A stretch of 62,576 nt of DNA, counting the filler, from Asterionella formosa (taxonomy: Eukaryota): the NCBI GenBank assembly GCA_002256025.1. It is 25 parts of 25 records of this genome, joined end to end, with 100 filler letters (N's around TTAATTAATTAA, not from the genome) between each part and the next. Parts side by side here need not be neighbours in the genome. Positions count along the whole stretch, not along the records: positions 57,690 to 60,083 come from NKIB01015319.1; 24 more parts are not named here. The stretch is one strand, 5' to 3'. Made by a program: the position numbers and the translations under genes. Under the pieces are notes generated by a model. It was not told the origin of the DNA, made no database searches, and saw nothing but the letters and a program-made list of their open reading frames with translations. Positions 1 through 62,576 of the stretch are shown here, one piece after another. How positions within the stretch are numbered: the stretch's first letter is position 1; each line of letters opens with the position of its first letter.

Positions 1-880
1 GATAATCAGAGCGATTCTCAGAGTCTGATCGGAACGTCCGTGGTGAACCATTGGTATCCATAGTATGGTCGCCTGACAGGTAGCTCCTTGTATAGGAGGA
101 ATGATGACCGCTGTCGTCTCGTCTACTTAGCAATGATTGGTTGAAAGGATCCAAGGAGCGCTCATTTGATCGATAGCTGCTGCTGCGGCTATAGGAATGA
201 TCGTCTGGGTCAACTGATCTCCTCGGTAACAATTCACCACGAGAGTCAAATGAGCGCGCATCGGATCGATGACTATGACCACTATAAACCGAGCGATCAC
301 CGGTGGTGACCATGGGACTCCTTGACAATGGAGCACCATTGGAGTCGATCGAAATGTCGTCGGAACAATGGCTCCTCGAGCTGACAATGGAGCGATCCGA
401 TGTGCCTTCTGGTCTCTTCTGATCATGACCGATGAAGGAATCGGCAGAATTCTCGTTCTTGTCAGAGCGATAACTACCAAGGGAGTATGCTGCATCGCTT
501 GCAGCAGCCGCACTCCTCGGAAGTGGCTCGCTGTCCCTCTCGACAGAGTGATCGCAAGATTGATTACTTTCGTTATTCAATGAATGATCTCTATCGAACG
601 CACTATGACGAGAACCGGCATTACTTTCTGGCGATGACTCTTTGTTTGAAGAATATTTCGAGGATCTGACAGAACCTGTGGAGTCCCGGTCCTTTGCAAC
701 ATCCGTCAAAACTGCGGAGGCGTCCAATACATTTGATCGATTTCCCCCACTATGGTCGGTCCGATAATCAGAGCGATTCTCAGAGTCTGATCGGAACGTC
801 CGTGGTGAACCATTGGTATCCATAGTATGGTCGCCTGACAGGTAGCTCCTTGTATAGGAGGAATGATGACCGCTGTCGTC
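1..880. repeat. 118-bp exact direct repeat (1-118 and 763-880) inside the coding region
   Basis: gataatcagagcgattctcagag...gaccgctgtcgtc occurs twice, 762 bp apart (in frame). Confidence 0.95.
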
Positions 881-2416
881 ACGACCGATAGGCAATGATT
901 TATCGAAAGGATCTATTGAATTGTAATTTGACCGATAGCTACTGCTGCGGCTGATGGTACGATCATCTCTGTCAACTTCTCTCCTCTGTAACAGAATGCC
1001 CTGATTCATTTGATCATCATCAGGATTAGCGGAAGAGGAAACATGGGACTGAGTTTCCGTATTGCCCAATCGATAGCTACGCCTGTAGCCATCTGACCAC
1101 AAACTCTCAGATTCATCGTCATTATTATCATTGCCCGCTAGGAAGGCATTACTTACTTCTATACCTTGCCCACTTTTCTCTTTTATAATATCTGCAGTAT
1201 CTTCATCAGATCTCCATGAACGTTCCTCGAAAATATCCTCTTTGTCGGGCTTGATATTATCGATCAAAGCGTCGTTGACGTATACTTGTTGAACAACATC
1301 ACATGTGCTATCATTTGCTGCTGGCAACGAGGCCATGGTTGTTTGATGTCCGTCATCAATTATATTCACATTGTCATTGACAATTTCTGGTTCGTTTTTC
1401 TTGATATAATTGTCGTGTGAAGGTTGCACACAAACTGTGTTGTTGGGGTTACTCACTTCTTCAGTCAATGGGATAGAGGTACTTTGGAAACCTGACAGGG
1501 GAATGGACGGCTCCTCTTCTGCTGATATATGGTGTAGATCCTCTTTTTTATTCTCAAAGTAGTTTGCTGGATAATATTGAGTTTCGTCCAATCGCTCACT
1601 TCCGTTGTAGAAAGAGTCCACATTGCTGCTGTAGGAGCTATAAGATCGATCACTTCCGCTATATGAAGAGTCATAATCGCTGCTAAAGGAGCGATCATCT
1701 TGGTCCGCAAGTTTCTTCGAAATGGGCTTACCATGAGAATCCAAAGAGTGGTAGTCAGACCGATCAGTTCCGCTATAGTAAGAGCTACCGTCGCCACTAT
1801 AGGAGTCGGATCGCGTGCTCCCACTGTAGAAGGACTGTTGATTGACGCCGCTGTAGGCGCCATCGTCCTTGGGAGCAAGTCTTCTAGGTAATGGGTCACC
1901 TTTGGAATCTAACGAGCGTATATCAGATCTATCACTCGGGTTCTGGAACGATTGTTCGTCAGCATCTTCGGGACTCACAGGCATTATTAGTGACTCGACA
2001 AATTCATTTTCATCCCGATAATAATCGTTTGGTTCTTTTAAAAACAAACTGGATTCATTTTCATCATCATTGTCCGATATCAGGTCAAGCTGAACAGAAG
2101 CAATTTTAGTTCTGTTGTTGTTTCGTTTCCTGTGACCATTGAAACGAATGCCGAAAATGGCCATGAGTAATCCTAGTACGCCTCCAATAGTAATTCCAAC
2201 TATGAGTGCTGTTGGGACGCCACTCGATCCTTCTGAAATGGGTGCCGAAGTTGGTTGTATCTCCAAAATGGAAGGAATGAGTGCAGATGGTTTATGTGAT
2301 GGAGCCTTGATGTTGCTTGAGATAGATGGTTGGGTAGAGCGATTGGGACGGAGCGATGGAGCAGCAATAATAGTTGGCATTTGTGTGGAATCAAAAATCG
2401 ATGAGGGGCTCCCTGT
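2..2416 (-). CDS. Partial single-pass (type I) membrane protein, ~805 aa, open at both contig ends: Pro/Ser/Thr stalk, TM helix, long Ser/Asp/Arg/Tyr-rich tail with internal repeats
   Basis: Manual translation of the minus strand from 2416 gave no stop to position 2: TGSPSSIFDSTQMPT...LIVGITIGGVLGLLMAIFGIRFNGHRKRNNNR...DIRSLDSKGDPLPRR...DSGHHSSYTRSYLSGDHTMDTNGSPRTFRSDSENRSDY. It is missing from the ORF track because it has no stop inside the window. Confidence 0.85.
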
Positions 2417-2516
2417 NNNNNNNNNNNNNNNNNNNNNNNNNNNNNNNNNNNNNNNNNNNNTTAATTAATTAANNNNNNNNNNNNNNNNNNNNNNNNNNNN
2501 NNNNNNNNNNNNNNNN
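2417..2516. other. Artificial contig linker (N-run + TTAATTAATTAA + N-run); first of 24 identical linkers spaced about every 2.5 kb
   Basis: Identical 100-nt structure with stops in all six frames; flanking contigs are nearly the same length and shrink gradually along the window. Confidence 0.99.
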
Positions 2517-2832
2517 GTCTCCTGCACAAATTCAGCTGTCCCAATTTCTTGGTTCAGCCCCCGAGGAGCTGCGGGTGGAACGACACTCCGTCGATTCCTA
2601 TAATTTGTCGAAGCACGTGTTTGTTTCGGCACTTTTTTGGTCTCCCCGTGCCCGGAACCGCATCTCGACCTGCCAGGCTTAGAGAGAGGTCCCGCGAGTA
2701 GTCATGATAGTGAATACTCAGGTGGGAGTGGGGTAGGAGACAGAACTCCAGTGCATGCCACCCATAGCATCAAGAATCCTATCCCACCCACCTAGTTTTG
2801 CCACATTTCGGTGAGATAGTTTAACCACGTTT

Positions 2833-2910
2833 ACCTGCCAAGGCACACATTGGCAACATCCGTGCCTCCTTCCACAGGCCTACTGATGGCACATCCCCTG
2901 CCCTCCTGGC
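2833..2910 (-). repeat. 78-bp copy of LINE RT coding sequence (matches 4180-4257) lying beyond the poly(A) tail
   Basis: Three mismatches versus 4180-4257, all at synonymous third positions; encodes ARRAGDVPSVGLWKEARMLPMCALAG. Confidence 0.9.
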
Positions 2911-2973
2911 CAGGGGAGGGGTCGCTGCACATGAAGAAACCCGGATTTTTTTCTGTAATAGAACTACAGCCAA

Positions 2974-4932
2974 GTTTTTTTTTTTTTTTTTTGGCTGTTC
3001 CAAGGCGCCAGGAGAAAACCTATCCGGCCGCTTTGCCCGCCTGCCCCATCGTTGTGGGGTGCTTGGGGGGCATCATGGGAGGATTCGAACTCCTCCCACC
3101 AGTTCACGTGTTCAGGAATGTGTTTGAGGCACCCCGTCATCCAATCATGTCCCAGTGTCCGGTGAGGCACCCCGCCCCTCTCACCTGGGCGAGGTAGTGT
3201 GAGACTTTCACTCACTAAAAACCTGTGTGCAGCCCCAGTCTTGACCAGTACGCGGTCTGCCCTACCCGTCGGGGCGTTGGCCCGTGGAGGTGTGTGGGAC
3301 CCCGTCAAATGCCTCACTTGCGTAAGACCCCCAACGGGACCTGATTATGTTAGCACGAAGGCTAACAACGCTCATCAGGAACCTGGCAAGGGTGGTGGCC
3401 CCTGCCGGGTTCCGTTCCATCTGGCTACCGTCCCCATCGGATGATGAGCTGTCAACCGAAGAGTCACAGTTTTGCTGTGCTGTGACTCCGGTTGGTTCAC
3501 CCATCATCCATCCATGTACCCAGCGGTTCTCACAACTCCCTCCGAGGAGCCATGCCAACCGTTGTTGGTCAAAACCGAGGGCGAAATTCGGCCCTAACGT
3601 CCGAACTTTCGCGATCAATTCTGCCATGTGTGGCTCGGTGCGTAGACCACGCCACCGACCACACGTGAACACTAAGTGTTCCAGCGTTTCTGGTTCCTCC
3701 ATACCACAAAATGGACACTTCCTCAAATACCTATGAGGCATTCGCTTCCACCCCACCAAGTTGGGGACAGTTACAAATGCCCCAATCCGACATCGAACTA
3801 TCAAAGCCAGTCCTGCTTGGTCGTTGGGACTGCCCCCCACACGTGACCGTGTGAGTGGATGCTTGTCAAATCCGGCTCCCTCATACCACACTGTGCGGGC
3901 CCCCGACGGACGAGTCAAGTTCCGTCGGATCCCACACTCTCTCTCCAAGATGCATGCTTTCACTACCTCAGCCAGTACCTTTGGTTCCAGGCTCTGCCAT
4001 CCAGCACCCAAGTACCTCTCCACAATAGATACCGGTGCATGGGGGAGCGCATAGCGTTTCAGCCAGCGCGGAACCCCTGAGCACCATGTCCATTTCTGAC
4101 TTCGGAATGGTCTTAGGACCAATTCCTGAAGCCAGGTTTTGAGACCCGAGGCCTTGGCATAAGCTCTGGCCCGTCGGGCACCCGCCAAGGCACACATTGG
4201 CAACATCCGTGCCTCCTTCCAAAGGCCTACTGATGGCACATCACCTGCCCTCCTGGCTCCAATGCTAGCCCTAAGGCATCGGTTCAGAAGAACCTGCATT
4301 TTGTCCGTAAGTTGACGGTTCATACCATACAGCTCAGCCCCAAAAAGGAGGCGGGGGGCAACTACTCCTGCAACAGTCAGCAAACGCATGGCCATTGGTA
4401 CCACCGGGCACCGTAGAAACGGTACCAAGGTGGCAACTGTGGCCCGCCCTTGCTTGACTCTATGGTCCACCATAGACGAGATAGACAGACCTGGTGTCAT
4501 GAGGACACCCAGATACATATATCTGTCCACAACAGGGAGTGGAAGTCCCTCCAGTTCCAGTCCAACCACATCTTGTCCAGGGACAAGCGGTTCGGTGGCC
4601 GAACCTGGGTCTGGCGGTAGGAATTCCATCAGCCCGCACTTCCCTATGCCCACACTCATCTCGTTAGCTGTAACCCAGTTGGTAACGTGCGTACAGAACC
4701 GTTTGGCCGCCTCCAGAGAGGGACAGATTCCGGCCGCATCATCAGCAAAGAGGGTACATCCTACTGTCAGTGTGGGTGTGGAGTTCCGCCATGTGCGACT
4801 GTCCCCAGTTGGTACCAGGGCACCGCTCTCCTCCGTCCCCACTGCCAAGTCATCAATGAAGATGTTGAACAGTATAGGCGAAAGAGGGCAACCCTGCCGC
4901 ACACCTCGCAACAGTCTGCAGGGGTCCGAGTA
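2974..4932 (-). mobile_element. Non-LTR retrotransposon (LINE), 3' part with GC-rich 3' UTR and poly(A) tail
   Basis: RT ORF ends at 3262, followed by an ~270-nt UTR and an A-tract (T-run at ~2974-2992 on +). A second near-identical copy lies at 31405-32552. Confidence 0.9.
3262..4932 (-). CDS. LINE reverse transcriptase (partial; 5' end off contig) with C-terminal zinc-finger (zf-RVT-like)
   Basis: RGVRQGCPLSPILFNIFIDDL, LFADDAAG, KCGLM, YMYLGV, CPFCGMEEPETLEHLVFTC. Confidence 0.95.
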   Translation of the reverse strand, partial: YSDPCRLLRGVRQGCPLSPILFNIFIDDLAVGTEESGALVPTGDSRTWRNSTPTLTVGCTLFADDAAGICPSLEAAKRFCTHVTNWVTANEMSVGIGKCGLMEFLPPDPGSATEPLVPGQDVVGLELEGLPLPVVDRYMYLGVLMTPGLSISSMVDHRVKQGRATVATLVPFLRCPVVPMAMRLLTVAGVVAPRLLFGAELYGMNRQLTDKMQVLLNRCLRASIGARRAGDVPSVGLWKEARMLPMCALAGARRARAYAKASGLKTWLQELVLRPFRSQKWTWCSGVPRWLKRYALPHAPVSIVERYLGAGWQSLEPKVLAEVVKACILERECGIRRNLTRPSGARTVWYEGAGFDKHPLTRSRVGGSPNDQAGLALIVRCRIGAFVTVPNLVGWKRMPHRYLRKCPFCGMEEPETLEHLVFTCGRWRGLRTEPHMAELIAKVRTLGPNFALGFDQQRLAWLLGGSCENRWVHGWMMGEPTGVTAQQNCDSSVDSSSSDGDGSQMERNPAGATTLARFLMSVVSLRANIIRSRWGSYASEAFDGVPHTSTGQRPDG

Positions 4933-5032
4933 NNNNNNNNNNNNNNNNNNNNNNNNNNNNNNNNNNNNNNNNNNNNTTAATTAATTAANNNNNNNNNNNN
5001 NNNNNNNNNNNNNNNNNNNNNNNNNNNNNNNN

Positions 5033-6064
5033 CCACCTTTTGCTTCTGCTGATTCACTATTCATTGAAAATATCTTGAATAGAAACTCATCACGTTGAGT
5101 TTTTACCTTTCTTTCAAGCATCATAACATGCTTCAGCTCAATGACAAGCTGAGCATTTGAAACATGCTTGTCATTCTTGGCGGCTTTTGCCCCCATGGGA
5201 CGCAACTCATACTTCAAATCATGGAGCTTCAATTTCGAATGATCCCGAACATAACCGCAACCACATTTCCACTTCGGGCTTCCTTTAAATCATGCCAACA
5301 CCCTTCGAAAATAAAATCTTTGCCTAGCCTTTTTCCTTTTCCTTCCAATTTAAATAGCTCCATAGCTTCTGCAATGTTTTTATCCTCCGTCTATCCCGAT
5401 TTTGGAACACTTGTCACCTGTGCAAAAAGGCCACAGAACTTTGTGACGTCTTGATTTATCGTTCCCCATCGAGCCGTGCATGCAATTGACGTCCACTCCT
5501 TGCCATCCATGATGAGACCTACATAGATCTCAAACACCCGGCCAAAAAACTTGCTTGCCTTCTGACCACCAGTCCCAGTGATTGAGTCTTCACTGGCTGC
5601 AACCCAGGAACAAGCAAGCGCCTCATCCTCTTCCTTCTCCCATGTAACACCTGAACCCATACTGACAAGGTTGAATATATTCTGCGTATATTTATGAGTC
5701 GACACCAAACACACACTCTGATGGCTGTTTTTGTACTAGTCTACATGAAGATTGTACCGAAAATGTATTGCAACTATTTATGCACTCATTAAACCATAAA
5801 CGTTAGGTTGTTGCCGGCGCAAGCCACAATTTAAACCAATAGAAATGCTTCTTTTATTTGGCTACGGCCGGAGTCTAATCGACCAAATACCTGATATTTG
5901 GTCGATAAGGGGGTCATCCTCGAACAAGACCAAAGCATATTTGGTCTTGGTCGATGCGGTGGCTAGAATATTTTTCCTTTTTTGACCAACACAACACATT
6001 ATGACGTGTAATGACTCCCAACTGCAATCGGCTTGGTATTTGGTCGATGCGATGGAGATGCTCT
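5033..6064 (-). mobile_element. PIF/Harbinger DNA transposon end with decayed Myb/SANT-like + NAM-associated ORF (ATG 5660, internal stop 5391)
   Basis: W-x-x-EED-x-x-L-x-x-SW...SED...Q-x-x-x-x-FF...RW-x-x-I-x-x-x-V-x-KF...F-x-F-x-x-CW-x-x-L pattern; Tourist/Harbinger-type TIR AGAGCATCTCCA at 6064-6053; subterminal ttggtcga repeats. Confidence 0.8.
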
Positions 6065-6868
6065 TTTACATAGTCAAATATGATCACCCAAATTAATGAA
6101 TTGGGTGCTGGCCCAATATGGGGTACCAGTTAAAAATGGCTCTGAGCCACTTAACTATATAATATTCACAATGTATACATAGATTTATTCTAATTTTCCA
6201 GTTATGACTATTTTTAGTACGACAAAGTTGTTCCTGATCTTGCGCCGGATACAACATTTCTAGTTGTCGATTAGGTCTTGTGTTTTAGAAAAATCAGATA
6301 TATGTGTCTGAAAGTAACGATCGGCCCAAAAGTGGCAAAAATATGATACCATTGAGCCAGCATCTCCTGGAAATACATGTATAAATTTGTGTAGAAAACT
6401 TAATATCTAACATATTTTTAGTTGCGTTTAACCGCCATGGACCATGTACTATAGCAATTAATGAATCAATTAGTCACTTCAACGTTAAAAAATGGAGCCA
6501 TATTTTTTATGTCAGAGATCGTAATTCACAGCAGAAACTGCTTCCGACACACCAAAAATTGAGGCAAATCGCAGTCATCTCATTAACAACGATGAAATCT
6601 TCAGCAAGAAAACAGCCTCAACCACCCAAAAAGTACAAGGTGATACCTATTTCTTTGGATAAGACTGTAGTGTCACTTTAAAAAAAATATATAGTAATGG
6701 AATTAGAAAGTTTGAAGGCAAATAACAATGAAAAAATACTATATGGTGGAATATCGATTATTGTTGCATCGAAGGCGGCGACACTGGCTTGTCAAACAAA
6801 ACCTATATTCCAGGACCATTTGTAGAAGCTAAATCAGGCGGGAAAGGCAACTAATTCACTAGTAGGAT

Positions 6869-6998
6869 CTGGTCAGAAACTGCAGAAAGGAACTTCTGCT
6901 TTTTTAACTAGGCTAAAAAGACTTGAAAATTTGGGGGAAATCTGTTTATTTGGCATAGTAAAAAAGCCGAAGTTCCTTTCTTCAGTTTTTCGTCAGAA
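6869..6998. repeat. Imperfect inverted repeat (~50-bp arms), probably inside a non-autonomous DNA element starting near 6126
   Basis: ctgcagaaaggaacttctgcttttttaactaggctaaa pairs with tttggcatagtaaaaaagccgaagttcctttcttcag. Confidence 0.7.
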
Positions 6999-8285
6999 GT
7001 TATATACTGATGCTATTTGAAAGTTACCTAGCTATGCATCTAAATCGCCATTAGACCCATCCAATGTTTAGCTATTGTCGTCCAAAAATTAGACAAAATC
7101 GGCCTTTTCTACGGTCGCCAAAATATCGGAATCAGAATTATTAAGTGCCGAAACGTCCTCATCATCGGAATGGAACTCGTGTGCCGGAATTTTTAGTCAT
7201 TAAATCTCCTGTCCAAAAAATTCCATTCTAAGTGCCCGCTTCCACAAATATAATATATGATTGGTGAACGTGAATTAAATTTTTGATTGGCCTGGTTTGC
7301 GAGGTCTTGCAAACCCACGCCGGCCACATTGGATAAACATGTAACATTTTCTTTGGTGTACTGACAGTACGGTACCAGGGTACTATACTTACGATGGGTA
7401 TCAGTAGATGATCATCATTGGACACATGCGTACCGCTCCATGAGTGNNNNNNNNNNNNNNNNNNNNNNNNNNNNNNNNNNNNNNNNNNNNTTAATTAATT
7501 AANNNNNNNNNNNNNNNNNNNNNNNNNNNNNNNNNNNNNNNNNNNNAGCACTGCCAGATGTTCCACCTCCTCGCTCTGCATGCTGCTGATGTCAGTATCC
7601 ATAAAGGCATTGCCAAGACAAGGAAGGGGTGGTTGGTGCATGCATCAAACCGATCTCAATGTCCAATTGATATAGAAACACAATAGCGACCAGTTATCGC
7701 ATGAACAGATGAGCTAAACTGAAGCAACAGTTGATGAGCAATACCTAATGGATTTACTTCCCTGCAGTTATTTACTGGTAAACGACTACAAAATCGAATC
7801 CACCAACTGACTATAAATAAAGCTCAAGCAATGAAAAAGTGGTTAAATAGAATGCTACAAGGAGACAAATTGTGTCCCTTTCTGGTCTTGATAGAGTGAT
7901 ACAGCCAACGCTGCTGAACGTCAATTTTGCACCGTCACATGTTTGGTGATTGGCGTGTAGAACGCCTTAGAGCCCTTAGTCGGCGAGGTGAATTTGCAAA
8001 GAAGAGTTTGAGCGAAACGTTTGAACTGCATAATAGCAGGAGTGAGTATGTTAGTTCAACCAGTCCAATGACGGGTAGCTTCAAACGTCTGAATAGACAT
8101 TGAAGGAGATGCAATGACAAAGAAATTAAAGATCCCTTTTTTCTTTTTTGGTAATAATAATATGCCTAGCGATAATAAATAAAGAAAGTGTGTGTGTGAA
8201 GGTGTGCAGGGATTGTTCAACAAGAGAAGTCGAATCAACCATGAATGAATATGTTGATACAAAAACAAGGAAACATAATTCTTGA

Positions 8286-9263
8286 TCAGAAAAAGTCTCC
8301 GAGTACATCGTCGACAGTATCGGCGGCTTGAGCCCACTCCAGTTCTGCATCGTAGTTGACTCGCTTGGGAGCCGTCACAGCAGAAAATGCAAGAGTGGAA
8401 GTGGAAGCAATCTTCTTGCAGCCATTGAGGGCATAATGAATAAGTGCAATGGCACATTCCTCTTCTTCAGTCTCGACAAACCAGCCGTAGCTATCTTTCG
8501 TTGAGGTCTCGGTATCAGACAACAGCCGGTCTGAGTTGGATCGAGTTAGGGAAGAAAGGTTCTCGCATGAAGAGTTGCTTACTGTTGCTGGAAGATGTGG
8601 AAAAGCAAGTGCAGCCGAAAAGGTGAACGTAGAAGGTTCACTCCCATCGCTAATAGAGCTAGAGACGCAGCGAAGCTGGTAGGAAAGAGAATCGACGCGG
8701 GACAGACGAGTGGTTGTCACAAGACTGTCTTTGGTCGTAGAAAAAGAACTTGATTCATCAAAAAAAGCAACAGCGCTTGGGGAGGCACATGGATCTTGCG
8801 AAACTCCTTCAGTCATGACCTTGAGGTTAGCAACAGACTTTCTGCATCGAGAGATCGATCGGGTCATCGAGACGCGACTCTTCTTGAACGAAGCTGTGGG
8901 GTCAAATCGAGAATCTTCACCTTGAGTAAGGTCATCAGCGCTGCTGTCGTTGGCACAAGCAATATCGGCGAACAGATCTGATAGAAACGCCGAGTTACAG
9001 GAGTTCAGGACAACTTCTCTACGATCATCATTAACAACTCTCTTGCGCAGGTTGAATCGAACACCAACACACGAAGGGCTGGGATCTTTCACTGGCTCGA
9101 GGATGTCGATGGACGAAGATAGACATGTGCTATTGGCTGAAGGGGCAGGATTCGTAATCGTAAGGCTAACACGTCGTGTACCATTGTGGCTTGCATGTTC
9201 GTCGTTGCTCTTGTTGTTCTCAGTCAAAGAAGCAGTCCCCATCGTGGTAGTTGACATGATCAT
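8286..9263 (-). CDS. Ser-rich hypothetical protein with conserved-looking C-terminus (SYGWFV...EWAQAADTVDDVLGDFF); start probably 9263 or 9257
   Basis: Long intact ORF. I recall this C-terminal motif from uncharacterised diatom proteins (unverified). Confidence 0.75.
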   Translation of the reverse strand: MIMSTTTMGTASLTENNKSNDEHASHNGTRRVSLTITNPAPSANSTCLSSSIDILEPVKDPSPSCVGVRFNLRKRVVNDDRREVVLNSCNSAFLSDLFADIACANDSSADDLTQGEDSRFDPTASFKKSRVSMTRSISRCRKSVANLKVMTEGVSQDPCASPSAVAFFDESSSFSTTKDSLVTTTRLSRVDSLSYQLRCVSSSISDGSEPSTFTFSAALAFPHLPATVSNSSCENLSSLTRSNSDRLLSDTETSTKDSYGWFVETEEEECAIALIHYALNGCKKIASTSTLAFSAVTAPKRVNYDAELEWAQAADTVDDVLGDFF

Positions 9264-10060
9264 CACGCTAAAGGGAAGTTTACTCTTCGACTGTAAGCAC
9301 AGCAAGCTTGCAAACAGAGAGATCGTATCTTCACCGAGAGAATCTGAGACAGACGAATTACATACAGGTACGAACGCAAACCTCTTCCTGTGGAGAAGAA
9401 ACAAGAAGAAAGTAAACGCACATTTTTACTGTTTCATTGTGTAGAATTCTACATATAAACATCTTACATCTAGGTTTGTATGTTCACGTACGTGAGTGCC
9501 GGTAGTAGCTAGCTAGTTTTCCTTTACTGGGAAATACAGCTAATTCTATCGCAGATGTTGCCACGTACTTTTCTTCGAGAGCTTTAGCGCTTATTTTATT
9601 ACAGTATGTGAGACAGCAACAGGAACGATTATTCCTACAGAATACCTCAGTACTGACGTCGCCCTCTTGTTCAGTTGGTCGGCGAAAGGTTCAGATGGGT
9701 GCAACCAATCAAAGCCATCCAATGCAATGCCGTGTAGACCCAACGATTTCTATTATGGAGTCCGCTTGACACCAAAAAAAAGATGGTATTCTGCAGCATT
9801 CCATGGTCTTCGGCCTACGACATTAGTGTTCGCATTGCACTTTCAGCATTATACTTATCAGGTAAAATATATTTATACACTTGAAGGGACTCGGAGTATG
9901 AATTTTTTATTTTTCAAGCTTACCTCCTACATACCGGTACAGTTGTGAACCTACCAGGGTNNNNNNNNNNNNNNNNNNNNNNNNNNNNNNNNNNNNNNNN
10001 NNNNTTAATTAATTAANNNNNNNNNNNNNNNNNNNNNNNNNNNNNNNNNNNNNNNNNNNN

Positions 10061-10799
10061 CTCCACCAGTCTGTGCACCTCGCATCATGGTGACACTAAT
10101 CATCTTGGCAAGTAAATCAAGGACCTGTTTACTACTTTGGGAGCTTTCAGTCCAGAGTGGGTTGATGAGGATAATTCCAAAGTTGCCGCAAAGGAAAGTG
10201 GACGAGCTCAAGGTGCCATACAGGCCAAAGCCAAGAAGATCGGTACTTATCGCCTCGACTGTTGTAATCCAAGCAGCAGAGCGAGCGGAGTTGATCCACT
10301 TATTGGTTGCACTGTGTGTCCTTGAATGGATCAAATGAACAACGAGACCCACCAGGATACTTGATATCCATCCGCTATGACGAATGATCATCACCGAGAC
10401 AGGATCAGCATTGTAGAGTCCAGGAATGATGACTCCTCGTGCAAGGACAGCGAGAAGGATATCTTTGACAGAGACTTCGTTTCCGATTCCAATGGCCGCA
10501 GCAGCGAGGACATGGGAGAACTCATGCAACGCCCCGAAGAGCAAGTACCAGGTCAAAATAGCCACATGAAGGGCTGTGTCCTCTGTCTTATATGCAAGAG
10601 GTCCTGATAGTTTTTCATCTCGGTATTGTTTCCGATTGATGCTACTGATGTGACTTGCACCATTCGAAGGCCTTGTAGTTCTACATAGCCTTGTCGGAAA
10701 GTGGTTTTGCAATATCTTCATGGACTTGCACCGATCGAATATCGAGTTAATATTGTTGCGCAATCCTTTTTTCGAAAAGATATTCATTATATTCGTCAT
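10061..10799 (-). CDS. 5' part of a protein with a HExxH membrane domain (peptidase M50-like) fused to a class-II glutamine amidotransferase (GlmS-like) domain
   Basis: LFGALHEFSHVLAA (10526-10512) in a hydrophobic helix, further TM segments, then FLCGNFGII (Cys at 10190-10188) and MMRGAQTGG, resembling the GATase-II CGIFG...RGxDxxG pattern. Exact start uncertain. Confidence 0.7.
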
Positions 10800-11400
10800 T
10801 TATTTTATTGATTTGACGGCTGTGACGATGATGAGTCCTGCCAATATATCAGGCTTTGCTTTGAGCTTTTCTGTTGTATTTTGCATCGCAAAGAAGTCTT
10901 TAACATCATGTGAATGTGGAGCACGTCATATTTGTCTTCACTGAAATTCTAGCGAAAAAACCCAAGCGGGAATGGTCCTTTCCTGGATTCGGCTATTCAT
11001 AAAAGCTATTCTTAGAAAATGCTGTCAAATACTTCATATAAAACTACATTGCACCATTCGAAGGCCTTGTAGTTCTACATAGCCTTGTCGGAAAGTGGTT
11101 TTGCAATATCTTCATGGACTTGCACCGATCGAATGTCGAGTTTTTATGGTTGCGCAATCTTTTTTTCGAAAAGATATATAATGTCCTCTTCTTTTTTTAT
11201 GGGTGCCATGAGGTTGAGTCTTTCCATTACATCATGATTTGCTTTGTCTATTGAATTTTGCATCGCAGATTCTTATATATATATATCATATGAAGATGAA
11301 CGCGATATTTTGTCATAAGTGATAATCTTGCGGAAAGGGCTTTTCCTGCATTCGGCTATTCATAATAAATAGCTATTCTGACATGCAGTCTGATATTTCA
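10655..11400. repeat. Tandem duplication (~394-bp period) of the gene's 5' end and upstream region
   Basis: ttgcaccattcgaaggccttgtag...caccgatcgaat is identical at 10655 and 11049, then the copies diverge progressively. Confidence 0.85.
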
Positions 11401-11871
11401 TTTAAACCTCTGATGTCGTATCAGCGCATCTCATTTTCAAAAAGTCCTCCATTCATGCTCAAAACTGGTACCAGGGTCACCTTGTCAGAATGTGTCTGTT
11501 GGGCTGTTGATGTCGACTTGTGTCCATGGACTAGATCTAGTATGTCTAAACGGAAATAGACAGTATTTTAATCAGAATAATAAGCAAACGATGCAGCGGC
11601 ATGAGCACGATCTGGACCGCTCATTCCAGCGCAGGACTGGAGCAAGCTGGAGGAAGCGCCATACATACCGGTACATTTCAAACACCAGGTACCAGGTACT
11701 GAAAACCTGGTACGGTACCATCAGGGAGGCAGAGAGGAGGTGGCGATGGCGCACGACAATTAACTACCGGCACTTGCAGTTGGAAATAACCACATGGTAC
11801 CAGGTACATGGAAAACCTCATACAGTGAGTACACTAAAGATATATCGGTACAAGCAAGGTACCACTTAAAA

Positions 11872-12078
11872 ACTGTAAGCCACCGCTATTTTACTCTATC
11901 TTTCGACTAAAAATATTTATGTAATTCAACGATCAAAACTTGACGCAAGTACAAAGCTTATGTTAGACAATGCTCTCTGCTATACTATTAAGGAATCAGT
12001 TTTGATTCAGTGTATCTAGCCATGAAGAAATAATTTTTCCAAAGTCACTAAGATTATTGCATAGCGGTGGCTTACAGT
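11872..12078. mobile_element. MITE, 207 bp, with perfect 18-bp terminal inverted repeats
   Basis: actgtaagccaccgctat (11872-11889) and atagcggtggcttacagt (12061-12078); AT-rich non-coding interior. Confidence 0.75.
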
Positions 12079-12574
12079 GCATATTTTTCTATCTGTACAT
12101 GAATATATTTTACCCCCAAACCGTGTTTATTTTTACTCCGTTAATACTACAAAAATTATTTTCTTATTACTTTACGTTTTACACTTTTGCAGGGGCAGCA
12201 TCATCGTTGGAGAATTCTTCTGATGCATTACATTAATCTCGAGCTTCTTTGCATCTAATTTCTTGCTTGCGGAGTCTCAAACTTCATCACGGAATGGTGG
12301 ATCGGCAGTAGCAGTTGTAGAAGGAAAGGGAATAGCAACAGGAGGAGGTGCAGTAACAACAACCACAGCAATAGGAGGTGCATGGAGAGGGAATGGCGGC
12401 TGCTGGTCACCACGGTGATTGGTATCGTCGAATCTTGTAATCAGAGCTTGCCTTGTTTGTGGAACCGGCAAATCNNNNNNNNNNNNNNNNNNNNNNNNNN
12501 NNNNNNNNNNNNNNNNNNTTAATTAATTAANNNNNNNNNNNNNNNNNNNNNNNNNNNNNNNNNNNNNNNNNNNN

Positions 12575-13992
12575 TGTTGATGGAGCCAAGGCCATTGCAG
12601 AGGCTCTCAAGGTCAATACTGTCTTGACTAAACTTGATCTCGATTATAATTCAATTGGTAATAATTTACTAAATGATATTCAAAAACTGGTTCAAAACAA
12701 GAACCGCAAACCAACAGCAGCCAACACAACTGATTTCATTTCTGAAGGTCGATCGAAAATGAAGGAAGCTATGGACAATGTGGATTCAAGACCAATCGAG
12801 CTTCCTAAGGAATTCATTATTAGTTGTACAAACAACTTTGCTGACGAGAAAAAACTTGGTCATGGTTCTTTTGGTGCTGTCTATGAAGGTGTGGATGATA
12901 ACCGTTTTTTTGCTGTGAAATGTCTTCGTTTCAATTTAGCTTTTTTGGACGATCAGAAAAAAGGAATTAGTAGGAGTTTTAAAAAAGAATTGGAGGTAAG
13001 TTCATCCGTAGTATCATCTATTGCATGTTGTTTCAAGTCTATTATGTTTCTCATTATTCCATATCATACTGTTTCAGGTATTAAAGAGGTTCCGACACCC
13101 TCATATTGTAATTTTGTATGGCTATCATTTGTCCGATGTTTCATCTGATCAACCCATGGTATCTGATCAATACTTGGTGTATGAGTTATTATCCAATGGG
13201 TCACTTGAATCATTCTATAAGAGTGAAAAAAACAGATCAATTCTTACAAGTAATATCCGACTTCGAATCATGAACGAAATTATTTCTGCCATCGACTTCC
13301 TTCATGCTATAAAAACGGATGGCCACACTCTGTTTCATCGTGACATCAAGTCATCTAATATCTGCCTTGATCAGAACTATACTGCCAAGCTGATTGATTG
13401 TGGCTTAGCCAAGTTTGTGCCTAAGGGTAGCTCAGTAATAACCAATCCAATTCCTTCCTCAGTTTGTTACACAGCAGGTGATGGACAATATGGTACACGT
13501 GGCTACATGTGTCCATATCATCTTCAGGGTGGAATATTTGAAGCATCATGTGATGTTTACTCATTTGGAATTGTCATGATTGAGCTTGTGACAGGCTGCC
13601 TCCAAAATGATGGGGAAAAGTTGGGACAGTTCTCTGAACACTACTTACCACATGATTATGAAAGAGCTCCAGCAGAGGTAGTGAAGGAGGCAATTCCAAA
13701 ATTGGAAAAGGATGTTGATCCTCTTGCAGATGAATGGGAAGATGGAATTCTGTCTTCTGTTTGTGAACTAGCCATTCATTGTATTCAGAACAATCGCACA
13801 AAGAGACCAACAACTAATGAATTGGTTGAAGAGTTGAAAAAACTTGTAGGGCCAACAGATCATAATGGGGGATGTGAATCGCCACAAATGATAAATCGCT
13901 CGAAGAGGCCAAAGATTAATCATAATAGGGGATCTGAATCGTCACCAATGAGAATTGCCTTTGACAATCATAACCTGAATGATAGCACTTAA
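12575..13992 (+). CDS. RI-like LRR + Pelle/IRAK-like (TKL) protein kinase, 5'-partial, intron 12996-13077
   Basis: VDGAKAIAEALKVNTVLTKLDLDYNSIG; GHGSFGAVYEG, FAVK, ELE|VLKRFRHP across an 82-nt GT-AG intron; HRDIKSSN, DCG, GTRGY, DVYSFG. Confidence 0.9.
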
Positions 13993-13994
13993 CA

Positions 13995-14321
13995 ATGTGT
14001 CTTGTGTGCCAAGACTCTACTTTGTGGGAATTGCAATGCAAAGCTGATATAGGCAATGCAACAATTATAAAAGATAACTATTGTGAACAAGTGAAGTTGA
14101 TCAGATTGTACCTTTATAAATATTGTGAGCTAATTAGTCAAACACATCCCAAACAAGCTTACAGTGGAAATACTGGAACAATGAATGTGAATGAAAGTAC
14201 TGTACTTTGTCCTGTGTGTGGCAAAGGTTCTACTTCTGTTTCCATGTGCAAAGATCATTTCACATGCAGACAATGCTTTGAGGATCATGTCTATATGCAT
14301 CATGGTGATATGACCATTTAG
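13995..14321 (+). pseudogene. Cys/His-rich (RING-like) segment, probably a disrupted C-terminal extension of the kinase gene
   Basis: CLVC...CPVC...CKDHFTCRQCFEDH starts 2 nt after the kinase stop codon, in a different frame. Confidence 0.45.
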
Positions 14322-14814
14322 TGCCCAATCACTTTTCGAAATTTCGTCTATGTACCAGTGTTAATTATGTGGTACTTCATATGCATCAATGCCACTCTGC
14401 TTCATGTAAAAAAGACAACTTTTAACGGTTTCATGTGAAGTTTTAACTGTTTCATGTGAAGTTTTCACAATGAATTTTGAACGGGAGACTGAATTAGTTG
14501 ATGTTTCAAATAATTTATTTGAAAATTCAACTAAGATCATGCTCTTGAGGCTAATTCAGCATTCACGACATGCATCTTCCATTGTGAAATAGTATGGATA
14601 TTTGTGTGTTCTAATATCATGCATCTGAGATCAAAGTTTTACAGTTGTTGTACTTATCACATAAAGAACTCACGCATTTCCGGTAAAAAAGCTCACTCTT
14701 CCCAGTTTTCATGTAATTTAGGTTACTACCAGCCAGTACTAGGGAACTGTACTACTAGCTTGCTACTAGCTACTTCTAGTAGTAGGCATCCTAAAATTTT
14801 TACATGATTGGTTT

Positions 14815-14987
14815 GTTGCAGGGTCATTGAAGGTTTGATATGATCTCGTGGCAAAAAAAAACTTCCTTTTTCATCTGGATGGCCAGCCATAACACGCATG
14901 GCTTTCATTGGCAGTTTAGCTGAATAAACATCACGTCGAGTATCCACATTCCAATTTCCAAGGTCATTGATGTTATAGCCATCAAGT
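14815..14987 (-). mobile_element. Crypton-type tyrosine recombinase fragment (NDC10 domain II-like)
   Basis: LGNWNVDTRRDVYSAKLPMKAMRVMAGH...GSFFLPRDHIKP fits the G-x-W...Y...LP...MR-x-MAG...FFLPR pattern. Confidence 0.7.
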
Positions 14988-15087
14988 NNNNNNNNNNNNN
15001 NNNNNNNNNNNNNNNNNNNNNNNNNNNNNNNTTAATTAATTAANNNNNNNNNNNNNNNNNNNNNNNNNNNNNNNNNNNNNNNNNNNN

Positions 15088-15214
15088 ACATTTCCATAGA
15101 AATCTTCAATCTTTGATCTCGTTAGACAGCTGATTGACATGGCAATGCAATATTCGACTCGTTCGATTACAATCGAGTCCACAATCCTTGTGACTCGGGC
15201 TAATATTCTTGACA
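15088..15214 (-). mobile_element. LTR start (TGTCAAGAATA...), family A
   Basis: Exact reverse complement of 17372-17498; the same sequence continues in 42679-42905. Confidence 0.75.
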
Positions 15215-15644
15215 TACAGCAACCATAGGGGGGTCCAGGAAAATGAAAATGAAGTATACGGGGGGGTATCTACTATCACAGTCAGTGTTTCACTCTTGTA
15301 CTCACCGATCCGCTCTAACAAGCGTAACACACTGAGCAGACGGTGGGCTGAAAAAGAAAGTCGAAAGTTCCTGTTGCGAGCCTGAATTGAGTAACGGCAG
15401 ACATACATGTAGCTATGTACTCGGTACCTAGCTTGATTCCTGATGACGCATGCGGCCGTAAACAAGGAATTTAGCTTAGTTTTACTTAAAGAAGAAACCG
15501 TCTTATACCACCGCAACTCCCAAGTATCATGTGATCTCTTCAAAGTTGAATTGATAAAAAGCCAAAAGGGCGAGAATTTTCAGCTCGTTCATTGACGGAA
15601 CGACTCAGTAAGAGGACTAATAAGTGTCGGGTACACAATCGATA

Positions 15645-16193
15645 ATGACGCGAATTGCGATTTTCCGTCGGCTTCTGATGCTCCTGTTGAGCGTTCCGAA
15701 TCCCTGTGCTGCAGATATATTTGTTGAACCCACAAGGCAAATGTTGCGATCAAACGTACGAAAGACAACGGAGTTAGCGACCGGTACGAAGACTTCAGTC
15801 GGTAAACCTTCAGATTCATATTTTAGTCTCCAAGCCCAATTCAACAAACATGCGTACATTAGGTATGGCGCCAAACAAGATTTCTATTCCGATGGCAAGA
15901 AATATGATACCAAAATCTCTGAAAGGGAGCAATTACAGGATTCCAACAATGGTGACGTGCATCGCACGGCCTACTCCAGCGACGACAATGCGCAAAATGT
16001 GGAAACCTATTGGGGTAATCAATTCTTGGCAATGTTTGAAACGGCACCTCATTATTGGGCGCCTATGCAGTGGTTTTTCTTCGCAATGTTCGTGATGCTT
16101 TCGTCGGCAATTAGTTTTTGTTTCTGCATTTTATGCATCATTCCTAGGTGTTGTGGTAAGACAGGGACCATAATTTATGCTTCCATGCTCTGA
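15645..16193 (+). CDS. Small membrane protein: signal peptide, P-x-x-W-x-x-x-QW motif, C-terminal TM helix, Cys-rich tail
   Basis: MTRIAIFRRLLMLLLSVPNPCAA...MFETAPHYWAPMQWFFFAMFVMLSSAISFCFCILCIIPRCCG. Confidence 0.75.
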   Translation: MTRIAIFRRLLMLLLSVPNPCAADIFVEPTRQMLRSNVRKTTELATGTKTSVGKPSDSYFSLQAQFNKHAYIRYGAKQDFYSDGKKYDTKISEREQLQDSNNGDVHRTAYSSDDNAQNVETYWGNQFLAMFETAPHYWAPMQWFFFAMFVMLSSAISFCFCILCIIPRCCGKTGTIIYASML

Positions 16194-17371
16194 AGATGTG
16201 GTTAAGATCGGAAATTTTCAAGGATAAGGAGCTTCAGTCTACAGCAGCATGCGTAGATCATAGGCAGGGAAGGAGAAGTTATCTTTCCCGTGTTGTAAAG
16301 AAGAGCTATGAATTGATGATCTCAATCTTATCAATCACCCCTCTCAACCATTTGAAAAGCTGTGCATTTCTGAGCAATGGGAATAAATAGATTTCTAGCT
16401 TAGATTAGGCTATCAGATAGAGGATCTGGTATAAATTCTTGCAGACTATATTGGCAAAAGTGTGTAACAATATTCTAAAATCATTTTCATCATTTTGAAA
16501 TTTTGATATCATTTCTGGTTTCCCCTCATAATTGACATATTGAATCACTTTTTAGCATTCCCTTATGGACTGGAAGTGGTATTGATGATACCATTTTCGA
16601 CCCCTTTTCCATAGTTGTGTCAGTGATATGCTTTCAAGTACAAATCCATTTTCATAATGAACATGCCAGCAGGACACTAATTTGAACAACAACTATGATT
16701 TTTCTCAAGTTTTTTTGTGAAGCAAAGCACCAAATAAGCATCAATTATTGAATTATTGTATAATGAACAACCACTGGCTTTCCTCTTTCTTGTCCACAAA
16801 CAAAGCACTGCTAAACTAATCAAAGATTTGATTTTTGACACCCACTGCTAACTACCAGCCAACTTTGAGCTTGATATCAATGAGGAGCTGCACTTGCTTG
16901 ATATCAAATATTATTGATTGAAATAAAAATGTCAATCATTGTATACTACGCACGCTGCTGTTCTTCAGTAGCCCTAAGCGGTGGGGTTGACCTGATTTCG
17001 ATCCCAGGACATCAACAAATGCTCCCTTCAATTGAAAAATGAATCTAATTTGATTCCAGTCCTTCTTGAATAGTTAAACAATCAAACTACCAATAACGAA
17101 TCCCTTTTGCAGCACTTGTGACCCAAAACTGTAATTAATACTAATTGAATCTTTTAATGTAGTATTGATCAAGAATTTGACATTGTGGAGGCTGTGAAGT
17201 CACACTTGGCCCCCTATTATCTGCCTCTCCATTTGAAAACCAGCAAATTTCTAAGGACAAATAAAGTAATAATATTTTTTTATTCAGTCGCATGTAGCTG
17301 TGTTTTCATGGATATTCATGTATCTCTTTATTTATCATACCATGCATCAAAGATTGCTACCTGTAGACCAG

Positions 17372-17498
17372 TGTCAAGAATATTAGCCCGAGTCACAAGG
17401 ATTGTGGACTCGATTGTAATCGAACGAGTCGAATATTGCATTGCCATGTCAATCAGCTGTCTAACGAGATCAAAGATTGAAGATTTCTATGGAAATGT
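17372..17498 (+). mobile_element. LTR start, family A (second copy, inverted relative to the one at 15088)
   Basis: Begins TGTCAAG; no polypurine tract upstream, so it is a 5' or solo LTR. Confidence 0.75.
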
Positions 17499-19144
17499 NN
17501 NNNNNNNNNNNNNNNNNNNNNNNNNNNNNNNNNNNNNNNNNNTTAATTAATTAANNNNNNNNNNNNNNNNNNNNNNNNNNNNNNNNNNNNNNNNNNNNTA
17601 TTTTCAACAGCTGCATTGAATTGACATAAATACATTCCAAGTGCAAAGATTAGACAAATAACCATTGGATTGGGATAAGCAGGCCTTGAGAATCTTGACT
17701 GGTCACCTTTTAAATATTTATCCTCAAAAGTGCTTGTTTTTGGTCATCACAACGGCCATTGCAATGGCCATCACTTACCTTCTCTTATCTTTGTTCCTTA
17801 ATGTGATCTTGTGGATTGCTTGTTCACTGCTGGTTCAAGAATTGGAACTATGAGATGATGGTTCCTTGAGGGCACTCATTCCAATTTAGTTTTGAGCGAT
17901 TTTAACATTGGTTGTCAAGGCAAGGCAAAGCAAAGCAAACATTTTGAAATTACAAAGCAAAATGCACAGGACATTTGGTCTGAGAAGGAGGAATGAACCA
18001 TGACAAGTTTGATGAACCTCAAAACTGCCAAGGAAGATAGTTAATGCTAGAATATAATTAATAACATACATTAGTAAGTGGAAAGGATTAATAAGTTCAA
18101 TTATATCGCAGCATTATGAATCATATGTGGTTGAGAACAAGTATGTTCATTGCTTTGGTCCATCTTTCTTTGTCTACTTCGCAACAATTATATTAAAGTA
18201 TGTATGGCCGTTGGTTGAGACCAAAATGCAATGCATTCAAGATTTAGTTGCCTTTCTTTTTTCCTTCCTCCAAAGATGTTTACAAACAGAAATTATAGTG
18301 GTACATCAAATATGTTGAGCCCACTCAATTTCAGAAATGAATTTGCGTGGGTACATGTTCCTGTTTCAACAAACAATAAAGGAGGACCCACATTCCCCAT
18401 AACATCAATCTTGTATCCTTGATTGATGCAAGGCATTCTCTTGTCACCACGAAAATCAATCCTCTCAATTCCAAGACTCTCCTATCAATTGCATCATTTT
18501 AAATTACTTCGAAATGGATCAAATCCTTCTTGTACTTGTCGTTGAAACCTGTAGATATCTTTCTCCTTTCCTTGTTTTTTGGTTGAAACTTGTAGACAGA
18601 ATTCACCACAGCAAGCTTTTGGCAATTCTGACAAATCGCCTCTTCATGTTCAGACATGGGCATTGGATTTATGCTGACGGGCAAGGATTACCTTCAGTGC
18701 CTTGCTTGTTAGTATTGTTACCATTTGTCATGTTTCTTTCTATTCGTTCTCCCTTCGTCACTTAAATCAATTGCAAGTTTCCAACAAGCTCATGGAACAT
18801 GGAACGAATGGTACTACCTGTCACCAAGAACATCTGAGACTCAATGAGGATGGCATTGCTGGTCGATCATAGTTATAGCAAGGAGTTGATGGTGAAGATC
18901 AAACAATGACAAACAGAGGTATCATCCTCATGGTGAGTGTAGCAATCAAGTGTGAGGCTGTGGCTCCTCAGTGTATGTGGCTTGTATTTGTCAAGAGATT
19001 CATGATGGTTTATTATTAACAAGTGGTATGTTCATTCATATATTTAATGAAGAGGAAATGAACGACATCAACTTGGACGACTCTACTTTTATGTATTCAA
19101 AACAAATATTGGGCTGTGCTAAAATTTACAAATGTAGAACCAGC

Positions 19145-19770
19145 TACCGGTACTGGTACAATGGGCCGTTGTGTACCTGATGTACTTTGGGGGGGCCACC
19201 AAGCCATAATTTGGATCGAAGTGCTTTATCCTACCGGTAGGTACATGGTATGGTATGGTACCAGGTACAACAGGGGCCCTATCGTGGCTACACTACATAC
19301 TTAATTATTAAAGCGTACAAGGTACCAGGGTACCTTGTACATATTCCGCCGTGCCAGCTGTCCCGGTGCTCGAGACTTCCTCAAGTACTACGAAGCTCCG
19401 AAGTATGGTACTGGTACCAAAGTACCGGTACCTGTTACATACTCCGTACCAGGGACGTGGTTCCGATTGTTGTTACCATATACCGGTTACTCCGTATATC
19501 CTACCAAGATTCCTGTAAGTGCTTAATTCCCGTGAGTACTGGTCCCTCTACAGCTAGTTAAATACATACCGGTACCTTCAGCATGTCACTAAAACACTAC
19601 CTGTCGTAGTAGTCGTACAGTACATTTATGGACGTGGACACGAAACATAACATCAACAATTCTAGAGACGAGACCTGACTGTTCCTACATGCATACCGGT
19701 AGTTTAATTAAATAGATTGCTATTTCCAATCGAATACAGTATAGTACCTGGTACCATACCACCTGGTAGC
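19145..19770. repeat. Cluster of TA-CC(W)GG-TA / TA-TGG-TA / TA-CCA-TA motifs (one of many such clusters)
   Basis: For example taccggta at 19232, ta-tgg-ta-tgg-ta-ccagg-ta at 19249-19267, ta-cctgg-ta-cca-ta at 19746-19759. Confidence 0.85.
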
Positions 19771-20311
19771 CATCAGCTCAAGACTTCTGGGAGGGAACAT
19801 AACAGCTGTTTGTATTATGCAAATAATAGTGCAAGCATCTGCAGCATGGTGGACTTTGTAGAGTACGCTGGGTAACCACCCCAGCCAATTATTTTGCAGC
19901 AGATAATTCCAAGTGAGTAATCGCAATGTCATTAACTAAACAAAGTTTAACTATTTACTATAGCTCGCCGAGGTGGGTTTGTTTCTACATACACACTTAA
20001 AGAGTAATGCCNNNNNNNNNNNNNNNNNNNNNNNNNNNNNNNNNNNNNNNNNNNNTTAATTAATTAANNNNNNNNNNNNNNNNNNNNNNNNNNNNNNNNN
20101 NNNNNNNNNNNTGCATCGCGCGTCAACTGAGCCTTGATCTTGCCGGGAGGAAAAAGCTGAAACCAATCTACCACTGCCGAAGCTGCTGCCCGTTTATTCG
20201 CCATGTGGTATCAACGAACAAAACATGTGGGGTATGGGTGACAGAATGCCTGATACCAGCATCATACTAAATTGACTGTGGTGGTATCATGATGTAGACA
20301 GATAATGTGCG

Positions 20312-20356
20312 TACCTGGTACCTGGTACCTGGTACCAGTGCCAGGTACCAGGTACC
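20312..20356. repeat. (TACCTGG)n/(TACCAGG)n heptamer array
   Basis: tacctggtacctggtacctggtaccagtgccaggtaccaggtacc. Confidence 0.9.
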
Positions 20357-20779
20357 ACCGGTCGGTATTTGATTTGTCCACAAAACCCTACGTTTAGTAG
20401 TACAGAACCATTACTACCGGTATGAATACAATATACAGGTACCAACAAGTTGCGGTCATTTGCTTAAATAAACAATTCAATATGGGATAAAGAGCGCTAA
20501 ACTTACAGTTTCAGGACAATTACCGTAACGCACTTACACGTACTACTACCGGTACATACAATCCGGTCACATCAGAACGACCGAAGGGTCCTACCGGTAC
20601 TACAGTATCACATGAAGAATGTCGTGATGGACCTCGTCGTCACGAAGCACATTTCTGATCGCCTTGCTAGTAGGTAGGTATGTTAATCTCGTCGACTCTG
20701 CCATTGTTATACATTAACGTGACACCTATTCATGAAATCAAATTAGCTGTGCCACAATAAAGCAGTCCTCCACGTCAGT

Positions 20780-21826
20780 ATGTGGCACTCGTTTCTAGAC
20801 AAGCAAGATGGGCTGCACCCACAGCTGCCACCCAATACGAGGCCCACTTCGCCAAGCAAGCGAAAGGCGGAGCCAACGATTCTTCCAAGAGCTCCTTCTG
20901 AAAGTCCTTCGTCATTGTCATCATCACGTATTGTTTCCCATGAGCCAGCATTTCTATCTGAATCACCCAGGAGCCCCTGCTCTGCTGTGGCGATTGCCGG
21001 CATGGAAGACGACTGCCCAGATGAGCCAGCCTTGACGGCGGAAGGCTTCGGAGCACTTGTTCAAGTGACAGTGACCGCTGACAAATTTACATCTCCCACC
21101 AAAGTTGACCGGTTTGCATTCGTATCCGCTACGCAAGTCCCTCTCCCCCTGTTGGAAGAACAATCCACTAAACGTCGACATGAATACAACACACGCATAT
21201 TTGAACTAGACTGCAAGGTGGCGTCTCTTCAATCGCAATTGATGAATGAACACATGGACCTGGAGTTTGCCCTGTCGGACCACCTCGCCCGTCACACTTA
21301 TCAACCCCTGGAGCGTTGTATGGAGCGCATGCGGTCGAGATTGATGCTAGAGGACCCTCAATTGAAATCCGTCATGTCTCGTCTCGCTGCACTACAAATC
21401 ACTCATGCCAAGCACATTCATATAGACCTTGCCGATGCCCGAAGAGATCAACGTGACGTGGCCGACATGACGCACCAATTACTACACACCATCCAGTTAG
21501 AATGTCACAAGGCCGACAAGCGGGAAGGGGCCTTGATGCAACGATTTGAAAGAATGGCAGGTACTGTGGCACGACGGTATTATGAAGAATCTAGCGCGAG
21601 GAAGGCGGCATTGGTTTATTTGCAATCTCTTTTGGACAACCAAGGGGAAATGGATCAACAAAGGGCAATGGAGTTTTTGAAAACAATTAAGCAACTTAGG
21701 GAACGATTGAGCGAGGAAAGAAAAGTGCGGAAATTTGATGATGGTGCTGTATTACAGGCTATTGAAGCAAGGACCGCTGAATTGAGAAGAGCATTGCTAG
21801 AAACAGCAGGACGATTCGATGCGTGA
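20780..21826 (+). CDS. Coiled-coil protein, SF-assemblin/beta-giardin-like
   Basis: Intact 348-aa ORF with a Pro/Ser head and a helical rod ending LSEERKVRKFDDGAVLQAIEARTAELRRALL, resembling the SF-assemblin C-terminus (by eye). Confidence 0.65.
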   Translation: MWHSFLDKQDGLHPQLPPNTRPTSPSKRKAEPTILPRAPSESPSSLSSSRIVSHEPAFLSESPRSPCSAVAIAGMEDDCPDEPALTAEGFGALVQVTVTADKFTSPTKVDRFAFVSATQVPLPLLEEQSTKRRHEYNTRIFELDCKVASLQSQLMNEHMDLEFALSDHLARHTYQPLERCMERMRSRLMLEDPQLKSVMSRLAALQITHAKHIHIDLADARRDQRDVADMTHQLLHTIQLECHKADKREGALMQRFERMAGTVARRYYEESSARKAALVYLQSLLDNQGEMDQQRAMEFLKTIKQLRERLSEERKVRKFDDGAVLQAIEARTAELRRALLETAGRFDA

Positions 21827-22281
21827 CGATGTATGAAGAACTTCGAAAAAGCCAATTTTAGACAGATGCCGCTTGCTCCGAAACAGAAAAAGACACGTGA
21901 ACAATAAGCAAGCAGCAACATGATTTACATGAATAAATAGTATTTTCAGGGATTAACGACGGTAGCCTGGTAAAGAGATCATCAATCAGATACGTGTGTT
22001 TCAAGGTGAGACTATCAATCGCCTATCTCTGGGAACCTGTACGAAAGCGCTTTATGTATAGGTCACTGATGGAACAGGGAGCTGCAGAAAGGTGCTATAG
22101 TCTTCACAAAGTAGAGACTATATATAAGGTCTACTAAACCAAAAGATTAATGTTAAAACAAATAAAAACACTTCAGTAAATGAGGCTCCTTGTTGTACTG
22201 ATCACAAAAGTGGCCCTTAGTTGTCAATGGGTTCCTCTTTGCCTCATTCATAAGTTGTTGTAGTGATCACAAAAGCGACAA

Positions 22282-22520
22282 TTAGTTGTCAATGGGTTCC
22301 TCTTTGCCTCCTCCGTAAGGGGTATCTTTTTCATTATTTTCCTTGAAGAAAAATGATTTGATGGCACCATTTGACAGACGAACAATGCAGACAACAATAA
22401 ACATAGCCGACGTCACAAACCATGCGAGCCACCAAGGCAATGCTGTAGCAACGATCGCAGTTGTAGAAAGGAAAAGAAGAAATTGAAGGGGTCCTCCCAT
22501 GCATAAAAAATCCTTTGCAG
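22282..22520 (-). CDS. 3' end of a membrane protein (partial)
   Basis: Frame open from the contig end with two hydrophobic segments; the stop region is locally duplicated (22200-22246 vs 22266-22310). Confidence 0.45.
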
Positions 22521-22620
22521 NNNNNNNNNNNNNNNNNNNNNNNNNNNNNNNNNNNNNNNNNNNNTTAATTAATTAANNNNNNNNNNNNNNNNNNNNNNNN
22601 NNNNNNNNNNNNNNNNNNNN

Positions 22621-24700
22621 TTTTACATGACCATCACTCTGGTAAGTACAACAAAGTTCACTTCTACATATTGATATCAAAAGACAAACAACAGGTACTG
22701 ATACATTCATTCTCATAACAGTTTCCATCTATATGACTATGTCCAGCCCTAGAAGGGCTGGATGCTCTTTAGGGAAGACGCCTAGAGGCATCTACCCTTT
22801 TCCCTGTCCCTGACCCTAACAGATTTGTCTATGGATCAGTACACACGTGAAATTGGTTAGTACCTGGGGTTTGGTACCAGGACATCTGTTTAGTCACATG
22901 CATGGAGTAATATTGGCCGTATTGGTACGTGGTACCTTGTTGTTCTATCCAGTAGCATGTCCAAAAAAATCTCCGAGGTAAAGTGTAGTCAAGACAGTAT
23001 TGGTCTTGAGAGCCTTGGCTCCGTCAACACCAATTGAATTCTCATAGAGATAAAGTGTAGTCAAGACAGTATTGACCTTGAGAGCCTCTGCAATGGCCTT
23101 GGCTCCGTCATCACCAATTGAATTACTACTGAGATTAAGTTCAGTCAAGACAGTATTGACCTTGAGAGCCTTTGCAATGGCCTTGGCTCCATCATTACCA
23201 ATTGAATTAGCTCGGAGATGAAGTTTAGTCAAGACAGTATTGACCTTGAGAGCCTCTGCAATGGCCTTGGCTCCGTCATCACCAAATGAATCAACTCTGC
23301 GACTAAGACCAAGTGTAACAATTTTAGTCAAACTTGAATCATTCGCTTTCAACCGCTTGACATATTTTTCCCATGTATCATCCCAGTTAGGCATTGTCAA
23401 TATAGTCTTGAATGTAATGGAAGTTGTCTATTGTGATTGACGAGCGACTTTTTTCTTGTTGTTGTCGTCCAATATTGCTACTGTCACTACTTCCAGGAGC
23501 AAGGGACAATCAAATCCTGATTCATCATCAGAATCGGACGACCATGACACTGAGTTGGATCCATGTAGTGACGAGTGAAAGCTATTTCTGACTTGAAGGA
23601 GGCAACCTCATTTATTAGACAAGACTAAGCTATGTTTGCATGGCTGGTCACCGTGATCTTGGTCTCGCTGCTGCTCAAGTGCTTGCATGCTTGATGGATT
23701 CTGGAAAGAACCTTTGTTGGGATCATTGAATCTAACTTATCACAAGAAAGGAACCTCGATTATCGAATGGCCTGATGTGAGAAGCGGCCTAACAAATCAT
23801 CGTCAATGACCACATTGAAACCACACAAATACGACTATTCATATGTAGTCTGCATACCGGTATTCGCCTGTGCTGTGTTGTACCTCTTCATCACCACGGG
23901 CATATGTTGTTCCCTACCGGTATTATAAAATTACGTGGTGTGAGGTAACAGGGTGGCGCCAGTCCCTGGTATCAGGTACAAGATACCCAGAACACCCATG
24001 GATCTACTGGTACGCCCAGGTACCAGTTGTACGTGGAGCACCGTCTGAAATAATATATACAAGGTATGTACTGCACTCCTTGCCATCATGAACAACAGCC
24101 GTGAGGAATGGTTGAGCTGGATGGGAGTTCCGGGAAAGTCCGAATACTATTGCGAACATTTGTCCACACATGCACACTGCTGTATGTAACATAAACCATA
24201 CAAAACTGTTAGGGTTGCAAATATACCGGTTGACTACGTACGTATCGGTACATCGGTACCATACAGGTAGACTCCCGGTAATAAATGTATACAACAAAGA
24301 TATGTGTACAAAGTAGCATACACAGTAGCCGGTATGTAGTTGAACTATACTACAATCACAAATCAAAATTGCATGCAGTTACTACTAATACTGCATGCAT
24401 GCATCCTCATAAGAATACTGATATTTACCAGGCACAGTACATGGGAGTCGACATCAAAAACAATGTGCCCACGGAATTGCAAAACCAAACCAAAAAGAAA
24501 TAGCGAATATTTCCACTCCACCAGGTCATTCAGGACGCACCCGCGAATGCGAATTATATATATATATATATTACATGCATAACATTATAATAATTTGTAA
24601 CATTTTTACATGACCATCACTCTGGTAAGTACAAAACAGTGCCCTTCTACATATTCATATCAAAAAACAAACAACCGGTACTTACACATTCATTCTCATA
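22621..24700. repeat. Diverged 97-bp direct repeat (22621-22717 and 24604-24700), probably transposon 3' region copies
   Basis: ttttacatgaccatcactctggtaagtacaa...cattcattctcata occurs twice. Confidence 0.8.
22945..23394 (-). CDS. RI-like (NLRC3-like) LRR protein with four 28-aa/84-bp repeats; the last repeat is broken, so it may be truncated or a pseudogene
   Basis: RLKANDSSLT cap, then DDGAKAIAEALKVNTVLTxLxLxxNSIG repeats; same DNA unit as 12575-12660. Confidence 0.8.
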   Translation of the reverse strand: MPNWDDTWEKYVKRLKANDSSLTKIVTLGLSRRVDSFGDDGAKAIAEALKVNTVLTKLHLRANSIGNDGAKAIAKALKVNTVLTELNLSSNSIGDDGAKAIAEALKVNTVLTTLYLYENSIGVDGAKALKTNTVLTTLYLGDFFGHATG

Positions 24701-24847
24701 TGGCTGGAATCATGCTCAGAGTACATATAGTAGCCACCGTAGCCCTAGTATGATAGATAATTAGCATAGGGAATATTTTATGGATAAATATATTCATGCA
24801 TGAGTTTACGTAATGTTGACAAGCATATAACAACATCAGCGATCGCT

Positions 24848-25027
24848 TTATTCATCTACATTCATTACAAACTTGTAATCGAAGTCCAAGGCACATCGAT
24901 GTGTTTTCATCTTCTTTATAAGGTTGTCGATTTCGACAGGGCCATGCTTGGATCGCTGCTGTTGCAGTTCTGGTTCAAATAAGCCAGAATCAAGAGCATG
25001 GTAAGCCAACATGTACTGGCGAGCTCG
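24848..25027 (-). mobile_element. C-terminus of a Tc1/IS630-like DDE transposase (partial)
   Basis: RARQYMLAY...IDNLIKKMKTHRCALDFDYKFV*, a C-terminal motif I recall from diatom Tc1/IS630-like transposases (unverified). Confidence 0.55.
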
Positions 25028-25522
25028 TNNNNNNNNNNNNNNNNNNNNNNNNNNNNNNNNNNNNNNNNNNNNTTAATTAATTAANNNNNNNNNNNNNNNN
25101 NNNNNNNNNNNNNNNNNNNNNNNNNNNNTATCTAAATGCTAGTATGGCTTGTCAGCTCACGCATTGTTGTTGATAACAGGCAGGGACAATGAGGTCCGGA
25201 ATGAAAGTTGTTCTGGTAAGATTACCGCGCTATTTTGACGGCTATATGAGCAACGTTACTGATAACTCACACTGATCTTCCTCTACATTCAATTGACGTT
25301 GCAGCAAACCCTTTCAATTCAGGAGCATTTGGATGAAATCCAGGATTGAGTATTGATGCTTTCTGATTCTGTGTTAATGTCATATGATAACAGGGCTCTG
25401 TAAATCATGAGTTGTTTGTGTGCCTTGGCGTGCTGTTTGTCATGCTGGCAGCTGCTGCTGTATTTCTACTGAATTATTGAACGACTATGCGAATCTTTAT
25501 GTGCCAGTTGTTCAATAATTCA

Positions 25523-27536
25523 TTATAAATACAGCAGGGAGTAGTAAATTTGTTGTTGTGGTGGTGTTGCCGGTGGAGGATGAAAATATGGCTGCTGATA
25601 GGAATAAACAACATTGTTTGGTGGGGGAGGGGGGCCGGGATGGTAGATTGCATGTTGTGCAGGAGGCGGCAGACCAGAACTGTATATGTGTTGAGGAGTT
25701 TGAAGCAGATGGTGGGAGTAGTAGTGGATGGGAGCTCCTGGAGGATGAGCATGAGGAGTTGGGTTGGTAGAGGAGGGCAACAAAACAACTTTACAATCAA
25801 CAATAGGATCGTCAATGGGAATGGAAATTTCAGCCGATTTCTTGACATCAGGAGGAACAACTGCAAGGTCGGAAGAATATTTCTCGGGAGTTTCATGCTG
25901 GTCCTCATTGTCTTCAAATTTTTTAAAAACTGCTAGCGTTGCTTGATGCTGCATTTCCTTTGATGGCAGCTGGTATCTGGCATTGATTTCAGCTGATCCA
26001 TGCCTGGATTTGTCGAGAATTATTTTTGTAGGTAAGGAAACACTAGAGTTGACAAGGGAAGAGATCATACTCTTCCTCCTCCCATGGGCAGTGCAACGAG
26101 CAGCATTATCCATGCCCGCAGCTGTTGCTAGGTCGACACATAGTCTTGTAGCATAGCCTTTACCAAAACAGTCTCACTTCTTGTGTCCTGCCTTGTATGT
26201 TAGCCCTAGCTTGCGTCGGTTCTTAGTGATGGATATACGAGGAGCCATGTAGAAAAAGACGCACATGAGTTAGTCCATAGTATGCACAACAAATCACCAG
26301 TACAAATTTGGCACCAGGCATAATGAATCACCGGTGTTTCCAAGGGATTACACACATAATTTACATACCTTGAGTTCCTTCTCAGGAGCGCGTCGCCGAA
26401 AAAACGGTTGGTTGCTAGTTACCATCTCGGGCGAACAGAGGTTATCCCGGTAGTGATGTATTAATTTCACTATGAATGTAGGGTTGCCTGTATCCTCGAT
26501 CATAGTTCGTTCCTGTAGACCTTGGTACTTCCGCTCATTATTTTGCAACGTCAGGGCATTATTTTTTTCGACTTCACTTGGATGTAGCACGACAGTTCGT
26601 AATCCGTCCATCAAACCAACTGTCACCTTATTGAATGTCAAGTCGCACATTTCTATCGACCCTCTGACACCAAACGCTTTGCCCATTTTCCATACCATGG
26701 ACTTGAGGCAATCATCATAATTAAGCTAAGGCTGCATTTGGAGTGTTCGTAGCTTCCTGTCCTCGTCTTGATCGAACTGTGATGCCATGGGCTTGTGGCC
26801 ATATTCCAATGGCCGGTGCTTGGCAGCAATTGCCATATTTTTTGAAAAGAATGCTTGAATCTCACCCTCACCATTGAAATCCTTCGACAGGGAATATGGT
26901 ATGCCTTGGGGGGAGAAGCATCGGAAGAGATCTTTCAGCTTGGTTTGGGCGGTGTTCGGTTGGTACATTGCCGTTGCAATGGCTTCGTCAGAAGCACTTT
27001 CGAGAATGAGGGGCGATTTTTTCTTGAAGAATTTGGTTGCAAACCAAAGTACAGCAGTGTTGTTGATTTCCTTGGTGGCGTTGCGTCTTAGCCCACGACA
27101 GATTAGACAGAATCGACGGATTGGTTGGTTGCCATTGTCAGGATCATTGTCGAAAGAAGTAAGCGAGCTCAAGGTTTCATTCTCGACAAGGGATTCAAAA
27201 AACCTTGATTCAATGATGGTAAGTGACTTGGTGTATTTGATTGTGTTATGCGACAGGTTTCTAATAGAATTTGTTTGTTTTGTTGACCCGAAAACATTAT
27301 TGCTGGATCGAATTGCATTGGCATAGTCTTCAGCAGTTGAGTGAGACATTGGAATCCGGGAGTCAGCACGATGAGCATGAGGAGCAATGATGGAAGCAGG
27401 TAACAAGTGCCTTGAATCGGAATCAGATGTGCTAGTAGTACTGTTGCAATCATCCTCAGAATCATGACAATCAACAGAGCTGGGTCTATCAATGTCAGAA
27501 TTGGGTGTTTCTACAACATTGGATGAGTTCACAACT
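25523..27536 (-). pseudogene. Crypton-like tyrosine recombinase (DUF3504-like), copy 1; intron 26222-26368; nonsense codons at 26726 and 26174
   Basis: Catalytic pattern R (FGVRGSIE), HxxR (TAHGRRK), H (SRHGS), Y (NARYQ); splicing joins APEKELK|NRRKLG in frame. Confidence 0.85.
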
Positions 27537-27643
27537 NNNNNNNNNNNNNNNNNNNNNNNNNNNNNNNNNNNNNNNNNNNNTTAATTAATTAANNNNNNNN
27601 NNNNNNNNNNNNNNNNNNNNNNNNNNNNNNNNNNNNTTCTACA

Positions 27644-30044
27644 ATGACAACGGGAACTAGAAGCCGTCGTTTCTCTCAAAGAGCAGTGACAAATACTGCT
27701 AAGCGCAAAGTGCAAGATGATAACCGGCGTGCTGCATTGGCAATGTGTGCACTAGAAAGGAAATGCAAGACGATAACCGGCGTGCTGCATTGGCAATGTG
27801 TGCACTAGAAAGGAAAAAGAAGCTTGGGTATGTTGTTGATTGGTGTGTGCTTCCGCCCATGCTGGCTGACCGAATTGTCGATTTCATCCTAACATACTCT
27901 TCAATTCATTACATTCTTCAGCTTATTGGAACGGAATGAGGTTGTTGCAAATGCTGCAAGTATTCCCAAAGCAGCCATTGATTGGAACGAAGAAATAGAA
28001 AGGTGCGTTTGTTGTTGATTGTTGCATAATTTTGCTTCCATTTTGATTCATCTATCATTGATGATGCGATCACTCACAGTCGCATTGTTTCCTTTCCGGT
28101 CATTGTCAGCTTTAAAGAACCTTCTAAAAGCAATGTTTCTACAGTTGTGAACTCATCCAATGTTGTAGAAACATCCAATTCTGAGATTGATAGACCCAGC
28201 TCTGTTGATTGTCGTGAATCTGATAATTGCAACAGTACTACTAGCACATCTGATTCCGATTCAAGGTACTTGTTACCTGCTTCCATCATTGCTCCTCATG
28301 CTCATCGTGCTGATTCCCGGATTCCAATGTCTCACTCAACTGCTGAAGACTATGCCAATGCAATTCGATCCAGCAATAATGTTTTCGGATCAACAAAACA
28401 AACAAATTTTATTAGAAACCTGTCGCATAACACAATCAAATACACCAAGTCACTTACCATCATTGAATCAAGGTTTTTTGAATCCCTTGTCGAGAATGAA
28501 ACCTTGAGCTCGCTTGCTTCTTTCGACAATGATCCTGACAATGGCAACCAACCAATCCGTCGATTCTATCTAATCTGTCGTGGGCTAAGACGCAACGCCA
28601 CCAAAGACATCATCAACACTGCTGTACTTTGGTTTGCAACCAAATTCTTCAAGATAAAATCGCCCCTCATTCTCGAAAGTGCTTCTGACGAAGCCATTGC
28701 AACGGCAATGTACCAACCGAACACCGCCCAAACCAAGCTGAAAGACCTCTTCCGATGCTTCTCCCGCCAAGGCATACCATATTCCCTGTCGAAGGATTTC
28801 AATGGTGAGGGTGAGATTCAAGCATTCTTTAAAAAAAATATGGCAATTGCTGCCAAGCACCGGCCATTGGAATATGGCCACAAGCCCATGGCGTCACAGT
28901 TCGATCAAGACGAGGACAGGAAGCTACGAACACTCCAAATGTAGCCTTACCTTAATTATGATGATTGCCTCAAGTCCATGGTATGGAAAATGGGCAAAGC
29001 GTTTGGTGTCAGAGGGTCGATAGAAATGTGCGACTTGACATTCAATAAGGTGACAGTTGGTTTGATGGACGGATTACGAACTGACGTGCTACATGCAAGT
29101 GAAGTCGAAAAAATAATGCCCTGACGTTGCAAAATACTGAGCGGAAGTACCAAGGTCTACAGGAACGAACTATGATCGAGGATACAGGCAACCCTACATG
29201 CATAGTGAAATTAATACATCACTACCGGGATAACCTCTGTTCGCCCGAGATGGTAACTAGCAACCAACCGTTTCTTCGGTGACGCGCTCCTGAGAAGGAA
29301 CTCAAGGTATGTAAATTATGTGTGTAATCCCTTGTACACACCGGTGATTCATTATACCTGGTGCCAAATTTGTACTGGTGATTTGTTGTGCATACTATGG
29401 ACTAACTCATGTGCGTCTTTTTCTACATGGCTCCTCGTATATCTATCACTAAGAACCGACGCAAGCTAGGGCTAACATACGAGGCAGGACACAAGAAGGG
29501 AGACTGTTTTGGTAAAGGCTATGCTACAAGACTATGTGTCGACCTAGCAACAGCTGCAGGCATGGATAATGCTGCTCATTGCACTGCCCATGGGAGGAGG
29601 AAGAGTATAATCTCTTCCCTTGTCAACTCTTGTGTTTCCTTACCTACAAAAATAATTCTCGACAAATCCAGGCATGGATCAGCTGAAATCAATGCCAGAT
29701 ACCAGCTGCCATCAAAGGAAATGCAGCATCAAGCAAGGCTAGCAGTTTTTGAAAAATTTGAAGACATTGAGGACCAGCATAAAACTCCCGAGAAATATTC
29801 TTCTGACCTTGCAGTTGTTCCTCCTGATGTCAAGAAATCGGCTGAAATTTCCATTCCCAATGACGATCCTATTGTTGATTGTAAAGTTGTTTTGTTGCCC
29901 TCCTCTACCAACCCAAATCCTCATGCTCATCCTCCAGGAGCTCCCATCCACTACTACTCCCACCATCTGCTTCAAACTCCTCAACACATATACAGTTCTG
30001 GTCCGCCGCCTCCTGCACAACATGCAATCTACCATCCCGGCCCC
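27644..30044 (+). pseudogene. Crypton-like tyrosine recombinase, copy 2; introns 27828-27921, 28003-28079, 29307-29453
   Basis: ATG at 27644; GT-AG introns restore the frame. Lesions differ from copy 1: 53-bp duplication 27711-27816, stop at 28942, frameshift near 29110, stop near 29280. Confidence 0.85.
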
Positions 30045-30754
30045 NNNNNNNNNNNNNNNNNNNNNNNNNNNNNNNNNNNNNNNNNNNNTTAATTAATTAA
30101 NNNNNNNNNNNNNNNNNNNNNNNNNNNNNNNNNNNNNNNNNNNNCAAAATCCTACAGTGTAGTTGTTGTGATCATCTGGAGCATCCTGCATCATGTCGTC
30201 TCAACCTTGACCATGACGAAAATAGCGGAAATCTCTAGGAAAATTGAGAACGACGCTCTCCTGTTAGGAACATATATCAATCACAACAAAGGCAATACAA
30301 CCGTAAGAGAATAGTTGCAATGGCATTGATAGTAACAGCGAAAACTGCAATCGCCGATGGCACAATTTTTCTACATAATCTATAGCTGCTCAAATCAAAA
30401 CGACGCTGTTGCGAACAGATTTGACATTTTTGCAGTTGCTGAGCAATGAACGACTATAACAATAACATGATTAGTTGAAGCAAAAAATTGTTAAAATAGT
30501 TATTCATCAAATAAGAAAGATTGATTGTACCAACGGCATTTGTGGATGCGGATATCGGCGCCAACAACTGCTTGTGCTGTTTGTTCTTTGGCAGTCGATA
30601 TCAAGGGAAAATGTGATAGAGGAAAAAATAATAATTGAATCGAAATTAGGTACTCTTTACTTAATCATGTGGTGAGACCAGCATAATATTGCCGTGAAGT
30701 GGCGTAATTTCACCATTATACCGTTATGAGGGCTAGTTGGAAAAAAATATTGTT

Positions 30755-30938
30755 GCGAACTCACATAATTATTGGTTTGATCACATAATTATTAGATAAG
30801 TAGAATAAATTTTGTTTTAGAACACATAAATTTTAGTTTGACCCAAATAAATTCACAAAAAAGTAGCATAATATTTTAGAAAAGTAGAATAAAAACGTCA
30901 CTTTAGACATAAATTTGAAAAAGTGCCGCAAACGGCGT
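30755..30938. mobile_element. Putative non-autonomous DNA element end (Harbinger-like, TTA flank) with a degenerate ~21-bp internal array, interrupting a Copia LTR
   Basis: Periodic cacataa/gaataaa units ending in gtgccgcaaacggcgtc|tta. Confidence 0.4.
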
Positions 30939-30944
30939 CTTAGC

Positions 30945-31407
30945 TAGATGTGACCTTCTTGTTCCATAGAATTCCTCACCATGACTGTTGGTCATGCAGA
31001 CTGTGCAGTCATTACAGTACTAGATATACTACTGTCTGCTAACAGTAGTCGATTATCCTCAACATCCTCCCTCCAACATTCAAGATTCCCAATTCTTATC
31101 CTTGCTGCATGCTCTGTGTGCAACTTCTCTGGACAGTTCTTGCTTAGTATGTCAGCTGAGTTCTCTTCCCATCGTACAAACAGAACCATCAAATATCCTT
31201 GAACTACAAGTTCTCGGATAAAATGTGCCCTGATATCAATATGCTTTGTCCGTGCACCCACATGTTGGTTCTTTACCAAATAGATAGCTCCTAAATTGTC
31301 TTTGTATACACCCTCTACCAATTTCTTCTCTTTTTGAAATTGCATCACTTCTTCAAGTAGAATGGATGTGAACTTGTTCTCGCATGCTCCTTTTGCCAAA
31401 CTGATAT
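30945..31407 (-). mobile_element. Ty1/Copia RNase H C-terminus, polypurine tract (31074-31065) and start of the 3' LTR (TGTTGAGG at 31064)
   Basis: DNLGAIYLVKN...RTKHIDIRAHFIRE...NSADILSKN...WREDV; GGAGGGAGGA directly before TG. Confidence 0.9.
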
Positions 31408-32552
31408 GAGGCGTTCGCTTCCACCCCACCAAGGTGGGGACAGTTACAAATGCCCCAATCCGACACCGAACTATCAAAGCCAGTCCTGCTTGGCCGTTGG
31501 GACTGCCCCCCACACGTGACCGTGTGAGTGGATGCTTGTCAAATCCGGCTCCCTCATACCACACTGTGCGGGCCCCCGACGGACGAGTCAAGTTCCGTCG
31601 GATCCCACACTCTCTCTCTCAAAAATGCATGCTTTCACTACCTCAGCCAGTACCTTTGGTTCCAGGCTCTGCCATCCAGCACCCAAGTACCTCTCCACAA
31701 TAGATACCGGTGCATGGGGGAGCGCATAGCGTTTCAGCCAGCGCGGAACCCCCGAGCACCATGTCCATTTCTGACTTCGGAATGGTCTTAGGACCAATTC
31801 CTGAAGCCAGGTTTTGAGACCTAAGGCCTTGGCATAAGCTCTGGCCCGTCGGGCACCCGCCAAGGCACACATTGGCAACATCCGTGCCTCCTTCCAAAGG
31901 CCTACTGATGGCACATCCCCTGCCCTCCTGGCTCCAATGCTAGCCCTAAGGCATCGGTTCAGAAGAACCTGCATTTTGTCCGTAAGGTGACGGTTCATAC
32001 CAAACAGCTCAGCCCCAAAAAGGAGGCGGGGGGCAACTACTCCTGCAACAGTCAGCAAACGCATGGCCATTGGTACCACCGGGCACCGTAGAAACGGTAC
32101 CAAGGTGGCAATTGTGGCCCGCCCTTGCTTGACTCTATGGTCCACCATAGACGAGATAGACAGACCTGGTGTCATGAGGACACCCAGATACATATATCTG
32201 TCCACAACAGGGAGTGGAAGTCCCTCCAGTTCCAGTCCAGCCACATCTTGTCCAGGGACAAGCGGTTCGGTGGCCGAACCTGGGTCTGGCGGTAGGAATT
32301 CCATCAGCCCGCACTTCCCTATGCCCACACTCATCTCGTTAGCTGTAACCCAGTTGGTAACGTGCGTACAGAACCGTTTGGCCGCCTCCAGGGAGGGGCA
32401 GATTCCGGCCGCATCATCAGCAAAGAGGGTACATCCCACTGTCAGTGTGGGTGTGGAGTTCCGCCATGTGCGACTGTCCCCAGTTGGTACCAGGGCACCG
32501 CTCTCCTCCGTCCCCACTGCCAAGTCATCAATGAAGATGTTGAACAGTATAG
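31405..32552 (-). mobile_element. Second copy of the LINE RT, 3'-truncated, frameshift near 31615
   Basis: Near-identical to 3732-4877 with scattered substitutions. Confidence 0.95.
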
Positions 32553-32652
32553 NNNNNNNNNNNNNNNNNNNNNNNNNNNNNNNNNNNNNNNNNNNNTTAA
32601 TTAATTAANNNNNNNNNNNNNNNNNNNNNNNNNNNNNNNNNNNNNNNNNNNN

Positions 32653-33738
32653 CGCTGGAGTCGGTACAGCAACAGGAACTGGCGCTGGTGCCGACGTTGG
32701 CATAACAACAGGGGTCGGTGCAGGAGTTTTAGGTTTGAAACGATCACAGACGTAATTTCCGTTTTTGCAGACACAGGTCCTTGTACCGTTTTTCCCGTTT
32801 CTAGTTAGATCGTATAAGCATGTGCGGTTACCGGCACAGGGGATTACCTCGTTCCGTTTCGGGGGATTCGGAGGACAAGTGAAAGGATTGTTGCAGACAA
32901 ATGATGAGTCTTTGCAGACACAGGTTATTGTCGCGTTTAATCCGCGTCTGGTTATAGGGTATAAACACCTGAGGTCACCGTCACATGAGATTGTTTGGGT
33001 CTTTTTCGGACGGTTGGGAGGGCAAAGGTTTGTGATAGGACTTGAAGTTGGTCCGGAAGGAGCAGATGGAATAGGTGGTGCAACGGTAATGGGTACCACG
33101 GTTGGTGCGACAACCGGAACTGGTCCTGGAGTTGGAGCAACAACCGGAACTGGTGCTGGAGTTGGAGCAACAACCGGAACTGGTGCTGGAGTTGGAGCAA
33201 CAACCGGAACTGGTGCTGGAGTTGGAGCAACAACCGGAACTGGTGCTGGAGTTAGAGAAGAATACACTGGGCTCATAGCTGGACTGTCGACAGGACTTGG
33301 TGGAGGAGTCGAAATTCCTGGTGGTGAGGCAAGGAGCGGTGCTGGAGTTGGATCAACAACAGGAACTGGTGCTGGAGTTGGAACGGTAACAGGAGTTGGT
33401 GCTGGAACAATAGCAGGAGTTGGTGCAAGAGACCAAGTATCAGCGGGGCTCATAGCTGGACTGTCAACAGGAGTTGGTGGAGGAGTCGAAATTCCTTGTG
33501 GTGAGACTAGGAGTGGTGCTGGAGTTGGAACCATACCTGGAACTGGCGCTGGAGTTGGAAACATATCGGGAGTTGGTGCAGGCGTGGGAACATCAGCCGG
33601 AGTGGGTGCCGAGGTCAAAGGCACAACGGGAGCAGAAGTTGTCATAACAACGGGAATCGGCCAAGGACTAGCCTCTGCCAGGGCACCGCTGGTGACAAGG
33701 CAGAGCCCCACGGCGATTTCGGTGATGCAAAACTTCAT
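32653..33738 (-). CDS. Secreted Pro/Thr/Val-rich (mucin/extensin-like) protein with two 6-Cys modules, 3'-partial
   Basis: Signal peptide MKFCITEIAVGLCLVTSGALA; PVPVVAPTPA repeats (30-bp tandem ~33105-33252); CP..P.....C....C.Y.........C.C.....C twice. Confidence 0.85.
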
Positions 33739-35159
33739 CTTTCATGCAAGTTGTGTCGACTCTCGAAATTTTGTCCACTGAGGTGGAGAATCAATTCACG
33801 CTGGGTGTCTGATCTGTTTTATGAACATAAACTATGGAATGATTCAACAAATACCTGTTGCTTACCCCTTTTTTAACAATACAATCGACCTCCCTTATAT
33901 GAAAACAAACCCAGATCACGCCCAAGGAGTTTTCATTTAAATTCGATCAAAAAGGATGGCAACCTCGATTCACCGTATACAAATATGCATCTACACATTG
34001 AACCATGTAATTTTCCCACTGTATACCACAGAGTGCATCTACCAGTAGGTATTTGGTATAGCTTTTACCTTCCTTTGAAATATATCTCGTCCACGAAAAC
34101 AGCTAGTGAAAAGATTGTGATAGACGTGTCAAAACGGGTTCATGGATCAGAATCTGCCATATTAATTAGTATGTATAATAATAGCCCATAGATACACTTG
34201 AACAAAAATTTGATGCGAGCAATAGTTTAGGTCACATTAAAGCCCGATCCGGGGGCGCCTACCGGTATATACATTTATTATGAACTCCTGCATGTGCAAT
34301 CCTAAGCTGACGATAACAGGCGTTCATAGTAAATTTGTTGACGTTTCATTTGAGCCCTTTGCCAGAACCAAAATTTTAGCCCTTATCGTCATTACTTTTC
34401 TCGCGATAATTCCTTTTCAGTTTATTTAGGATCATAATTGTAGAATCTTTGATTCAGACGAATGCAGAACTATTGGCCAAAATAAAATTAGAGCCTTTTT
34501 CCTCCATCATAAATGATTGATGTATTTCTTTGGAATAAATAGATGAGGGTCACTAACTACTATGTGAACCAGCGCCAGCATCGCTAACCCGTTACTACAG
34601 TACCGGTACAGACGTCCTTTCCGGATGTGTGAATGAACTACCTGGTTACTTCTGATCTTCCCAATCCATGTACCCGTGTCGGTATCGGTACCGGAATCTT
34701 TTAGAAATATTGTCACGATTTGTATTGAAATATTGTTGGGTGTCGTAAATAATGAAAATTCAGAACCTTACGTAACGATAGTAAATCCTGTCATTCGGTT
34801 TTGGCGTGTCCCCCAGGTAACATGTCATATGACATAATGGCATTGGTAATAAACAACCGGTAATGTGTGTCGGCTGACTAACACAAGCAACCATGCCAGT
34901 ACCGGCAGACAAAATCTTCCGGTCCTACGGGATTATTTATTTAAGAAGGCAAAAATTTGATTTACCACACTTACCCATACCACATGGAAGACCTGTTGTT
35001 ACAGGTAGGATTCGGATGCCAGGGCAATACAAAATGGAATTTGCCGCCACAAGATTATTNNNNNNNNNNNNNNNNNNNNNNNNNNNNNNNNNNNNNNNNN
35101 NNNTTAATTAATTAANNNNNNNNNNNNNNNNNNNNNNNNNNNNNNNNNNNNNNNNNNNN

Positions 35160-35286
35160 CCACCTTGGATCCCTACAAGATCCACCACCTTGGATCCCTA
35201 CAAGATCCACCACCTTGGATCCCTACAAGATCCACCACCTTGGATCCCTACAAGATCCACCACCTTGGATCCCTACAAGATCCACC
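35160..35286. repeat. 25-bp minisatellite, at least 5 exact copies (runs off the contig)
   Basis: Unit ccaccttggatccctacaagatcca with an internal tggatc/gatcca hairpin; a degenerate copy lies near 35327. Confidence 0.95.
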
Positions 35287-36072
35287 CTTCTTGACCTTTC
35301 ACACAGTTTGTCACTTGAGTTCTACACAACCTTGGATCCTTCTACAATCTGTAAAATTCTGGAAATTTCTAGTTTTCATTACCTTCCATTTAAGACTCAA
35401 TCTCTTATATATATCACTACATCATCAAGTGATATACTGACTCAATGGAAGATGTATGCATTGTGAATCATTGTAGTACTTACACACCAGGCAACATTGA
35501 CTTTCCATCACCACACAATCGAAGACCGAAATAAGAAGGGAAAAGCAGAACCCAATCTTGACCTACATCGTTATGTAGCGTAAATGGTCTGGTTTCTGCA
35601 ATCATGCGCATCGCTGTAGTAGCCTGACACCAGTAGCAGTATTTCCGCCACAGTCATTCCTCTCCGCTGCCCACCAAACAAGCAACCCTGATCATTCCAT
35701 TCTGAGCAAGCGTGATCGCCACGCTGCTCCAGAACTATTGACTCTCTCTAGCTGAGTATTCGTCATGTAGCTTCTGATACGAACTCGTAGTAGAATTGTA
35801 GCAAAGCGCATTAGTACAAGAAAAGCATTGCTTGGCAGCAATATTGACATCATTGTCAACGACTATACAAATCAACAAAAATACGATCAACAACGGCACA
35901 ATACCACATCTTCAATGAGTAGTCATTGATAAATGCATTGGTTCTTATGTAGATATGTACAATTGAAACAAAACGACAGTGCGTAACGACAAACAACGAT
36001 GGAAACGATCAAAACAAACCACGGAAGCAATCAAATCGGAAAGTCGATAAATACGATCTACAATCCACATTC

Positions 36073-36187
36073 AGTATTTCACTGTTGTACTCACCGATCC
36101 GCTTCAACTAGCATAACAAGCAGCAGACTATGGGATCAAAGAAAGACGAACGTTGCCTATTGCAAGCCCGAATAGAGCAAAGGCAGG
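36073..36187. repeat. Diverged dispersed repeat, also at ~15285-15400
   Basis: tttcact.ttgtactcaccgatccgct...gcagac..tggg...aaagaaag...ggcag in both places. Confidence 0.7.
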
Positions 36188-37125
36188 CAAGATAGAGTGA
36201 GAACTATATTTGTGAGGACGAAATCGGGCATACGGTACGTAAAATCAATGAAAATGTGAACGATATAATTCAACATTTCAGGTCTCGTAAAAATAATACC
36301 GAGTCTACAGAAATTATAATATTACGTGTTCAAAGTAAGCGTTAAAGCATAGCTTAAACCATGCATGGTTGTTTTTAGTACCACGTACGTATGTAGACTA
36401 GATGACTGCCAGTACCGGTAGAATATCCGTTTAGCATCATTACATACATGACCGGAGCAAAAACTTGCCACCAACATCAGATGTATCGATATCATCGTTC
36501 GTCCGACGAAATATGGACAATGCGACTACATGAATACCTCGAGAAGGCAAGCAATCCAAAAATCAACCGCATCTGTTAGGCAAAGAATCGCTACTGGCGT
36601 CATCGCGGAACAGATTTCGCTTCAAACCGGTCATGATGGACGACGATTGGCATGGTGAAAGGTGAATTGCCGGAGTCCGCTTTTCAGGAGACGAACAAAA
36701 ACAAGGTGAATTCTAGATATAAATTATTAGAATCTGTGTAGTATATAAAATGGTTTCCTTAAGTAGACCCCTTGCCGACTTCGGCAATCCCAGGGCTAGA
36801 AAACCGAGGGGCAATTGGCGTCTGTTGTCTTGCCAAAATGCGAACATATGAAAAATGCAAAATATACTTTAATGATGGGCAATATCGGACCTTTGGCAAT
36901 TTTCGAGGTGAAGATAGGAAATATTCAAAATATATTTTATATGATGGGCAATAGTAGGCTAAAATTGACATTTATGCTAAATTTGTGGGCAGTAGGTAAG
37001 CGAATGACGCGACGATAGCTAGAGTGGGAATTGCCTCAACAATACCCTTCTCTGCGGATACTTGCCTTCTCGTATACATGTGTACTCGGCTGGGATGGTA
37101 CTTGTAGGGTGACCTTCTCGCAGCG

Positions 37126-37566
37126 CTACAACAACAGGAACTAGAAGCCGTCGTTTCTCTCAAAGAGCATTGACAAATACTGCTAAGCGCAAAGAGCCAG
37201 ATGATAACCGGCGAGCTGCATTGGCAATGTGTGCACTAGAAAGGAAAAAGAAGCTTGGGTATGCATGTTGTTGATTGGTGTGTGCTTCCGCCCATGCTGG
37301 CTGACCGAATTGTTGATTTCATCCTAACATAATATTCAATTCATTACATTCTTCTGTTTATTGGAATGGAATGAGGTTGTTGCAAATGCTGCAAGTATTC
37401 CCGAAGTAGCCATTGATTGGAACAATGAAGAAATAGAACGGTGCATTTGTTGTTGATTGTTGCATAATTGTGCTTCCATTGTGATTCATCTATCATTGAT
37501 GATGCGATCACTCACAGTCGCATTGTTCCCTTTCCGGTCATTGTCAGCTTTAAAGAACCTTCTAAA
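37126..37566 (+). mobile_element. 5' region (exons 1-3 start) of a third copy of the Crypton-like element
   Basis: Aligns with 27639-28128; lacks the ATG and the 53-bp duplication. Confidence 0.85.
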
Positions 37567-38399
37567 NNNNNNNNNNNNNNNNNNNNNNNNNNNNNNNNNN
37601 NNNNNNNNNNTTAATTAATTAANNNNNNNNNNNNNNNNNNNNNNNNNNNNNNNNNNNNNNNNNNNNTCAACAACATTGGATACCCGAAACTTACTTATTC
37701 AATAATTTACTGACAAGTTACTATTACAGACTTATGCATCAGTTGCATTGATTTGTGGTAAGTGAAGCAAGAGGATACGATGGAATTGCGTGTCGTTGTT
37801 TCAATGTAACATGACTACTTGCTAACAAATCATTCCTTCTCATTGTTTCTGTAACTGCATTGGTTGCTGCAATGTCAATTGAATCCTCGACTCAAATGAA
37901 AGAACTCTGCAATACAGTTGAATGGTGAGTGTGTTCTTGTTGTGTACCTAAATGCTAGTATGGCTTGTCAGCTCACGCATTGTTGTTGACAACAGGCAGG
38001 GACAATGAGGTCCGGAATGAACTGTGTGTTGCTTTCTGCTGTTGCTAGTTCTTTCATATACATTACTGACACACTGTTGTTATGAAAATCTCTGCAGGTC
38101 AATGAAGAAGCAAGTCATTTCAAGGACAAGAAGGAAGCCAGTGTGTGATGCATTCATGTTGCAACTTTGTGCAATAATGCCTCTTCAAGAATGAATGATT
38201 TCTTCATTCAGAATGCATGGCTTATGTTTGTCTTGCATTGTCCTTACAGACTTCTCATAATGCCTGCCTTCTCAAGACTGAAGATGCCATTCTGAAAGAA
38301 CTGCTTTGTTTGATTGCATATCGAGATTTGCTTCCCATGTAATGTGAAATACCGGTTGTTGAATTAGTAATCAACATTATTTGATAGTACTTTTAAAAT

Positions 38400-39075
38400 A
38401 CGTAAAAAAATTTAATAAATTACGTGAACCATATTATAGAATTACGTGAACAAAAATTTAAGGCAATGTGAACTGAATTACAGAATTAATTGAAGTATTT
38501 CAAATAATTATGTGAAGTATTTCATATAATTATGTGAAGGTGATCACGTAATATTGTGATGATCAGGAATGCATGCATGATACTCTGATCAAATAATTAA
38601 CGTGATGTATTCAGATAATATATAGATATATTCAAGTAAGCATTTTGATGTATTCAACTAATTCATGTGATCCATTCAAAATCAACTAGGCTTATTTACG
38701 TGATGGTCACTTCACGTAATACGCGGCTTAGATGGGTGATGATTGTTACCACTACTGATTTGTCAATAACTTCATCAATATTGGAGAAATCAATACCTAA
38801 GAACGACTCATCTCATTGGAAGATAGTACCGAATAAGATGGTATTCCGTTGATTCACAATGGATCAATGCTACTCATCATTTACATGTCACAGCCGGGAT
38901 TTTTTCACCTACACCCTACATGGTGATGATTATTACCACTACTGACTTGTCAATAACTTCATCAATATTGGAGCAATCCATAACACTATTCGAATTTGGT
39001 TATGATCAACCCAAACACAACCTCCAATTTACATGTCACAACCCGGATTTTTTAATCTATACCCTACATGGTGCT
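38400..39075. repeat. Degenerate ~22-bp array (attacgtga/attatgtga) followed by nested 50-bp direct repeats
   Basis: Periodic units 38400-38720 ending cacgtaatacgcggc|tta; repeats 38735/38925 and 38878/39028. Confidence 0.6.
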
Positions 39076-39224
39076 GATTGTTCCCAATTGTAACTTTGTG
39101 TATCATCTATCTCATTTCATATTTAAACATCTGCTAATGCTTTTGTGATTTGTTCCTATTATATATTGATCTATCTCAATTCATATTTTAGCATCTACTA
39201 ATCTTTTTGTTAATTGTCTATATC

Positions 39225-40072
39225 TTATATTGATCTATTGATTCGAAAGTGTTCACTTGGGGGTAACGTCTCAGGAGGTAATAATCTGCATTCACGATGG
39301 AACTGTGCGTCTAGAAAGAAGATCTGGACTAGATTCCGCTTTCTAGCAGCTGTTGTTATTGAATACCAATGTTCACTTGGGGGAGAGCTCTCCGTGTTGA
39401 TACAAAGGTTGTCCAAATACTTTGCTGCTTCGTTCTTTAACCACAGCTGCTGAGCCGTGAGAGTTTCTCCAGTTGCACCTAAGAAATTTGTCCTTCCTCG
39501 CAGATAGATAGGGCATTCTGAACATAAGCGTTGGGCATAACCAATGCGATATATTATCTTGTTTTTGACGTCATTCCATCGGTCAATCCAACCATCTGTT
39601 TTGGGCAACCGAATTGCTCGAGCCGAGGATGCCAAACTGTAGGAAACCAAACCTAATACTGTTGCAGTTGTCGGCTTAGACCTACCATGCAAGGATCGCA
39701 TATCCAAGTCAAGCTTGGGAAGAGCATTCCATACAGGCGCTTCTCTATGCCACCTACAGGAATGTGTCATCATCGCTTTGGCGACGCCGGCTTTGAAAGG
39801 AAGCTGTAGGTCTGCGGCAGCGGACAGAAAGTTTAACTGCACCTGACAAACAGGACACAGTGCAGGTTCAAACAACTGTTGTGTTGGTCCAACTGTGGCT
39901 TTTGATTCATGAGATAATACCGCTTCTGTTAATGTTTGAAGTTCATCCTGACACTGAGGCTGAAAGTTAGACATAGCACCCATTAACACACCCATCATCT
40001 GCGCCATATCAGATCGTATTGCTTTCAACTCTTCCCGCAGCACTGGAACACCCTCCTCCTCCTCCTCCTCCT
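39225..40072 (-). CDS. Hypothetical protein, 5'-partial (poly-Glu at contig end)
   Basis: Open frame of >280 codons with a CPVC motif; no family recognised. Confidence 0.55.
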
Positions 40073-40172
40073 NNNNNNNNNNNNNNNNNNNNNNNNNNNN
40101 NNNNNNNNNNNNNNNNTTAATTAATTAANNNNNNNNNNNNNNNNNNNNNNNNNNNNNNNNNNNNNNNNNNNN

Positions 40173-41020
40173 AGGAGGAGGAGGAGGAGGAGGGTGTTCC
40201 AGTGCTGCGGGAAGAGTTGAAAGCAATACGATCTGATATGGCGCAGATGATGGGTGTGTTAATGGGTGCTATGTCTAACTTTCAGCCTCAGTGTCAGGAT
40301 GAACTTCAAACATTAACAGAAGCGGTATTATCTCATGAATCAAAAGCCACAGTTGGACCAACACAACAGTTGTTTGAACCTGCACTGTGTCCTGTTTGTC
40401 AGGTGCAGTTAAACTTTCTGTCCGCTGCCGCAGACCTACAGCTTCCTTTCAAAGCCGGCGTCGCCAAAGCGATGATGACACATTCCTGTAGGTGGCATAG
40501 AGAAGCGCCTGTATGGAATGCTCTTCCCAAGCTTGACTTGGATATGCGATCCTTGCATGGTAGGTCTAAGCCGACAACTGCAACAGTATTAGGTTTGGTT
40601 TCCTACAGTTTGGCATCCTCGGCTCGAGCAATTCGGTTGCCCAAAACAGATGGTTGGATTGACCGATGGAATGACGTCAAAAACAAGATAATATATCGCA
40701 TTGGTTATGCCCAACGCTTATGTTCAGAATGCCCTATCTATCTGCGAGGAAGGACAAATTTCTTAGGTGCAACTGGAGAAACTCTCACGGCTCAGCAGCT
40801 GTGGTTAAAGAACGAAGCAGCAAAGTATTTGGACAACCTTTGTATCAACACGGAGAGCTCTCCCCCAAGTGAACATTGGTATTCAATAACAACAGCTGCT
40901 AGAAAGCGGAATCTAGTCCAGATCTTCTTTCTAGACGCACAGTTCCATCGTGAATGCAGATTATTACCTCCTGAGACGTTACCCCCAAGTGAACACTTTC
41001 GAATCAATAGATCAATATAA
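40173..41020 (+). CDS. Same hypothetical protein, allelic or duplicate contig
   Basis: Contig 40173-42578 is the reverse complement of 37667-40072 apart from a few SNPs. Confidence 0.55.
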
Positions 41021-42678
41021 GATATAGACAATTAACAAAAAGATTAGTAGATGCTAAAATATGAATTGAGATAGATCAATATATAATAGGAACAAATCAC
41101 AAAAGCATTAGCAGATGTTTAAATATGAAATGAGATAGATGATACACAAAGTTACAATTGGGAACAATCAGCACCATGTAGGGTATAGATTAAAAAATCC
41201 GGGTTGTGACATGTAAATTGGAGGTTGTGTTTGGGTTGATCATAACCAAATTCGAATAGTGTTATGGATTGCTCCAATATTGATGAAGTTATTGACAAGT
41301 CAGTAGTGGTAATAATCATCACCATGTAGGGTGTAGGTGAAAAAATCCCGGCTGTGACATGTAAATGATGAGTAGCATTGATCCATTGTGAATCAACGGA
41401 ATACCATCTTATTCGGTACTATCTTCCAATGAGATGAGTCGTTCTTAGGTATTGATTTCTCCAATATTGATGAAGTTATTGACAAATCAGTAGTGGTAAC
41501 AATCATCACCCATCTAAGCCGCGTATTACGTGAAGTGACCATCACGTAAATAAGCCTAGTTGATTTTGAATGGATCACATGAATTAGTTGAATACATCAA
41601 AATGCTTACTTGAATATATCTATATATTATCTGAATACATCACGTTAATTATTTGATCAGAGTATCATGCATGCATTCCTGATCATCACTATATTACGTG
41701 ATCACCTTCACATAATTATATGAAATACTTCACATAATTATTTGAAATACTTCAATTAATTCTGTAATTCAGTTCACATTGCCTTAAATTTTTGTTCACG
41801 TAATTCTATAATATGGTTCACGTAATTTATTAAATTTTTTTACGTATTTTAAAAGTACTATCAAATAATGTTGATTACTAATTCAACAACCGGTATTTCA
41901 CATTACATGGGAAACAAATCTCGATATGCAATCAAACGAAGCAGTTCTTTCAGAATGGCATCTTCAGTCTTGAGAAGGCAGGCATTATGAGAAGTCTGTA
42001 AGGACAATGCAAGACAAACATAAGCCATGCATTCTGAATGAAAAAATCATTCATTCTTGAAGAGGCATTATTGCACGAAGTTGCAACATGAATGCATCAC
42101 ACACTGGCTTCCTTCTTGTCCTTGAAATGACTTGCTTCTTCATTGACCTGCAGAGATTTTCATAACAACAGTGTGTCAGTAATGTATATGATAGAACTAG
42201 CAACAGCAGAAAGCAACACACAGTTCATTCCGGACCTCATTGTCCCTGCCTGTTGTCAACAACAATGCGTGAGCTGACAAGCCATACTAGCATTTAGGTA
42301 CACAACAAGAACACACTCACCATTCAACTGTATTGCAGAGTTCTTTCATTTGAGTCGAGGATTCAATTGACATTGCAGCAACCAATGCAGTTACAGAAAC
42401 AATGAGAAGGAATGATTTGTTAGCAAGTAGTCATGTTACATTGAAACAACAACACGCAATTCCATCGTATCCTCTTGCTTCACTTACCACAAATCAATGC
42501 AACTGATGCATAAGTCTGTAATAGTAACTTGTCAGTAAATTATTGAATAAGTAAGTTTCGGGTATCCAATGTTGTTGANNNNNNNNNNNNNNNNNNNNNN
42601 NNNNNNNNNNNNNNNNNNNNNNTTAATTAATTAANNNNNNNNNNNNNNNNNNNNNNNNNNNNNNNNNNNNNNNNNNNN

Positions 42679-42905
42679 AAGGATTGTGGACTCGATTGTG
42701 ATCGAACGAGTCGAATATTACATTGCCATGTCAATTAGCTGTCTAACGAGATCAAAGATTGAAGATTTCTATGGAAATTTTAAGTGGAAACTCGAAGAGA
42801 GTCTTAGAACCATTTTGCGGGAAGCAAAGGAAACATTTAGTGTAGCTTATAATTTAATTTGAGTTTAGATTAGTATCAACCGAGGAAACAGTGTGTTAAT
42901 TGACA
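42679..42905 (+). mobile_element. LTR family A, 3' portion ending ...TTGACA (full LTR ~250 bp, TGTCAA...TTGACA)
   Basis: Overlaps 17397-17496; 6-bp terminal inverted repeat; no primer-binding site follows. Confidence 0.75.
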
Positions 42906-45184
42906 AGAAGGTCAATTATTCTATCTAGCAGGAAGGCTAGAAGCAGAGACAAGAGAGAAAGGAAGTGGTACTAGGTAGTGCTAGGATCACGTAAGAGTCT
43001 ACGTGAAGAGAGACCCAGCCTGCGGGAAGGAGTACAGACCATTTCAACACACTTCCTGGGTGCCTTAGATCGCCATCGTCACTTGCTTTGCCTATTACAG
43101 GCACATGCAACAATGCCATACCGGGCGGGTTGTCAAAATGTTCCGGTTTTCCGGGAAATTGCTCTTGCCATTAGTAAGGAAGATGCTGAATTTCCAGATT
43201 GCATTTGGAATGGCGTTGAAGAAGATTCTCATAGAGCAACTGATTTCTATCTTCAAGTAATTGTAAGGAACGGAAATTATTCTTTGGAAGTACATTTTGA
43301 GGTATGTGCGTTACTTCTAATTGACATTGAATCATTTCATTCGTGCGGTTTTAAATAAGATTTTTTAAATTATTTTGTGTTTATTGAGTATATCTGTGAG
43401 CTTATTCTTTATCTCAGTTGCTGTAATCGAAACCCACTTTACGGAATACAGTAAATCCGATTCTATAGTTTGGGCTAGTACTTCACTGTTTCAGTTTGCT
43501 TTTCTTGACACCTGTGATTGTTTTTCCGAACACAACTGAGCACTTCTCCAATTGCTGGCTCCAATCAGTATTTTACGGACAGGAATCAAGACTCATGATC
43601 AATATTTACTGGGCTCAGTTAGATCTTACAAGCACATGTTCAGTAAGAAAAGAGATTGTCTTCAACATGGAGCACATGTTGGTGATTCAATTTCAGTATT
43701 GGAAGAAAATTTATATTAAAAAGCACTCTGAAAACCATGTATCTTAGTGAAGATACTGATATTCCCAAACAATTTCTTAAAGCCGCTACCTAGCTATGAG
43801 GAAATTGTTGTGGTTGGTGGATCTGCGAAGGGATGCAACAACCTTAATGTAAACAGTTCAAGCCGAATCATTGGCTTGACTTTTTGCTGGAATGATGAAA
43901 CACTGAAGTACTACAGAGAGCTTCTAGTTGATATTGAGAAGCAGAACGCAATCAAAATGGAATGTGTATCCAGCAGTAAGGGTATGTCTGACATCAAAGG
44001 TACTAGACAAGACTTTTTTATTTTCTGGAGTTAACGACTGATGACTGGGATATTTACAATCAAGATCGTAATAAATTTTCACTTGTTCATCCCGTAATAG
44101 GTACAGTTTCAATAAAGTAGTAGCAAACCAAAAAATGAAAAAATCAACATTTATTTTAATATTATCAAACATGCTTTACTATTTAACTTGCTTAGCTTGT
44201 GCATTTCGACCTGCAACAACTATTCAATGACTTCCTGAAAGGCCTACCAAGCTCAATAAGCATTCGCCAAGAGGATGATTAATGTGGGCAGCCATCAAGT
44301 TTGGCAGCAGTGAAATGATGGAACAATGACGCCATGGTGTGTTAGTGAGTTGATCATGATGTATGTATCAAAACTATTTCAAACACACTTGAACTCACGA
44401 AAAACTTATCCATGTACAAAACACACAATTCCATATTACAAATAGAATAGAGGTACCCTGGTAGAAGGCTGTCACATCTGGCGTTAAAATGACTGTGACC
44501 ATCATGTATTTAGATATGACGTTACATTTGCATATGTTTAGTATTGGCAAGGCAATCAGGAGGGGATAGTGGTGGTTGTGTTTGTTCATGTATATTCTTC
44601 AAAGGCATAAGAGTCATTTAGAAAATCTAATCTTATTCACAAGTTCTAGTCCAAGTCAGAAAATTTTAGAAATTGTCAGCAAATCCTAGTCATTTCCTCA
44701 AGTTCTAATCATAGAAAGGAGATAGTATTCCTATGTGGATTCCGAAGCAAGAAGAATGTATCTTGAACTCATTCATCAGTCAGCCAATTTGAGTTATGTT
44801 CAGAGACTGAATCTGCAAATAGTCAACCTAAATTACTTAAGGAAAATTATTTTGACCAAAAGCTGGCCTATCTCGTCTGGCAAGCATGAGATGATTCATT
44901 GAGAGTGCGTCGAAAATGAAAAGGTGCGTATAAAATGTGCACTTCCAGACCTTCCTGGTATACCTTATTTGTAAAACAACGATTAAGGAATCATTATCAA
45001 TCTAATGCCTTCGCTTCAGCTGCCTCCTCCAAATTCTTGGAAATTGTCATGCTTTTGCAAAAGTAGAGGGCAGATATCAAGAACNNNNNNNNNNNNNNNN
45101 NNNNNNNNNNNNNNNNNNNNNNNNNNNNTTAATTAATTAANNNNNNNNNNNNNNNNNNNNNNNNNNNNNNNNNNNNNNNNNNNN

Positions 45185-45243
45185 CCAGGAGCAGTGCCAT
45201 GCGAGACCACGGGCGGAGGTGGAGCAGAAGGAGTGGAGCTCAT
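45185..45243 (-). CDS. Probable start of a host gene (MSSTPSAPPPPVVSHGTAP...)
   Basis: ACAACAATG context; frame open to the contig end. Confidence 0.4.
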
Positions 45244-45399
45244 TGTTGTTGAAATTGCGTCCCAAAGCACTCTGTTGCTTTCTTGTATCCTGTAAGGACA
45301 TAACAGGGACCAAATAGGCTGTAGATATGAACAACGATGTTGCAGTAATCGATTGTAATCATTCCTAAGAGTTCTAGTAGAATTATGGGTTTCACTGTT

Positions 45400-47587
45400 G
45401 ATGTAGCTAGATTGTTTTCGAATTCTGAGTTTTCTCTGGTACCATCTTCTTTTTGATTCATTCGATTCAATATGTAGTACCGGTAGGTAATTTATACCGG
45501 GATTTTCTTTCCTAAAATATTTTCTCCAACACACTCCTGCTGCACACGGATGCTCACTTTGAATTCATAATTTGCTCACGAAAATGAATAAATTTCGTTC
45601 CAACCAGTAGTTTCGTCATGTAGTCTGCTAACATTGCATCCGTTGGACAGTACTTAATTTGTACTTCCTTTCATTCAATAAGATCAGTAGTAGCTAATGT
45701 AAAAATACTTGACGTTGAAATGTCGCGTGCGTTTTCGTGAAATTGCTTTTCCATTTGCTTCTAGCTTCATTGCGATAGTGTTGTCACGGTAAATGACTTT
45801 TGTAATCACCTTTTGTCCTTGTGCTTCAATAAATAATTTCGTCCACAACACCTTTGATATAATGTCATCGACAACAACCAATTCTGCTTCAGTCGAACTT
45901 CTAGTGTTCACTTTCTGTTTCATGGACATAGAACAAATAATTCCGTTTCCAAGTGACAATGTAGCTCCTGTGTGACTTTTAAAATCTTTGTGTACTGCAA
46001 ACGCCGCATCAACGTAGTACCATTTAATGCTCTGAGTGTCATCAGCAATCATAGATGCAACCTCATTCTGAGTTGCTTTCAAGAAATTCATGATCTTGAC
46101 TAATTTTGCCCAATCGCCTTCATTTGGTTCAGTAGTTCGGGTTGCCAGAAATGCAATTCCTGGTTGAATGTACTTTCTTCCTGGCTCACATAGTAACATT
46201 CCTTTCATAACAAAAGTATGAAATATTTTTGCTTTTTCGCTCATATTCAAGCTTCTTTGATTTCGTATCAATTGTGAACAATTTATCTGTACATGGAAAT
46301 TTTCCAACTCCTTCAAGTTTGTCTGGAAAATCATCAATCATTGATTTCACATATTTGGTCATGTCCACCCAAAACACTCCTGGAAGAGAGTAATCTAGTG
46401 TCATCGCCAAATAATCATGCTTCTTTCCACACATGACCTTGACTTCACCAATTTCGTCAGAAGCGTATTTCTTTTTGAGCCATTCCAAAAATTGATCATT
46501 CACTTTCCTGTCCATGTGACTTGATTTCAAATCATCTATGTGCCAAGTAACTGTGTGCTGTTTACCATTAACAATGCGATTTGCAACACATGGATCATAT
46601 GGATTGACCTTGAATCCAATTGACTCAATATCCTTCCAAAATTTCTTGTAATATAATAATGATGACTGTAACATGCCATATAATGCCTTGATCATCCTAA
46701 CATATAGGACCTTGTTGTTTCCTTCATAAACAACATATTTTTCATAAGTCTTGGGGCTGAGTTCTGTCAACATATTGACAAGTAAACCTCTAATCGTCAT
46801 AATGATTCGCTCCCCTTTTTCTTTCTCATCGATATCCACTTGCACAAATGCATTGGGTATATCTGCAGTCATAACATCGCGATTTTGCTTCGCATCAATT
46901 GTTGCTGTTATCGTAACAGATTCAGTCATGGTAGTTGGACTAGCTGTTTCATCTCTTTCCATGTATTCACGTTGCGAACTGCCATTGGCACAAGCTCTGC
47001 CTGTAATACTCTTGTCTCTCTTTTCAACAAAAAATAGACTTTCCATTGCACGTCGCTTTTCGATCTCTGTTAGGTCTTCAATCCTAATTGGTTCAAATAC
47101 AACTCTATCATGTAGTTGTTTCATTTCTTTATACGCAGCATCTCTTCCTTTCTGGCCAAATTTCTTGAGGCCTTTCCTTAAGCTGTATGACTGAACAAAG
47201 TGAAATGCTTCTTTATCGATACACATCTCATTCATATAACACATTGTCATTGCGATCACTTTTGCATTATCACTGGTGTATTCTTCTTGACAGTGTGCTT
47301 GGGTATGCAAATGATGTTGGACCAAAGTCAGTTTTGATGGTGGTCTTGAGACTCTTCCAGACCTTGTTGTTCTAACATTTGGGTCTGAGTCATCCTGAGT
47401 GCTTAGATTGACTTCTAACATTGCCTCTTCATTTTCAGTTTCATTTACTGGTTCTTCATCCTCATCTTGGATTTCATCTGCATTCATTTCAACATTAAAT
47501 TCGTTGTCGCCCTCAGGCTCAGGGTCATCCTCTTGGATATTGTTGTTTGATTCGAGCTGTTCTGCTTCATATATTTCATCCGGAGTC
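45400..47587 (-). mobile_element. Ty1/Copia (diatom CoDi-like) pol remnant: RT + RNase H with frameshifts (stop 45554), polypurine tract and 3' LTR starting at 45531 (LTR end uncertain)
   Basis: ADIPNAFVQ, KALYGMLQS, NPYDPCVAN, WHIDDL, YVDAAFAVH, NTRSSTEAE, ADYMTK; agcaggagtg|TGTTGGAG. Confidence 0.95.
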
Positions 47588-49503
47588 NNNNNNNNNNNNN
47601 NNNNNNNNNNNNNNNNNNNNNNNNNNNNNNNTTAATTAATTAANNNNNNNNNNNNNNNNNNNNNNNNNNNNNNNNNNNNNNNNNNNNATGTGAACGATTA
47701 CAAGATAGATCAAATAAGCTCACAATAAGGTGGGATTAGAACAGAAGGTTTTAATACACTGAGCTTGTCTAGAAAGAGTTAGCATTGCAGTCAGACTGCA
47801 GAAGAATTTAACACCTAGCTATCGTCTTGCTTTTCGATGAGAACTGTGGGTGTCTAAGTAATTTTTGGTTTCTTTAAGTAATGTTTTTATTTAGGGGTAA
47901 TATGGGGCACATTGGATTTTTCGGCAGTCAATTTTAGGTTTGAGCAGGAGGTAGTAAAGGGAAAATGGGCTGGCCATTGTTGTTAACCAGAAACCGTCTT
48001 TAACAGTGACGATATTCTCAGTGGCAATACTGGATAATAAAGGTTAAAATCTAAAACGTAAACTAAAATTATGATGTAAACTGTGAAAAATGGAAATGAT
48101 CTCCAATGGTCAATCCATTCCTCTCTTCCTGTAGGGTAATACTAATTCCATACGTAAATAGTGCATACGTAATCCCCAAATTGACGTGGTATGCAAACAT
48201 ACGTATTCCTTTTTCTCAAATTCTCAAGATCGGAACATATCCAGCTGTTCTGATCTTCCTCTATATATAGTAAACCCCTAATACTCCCCTTCATGCCATT
48301 ATAAGTGAGATCTTCAAGTGTGTGGGATGATCCTTTGTTTATTGATGGAGGACTTGATCTAGTCTTCTAAGGCGTTGTATCTGTGAGGCATCCAACAACC
48401 TTTTCAGGAATACTGACATCGCATCGTACTTAAGTAGCTAGGTTGTTGTATTTATCCCATGAAATGTTGGTAGTCAGTACATACTCGGGAGTACTTTGAT
48501 TGCTGATATATAATAGATTGTTTCCTCTGGTACATAAATTGCGGTGCTGAATATAATGTAAGCTGATCATGGTTGCCCCTTGAACGCATAGGGCTGCATA
48601 TGCCAGTACCGGTACATCATATCTATATACAACAATAGCTATACAGTACCGGTACTCTGGTACTCCCTCTGTCTAGTAACAGTTGCATCGATAATTCAAA
48701 TTTATCTGGGGCCATTTTGACTCCTACGATTTTCTCCGGCTCAATTGCCCTATTGTGCGGCTTGTTCTAAGCTACAGAATCATGCATACATTATATATAG
48801 AATGATTAAAATTGGCTACTACATTTGAAAAAAACGTTTTTGGGATTTTTCGATTTTCACTTGTAGCTAGTATCTCGAGCAAAATGCAGATGCATGAGGA
48901 CCCATTTTTCTTCGAACCATATATTCTCAACATACGTACAAAGTACGATATAACAGTAGAACAACTGCAACTTGCGTTCAATTATGGAATGTGCAACCCC
49001 GAAAGTGGCGATGATGGGAAGGAAGAAAACGACGGTATGCTCGTTTTGAGGATTGTAACCGTTAAACATCAGGTGGCATGGTCCATGTAGGTGCAACAAC
49101 CGTAGAAAGTATACCGAACAACAATTATTCTATTCAAGTTATAATTATGATAGTGGCTTGTTGTGTTTGGTTTCCCGCAAATAGTTGACTGGCCGGCCGA
49201 TGTGAAACAGCAGTTGGCGATATGTACATGTATGCAATGACATGCGTATGCTAAATCGGTTTCGATTAATTTATTTACATGCTAAAAATTTAATTACAGA
49301 AACCGAGTATATGTTCACGTCTATGTTACTCATAAAAAACGCATTTTTTCGAGTAAGCCGACCCTCACGTAGCAATTTGGTATGTTGGCTACATAATCCT
49401 TCATATGCGAACAGTTAAGACACTGGTGGTGCCGGCGAATCGATGCAACTGTTACTAGACAGAGGGAGTACCAGGTACCAGGGTACCATACCACACTGGC
49501 AAG

Positions 49504-49588
49504 AACAACAACAACAACAACAACAAATCATTGCTGATTTCACCACAATCAACAATCGAGGATGAGCGGCGATCAACAGATGCTGTTA

Positions 49589-49678
<90 letters not shown>
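49504..49678. repeat. (CAA)n 49504-49526 and (TTG)~30 49589-49678 microsatellites in opposite orientation
   Basis: Read directly from the sequence. Confidence 0.95.
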
Positions 49679-49681
49679 CTA

Positions 49682-49890
49682 CCAGTCAAAAACTGCTTAA
49701 GACCACTATATTACCTTGTTTTTGGACTAAAATTAGAAAAATGTTCCGCGGACCTCAATTAAAACCCTTTGAATAGAGGTCGACTAATGCATGCAAGTCC
49801 TAGATAAATGAATCATTTTAACAATTGGAAGTATATATCTTACGATATCGAACTTATTAAGTCGTTCATTTGCATTTTAGTGGTCTTAAG
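49682..49890 (+). mobile_element. Left end of a TA-flanked CCAGT-terminal DNA element (pogo/Tc1-like, non-autonomous)
   Basis: TA|CCAGTCAAAAACTGCTTAAGACCACTAT is identical at 56266 with different flanks; inverted subterminal copy tagtggtcttaag at 49878-49890. Confidence 0.65.
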
Positions 49891-50194
49891 GCCAAGCCAT
49901 TCACATATTTTTGGTCATGTATATGTATTTTTTAATGGTAAACGGTTTGGAAATTTTACCTCTTTTTCCATATTTTCTCCAATTTCTTGTGTCAACTGAC
50001 GTCGATTTATTATGCGGAACACATAAATCAATCTTCTGTCACTATGACTTCATCCTCGTCATCCTCTTCAACTGAGGCTGCTGGTGGCGGNNNNNNNNNN
50101 NNNNNNNNNNNNNNNNNNNNNNNNNNNNNNNNNNTTAATTAATTAANNNNNNNNNNNNNNNNNNNNNNNNNNNNNNNNNNNNNNNNNNNNACAA

Positions 50195-51142
50195 TTATTC
50201 CGTAGCAGGAAGTTCTTCCCCAGGTGGCACCATGTCAACTAAGGCACTGGGTTCTGTTCCCCAGTTGTCCATGAAGGTCTTTGACTTTCGCACCAGCACC
50301 TCCGGAACGCCAGAGGCATCACGAACTACCAAAAGATCGTCATCCACATATGTCACATATAGTTCACGCGAATATTGCAGCTGGGAAGGCAGATCCACCG
50401 TTTGATCGAGAACGGTGGCGCTTTCGTATGTTTCAGTGAATCGAATGCCAGACTCAACATTCAGACTGGCCTTGACAATGATGGTGCTCTCGATTCCTCC
50501 GAGCAGCTTGACACTGACCTTGGCTTCAATACGAGGTTGCTCTCTTGAAATACTAATCTCCAATTCACCAACATCAACAAGGCTAGATGGAAGCTGGTTC
50601 GCCAACGAAAGGGCGAAGAGCCCTGGAGAATATCCGCCGGAGTAGAGGAACAGGGCCAATTGTCTTTGGATGGGTGAAGTATGAGTGACTTTACCAAATA
50701 CAATTCGACACTATCGACACTCTACCATATAATCATTTCGTCCTTACCTAGTTGGAGATGGAAGTGCCCAGTCTGGTGTGTAACCTGCAGCATATCGCAT
50801 CTCCCAAACCCCATTCAAGAGTGGGGAAGTAGTTGGGTTCTCGGTAGGGTTCATGGCTTCTAGTTTCAATAGGGCTTCGTTAATGGCAGTTCTGGTCTCT
50901 TTTGCGACCTCTCCAAGAGAAGGAAGATAATCCAACACAGATGCGACCAGCGACTCCGGTACTGTAGGAACATACGTCTCGCTCTCGACCACGATTGACG
51001 AATCGTAGCTATCAAACGACGTGTCGGATGGTTCACTCATTAAACGAGCAGAGACTCGTCGACTGGAGGGAACGAATGCCAAAGCATTCACAATATGAGT
51101 GGCCGCCGATGCAGCAATCAGAGCAGCAATTGAGAGTCGCAT
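50195..51142 (-). CDS. Plastid lipid-associated protein / fibrillin (PAP_fibrillin), intron 50664-50747
   Basis: Bipartite presequence MRLSIAALIAASAA...ALA|FVP; LEAMNPTENPTTSPLLNGVWEMRY; LYVTYVDDDLLVVRD; an 84-nt GT-AG intron joins PSPTR|QLALF in frame. Confidence 0.95.
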
Positions 51143-52694
51143 TGTGAATGTTTGTGCTAAATCGTTCAGTAGATAATGTTGAGGTGGCAATGTAGAATGT
51201 AGAAGAAGATCAGCAACAAGATGATGATGGTACAATATTGTGAGCCGTACGTGGATGTAGTACTAGCAGGTTTCCTATCATTTTATCTACATGAACATAA
51301 AGTATTGTCAACCTACATATAAATGTATTTCATATGAATATGATAATTTGGCTTCAGGATATATCGGGACATACCGTTATACCGGTAATACCGGTAGATA
51401 GCGTATGCAAGATCTCGTATCTTTTTTGTTCGCTCGTCTAGCTTTTGTACCCAGCGTATAAGTAAACATGTGGTTATTCCATTATGTACAATGATAACAT
51501 AATAATTTATTTTAGTTTATGAAATCCTTATTACCCCCAGGTACCTGGTACCACGACGATTTCTGTTTCTGCCTGAGTTGGCAGCCACAGAAGAGGTGCT
51601 GTGTTTTGCTTTATATTCGGATGGTTCAAAAATAAACAGCCATAACGGTATACGCACATAGCCAACACGTATGCATGGCTACCGGTAATCGTTTTGCTTT
51701 GTCCTTGCTTCCGCGTGGGTTGGTGTCCTGACAGTTGCTGCCTTGGATGTCCACTGGGTCGTCCAAAATACATACCAGCAAGCAGGTTGCAGTACGGTAC
51801 ATTTGCTGACATCACATGGAGCAGTTCACACACTGGACAAACTCCAACAGGAGACCTGGGAACCTACACCACGTTCTGTCTTTTAGACTGAAAATTTGTA
51901 TGCTAATCCTGTATTTTCCTCCCGATTTTGACTCCATTGAGAATTCAGGAGTACTGTATACGTACAAGTATACATAGTCAAAATTGTTACTCTGTTGAAA
52001 AATATGGAATTCGTGGTCAGTATTTCTTGAGCACCTTCCTCCCTTGTGCGTAACTGCTTGAGTGATCCCTGAAAATGCGTAACAGAATTCCATGCTTCGA
52101 ATGAAGTTGTTGTCCAGGTAAAATTTTGCATACATCATGGTTTGAGATTTGGTGAATAGTGAATTCCTTTGTAAATTTGTAAATCAATGATGATAAATTT
52201 ATTTAGCTTAAACTGCCAATCATTAGTATGATTTATATTGTGGTAAAAAGATTGGAAAAATTGAGCTCAACCATCATCAATACATTTTCTTCTGCATTTT
52301 TGTTCTTCATATTGTCCCCACTCAAAATGGTTGCTCCTCTGTCGTTTTTACTGTTGTTTGTAAACTGTTTCTAAGGTAGTTTATCATGAAGATGTAAATA
52401 CAATTGCTGGGATTAGTACAGTTATTGCTCTCGGCGCTTGTTGCAACAGCAGGAGACCAATCACAAATTGACATGTTGAGTTTGCCTCAGATTTCAGTTA
52501 CAGTCAATTAATGCTCAAGCTACACACAATAAAATACCTGTCAATCATCATAATGGCCTCTTATATACTAGCAGCTTTGGTTAGAATAGTGGCNNNNNNN
52601 NNNNNNNNNNNNNNNNNNNNNNNNNNNNNNNNNNNNNTTAATTAATTAANNNNNNNNNNNNNNNNNNNNNNNNNNNNNNNNNNNNNNNNNNNNA

Positions 52695-54040
52695 CATGAT
52701 GGCATCATCTGTTACAACTGCCAAAGCCAAGGACACTACGCGGGAGACTGCCCTGACAGGCAGGGATCGACGACCTCAGGCACTACATTGACGCAGTATG
52801 CATACATGCTTGCACAGACCGGCGACCCTGGGATTGATCCTAAGTGGATCCTTCTCGACTCGCAGTCGACAATCTCCGTGTTCAAGAACGCCGACATGCG
52901 CAGCAACATCCGGCGTAGCTCTTACGTACTCAGGGCGCTCACAAATGGAGGCTACCAGGACTCCAACATGGTAGGAGATTTTCCCAACTTGGGTAAGGTT
53001 TGGTACAACCGTGAATCAATTGCCAACATCCTCTCCCTTGCTGAGGTGCGCAAGGTATGCCGCATCACCATGGACTCTGCGGACGAGCCCGCGATGCTTG
53101 TCCATAGACTCGATGGAACTGTGATGAAATTTCTTGAGCACCCCTCAGGACTGTATGTGTTTAGCTGTAACAACGATACTAACGACAGTGTTACAGGTTA
53201 TACCATGCTATCCACAGTAGCAGAACAGAAGAAACTATTCTCACGACGCGAAATTCAATCAGCCAATGCAGCCAGAGATTTGTATAGAAAGATCGGGCGG
53301 CCTGCCCAGGCGGAATTCCAATCCATCCTACGGAACAACTTGATTAGAAATTGCCCAGTGACGCCAGACGACGCCAAGCGCGCCCTCATTATTTACGGTC
53401 CAGACATCGCTGCCATAAAAGGTAAAACTACGCGGTCGCGCGCCGCTCAAAGAGCGCCAACGTTTGTGGCCGAACCGATTCCTGCCCCAATCCCGGAGCA
53501 TCACCACAACGTGACGTTGTGCGCCGATTTCTTCTTTGTGCAGGGTCTACCATTTTTTCATACCATCTCACGCGGTATTGGTTTCCGAACCGTGGACCTG
53601 GTTCCCGACCGGACCAAGGCTACCATTCTACGCAAAATTCGGAGTGCGGTCCGCCTCTACCACCTACGCGGTCTACAGGTTTGTGATGTGCATGCTGACA
53701 GTGAACTCGAGTGTGTTCGTGAGGACCTGCAACCTATCGCATTAAACATTGTACCTGCTGACAGTCACGTTGGTGAAGTGGAACGGTCCATCCGAACCAT
53801 CAAGGAGCGACTACGCTCGTGTGCACACGGTCTACCTTTCAAACGCCTTCCACGGGTGATCATCAACCATATGGTGATCGATGCCGTTTGGTGTCTAAAC
53901 CAGTTCCCATGGGCAAACGGCATCTCAGACACCATGAGCCCTGCATGCATTGTCACAGGCGCGGCCGACCCTGAATACAACCAAATGCGCATTGAGTTTG
54001 GGACCTACGTCCAAGTTTTTGAAGACAACGACCCATCCAT
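52695..54040 (+). mobile_element. Ty1/Copia gag-pol fragment (zinc knuckle, protease, integrase), truncated near 54040
   Basis: CYNCQSQGHYAGDCP, WILLDSQSTISVF, ARDLYRKIGRP, LCADFFFV, HADSE, HVGEVERSIRTIKER. Confidence 0.95.
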
Positions 54041-54650
54041 GTGCACTATCGACTTTAGTACATTACAGGCGGAGTGACTTCGCTACTAAATTGCGTGATA
54101 TAATAATATACCCTGTAGCACGATGCAGAATACAGTTGCTTCCCAATCATCTCATCATGATTGATAAGATGATACTGTGATATCATGATAGGGTTACATC
54201 GATGCATACATCACCGAAGTATGATACGTAATATTGAATAAAAAATATCACAGAGCTATGATACATTGATCCTAAAATTATGATGATTTTATAAAATGTT
54301 TATGATATAATTTTGATCAAAATATGATCATGTAAAATAGTATAATGACAATAAAATACGATAAAATATGTACGCAAGTGTTATCGATACATCACAGAAT
54401 ATAAATCAAGCAATCATAAAGTATGTTAATTAATATATGTGTTTGTCATTTAATGTATACAGTTAAAGTCAACAGTTAATATGATAGTATTATACAGTGG
54501 ATAGGATCTAAGTATACGGAGGCGTTGATATGTACATCACTATAATATGATTTGTGATATGGATTGATGCATATCACATACCGGTATCCTCAACAATCAG
54601 CCATCACGTTCATTGTTGTGTCGTCTTTCCTTGTTTTAGCTATATATATG

Positions 54651-55011
54651 CTCAGATCCGTTCCATTGCAAATCTTCCTTCAATAGGTCAAACTCGTCAT
54701 CCTTGAGCATTTGCCTTCCAGTGGCATCGTAGGACTGAAGCGCGTCCAGAAAGATACGCTCCTTTTCGGCTACTGTGAGACGAATGAGTTCCCCACTTTC
54801 CGGATCGACGACACAGTATTCCTCGTCAGGACCACTTTCGTTTTTGCTTGATTCCTATGGGGAAAGATGGAAGTAAGAATTTTTATTTACTCATAAATAG
54901 TTACTAACAAAATGGTTATTTGTTTTTTTATTCAAGTACAGCCATTTGCAAATAACCGGACGCTGGTGTCGTTTCTTTTGCTCCATCGACCGAGTCGGAC
55001 AGAAGTGTCAT
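54651..55011 (-). pseudogene. PGRL1: PGRL1 (PGR5-like 1) gene fragment with retained intron 54855-54939, truncated after WNGSE
   Basis: EEYCVVDPESGELIRLTVAEKERIFLDALQSYDATGRQMLKDDEFDLLKEDLQWNGSE fits the PGRL1 pattern FL-x-A...EFD-x-LKE-x-L-x-W-x-GS. Not in the ORF track. Confidence 0.85.
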
Positions 55012-55561
55012 GTTTATGACAAGTCTCTTCGTTCCAACCACTCCTCATATTCGAAACCCGTTTGATTCGTCGTTGTGGCAAGTTTTGTTGNNNNNNNNNN
55101 NNNNNNNNNNNNNNNNNNNNNNNNNNNNNNNNNNTTAATTAATTAANNNNNNNNNNNNNNNNNNNNNNNNNNNNNNNNNNNNNNNNNNNNTATAGTTAAT
55201 GTTTGACAGCCCCTTCATGCAGCATACATGTGAGTGCTTAAAGGAGTACAGAACATCATTATGAAATAATGCTACACATAGTGATCCACTGTTATTACCA
55301 GCATATTGTTAACATAGTACCAGTAGACTAATGCTGGTAAATCTCTTTCCTTCTGTAGTGACACATGCAGTCATCTACATATGAATTAAGGACTGTGCAT
55401 GCTTGTCTACAAAGTTTAAGAAAAATATTGCTTAACGTTGTCTTGATTAAATTAGATTCCATCATTTGCTTAAACCTAAATAGTCTTTCAGTACTTTAAC
55501 CCAAAGTAAAACGATTTGGAAAGTAAAATGGCTGTTGATCCAGTCTAGTACAATAGTAGTG

Positions 55562-55864
55562 GCTAAGACACCAAAGATGCTAGTTGTTCTTTGACAGGAA
55601 TGGGAGGTTGGGATTGGAGGGCAAAAGCCAGAAAGGCTATTTACAAGGGTTGAAAGGAGTAGACTGAAATTTATTTACTGCTGGTGCTAAATTCTGTGGG
55701 AGACAGTTGCAATGCTAGTTTGTGCTGGTGATACTAGTACTCCTGCAAACACAGCAATAGACCGAATTTATGAGCCATATGGCCAAGACCAAACAGTGAC
55801 ATACATACTCATGCATCTGATTAAAGATTGTTGCACTGGTGGGCATTCACTACTGTGTGTTTAG
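55562..55864 (+). mobile_element. Decayed C-terminal domain of a CryptonS-like element
   Basis: L*QEWEVGIGGQKPERLFTRVERSRLK...LWETV...AIDRIYEPYG...GGH..L; two internal stops. Confidence 0.7.
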
Positions 55865-56265
55865 ATAATTTCATTGAAATTTTGAAATTTGCAATGTCTT
55901 AAGTATTTACTTTGCTTGTTTAGTACCTCAATTGTTATTAACTATTTTATCTCCTAGTAGTTTCATGGTTTGCATGTTAACATGCATATTACTAGAAAAC
56001 TGGGGAGGTACAACAAGGGATTTCATTTCATGACAAAGCTATTAGAGGTGATGGTATTACCCAGTCTATACAAGGCAGTATATATACTGAGCTTTGTCGA
56101 AGGTGCTAGTTAACTACCACTGCACTACATAGCGACGACTTTATGTGCCAGGTACCTGGTACCAGGTACCCAGTCTAAACGAGTACCGGTACATTGCTAC
56201 ATAGCTTTTTTGTCGAAGGTGCCGGTGCACAACAAAGCTACGACTATATGTACTGGTACCTGGTA

Positions 56266-56320
56266 CCAGTCAAAAACTGCTTAAGACCACTATGAACTGC
56301 TTAGACCACTATAACGGGGT
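56266..56320 (+). mobile_element. Second copy of the CCAGT-terminal element end, inserted at the TA of a TACCTGGTA array
   Basis: tactgg-ta-cctgg-TA|CCAGTCAAAAACTGCTTAAGACCACTAT. Confidence 0.65.
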
Positions 56321-57037
56321 AATCTTACATTTTGTACTACAAACTATTTCAATTTTAGCAATACGACAATATTTACTATGAACAAGTCATTTGTTTCACG
56401 CATCTACATATAGGATGTCTTAACGCCCGATCGATGTTGTGTTCCAGTTGGTGAGATACCGGTAAACGACTTCGAAAATGTTGAGTGAGGCACATCGGAA
56501 GAAAATAAAATTACCTCGTTTAGCTGGGCCGACATTTTATATTCATATACGATATCAAATAATGTTTTATACTCCAAATTAATATAGCTTCCTTTAACGC
56601 TTTTCTTGAGGTGGATTATAATTAGGGCGCGATTGTGTGCGACATCCCAATGTAAACATGCGCACTAGTTCACACCATAGCAATTTAGTGATTTTTTACT
56701 GTCAACATAGATGCATCCTGAAATGCTCTCGAGACCATCACAATATACCACATTTTCATTTCTCCGGATCTTACAACTTAGTATAATGAACCGAAGAAGT
56801 ACCAAACCTCGAGCAAGTACAGAGTTATTTGTAAGTCTCTAGATAAGGATTTAGTAAAGTTTGTTCTAAACAACAATGTCAGAGAAGTAGACGTTAGAAA
56901 GGCTAGCGGTGGAGGAGTTGTTTTACCAAGTGGCGCTATTGCTATCTAGATTATTAGTAGCAGACAAAGTTGACACAATAACGTGGCTAAAAAAAGACAT
57001 GGTGAAGTACCCTTTGAAGAAATTGAATCATGACAGC

Positions 57038-57139
57038 AAAGATCTAGTAGTAGGGGGTTTGAATTCTATAGTGCTATTGGATTGTTCCCCAGCAGAACGA
57101 ATCGAAACTAGCAGTACACTTACCTTTGGAACCAGAGCC
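57038..57139 (+). pseudogene. Degenerate kinesin motor C-terminal fragment
   Basis: GGLNSIVLLDCSPAERIETSSTLTFGTRA resembles kinesin GGNSxTxxIxxxSP...ETLSTLxFGxRA; the rest of the motor is absent. Confidence 0.45.
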
Positions 57140-57689
57140 ACCACTACTGCATCGTCCACTTTGACACCAGATACATGTAATGCAGATAAACACAGCAGTG
57201 AGAGAAACAATAATCTAGCCGATAGACCGGAACAGCATGAGACTCAACAAACACAACCTTCCGGTGAGAAGGGGGGGAACAAATACAAACGAAAAAAGTG
57301 TTCCATTGAGACCATGAAACTTGCTCCAGCACCACAAGCATGTGGTGGGCATCAATCTTGATAAGATGACTTGCCAGTTGGCGCTATTGGCGATCGCGCA
57401 AAATAAATGGTTCATGTGGTGGCTGGACGCTTTAAACTGGGAACGGAAGCACTGGACGATAAGACTAGGAGAAAAGAAGAGCAGAGTAGAAGGAGAGTGA
57501 GAAAGCGAATAAGAAAGTTATGGATTATAAAGCAACATTGAACGAGGTGCAAGCGATCAGAGCACTCAACAAACGGGCACACAAATGGANNNNNNNNNNN
57601 NNNNNNNNNNNNNNNNNNNNNNNNNNNNNNNNNTTAATTAATTAANNNNNNNNNNNNNNNNNNNNNNNNNNNNNNNNNNNNNNNNNNNN

Positions 57690-58686
57690 TCAAATTCATT
57701 TTAAGGAGCTGGCTTTTATCTGCATTGCAAGTCAATCCAAACCACTCACAATAATTGTTGATACTAAATAGCCATGAAGACCTGCTATTGAATTGGTCAT
57801 TATAACCTTGGTTGAACCCCTGGTTTCCAGAGGTTGCATAATAAAGGGTCACCAAGGCATAGATTTGGAGTAATTCAGTATCCATGATTTCTGCAGTACC
57901 TTGCTCACTTTCTAACCAGATCATTGCCTGCTGCTGTGGGGAGCCGTCAGTCAAAAGTGCAGCCCCATTATCAAACGAGTTCTCAGATAAAAAGAGGAAC
58001 AAAACAGAAGTTGGACTTGGTGATGGAGGAACTGATGTTGGATTCGATGTGAAAGGAGCCAATGTCTCATTGCCTGACTTGTTCCGAGTAAGCACAACTG
58101 CAACTACAGCAGCAACAATCGCAACAAGACTTGTGAGTCCACAAGATACCATGATGTTAATCATGCTACGGCGACGTTGGGCCTTCGCTTCAGCTTCAGC
58201 ATCGACAATTGCTACCCTTGCAGGAATATCAGGGGCAGATTCATCAACTAGAATGGCACTCACGGCCTCATGTTGGCCTCCCTCTATGCTATGCATGGCG
58301 AGTGGTTGCTGACTTATTCCCTGGGACTCCTCCAAAGACCATTCATCGTCGGCACTTGACCTTGCATGACCACTCCCTCCCACTGCGACTGCTCCAGGAA
58401 GTGTTTGTGGAGGTGCTCCTGGTTCTTCATGCTCCACCACCGCAGGAGAATCCTCCTGCAAAATGTTAGGCGCTGGTCCAGCCCTGTGGTTAACATATTC
58501 CTTTCCATTAATGTCTTCTCCATGTGAAGATTCAGAGTCCCGAGCTCGGTCTTCCTCCTTTGCTTCGTCAGCAAAAGGTACCCTGCTGGCATAATCGCTC
58601 TTCTGTTTTGCAGTGCCAGAAGGTTTCACTGACCTTACGTGATCATATTGGCTGCCTTTCTTGACTTCCTTGCTGTCTTCTTTCAT
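57690..58686 (-). CDS. Diatom-type LRR receptor-like membrane protein, 5' part
   Basis: PGAVAVGG motif, TM (LVAIVAAVVAVVL), Pro/Ser/Thr stalk, SPQQQAMIWL, YALVTLYYAT, CEWFGLTC (LRR N-cap). Confidence 0.85.
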
Positions 58687-58890
58687 ACTGCTGCTTGTTG
58701 TATATTGTGTTTAGTGCGCAGAATAATCACAACAGTAAGGCAAGGACAAGATTGTGTGGAGAAGAAAAGAACAAAGCATCAAACGAACAAGCAAAACTTC
58801 GCAAGCAATATTCTCAAGGGAGGTCTGCAAAAAGAAGATTCGTTTATCGTGGAAAATACTATGTAGTGCAGTGTGGGCGCGTGGATGAAC

Positions 58891-58921
58891 GTTAGGGTTA
58901 GGGTTAGGGTTAGGGTTGGGG
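58891..58921 (+). repeat. Internal telomeric tract, (TTAGGG)4
   Basis: gttagggttagggttagggttagggttgggg. Confidence 0.95.
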
Positions 58922-60016
58922 TATGTGTGAGGGCTACAATGACTATTATCCAAGCGACGATGGGGTGACTACTTAAGTTGCCAAAAAGTAATGAGACTAA
59001 TGTTACTTTTCGCCTGAAGGGGCTTCATCAGTTGGCTTGAATCTGTAGTCTTGTTTTATTTAAGTCATGGTGTGTGCGGGGGGTTGGGCAGGCGTGGTTG
59101 GCTGTGAAATTACACCAGGAGTGGAGGCAGTATTTATAGTAGGAGGGGAAGGTAGCATGGACCTCGTAGAGGTTGATGTATCCCGTGTAGTATCAAGTTG
59201 TATCGTAAGTAAGTGAGTACTTACTGAAGTGGTGTCCGATCTCAATTTCCGTGGTGATGTATAATTCCCAATGTTTTTAGGGCGATTATAAGCGATTATC
59301 AACCGTTGGATGGTACATTGTTTTCCGGAGAAGTTCCGTAGGGTGGTAGGAATTGGTTCTTTACCCGGGGAGAGTATAGTGTCTCTGAAAATTTGTTGAA
59401 TGTGAGATGAGGGGGGATTATTCGGATGAAATGGCATGTGGAGGAACACGCATTGTTCTGTATGTGTGTCTGTTCTCTGAGTGGCCGTGTTGGTTTTGTT
59501 CGATTTGTTAACATATAGCTGTTTGATGTATGTGTTAAAAATGGGTAGAAGGGTTTTATCCGAATAACCTCGGAGTTGTAGGCGTTTGTAAAAAGAGTGG
59601 ATTGCAGTTTTGAAATGTGTGTCAATTGTTGTTAGATGGTAGATCCGGTGAATCATTCCAGCAATAAGACCGCGAAGGACACCAGGAGGGTGTGCACTAT
59701 GTTGTGGTATATAGAGATAGGGATTCAAGGATTTTTCAAAAAGTGTGGTATCAATAGAGCGGGTGTGTTTATTGATAGAGATTGTGAGATCCAGGAAAGT
59801 TGTAGATAACTGTCGTGGTTCTGCATTCCATTTAAGTATGCCAAAGGTATTCATCGAGTTGAGAAACGAGTTGTGTGTTTTGTTATCCTCGATATTGGAA
59901 GTTGATGTAGGGACCCAGATTATGAAGCAATCATCAATATACCTTCTGTAGAAGGATATTTGTGGAAACATTGGGATGGTTTGTATCTCGTGAATTGCAA
60001 AGTAGAGGGTGGCATA
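58922..60016 (-). mobile_element. Endonuclease-less Penelope-like retroelement, 5'-truncated, telomere-associated (RT ORF ends 59060)
   Basis: YATLYFAIHE, YRRYIDDCFIIW, FLDLTISI, YLYIPQHSAHP, LQLRGY, FHP, IIAYNRPKNI; no GIY-YIG motif before the stop. Confidence 0.92.
58967..59050 (-). ncRNA. Type I hammerhead ribozyme in the 3' end of the Penelope-like element
   Basis: gactac-agattcaa-gccaa CTGATGA a gcc-ccttca-ggc GAAA agtaa-cattagtctca-ttact TT|ttggc-aacttaa-gtagtc: core boxes plus stems I (with internal loop), II and III all pair. Confidence 0.85.
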
Positions 60017-60083
60017 TAGGGTTAGGGTTAGGGTTAGGGTTAGGGTTAGGGTTAGGGTTAGGGTTAGGGTTAGGGTTAGGGTT
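60017..60083 (+). repeat. Telomere (TTAGGG)n, chromosome end
   Basis: About 11 perfect repeats running to the contig end, G-rich strand 5'->3' outward. Confidence 0.95.
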
Positions 60084-60249
60084 NNNNNNNNNNNNNNNNN
60101 NNNNNNNNNNNNNNNNNNNNNNNNNNNTTAATTAATTAANNNNNNNNNNNNNNNNNNNNNNNNNNNNNNNNNNNNNNNNNNNNATATCATCAATCATCAT
60201 TCATGAAGCTCAATCGGAATCCACTGGTTGTAGAGTGAAATTTGTGCAC

Positions 60250-61743
60250 TCACCAACTTGAACCTTAGTTTGTGGCAGCCCCTTCAAGGGATAGTTTCTA
60301 CTCATCAGGACAATCAGTTCGACGGTATCACCGAGCCTTGAAGGGGCTGAGCACACGTTAACAAGATAAATGCAATGAAATTTGAGCGGCATGCTGATCG
60401 ACATTTTGCTAGCAATCTATACATTTGTGCTAACCACTAAGCCATTCTTCGAGATGGCTTTTCGACAGAACAGAATGGATGTTTCAAGATGCATCTCACA
60501 CCACAAGCAAGCAAGCAAAATAGAGAGACTTACTCACCAAGAAGGCTTTGTACCATCTTCCATTTGCAATTGAGAAGCAAGACAGATGTAGTCGGAATTG
60601 TTGCGTATGCTTGGGAAAAAAGTTTTGCGAAATTACGCACAAACAAACAAAAAACCCGCAGAGCAAGGCTGGGAACTTTGATCTATAGTTGTTTGTTGAA
60701 TCCACAGCTGACGAATTTTGGTGTTGTCCCATTGAATAGAATCTCACACAGCAACAGAAGCTATATTACAGCCACCTGACCAGCTCAACCTGCAAGAAGG
60801 ACTTGTTTCACAAATCAAATCGTTGAATATGATTAACAGAGAAGATGTGCAAAATGGTAATGATGCAGCAGAACATGCATGCCAGCAGGAAAAGAAAGCA
60901 AACAGAAGCAGCCACAAGCATAAATCAACACACACAAAGGAATGACTGCAGGACTGCATTTTGCTGTTTGAAACATTACCTTGTCTAGGACCACCGCTTT
61001 TTGAGCACATGCTGGAAATCGAGGAACAAAACAATGAGCAGAAATTAAATCAACGGTTTTTGAATTTTCACAGAAGGCAGCTACCACAGGCCATCAGAGA
61101 GACTGAAAAGGAAGCTGGAAGCTACAATGTAGCTAGCTAGCAGAACTGAAAACAATGGTGACATGGTACAAGCGCAACAGCAATGCGCCGCTTCCAACAA
61201 CCAGACAGAACTTGTTGGCAAGATACTTGGAGACTTGTTGCTGCTTTCACTTTTAGTATCCCAACAATGAAAAGATGCGTTTCCATCATTATTCAAATAT
61301 GAAAACTAAACACGATTGATTCGTACACCAGTACCGCTAGTTGGTCTCTTCCTATTACAACATAGGTTGCTTGATGTCAGCAACTTGAAGTTAGCAGTTA
61401 GCGATTTAAAGTCAGTAGTCAGCAAATGAAGTCAGCAGTCAGCGAATATTTCAAATTTTCAGCAAATCAAGTGAGCACCAGTTAGCAACAAGAAGTCCGC
61501 AGTCAGCAAGTTGAAGTTGGTAGTCAGCGATTCTGCTGTGAAAGGTGGTAGCGCTTTTCTGTTTCAAACTTTGTAACGGTTAAAGGTAATATGAATACCC
61601 GGTACACGGAAATATTTTGAGATTTTTCATCATTTCGGAATTGGTGAGCTGGTCAGACTTCAAATGTTGTAGATTGAAACCGCTACGTTGAATTTTTAGT
61701 TCACAGTGCGCGCAATTCGCTGGTTACCGGACCTTCAAACTGG
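60250..61743 (+). mobile_element. Decayed pogo-like (Tc1/mariner superfamily) transposon, right part ending ...AAACTGG|TA
   Basis: SLWQ, STEQNGCFKM, KTDVVGIVAYAWEKSFAK..TNK, GW..L in broken frames; internal agtcagc repeats 61370-61530; candidate terminus at 61743. Confidence 0.6.
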
Positions 61744-61744
61744 T

Positions 61745-62192
61745 ATCATACAGGTACCAGGGAGCGGTATATGTCAGCGACAGTTGGCTGGATTGATATC
61801 ATTCCTTCGAGCTCTCTATATATTTTGTATTTTACCGGTATGAACATATCCTTTGATTAATCATTCCACGAGCTCTATGTATTGTTTATGCAAGTTCGAT
61901 GCAAGGTACCAGGTACCAGGTACCCTGGTACCTGATACCAGGCTCCACTACAAGGTACTACCGGTTAAGCAATTTTCAATGCTTACCGGTACCGGTAGGT
62001 GATCTTGCGTACTGTAGACAAAAATACCTCGTAATGGTACTTCCTGCACCGGTATTGGTACAATTAGTGCCAGGTACTCTACCCCTGGTACCAGGCACCA
62101 GGTAAAAACCCACCATGGTGCCGGTAGCAGGATTACCTCGTACCAGGTACCGGTATCAACCTGAATACAAAGTCAGGTACGAGGTACCAGGG
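61745..62192. repeat. Dense TA-CC(W)GG-TA motif cluster
   Basis: For example ta-ccagg-ta-ccagg-ta-ccctgg-ta at 61907-61930 and ta-ccgg-ta-ccgg-ta at 61984-61997. Confidence 0.85.
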
Positions 62193-62576
62193 ATACTGAA
62201 ATGATCAGGATGATTTATACAGCGTACACTGGTGGTATGACCACGGAGTGGCTTGGCGGGTCATTTGTGCATTCATTGCGTCGCCTTATACGTACATCGT
62301 AGCTTTGCTCATGTTTAATTATTTCTCCCTTGTTTGTTTCTTGAATCAAACTGTACACACTGTCCATTTTATTCGTTCTGCTGCCGGTATAGCAATATAG
62401 TACTACTATTATTGGATCCAGACAATTCCCATTGTTCAGACGTAGCCAGACAGTACAGTACAGCACAGCACAGCGCACAACACAAAGACGGCTTTGGCGT
62501 GACGTGACCCGGGTTGCCCACCATTTTGCCACCTACAGACGGCCCAAGCAACAAGAGCATCCTACTACGCCGGAAA

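Follow-up and report, generated by a model that had tools for sequence, protein, structure and literature searches.

What process could scatter a few short, TA-bounded palindromes through the non-coding DNA of a diatom and string some of them into chains? The question is raised by positions 19145-20600 of the DNA analysed here, a stretch of 62,576 bases (the window) in which 25 contigs of about 2.4 kb each are joined by N44-TTAATTAATTAA-N44 spacers. Because the window consists of joined contigs, this interval runs from the last part of contig 17599-20011 into the opening part of contig 20112-22520. A sequence-only reading had noted TA-bounded words such as TA-CC(W)GG-TA here and on many independent contigs, and had proposed that they are stacked footprints of transposon excision. 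The words lie where that reading placed them: 19145-19758 holds five copies of TACCGGTA, two of TACCWGGTA and seven of GGTACC, and 20312-20599 holds three, four and six of the same words, respectively. 'Many independent contigs' proved literal, with TACCGGTA or TACCWGGTA present on 13 of the 25.

The cluster at the end of contig 17599-20011 (19145-19758) comprises TACCGGTACTGGTA (19145-19158), TACCGGTA...(TGGTA)3..CCAGGTA (19232-19267), GGTACCAGGGTACC (19321-19334), TATGGTACTGGTACC...TACCGGTACC (19404-19432), TACCGGTACC once more (19567-19576), TACCGGTA (19694-19701) and TACCTGGTACCATA (19745-19758). The chain TA-TGG-TA-TGG-TA-CCAGG-TA, reported earlier as an example of mixed order, is present at 19249-19267. 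The neighbouring contig carries an array at 20312-20357, (TACCTGG)3-TACC-AGTG-CC-(AGGTACC)2, with a period of 7 and 6.9 copies, and then isolated words at 20415-20599, namely TACCGGTA at 20415, 20547 and 20592 and GGTACC at 20438. A second dense cluster (61905-62155) is formed by GGTACCAGGTACCAGGTACCCTGGTACCTGATACCAGG (61905-61942), TACCGGTACCGGTA (61984-61997) and TACCAGGTACCGGTA (62141-62155). Smaller groups occur at 56151-56267 (GGTACCTGGTACCAGGTACC, GTACCGGTAC and TACTGGTACCTGGTACC), at 51380-51687 (TACCGGTAATACCGGTA, GGTACCTGGTACC and TACCGGTA) and at 11666-11863, where TACCGGTAC, GGTACCAGGTAC, GGTACGGTACC, a further GGTACCAGGTAC and GGTACC follow one another with unrelated DNA in between.

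Counting the words against 100 dinucleotide-preserving shuffles of the window allowed us to separate abundant words from incidental ones. The window contains 28 copies of TACCGGTA (shuffle mean 0.30, largest 3) and 16 of TACCWGGTA (mean 0.29, largest 2), while GGTACC occurs 54 times against 10.0 expected from base composition. When TA-x-TA words are compared with the shuffles, only three stand far above them: CCGG (28 versus 0.29), CCAGG (9 versus 0.21) and CCTGG (7 versus 0.11). The set of six words proposed at the outset therefore shrinks to three strong members. TA-CTGG-TA shows a modest excess, as does TA-CAGG-TA (5 versus 0.8 each), TA-CCA-TA is not convincing at 7 versus 3.7, and TA-TGG-TA falls outside the top 45 words and is not clearly above chance. 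The three bases after GGTACC (n=54) are A in 36 cases, then G in 31, then G in 33, with the mirror image upstream, and ACCGGT (n=45) has a T before it in 34 cases and an A behind it in 33. In total, 28 of 145 CCGG and 16 of 115 CCWGG sites in the window are flanked by TA on both sides, and the words reach a density of 0.7 per kb.

With open reading frames (ORFs) of at least 150 aa as a proxy for coding DNA, TACCGGTA occurs once in the 24,677 bases inside and 27 times in the 35,499 bases outside, and TACCWGGTA twice inside and 14 times outside, so the rarity in coding regions holds by this measure. Single units make up 33 of 38 chains, and there are 11 chains of at least two tokens, among them chains of mixed order as had been described.

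Words of the same kind abound in a second diatom. Metagenome contigs scanned for GGTACCWGGTACCWGGTACC yielded at least 124 stretches, from which 123 loci were fetched and compared with one another by BLAST. One group of these loci (42-47% G+C, including records of 35-55 kb) carries many GTACCWGGTAC words between genes and belongs to another diatom, whose phosphoglucomutase is 56-61% identical to named diatom proteins, with none closer. From this group we chose 30 motif-rich loci (124,787 bp) as the second-diatom set. TACCWGGTA occurs in it 342 times against 1.2 in shuffles, and its word density of 2.7 per kb is higher than in the window; such densities are biased upward because the loci were fetched for holding an array and the motif-rich ones were then picked, and the array pattern itself explains only about 2 words per locus. 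TA flanks on both sides are found for 342 of 575 CCWGG sites (59%), 11 of 37 CTCGAG, 8 of 24 CTCSGAG and 16 of 191 CCGG, against 0-1% for 12 control palindromes (for example CATG, 0 of 504, and AGCT, 0 of 622). The centre base of CCNGG-type units is A or T in 342 cases and C or G in five. Most units are again single (180 of 250 chains), and where units are neighbours the centre bases are the same in 50 pairs and different in 47 (binomial p 0.84), so that the pairs cannot stem from direct duplication alone.

There are several possible sources for such words. The reading that we favour, with a probability of roughly 0.4, is that scars left at TA sites by transposons of the Tc1/mariner kind, with local copying on top, explain them. 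Most single units would be scars written at TA sites by cut-and-paste elements: an element would enter a TA, duplicating it, and when it left, a small number of its terminal bases would stay behind, enclosed by the two TAs. The odd centre base is proposed to be A or T because elements enter in either orientation, and the CC(W)GG units would derive from an element with CCAGG/CCGG-type ends. GG-TA-CC may be a favoured entry site, and since each scar would turn one such site into two, scars are proposed to stack into chains, built by re-entry of elements. Local copying would later reshape these chains, directly through slippage and also in inverted form through fold-back or templated repair.

Known footprints provide a standard for comparison. 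Tc1/mariner elements leave TA, their first or last 2-4 bases and TA again, as in the TACAGTA and TACTGTA of Sleeping Beauty (PMC6943129), and a classical mariner end reads TA-CCAGGTGTAC in the oligo list of PMC2642840. The diatom words resemble the footprints described in PMC6943129 in the duplicated TA, present in the window and in the second diatom alike, in the C...G inner bases, in the complementary odd centre and in the non-coding location; they differ in having 4-5 inner bases rather than 2-4. Densities of 0.7 and 2.7 per kb, and the stacking into chains, were not found described for such footprints in the literature searched.

A more ambitious version of the proposal would have TA-targeting elements prefer GG-TA-CC, with each visit leaving CC(W)GG plus TA, doubling the site and breeding more visits, such that satellites and long spacers form in a self-reinforcing manner and serve as a log of jumps. 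We regard this version as rather doubtful. If true, scars would account for most copies of a pentamer in one diatom (59% of CCWGG). Against simple stacking, in the favoured reading too, stands the distribution of CCGG in the window, which makes up 25 of 33 single units versus 3 of 11 chain units (Fisher p 0.009) and is not predicted by it. In the second diatom CCGG units are equally common in chains (7 of 178) and singly (9 of 180), which speaks for the favoured reading.

If the CC(W)GG words are scars, an element with matching ends might still be resident. The earlier proposal had named an element with CCA(G)...(C)TGG ends as the source. We searched 100 low-GC sequences (247,185 bp) for TA-flanked pairs in which 20 of 24 end bases are complementary, and obtained only two results: an element with CTCCC...GGGAG ends (described below), and a pair contained in the long inverted end of a contig. 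TA-flanked inverted-repeat elements with CCAGG, CCA or CCGG ends were not found in these 247 kb. The 'CCAGT-ended elements' of the sequence-only reading were likewise not found as inverted-repeat pairs on any single contig. Among 1054 open TA-CC(W)G starts, none had a common non-motif continuation in at least three sequences. When exact inverted repeats were sought from seeds of 11 and 12 bases, most of the results were simply the words, and the two-end scar TACCATGGTA occurs 0 times in the window and once in 125 kb of the second diatom. A Pfam search of the 158 window ORFs of at least 75 aa identified reverse transcriptases, a kinase, LRRs and a zinc knuckle, and no transposase domain.

Inner bases that equal the ends of a resident element were found only for a rarer series, CTC(S)GAG. 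The terminal inverted repeats of this element, which is 806 bp long (48663-49468), are perfect over 30 bp and begin CTCCCTCTGTC; TA stands on both sides (48661-49470), and no other TA-flanked inverted-repeat element in the 247 kb has C...G ends. In this one case the element occupies the TA of ctGG-TA-CCagg, within a motif chain, while only 54 of the 3743 TAs in the window (1.4%) lie within GGTACC. Its outermost bases, CTCCC...GGGAG, recur in a set of short scar-like words. At 48482-48493, 168 bases upstream, TA-CTCGGGAG-TA joins the first 3 and the last 5 bases of the element, and the TA-bounded series in the 247,185 bp counts CTCGAG 12 times, CTCGGAG 6, CTCCGAG 5, CTCCGGAG 3 and CTCGGGAG once, each equal to 3-5 bases from either end of the element. 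The odd centre base of CTC-type units in 125 kb of the second diatom is C or G in eight cases and A or T in none. In two cases a CTC-type unit and a CCWGG unit have a TA in common, and chains mixed in this way are ones that slippage cannot make.

The 806-bp element can be likened to Stowaway-type MITEs, whose ends read CTCCCTCC, and to plant-type mariner-like elements. It is alike in its TA duplication and in terminal inverted repeats that start with CTCCCTC. It differs in being longer than typical MITEs and in occurring as a single copy in the window and as none among the fetched loci, rather than as many small, near-identical copies; other matches to TACTCCCTC continue differently from the element. 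Scars derived from its ends would read CTC/GAG rather than CC(W)GG. The footprint proposal thus keeps the TA-bounded form, the independent centre bases and the CTC series with its element on its side, and has against it the missing donor for CC(W)GG and the signs of slippage and inverted copying that are described next.

One possible alternative is that no transposon was involved. Low-complexity palindromic DNA could propagate itself if slippage and inverted, templated break repair copied TA-centred palindromes (GGTACC, CTAG, TAGCTA, CCWGG); hairpin arrays would break often and so renew the process, and an A or T centre would reflect the orientation of the copy. Several observations in our data point this way. 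Tandem arrays with periods of 5 to 9 occur. The array at 20312-20357 begins with T-type units and ends with A-type units that face them, and this inverted repeat is predicted to fold, as DNA, into a hairpin whose stem spans 21 bp (-22.3 kcal/mol, z -5.7, none of 200 shuffles as good); in the array at 61905-61942, A-type units face T-type units (-15.1 kcal/mol, z -5.1). In other low-GC loci, neighbours in chains of at least four units are the same in 42 cases and different in five, a homogeneity that indicates slippage. Neighbours that are alike, as slippage would give, are seen in these long chains and not in the second diatom (50 versus 47). Words of G...C type are enriched too, TA-GC-TA at 140 versus 38 and TA-GWC-TA at 122 versus 23, along with TACTAGTA, and because they read G...C they cannot come from C...G element ends.

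Variants between samples and between homologous copies also bear on copying. For contig 17599-20011 we compared contigs of lake metagenome runs (three DNA and one RNA), using covered regions only. Two of the six indels listed in 19145-19600 are whole-token losses: at 19145, 6 bases (TACCGG) are missing, and at 19403, 11 bases that make up two tokens (TGG+TA+CTGG+TA); the remaining four are one TAG insertion and one-base changes. Both losses leave a single TA, as an empty site should under the footprint proposal, and both lie in a tandem context; unit-length indels in populations also speak for copying. When the window's paralogous contig pairs were aligned, six gap events emerged, and no motif word was touched by any of them. 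Among the 123 loci, BLAST yielded one useful homologous pair (L049 and L063) and L009, a homologue of the window array; the rest were overlaps of one record. L049 and L063 have unique stretches that are near-identical by eye and differ mainly in their arrays, the BLAST identity being only 71% over 907 columns because 195 of these are gap columns. Where L049 carries a 29-base array, L063 reads tctgc|tgc, so this site, unlike the two token losses, has no TA. The pair further differs by a 25-base duplication of array plus spacer, and spacers are replaced, with a look as after repeated breakage, which counts for the favoured reading.

Copying of this kind can extend and invert what is already present; it cannot seed one 8- to 11-base word at hundreds of separate places. 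The predominance of single units in both diatoms, the unrelated DNA between clusters and the unlike neighbours in the second diatom all count against it as the sole process, and it leaves the match between CTC(S)GAG and the ends of the resident element unexplained. We therefore consider copying without any transposon somewhat improbable. The words do not look like an ordinary microsatellite either. The arrays resemble microsatellites with 6-7 base units in their head-to-tail period of 7 and their unit-length indels, whereas the words are mostly single, have unlike neighbours (50 versus 47 in the second diatom) and form mixed chains.

Dispersal to hundreds of unrelated places, strict TA flanks, centres of either orientation and the sister series together require a sequence-specific writer, most plausibly a cut-and-paste transposon. 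That local copying acts on top is shown by long arrays of like units, by arrays that form hairpins and by duplicated blocks. No single process accounts for everything. Two further mechanisms were considered and discarded. A restriction-like cut with fill-in predicts GGTACGTACC or CCWGGCCWGG, neither of which was seen by eye in the inspected regions, and biased repair of the very-short-patch type was dropped because the words differ in length.

Another hypothesis attributes the words to selection, as putative sites of a lineage-specific dimeric DNA-binding protein, be it a general factor of promoters or chromatin or a target of defence or methylation. The words are perfect palindromes of 8 to 11 bases, and the 28 perfect copies of TACCGGTA are almost as many as all its one-mismatch variants together (43, with 10.7 expected). 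Words also lie upstream of genes. For example, those at 20415-20599 precede an ORF with a likely first ATG at 20611, and the last of them ends 12 bases before it (this ATG, and a GTAGGT behind a short first exon, are read from the sequence rather than from a gene model). In the second diatom the density is 7.1 per kb in divergent spacers and 5.2 in tandem spacers versus 0.5 in ORFs. Spacer length tells against such a role: 14 spacers of less than 850 bp hold only 2 words, versus 151 in 13 spacers of more than 900 bp. Because short spacers are nearly free of words while long ones are dense, the words are not a general promoter part, nor probably a promoter code. Units that overlap at 7-base spacing would moreover make poor independent sites.

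Retention of the words between homologous copies is mixed. Contig 20112-22520 (c09) and L009 share the (TACCTGG)3 array of 20312, one TACCGGTA, one GGTACC and the 21-mer CAAGTTGCGGTCATTT(T)GCTT, despite DNA between array and words that has diverged beyond alignment, and such retention is easier to reconcile with selection or a shared mobile unit than with neutral scars. The words are not kept in the other pair, as the arrays differ wholesale between the near-identical L049 and L063. On balance, we judge selected binding sites to be quite unlikely as the source. HIP1 (GCGATCGC) of cyanobacteria offers a likeness, being an 8-base palindrome that occurs tens of times over expectation genome-wide (PMC4390886), and the diatom words are similarly palindromic and far above expectation. 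HIP1 is unlike them in being prokaryotic, present also within genes, neither TA-bounded nor chained, and tied to methyltransferases.

The shared mobile unit raised by c09 and L009 leads to a last alternative, that the clusters are worn transposon ends, with terminal or subterminal repeats built from GGTACC(W) units as in foldback-like elements. Inverted array pairs with a short centre (20312-20357 and 61905-61942) have the expected shape, and the 21-mer also stands behind GGTACC in a third locus, so that the module of array, TACCGGTA, GGTACC and 21-mer recurs in three loci. Contig 17599-20011 shows a step in summed word depth, which is not a copy number, with 17599-19623 at 5 to 80 times the remainder (19624-20011). 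Against this, the window clusters share nothing but the words, with no cross-matches between them and no common continuation behind the words; units are also mostly single. We consider this explanation the least probable of those weighed here, and highly unlikely.

Tc1/mariner footprints, Stowaway-type elements and iterated palindromes are already known. Among the results listed for searches by topic and by motif string, there was no account of such words in diatoms or of stacked footprints, and the literal motif strings turned up only in primer and barcode contexts. Should the words be scars, much of the non-coding DNA of diatoms has been remodelled by a handful of active elements that left few copies of their own. 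Counts of resident transposons would then badly understate past activity, and from the chains one could directly read which targets were chosen and how they were repaired, in an organism for which genetic tools are few. Should the words have another origin, there is in two or more diatom lineages a family of palindromes that is very abundant, almost free of mutation and undescribed in the literature searched, with consequences for promoter structure, for assembly breaks and for the design of markers. In both cases the words can easily be scored in the many lake metagenomes that contain this diatom.

The window also yielded some observations on its surroundings. Freshwater and lake metagenome runs of 14 studies include contigs that contain contig 17599-20011. 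No Rfam family matched the window at gathering scores, and ARAGORN detected no tRNA genes in it. A PAP_fibrillin ORF on the minus strand (50747-51262) points to a diatom, the best named relatives being those of Synedropsis, Staurosira, Seminavis and Fistulifera. The ORF of metagenome locus L014 is named endonuclease V by a protein atlas, and one window contig terminates in (TAGGGT)11.

A 21-mer, CAAGTTGCGGTCATTT(T)GCTT, recurs in three unrelated loci, namely 20446-20466 in the window and two metagenome loci (L009, 892-912; L063, 397-417). At all three, a GGTACC word is followed by 2-3 bases and then by the 21-mer. The first 12 bases of the 21-mer also make an inverted pair in L009, 90 bp apart, which resembles a tiny inverted-repeat element. 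In the second diatom, the organism behind the motif-rich metagenome loci of 42-47% G+C, the spacers at L014, L045 and L061 are also crowded with TACTAGTA, TAGCTA and TAGWCTA words, and three of the genes adjoining motif clusters encode DUF6824 domains.

Three pairs of contigs in the window are near-identical: 37667-40072 and 40173-42578 (reverse complement, 99.7% identical), 25129-27536 and 27637-30044 (reverse complement, 97.4%), and 2517-4932 and 30145-32552 (98.3%). These are alleles or recent duplicates, and the few gaps in their alignments leave the motif words untouched. On contig 17599-20011, which carries the motif cluster at 19145-19758, three lake metagenome runs give the stretch 17599-19623 a summed word depth that exceeds the value for 19624-20011 by a factor of 5 to 80; though word depth gives no copy number, 17599-19623 is probably repeated DNA. 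Comparison of the runs with this contig places a branch point of many metagenome contigs at position 19565.

Repeats are also found at contig ends. A perfect 127-bp inverted repeat forms both ends of contig 15088-17498, and 100 bases of it, at 97% identity, begin contig 42679-45084 (42679-42778). The repeat is a foldback element or else an effect of assembly. Contig 57690-60083 terminates at its extreme end in TTAGGG telomere repeats, read as (TAGGGT)11 at 60017-60083, with a degenerate block approximately 1.1 kb inward (58891-58933). Tandem repeats elsewhere in the window comprise an 84-bp unit repeated 3.3 times adjoining an LRR ORF (23012-23291), a 30-bp unit repeated 5.2 times within an ORF (33101-33257), a 25-bp unit repeated 5.1 times with 100% identity at a contig start (35160-35286), and (TGT)30 at 49589-49678. 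Finally, short metagenome contigs carry numerous relatives of the kinase ORF at 13012-13989, at 60-81% identity, and this suggests that it belongs to a large lineage-specific kinase family.

Follow-up and report, generated by a model that had tools for sequence, protein, structure and literature searches.

On one contig of the DNA stretch analysed here, a Penelope-like element (PLE) that probably belongs to the endonuclease-less (EN(-)), two-ORF type of Coprina and Athena is preserved as a dead copy lacking its 5' part, probably at or next to a chromosome end. From its layout we propose that reverse transcription was primed at the end of a short telomere and that truncation and capping by telomerase came later. 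This interpretation builds on the anatomy and polarity of the copy, the absence of an endonuclease, several PLE hallmarks (in relatives the DKN motif and a fold like that of TERT, in the copy itself a putative hammerhead-like motif) and a longer, near-identical copy.

The window, i.e. the whole stretch of 62,576 bases, consists of 25 contigs of about 2.4-2.5 kb each which were joined end to end, and it represents more than one locus. Its 48 runs of N, each 44 bases long, enclose TTAATTAATTAA in pairs and form 24 artificial spacers (N44-TTAATTAATTAA-N44). The telomere-element-telomere structure is located on the contig from 57690 to 60083 (2394 nt). Positions 60084-60183 are one of these spacers; thus, position 60083 is a contig end. 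On the plus strand this contig comprises the start of a gene, the inner repeats, the 1094-nt element in antisense orientation and the outer repeats, which extend to its last base. The following features were assigned:

57691..58686, minus strand: host gene next to the inner repeats, 5' part of 332 codons (start codon 58686-58684, running out of the contig at its start at 57690; from the ORF list)
58892..58922, plus strand: inner telomere repeats, consisting of (TTAGGG)4, one TTGGGG unit and a final T; the G-strand points to the contig end
58923..59059, minus strand: 3' UTR of the element (137 nt)
58980..59036, minus strand: hammerhead-ribozyme-like motif in the 3' UTR, predicted by our own descriptor scan
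59060..59062, minus strand: stop codon that closes the RT ORF, in a position shared with the ends of its relatives
59063..60016, minus strand: 5'-truncated RT ORF (318 codons), from the end of motif B (YATLY) to the C-terminal region
60017..60083, plus strand: outer telomeric array of 11.2 perfect TTAGGG units, which closes the contig

The other 24 contigs of the window contained neither a second copy of the element nor a further telomere array. Tandem repeats of other kinds were observed on them. Tandem Repeats Finder (TRF) reported 22-nt and 64-nt tandem repeats that form mirror-image sets on two neighbouring contigs (38394-38680 / 41565-41851 and 39105-39238 / 41007-41140), the consensus units of which resemble reverse complements of each other. 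A single repeat region, or an inverted one, may have entered the assembly twice here. Short tandem repeats with a 7-nt unit of the GGTACCA type were found in several unrelated contigs (61904-61942, 20311-20357, 49468-49488 and 56148-56170) and may be a genome-wide microsatellite of the source organism.

The telomere repeats were characterized using TRF. The inner tract (58891-58922) was reported with a period of 6, 5.3 copies and 96% matches, the outer array (60017-60083) with a period of 6, 11.2 copies and 100% matches. The 12-mer TTAGGGTTAGGG matched the window 15 times with at most one mismatch, compared to 0.11 matches expected from shuffles. Fourteen of these 15 matches are located within the two telomere tracts, all on the plus strand. 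Thus, the G-strand runs 5' to 3' toward the contig end in both tracts, as it does at a real chromosome end. Unique DNA extends up to 58891 and switches abruptly to repeats at 58891/58892, without degenerate subtelomeric repeats. On the opposite side of the inner tract, the last bases of the element's 3' UTR (...CCCTCACACATA in the sense orientation) lead into C-strand repeats. At the outer junction, homology of the RT to its relatives begins at residue 2 of the frame (Y, 60016). Consequently, the element ends at 60016 and the codon 60017-60019 (CTA) is telomere-derived.

The element is antisense to the G-strand, with its 3' end on the inner repeats and its truncated 5' end on the outer array, which is the polarity expected for end-priming. 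At the contig level the copy has a telomeric location, its 3' end facing inward, its ORF pointing centromere-ward and repeats capping it. The first-pass annotation had described four TTAGGG units, a minus-strand RT fragment and terminal (TTAGGG)n, and both direct reading and TRF bore this out. The element, given there as 1.1 kb, measures 1094 nt (58923-60016). Its 3' end had been placed on the inner repeats and its 5' end outward, and this layout and polarity are the same as in published Coprina/Athena-type elements. The annotation had called the structure a chromosome end; position 60083 itself is a contig end within telomere repeat. For a check of the junctions, the Logan contigs of four runs were mapped to the stretch with both repeat tracts masked, so that coverage refers to non-repeat sequence.

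About 205 nt separate the start codon of the flanking gene from the inner telomere repeats. In a search for longer proteins its single match, at 26% identity (E 6.6e-8), was an LRR receptor-like kinase from the diatom Seminavis robusta. The gene region drew many variant contigs in all four mapped runs. Apparently, this LRR-receptor-like gene belongs to a multi-copy family.

The minus-strand frame is open from the outer array to the stop codon at 59060-59062 and comprises 319 residues. YIDD occupies residues 27-30, 25 codons past the first codon of the element. The first-pass annotation of an intact frame which is cut just upstream of YIDD therefore holds for the open frame at 59063-60019. What is retained extends from the end of motif B (YATLY) over YIDD and the subsequent RT motifs into the thumb and the C-terminal region; motifs 1, 2 and A, most of motif B and the entire N-terminal DKN region are absent. 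Consequently, the fragment is unable to make an active RT.

Database searches with the window frame revealed 208 longer relatives at E<=1e-3; the 120 longer matches listed have 563-1066 aa and are 35-47% identical to the frame. In addition, 159 proteins of similar length were found at E<=1e-20 and 3823 representative clusters at E<=1e-3, 193 of them at E<=1e-30. An alignment of 29 sequences (A1; the window frame and 28 relatives) showed at least 90% conservation of DKNLGP, a motif of the DKN type that is described as typical of PLEs in a passage of PMC13159263. RPIVS, DAxSMYTNI, GTAMGTPPAP, RYIDD, FLD and the LYIPPHSAHPPG thumb region were also conserved. The window frame matches this alignment through RYIDD, FLD, the LYIPPHSAHPPG region and a C-terminal AYxRPxNLGN motif, and the 28 aligned relatives end where the window ORF ends or within a few dozen residues of this position. 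Judged by these motifs, the family possesses an RT of the PLE/TERT type, with the DKN motif, the RT motifs and the thumb present in the relatives; the window copy keeps the part from YIDD onward.

An endonuclease was searched for at several levels. The GIY-YIG domain (PF01541) was present in none of the 240 matches listed (120 + 120) according to their precomputed Pfam domains, in which the accessions PF28514 and PF26215 were encountered. A Pfam scan of six RT proteins and six ORF1 proteins gave no GIY-YIG match at either end of the RT or in ORF1, and the same copy of Pfam also missed the RT, which indicates low sensitivity. This copy likewise returned no family for the 319-residue frame of the window. 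The ORF ends together with its relatives and is followed by 137 nt after the stop; thus, the element contains no C-terminal endonuclease. Together with the 240 matches listed without GIY-YIG, this is in agreement with the first-pass annotation of a Penelope-type RT that lacks this domain.

An AlphaFold2 model of the relative P0001, which was built on alignment A1, reached a pLDDT of 89.8 and a pTM of 0.85. Its six best Foldseek matches in the PDB were all telomerase RTs (E 1.4e-8 to 1.2e-7, TMq 0.35-0.43), followed by Prp8, LINE-1 ORF2p and group II intron RTs. This order fits the sister relationship of PLE RTs and TERTs given in the relevant passages of PMC8557442. When the PDB was searched with a sequence profile, no relevant match was obtained.

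The protein closest to the window frame among those compared was P0263 (428 aa, cluster of 17 sequences), which is encoded on a 3685-nt contig. It is identical to the frame in 314 of 318 residues (99%) and extends 109 residues further upstream, through motif A (FTMDAISMYTNI) and motif B (GTAMGTPPAP). Consequently, the window copy is a recent 5'-truncated derivative, which matches the earlier suggestion that the event or the family is recent. More distant copies with 63-84% identity (P0121, P0183, P0175, P0238 and P0264) exhibited frameshifts or decay; P0238 reads through the same 3' UTR (SPFRRKV.LVSLLFGNLSSH in the read-through frame). Among the matches listed, the named RT relatives belong to the diatoms Aulacoseira, Cyclotella meneghiniana and Chaetoceros tenuissimus, with 32-42% identity. 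Together with the Seminavis robusta match of the flanking gene, they make a host of the diatom type likely. Parts of the stretch were found in 20 run rows from 13 studies, mostly of lake and freshwater samples, 8 of them on record as RNA. In one RNA library a single contig of 1195 nt spans 58932-60010 with 6 differences and carries 108 further letters past 60010; occurrence in an RNA library is not proof of transcription.

The 3' UTR of the element was folded as RNA (-30.3 kcal/mol, z -3.03), and this fold exposed a core of the form CUGAUGA...GAAA, which the first-pass annotation does not mention. The putative hammerhead consists of helix I (GCCAA/UUGGC), the core CUGAUGA with one extra A, helix II (GCC/GGC) followed by GAAA, and helix III (AGUAA/UUACU) followed by U and U. 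Cleavage is predicted between 58985 and 58984. The three-helix descriptor used for searching required a helix I with 4 or more bp, then CUGANGA with up to one additional nucleotide, a hairpin as helix II, GAAA, a hairpin as helix III, U, H and finally the return strand of helix I. A stricter first descriptor had missed the motif of the window, which was found when one nucleotide was allowed after CUGANGA. The descriptor matched the 62.6-kb window once on both strands together (58980-59036, in the sense of the element) and gave 0 matches in 1000 shuffles of the contig.

Among 76 related loci the descriptor gave 12 matches, all on the sense strand, versus a total of 2 over 20 shuffles of these loci. 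Six of the matches (L043, L044, L050, L052, L053 and L075) have the canonical core CUGAUGAG...CGAAAC, and their helix III contains two compensatory pairs. The variant with the extra A, as in the window, occurs in L019, L049, L066 (twice), L067 and L072, where helices I and II differ in sequence and yet pair. Covariation among these matches is partly circular since the descriptor itself requires pairing. When five variant motifs were aligned by MAFFT and analyzed by RNAalifold, helix II was misaligned and helix III alone was recovered. Rfam reported no hammerhead in the contig of the window, none in 20 loci at the gathering threshold and none in 10 loci at E<=5. Sub-threshold matches to Rfam Hammerhead_3 alone were obtained, for L052 and L043 (E 0.25 and 0.58).

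In full units the motif is located between the RT ORF and ORF1, for example directly upstream of ORF1 in L049, L066 and L044. In the window copy it lies 23 nt past the stop and 57 nt ahead of the C-strand repeats. Self-cleavage at this position, upstream of the repeats, would detach the repeat tail from the coding RNA. The window copy was therefore probably templated by an uncleaved or read-through RNA. The simple picture of a ribozyme that exposes the tail does not fit this copy.

The architecture of complete elements was deduced from at least 581 confirmed metagenome stretches, from which the 76 loci were kept. Related units of about 3.5-4.6 kb contain ORF1 (roughly 400-540 codons) followed by the RT ORF; none of the six ORF1s scanned matched a Pfam family. 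Eight loci (L003, L014, L023, L032, L033, L034, L048 and L049) show end overlaps of 111-127 nt. Their contigs of 3.4-4.3 kb repeat their first bases at the end, differ in the offset of the RT ORF and close into circles on assembly, in line with tandem arrays of the unit or with circular DNA or RNA forms of it. In L006 and L007 internal landmarks are repeated about 3.7 kb apart, as in tandem units, and L066 carries two identical hammerhead-like motifs at a distance of 4595 nt. Thus, the relatives exhibit the tandem or pseudo-LTR pattern of PLEs.

The best comparandum for the window copy is L031, which has the same polarity and contains ORF1 and the RT ORF. A sequence of 51 nt at the start of its contig is repeated at 4183-4233; the 5' copy runs on into ORF1 and the 3' copy directly into 12 CCCTAA units at the contig end. 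The terminal repeat itself ends in the telomere-like CCCTCAACCTA. Telomere-type repeats were found in three of the 76 loci, namely in L031 and as a 12-nt CCCCAA pair in L047 and L048, and G-strand telomere repeats in none of the 76. Since the other 73 lack any telomere repeat, the wider family is not visibly confined to telomeres in these contigs. NPNP(NP) tails were observed in seven of 261 fetched proteins (P0010, P0036, P0072, P0123, P0126, P0148 and P0163), 10-45 residues from the C-terminus and after the last conserved RT motif. NPNP(NP) corresponds to translated (AACCCT)n C-strand repeats. Apparently, short telomere-complement tracts are part of the element in some relatives.

In 27 of 63 evaluable loci a simple repeat of at least 20 nt starts at most 150 nt (mostly 18-46) after the end of the RT homology, a position which we call the repeat slot. 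These repeats are CAA/ACA/AAC (16 loci), GT/TG (4), TTG (2), AG/GA (2), TA (2) and ATC (1). The loci include L006, L007, L011, L015, L016, L018, L021-L026, L030, L035, L036, L039, L042, L045, L051, L058, L062, L065, L069 and L070, and many contigs of the relatives break inside the slot repeats. The repeat slot may be a swappable priming tail; the slot repeats could just as well be low-complexity tails of the coding sequence, remnants of the target or positions where the assembly breaks. We tentatively consider, as a possible but rather doubtful view, a clade of two-ORF EN-less PLEs of aquatic protists that is very large and for the most part unnamed, with the window copy as its telomeric representative. 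This clade would be marked by an extra-A hammerhead and by a repeat slot that varies by lineage, i.e. C-strand telomere, (CAA)n, (TG)n, (TTG)n or (AG)n.

Among mobile elements, the EN(-) PLEs are most closely related to telomerase. Their attachment to telomeres, as a class, is said to have been described since 2007, by Gladyshev and Arkhipova. According to passages of PMC8557442, Athena and Coprina attach to exposed G-rich overhangs, aided by reverse-complement telomeric repeats and adjacent hammerhead motifs. Thirteen copies of Coprina-1_Alen of Ascochyta lentis are described in parts of PMC13159263, all of them at chromosome ends, with two ORFs that point centromere-ward and with telomere repeats on both sides in all copies except one degraded copy. 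Coprina elements occur in fungi, in a clubmoss and, as the same paper states, in the diatom Phaeodactylum tricornutum. The class of the element is already described, including from a diatom; the first-pass annotation had called the class known and the family possibly undescribed.

The window copy and its relatives resemble Coprina in the lack of GIY-YIG, in the DKN motif, the RT motifs and the thumb, and perhaps in the hammerhead-like motif. The window copy also shares the location at an end, the telomere repeats on both sides and the inward direction of the ORF. Coprina-1_Alen has two ORFs like the full-length relatives and flanking direct repeats like L031. This likeness concerns layout, polarity and motifs; the best relatives are metagenome proteins (36-47% identity), and the named diatom proteins have 32-42%. 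Differences are the extra A after CUGAUGA in the hammerhead-like core of the window copy and the fact that most relatives show microsatellites, not telomere repeats, after the RT. The Athena elements, or Terminons, of bdelloid rotifers are EN(-) PLEs with an upstream ORF1 which likewise attach to G-rich overhangs and are described as rotifer-specific in the relevant passages of PMC8557442. In contrast, the host of the window copy looks like a diatom-type alga, its telomere repeat is TTAGGG, and no giant multi-gene structure was seen.

The EN(+) PLEs (Penelope/Poseidon, Neptune, Nematis) and those with an N-terminal endonuclease (Naiad, Chlamys) are similar in the RT core, the DKN-type motif, the tandem or pseudo-LTR arrangement and perhaps the hammerhead motifs. 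The simple repeats beside the elements of the relatives recall the microsatellite insertion bias of Chlamys and Naiad which is mentioned in parts of PMC8557442. These groups differ by their endonuclease, since GIY-YIG was found neither in the six RT proteins and six ORF1s nor among the 240 matches listed. TERT provides the closest solved fold to the P0001 model (six top Foldseek matches, TM-scores about 0.35-0.43). As proposed for the element, it extends the G-strand from a chromosomal 3'-OH on an RNA template with C-strand complementarity. The element differs in that it copies its own RNA of several kb, is mobile and multi-copy and lacks the N-terminal domains of TERT. In summary, the element probably works like Coprina and Athena and agrees with them in every PLE and EN(-) feature examined, save for the hammerhead call, which is that of our own descriptor.

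By analogy with the published model, such an element would reach its position as follows. The 3' end of its RNA, carrying or running into (CCCUAA)n, would anneal to the G-strand of a chromosome end that was short or had lost its cap; four repeats are left of this end. The chromosomal 3'-OH would then prime reverse transcription by the telomerase-related RT of the element. Because the cDNA extends the G-strand, the element would come to lie antisense to it, with the ORF pointing inward. Synthesis may have stopped early, or the end may later have eroded into RT motif B. Telomerase would finally have added new TTAGGG repeats directly onto ...GGCATA.

The 2394-nt contig stops inside the repeat, and the sequence beyond 60083 is not visible. 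The same mechanism may thus be combined with a different outer array, one that is a spacer in a longer subtelomeric stack (repeat-element-repeat-element and so on) where the contig was broken by an assembler stopping in repeats. The 99%-identical longer copy P0263 on another contig and the 108 letters past 60010 in the 1195-nt contig of the RNA library would both fit a stack. So would the tandem PLE at one A. lentis chromosome end that needed collapsing in the assembly, as a passage of PMC13159263 mentions. The 67 nt of the outer array are, however, all perfect repeats, and the element is not continued anywhere in the window; we regard a stack as unlikely. Quite improbable, in our estimate, is an origin of the four inner repeats from the tail of the element RNA. 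Never having been a telomere, they would have been carried to a broken, non-telomeric end located about 200 nt upstream of the gene, i.e. by chromosome healing through retrotransposition. The abrupt switch from unique DNA to repeats at 58891/58892 without degenerate subtelomeric repeats, with the gene start about 205 nt away, would be in line with healing. Short C-strand repeats belong to the element in relatives, as in the NPNP(NP) tails of 7 of 261 proteins and the terminal CCCTCAACCTA of L031. Under the published model, however, priming without complementarity of the tail is less likely, and one copy cannot separate healing from priming on a telomere.

Two further explanations were considered. 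An assembly chimera would have joined fragments of a subtelomeric gene and of an element from different loci via a shared 31-nt telomere tract. The assembly is fragmented and the contig 2.4 kb long, the gene region is multi-copy, with many variant contigs in the mapped runs, and the masking of the repeats in the contig mapping leaves no bridging contig readable. The variant unit TTGGGG beside the element, however, makes the tract partly unique, and the retained 67-nt terminal array suggests an assembly word length above the 31-nt inner tract, so that reads would span it. We regard a chimera as very improbable. Hardly conceivable is an internal locus far from chromosome ends, with the element fragment between two interstitial telomere-like tracts. 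It is compatible with a contig of 2.4 kb, and direct evidence for it was not found. Arguments against such a locus are the shared orientation of the two tracts (G-strand outward), the 11 perfect units of the outer one and the polarity of the element, which is that expected for end-priming. End-primed retrotransposition onto a short telomere thus remains our preferred explanation.

Each well-resolved telomere-element-telomere junction illustrates the extension of a chromosome end by a retroelement. The copy in the window adds a probable diatom-type freshwater host and leaves the picture given by the literature of 2007-2026 unchanged. Its near-identical longer sibling points to recent activity, and the hammerhead-like motif upstream of the repeat tail constrains how the RNA of the element can be processed. 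The question that remains is the role of the many non-telomeric, microsatellite-bearing relatives in aquatic metagenomes. Should the repeat slot act as an RNA tail by which the priming site is selected, the target in this clade would be specified by an exchangeable tail resembling a template, and telomere specificity would be restricted to some lineages.

Follow-up and report, generated by a model that had tools for sequence, protein, structure and literature searches.

A predicted type I hammerhead ribozyme at the 3' end of a truncated, telomere-flanked Penelope-like element copy in Asterionella formosa

A sequence resembling a hammerhead ribozyme (HHR) lies, in an assembly of Asterionella formosa, between a truncated reverse transcriptase (RT) ORF and a short run of telomere-type repeats, and it raises two questions: whether it is a genuine hammerhead, and what such a ribozyme would do for a retroelement that attaches to chromosome ends. 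The window (the whole stretch of DNA analysed, 62,576 nucleotides) is composed of approximately 25 short scaffolds with linkers of the form N44-TTAATTAATTAA-N44 in between. The scaffold concerned is laid out as follows:

57690 to 60083: scaffold carrying the HHR, 2.4 kb, with an N linker from 60084.
60016 to 60083, minus strand: terminal (CCCTAA)n tract, reaching the scaffold end.
59060 to 60016, minus strand: 5'-truncated RT ORF, 318 codons plus stop, with homology to full-length RTs from 60016 to approximately 59210.
58922 to 58984, minus strand: 63-nt tail 3' of the predicted cut, running up to the telomere-type repeats and contiguous with the HHR in the DNA copy.
58892 to 58921, minus strand: internal telomere-type tract, identified by repeat matches as CCCCAA plus (CCCTAA)4 on the element strand (TTAGGG on the plus strand).
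57690 to 58891, minus strand: non-element sequence proximal to the internal repeat, with a host-like ORF that has one hydrophobic span.

Read along the element strand, the order is (CCCTAA)n, 318-codon ORF, HHR, tail, CCCCAA(CCCTAA)4 and 1.2 kb of unrelated sequence. Telomere-type repeat matches in the window numbered 15, against 0.12 expected. The ORF in 57690 to 58891 was searched for RT similarity and for a Pfam match, and neither was found. The host element of the HHR is a 1.1-kb, 5'-truncated copy of an endonuclease-deficient (EN-minus) Penelope-like element (PLE), positioned at the scaffold end and flanked on both sides by TTAGGG repeats; the scaffold is just 2.4 kb long, and its repeat-bearing end is likely a true chromosome terminus.

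The window ORF starts just before the RT motif YIDD, and both DKN and the motifs of the RT N-terminus are missing from it. Its relatives number 105, with lengths of 560-1066 aa (best E=2.8e-62; identity 31-47%), and the consensus obtained with 39 relatives aligned includes DKNLGPA, FTADAxSMYTNID, QLxGTAMGTPPAP and YxRYIDDxFGIW. Judged by the DKNLGPA and RT motifs that its relatives carry, it is probably a fragment of a PLE-type RT. In Pfam results for the window ORF (P0001) and four full-length relatives (629-658 aa), no match to RVT_1 and no GIY-YIG or endonuclease domain was found. The nearest protein-atlas clusters were eukaryotic, with Rotifera the commonest recorded phylum, and relatives with two ORFs were present, two ORFs being the usual trait of Athena elements (PMC13159263). 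RT homology ends near 59210-59255; the copy keeps the C-terminal ~40% of the RT, and the last ~50 codons of the ORF are an unconserved S/T/P-rich run-on. Because this run-on ends the ORF, the stop codon (TAA, 59062-59060) lies close to the HHR in the window copy, with 9 nt separating it from outer helix I, against 108-858 nt (median 296) between stop and HHR in relatives. An earlier note on this DNA had put the HHR 10 nt after the RT stop, which is somewhat misleading, since the stop closes the run-on.

The copy lies at the scaffold end, is 5'-truncated, carries reverse-complement telomere repeats on its 3' side and has an HHR 45 nt from those repeats, all in keeping with an EN-minus PLE. It is a dead stub, and as the promoter-proximal part and most of the RT are missing from it, no statement is made on function at the window locus.

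The HHR was read on the minus strand with the following parts:

58967 to 59050, minus strand: complete type I HHR including outer helix I and an 8/7-nt internal loop, from direct reading and flank duplex energy.
58980 to 59036, minus strand: core HHR (inner helix I, CUGAUGA plus extra A, helix II, GAAA, helix III and U17), from a strict descriptor and the models R1 and R2 described below (R2 match 58981-59035).
59050 to 59045 with 58972 to 58967, minus strand: outer helix I, 6 bp, GACUAC paired with GUAGUC.
59044 to 59037 with 58979 to 58973, minus strand: helix I internal loop, AGAUUCAA opposite AACUUAA.
59036 to 59032 with 58984 to 58980, minus strand: inner helix I, 5 bp, GCCAA paired with UUGGC.
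59031 to 59025, minus strand: CUGAUGA core, with the extra A at 59024.
59023 to 59021 with 59014 to 59012, minus strand: helix II, 3 bp, GCC paired with GGC, with a 6-nt loop CCUUCA.
59011 to 59008, minus strand: GAAA.
59008 to 59003 with 58991 to 58986, minus strand: helix III, 6 bp including A15.1-U16.1, AAGUAA paired with UUACUU, with an 11-nt loop.
58984 to 58985, minus strand: predicted cleavage, 3' of U17 (58985) and 5' of U1.1 (58984), by hammerhead numbering.

The full set of core nucleotides (C3 U4 G5 A6 N7 G8 A9, G12 A13 A14, and an H17 that is not G) is present, three helices meet at the junction, and the closing pairs G10.1-C11.1 and A15.1-U16.1 are formed. Topology is that of type I: helix I is open-ended, helices II and III are capped by loops, and the order is I(5')-core-II-GAAA-III-H17-I(3'). 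The flank duplex was calculated at -9.1 kcal/mol against -2.6 for shuffled flanks, with 1 of 100 shuffles as good, and 45 nt (58966-58922) separate outer helix I from the first telomere-type repeat at 58921. The earlier note had described a complete type I HHR on the minus strand at 58967..59050, cleaving between 58985 and 58984, about 45 nt from the telomeric junction and in the 3' region of a telomere-associated PLE. Its coordinates and helices proved right to the base, U17 falls at 58985, the count to the junction is 45 nt, and RT ORF homology together with the flanking telomere repeats bears out the setting. The long stem III that it had singled out has 6 bp and matches the monomer-cleaving HHRs of fungal and protist PLEs described in PMC4209133.

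Significance of the motif was assessed with a strict HHR descriptor scanned over the window, with 200 first-order Markov simulations as the null. One site was found in the window, against a simulation mean of 0.03 and at least one site in 6 of the 200 simulations. Two models were built from related sequences. R1 was seeded with three gapless related sequences of equal length, and scored the window HHR at 22.9 bits (E=0.0028); MAFFT alignments of descriptor matches (A2, A3 and A4) were structurally inconsistent and were left out of model building. R2, a covariance model of 40 relatives from other samples (alignment A7) from which the window sequence was excluded, scored it at 33.2 bits (E=9.5e-07) in a search of the whole window run with filters off, where the second-best site reached 11.5 bits (E=0.94). 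The window HHR is not a chance resemblance.

Rfam release 15, which the earlier note had named as a check, returned no hammerhead match over the whole window at gathering scores or over 58800-59200 at E up to 10. The miss reflects a limit of the curated models and is not a defining property of HHRs; those models do not extend to this PLE subfamily. Two weak Rfam matches in 58800-59200, to an lncRNA region and a snoRNA, were dismissed as noise. Other candidates in the window were also set aside: relaxed-descriptor matches at 28678-28826 (plus strand) and an inverted duplicate, with loops of 42 and 68 nt, had no R2 support, and a CUGAUGAG-UA-GAAAC sequence at approximately 60300-60313 (minus strand) had neither helix II nor an R2 match. 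Unconstrained folding of the window HHR gave a minimum free energy (MFE) of -16.9 kcal/mol, against -14.8 for the HHR fold (z = -1.4). In the unconstrained MFE structure the core pairs with loop 3 instead, which is favoured by 2.1 kcal/mol; with the core held unpaired, the HHR fold is the MFE. Helix II has just 3 bp.

Conservation was examined in 80 loci encoding RT relatives, obtained from a metagenome scan. The strict descriptor found 12 further HHRs in these loci, on the coding strand each time, and the relaxed descriptor found 36 coding-strand matches in 35 loci against 2 on the opposite strand. R2, at E up to 1, gave 47 matches in 46 loci, 47 of 47 on the coding strand. Where the sequence continues for 400 nt or more past the RT stop, 46 of 53 loci had an R2 HHR; where it is shorter, 0 of 27 did.

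In alignment A7 (40 relatives), 98.2% of cells were paired, against 63.3% after shuffling and 23-46% with the partners slid. Both-side changes occurred in 8 of 10 pairs, the covariation score was 0.865 (0.179 shuffled), and double-change cells numbered 125 against 36.6 shuffled, with 0 of 500 shuffles as high. A7 was fitted to the model and pairing is favoured in it for that reason; strand asymmetry and match positions are independent of the fit. The pairs G10.1-C11.1 and A15.1-U16.1 were invariant among 39 distinct relatives; G5, A6, G8, A9, A13 and A14 were found in 40 of 40 relatives, and G12 and C3 in 39 each. Position 17 was U in 37 relatives and C in 3, and an extra nucleotide followed A9 in 29 of 40 (A in 25). 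Beyond inner helix I, flank duplexes averaged -6.9 kcal/mol against -4.1 for shuffled sequences, and at 18 of 45 sites the real duplex was better than 95 or more of 100 shuffles; on these calculated energies, relatives repeatedly have an outer helix I on the far side of an internal loop or bulge.

These comparisons alter part of what had been proposed earlier. Covariation, suggested as a check, was found across the 40 related metagenome loci, and the bulged, extended stem I, thought at first to mark a monomer-competent ribozyme, recurs in relatives and not only in the window copy. The extra A and the UUU cleavage site, by contrast, had been called non-optimal variants that could lower activity. 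An extra unpaired nucleotide is given as a hallmark of PLE hammerheads in PMC4209133, and by the counts among relatives both the extra A and U17 are read as the family consensus, that is, as selected states and not defects.

The wider setting of the HHR was taken from relatives with longer flanks. Several loci have the order RT C-terminus, HHR, ORF1 of ~400 codons, RT N-terminus; in locus L014, RT C-terminus and HHR are followed by a 422-codon ORF1 beginning 85 nt past the HHR and by an RT N-terminus with DKNLGPA, while locus L042 has two truncated RT pieces with an HHR after each. As read from this order, relatives are head-to-tail units of two ORFs with the HHR at the junction. Of 23 loci in which 450 nt or more follow the HHR, 17 have an ATG-initiated ORF of at least 100 codons that begins 64-169 nt (median 112) past it.

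The tail of the window copy contains a further candidate element, marked by its recurrence in relatives:

58946 to 58951, minus strand: GGAUAA box in the tail, 30 nt past the HHR.

Of 42 loci, 22 have an exact GGATAA in the first 80 nt past the HHR, most often at +22 to +35, and 1 has it in the 80 nt before the HHR. Among the papers listed from the Penelope-like and hammerhead literature, no GGAUAA/GGATAA box was found, which is weak evidence of its absence from print. Two features are new here: the box approximately 30 nt past the HHR and, in relatives, the distance of 64-169 nt from the HHR to the ORF1 of the next unit downstream. Enrichment of CCCTA after the tail was not seen in relatives (12/40 downstream, 8/40 upstream), tandem telomere-type repeats were absent from the 80 loci with the patterns tried, and a C-rich tail end was rejected as unsupported (CCCC in 20 downstream, 15 upstream).

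Parts of the stretch were present in 20 of 24 listed sequencing runs. Of these, 5 were RNA runs, and the samples were lake, river, freshwater and algae metagenomes from 10 studies. Four runs were compared with the stretch; all are contigs, from which RNA ends, strand and level are not readable. RNA contigs bridge 58985/58984 in three runs (X1, 58924-60015; X9, 58924-59564; X12, 58936-58995), although contigs cannot show ends. Across 58922-59134 the four runs held zero variant letters, against 15 variable places in the ORF. In a DNA run, the 5' break of another copy is joined through TTAGGG-type letters to the tail start. Two side observations were made in these data: two X2 contigs diverge at 58998, within loop 3 (agreement 0.67), and depth over 58922-58958 is above that of the ORF (2614 against 300 in X1), a single figure per contig that is not evidence.

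The reading that we favour, with a probability of roughly 0.55, is that the HHR is near-universal in one clade of EN-minus, telomere-attaching PLEs, where it sits between the RT gene and the unit end, self-cleaves after U17 as a monomer and sets the 5' end of the next unit. Reverse transcription would begin with the 3' end of the element, on a chromosome end made of TTAGGG repeats, and halt inside the RT gene, and telomere repeats would then be added onto the truncated copy. Given a start at the 3' end and 5' truncation, all such copies therefore retain a 3' HHR, functional or not. In transcripts of active units, the RNA would fold as a monomer, with its 6-bp helix III and bulged helix I, and cut itself after U17, whereupon the 63-nt tail and all downstream RNA would become a new 5'-OH RNA. 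The HHR and tail are contiguous in every DNA copy, and the template RNA was therefore uncut at the last HHR, or cut and rejoined. An uncut or rejoined last HHR in turn favours the view that cleavage forms the 5' end of the downstream unit and removes upstream RNA. Cleavage would accordingly trim upstream or read-through RNA and place the next unit's 5' end 64-169 nt before ORF1, and cleavage would not be what makes the 3' end for pairing with the telomere overhang. Monomeric cleavage in vivo, and a cut serving 5'-end formation, are inferred. In fungal and protist EN-minus PLEs the HHRs have a large helix III and that of Serpula cleaves as a monomer (PMC4209133), EN-deficient PLEs are found as 5'-truncated chromosome-end copies between short telomere tracts, and Athena and Coprina have reverse-complement telomeric repeats with an adjacent HHR (both PMC8557442, PMC6431247).

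Several points count against this reading. Two identical HHRs in a more-than-unit RNA would need to be cut unequally. In the EN-plus PLE PAc, mutation of the HHR core left in vitro insertion unchanged, and the RNA-seq data had zero reads with an end at the HHR site (PMC11167929). Against cleavage in particular stand the RNA contigs over the site, the 3-bp helix II, the rival MFE fold and the Rfam miss.

In an alternative that we consider unlikely, the HHR is mainly a 3'-terminal fold that the RT recognises, presenting telomere-complementary repeats to the G-rich overhang, with cleavage incidental or suppressed. In the DNA copy the HHR, tail and CCCUAA-type repeats follow one another without a break, which means an uncut template at that place; RNA contigs cross the cleavage site; the PAc mutants were without effect on in vitro insertion (PMC11167929); and a GGAUAA box at a fixed downstream distance suggests a larger RNA element around the HHR. 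A mere scaffold, however, would not require the full set of catalytic nucleotides, yet G5, A6, G8, A9, A13 and A14 do not vary among the 40 relatives, the repeats begin 45 nt past the fold and do not directly adjoin it, and related fungal PLE HHRs are described as cleaving in vitro (PMC4209133).

The tail that cleavage would release may itself be a functional RNA module, an idea built on analogy that we hold rather improbable. Within head-to-tail units it could serve as an uncapped leader of ORF1, acting in translation or circularisation. In a more-than-unit or circular RNA it could act at the 3' end as an RT entry or boundary signal, beside the telomere-complementary template, with the HHR switching RNA between mRNA and template roles. 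Telomerase RNA has template-boundary elements and telomerase RT is the closest relative of PLE RTs, and it is because of this analogy that a boundary role is proposed.

A circular intermediate would reconcile cutting with contiguity in another way, which we think distinctly doubtful. Two successive HHR cuts followed by host ligation would yield a unit-length circular RNA, and RT primed by the overhang would run round the circle, restoring continuity of HHR and tail and giving head-to-tail arrays. Relatives are indeed arranged head to tail with an HHR at each junction, L042 has two RT pieces each with an HHR, HHR cleavage leaves ligatable ends, and this route has been proposed for PLEs (PMC4209133). 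Contig data, though, cannot separate a circular from a tandem DNA junction, the tail of the window copy adjoins telomere repeats and not another unit, and CCCTA does not follow the tail in relatives more than it precedes the HHR.

Less probable still is that the HHR is chiefly a 5'-leader device, whose cut would give an uncapped leader and cap-independent translation of ORF1. The ORFs of at least 100 codons that begin 64-169 nt past the HHR in 17 of 23 relatives would suit such a role, HDV-like ribozymes of non-LTR elements have been reported in it, and in a fungal virus (a chrysovirus) cleavage by a 5' UTR HHR is required for cap-independent translation, the authors drawing an analogy to retrotransposon ribozymes (PMC13725137). 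The window copy, by contrast, has no downstream ORF1, and the effects reported for a ribozyme alone are modest, 'usually below 1%' in plants (PMC13725137). Finally, that the motif resembles a hammerhead by chance, or is a decayed relic that serves no selected function in the family, as the lack of an Rfam match, a folding z of only -1.4 and the dead stub might suggest, is highly improbable and is contradicted for the family by the R2 match with the window excluded from the model (E=9.5e-07), an HHR on the coding strand in 46 of 53 relatives with 0 on the opposite strand at E up to 1, strong covariation, and 58922-59134 being free of variant letters in four runs where the ORF has 15 variable places.

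The favoured reading, cleavage as a monomer that sets the 5' end of the next unit, concerns an HHR that passes the tests applied at the level of sequence for type I, in an EN-deficient PLE host, and of a kind already described. The locus provides a clean HHR example from a freshwater eukaryote, and the comparison set supplies a covariance model for an HHR subfamily undetected by Rfam. The conserved extra A and U17, the template uncut at the last HHR and the tail box together narrow the possible roles of the HHR and define sites for mutation. For annotation, the HHR motif and tail mark the 3' ends of this PLE family at chromosome ends.

Hammerheads have been known in PLEs since 2014 (Cervera & de la Pena 2014, PMC4209133). 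Like the fungal and protist EN-minus PLE HHRs described there, the window HHR is of type I, has a large helix III, is terminal in a telomeric PLE and has an unpaired nucleotide between A9 and G10.1. Those HHRs are said in the same text to have 'no recognizable tertiary interactions' between helices I and II, whereas an outer helix I past a loop or bulge recurs here, a difference drawn from the published wording. With Athena and Terminon 3' ends (Arkhipova et al. 2017 via PMC6431247; PMC8557442) the locus shares an HHR near the 3' end, reverse-complement repeats downstream, 5'-truncated copies with short telomere tracts and relatives with two ORFs. It differs from them, as they are presented in those sources, in its repeats, CCCTAA here against ACACCC or TCACCC there, and in a 45-nt spacer with the GGAUAA box where the repeats of Athena and Terminon follow immediately downstream. 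The hammerhead families of Rfam have the catalytic core and three-way junction in common with the window HHR, yet their models do not match it. Viroid HHRs, some of which are reported with an extra nucleotide after A9 (De la Pena & Flores 2001, cited in PMC4209133), are type III ribozymes of circular RNA replicons, whereas this is a type I ribozyme of a retroelement. Lastly, although both the ribozyme class and the retroelement class differ, the window HHR may be likened to the HDV-like ribozymes at the 5' end of R2 and other non-LTR retrotransposons, which, as cited in PMC4209133 and PMC13725137, free the retroelement RNA from its co-transcript just upstream of the ORF.

In relatives of the element, ORF1 (~400 codons) precedes the reverse transcriptase (RT), and such two-ORF units stand head to tail in six of the metagenome loci encoding relatives of the window's RT ORF (L014, L019, L003, L006, L028 and L059), with a hammerhead ribozyme (HHR) at the unit junction. 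At locus L042 each of the two truncated RT pieces has an HHR after it, and in L040 the tail 3' of the HHR is present as two repeats.

Core positions vary in some of the 40 related HHRs aligned in A7. U4 is replaced by C in four rows (L002, L038, L047 and L054; core CCGAnGA) and by A in one (L080; CAGAAGA), C3 by U in one (L006; UUGAUGA), and G12 by A in one (L042; GCAAAAC). These seven loci may hold decayed copies or tolerated variants. For the helix I flanks, the 18 nt 5' of inner helix I were compared at 45 sites, and a CAUAA/CACAA-like string was found by eye to abut the 5' side of this helix at roughly 20 of them, its place in the window HHR being taken by UUCAA. One possibility is that the string forms a conserved strand of the internal loop and takes part in a contact between helix I and loop II.

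Downstream of the cleavage site, the tail contains a conserved short motif:

58946-58951, minus strand: GGAUAA box, in the tail downstream of the HHR cleavage site

Among 42 relatives the box was located downstream of the HHR in 22, versus upstream in 1, lying mostly 22-35 nt 3' of the HHR in the related loci; as judged by eye, in many of them it is contained in a small GGAU..AUCC hairpin. Two DNA contigs from run X2 agree with the window from the tail to 58998, within loop 3 of the HHR, and beyond this position turn into unrelated sequence; a chimeric element is one possible explanation, a branch in the assembly another.

In the window (1-62576), ~25 short scaffolds, each roughly 2.4 kb long, are strung together with linkers between them. 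Features on opposite sides of one linker are without physical linkage. Features of the wider window are as follows:

about every 2.5 kb (e.g. 57590-57689, 60084-60183): linker N44-TTAATTAATTAA-N44, between scaffolds
23012-23307: tandem repeat, 84-nt unit, on another scaffold than the HHR
33031-33650: tandem repeat, 30-nt unit, likewise on another scaffold
35160-35311: tandem repeat, 25-nt unit, likewise on another scaffold
57690-58686, minus strand: host-like ORF, adjoining the internal telomere tract
60290-60356, minus strand: CUGAUGAG-UA-GAAAC within an inverted repeat, on the scaffold next to that of the HHR

Adjacent scaffolds 37567-40122 and 40123-42678 are mutual reverse complements (100% across 2556 nt), as are segments 25631-27454 and 28222-30044 of neighbouring scaffolds (98% across ~1.8 kb); both pairs are probably duplicate or allelic assembly contigs.

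The CUGAUGAG-UA-GAAAC string at 60290-60356 lacks helix II and was matched neither by the descriptor nor by R2, the covariance model built from the 40 related HHRs. Its inverted repeat has arms of 12-13 nt (GCCCCUUCAAGG / CCCUUGAAGGGGC), one of which is similar to the string that forms stem-loop II in the real HHR.

The host-like ORF is without a match in Pfam, and comparison with the 80 related loci showed no similarity. The ORF encodes one hydrophobic span and a C-terminal ..YCEWFGLTCN.. stretch, which may resemble an LRR N-terminal cap.
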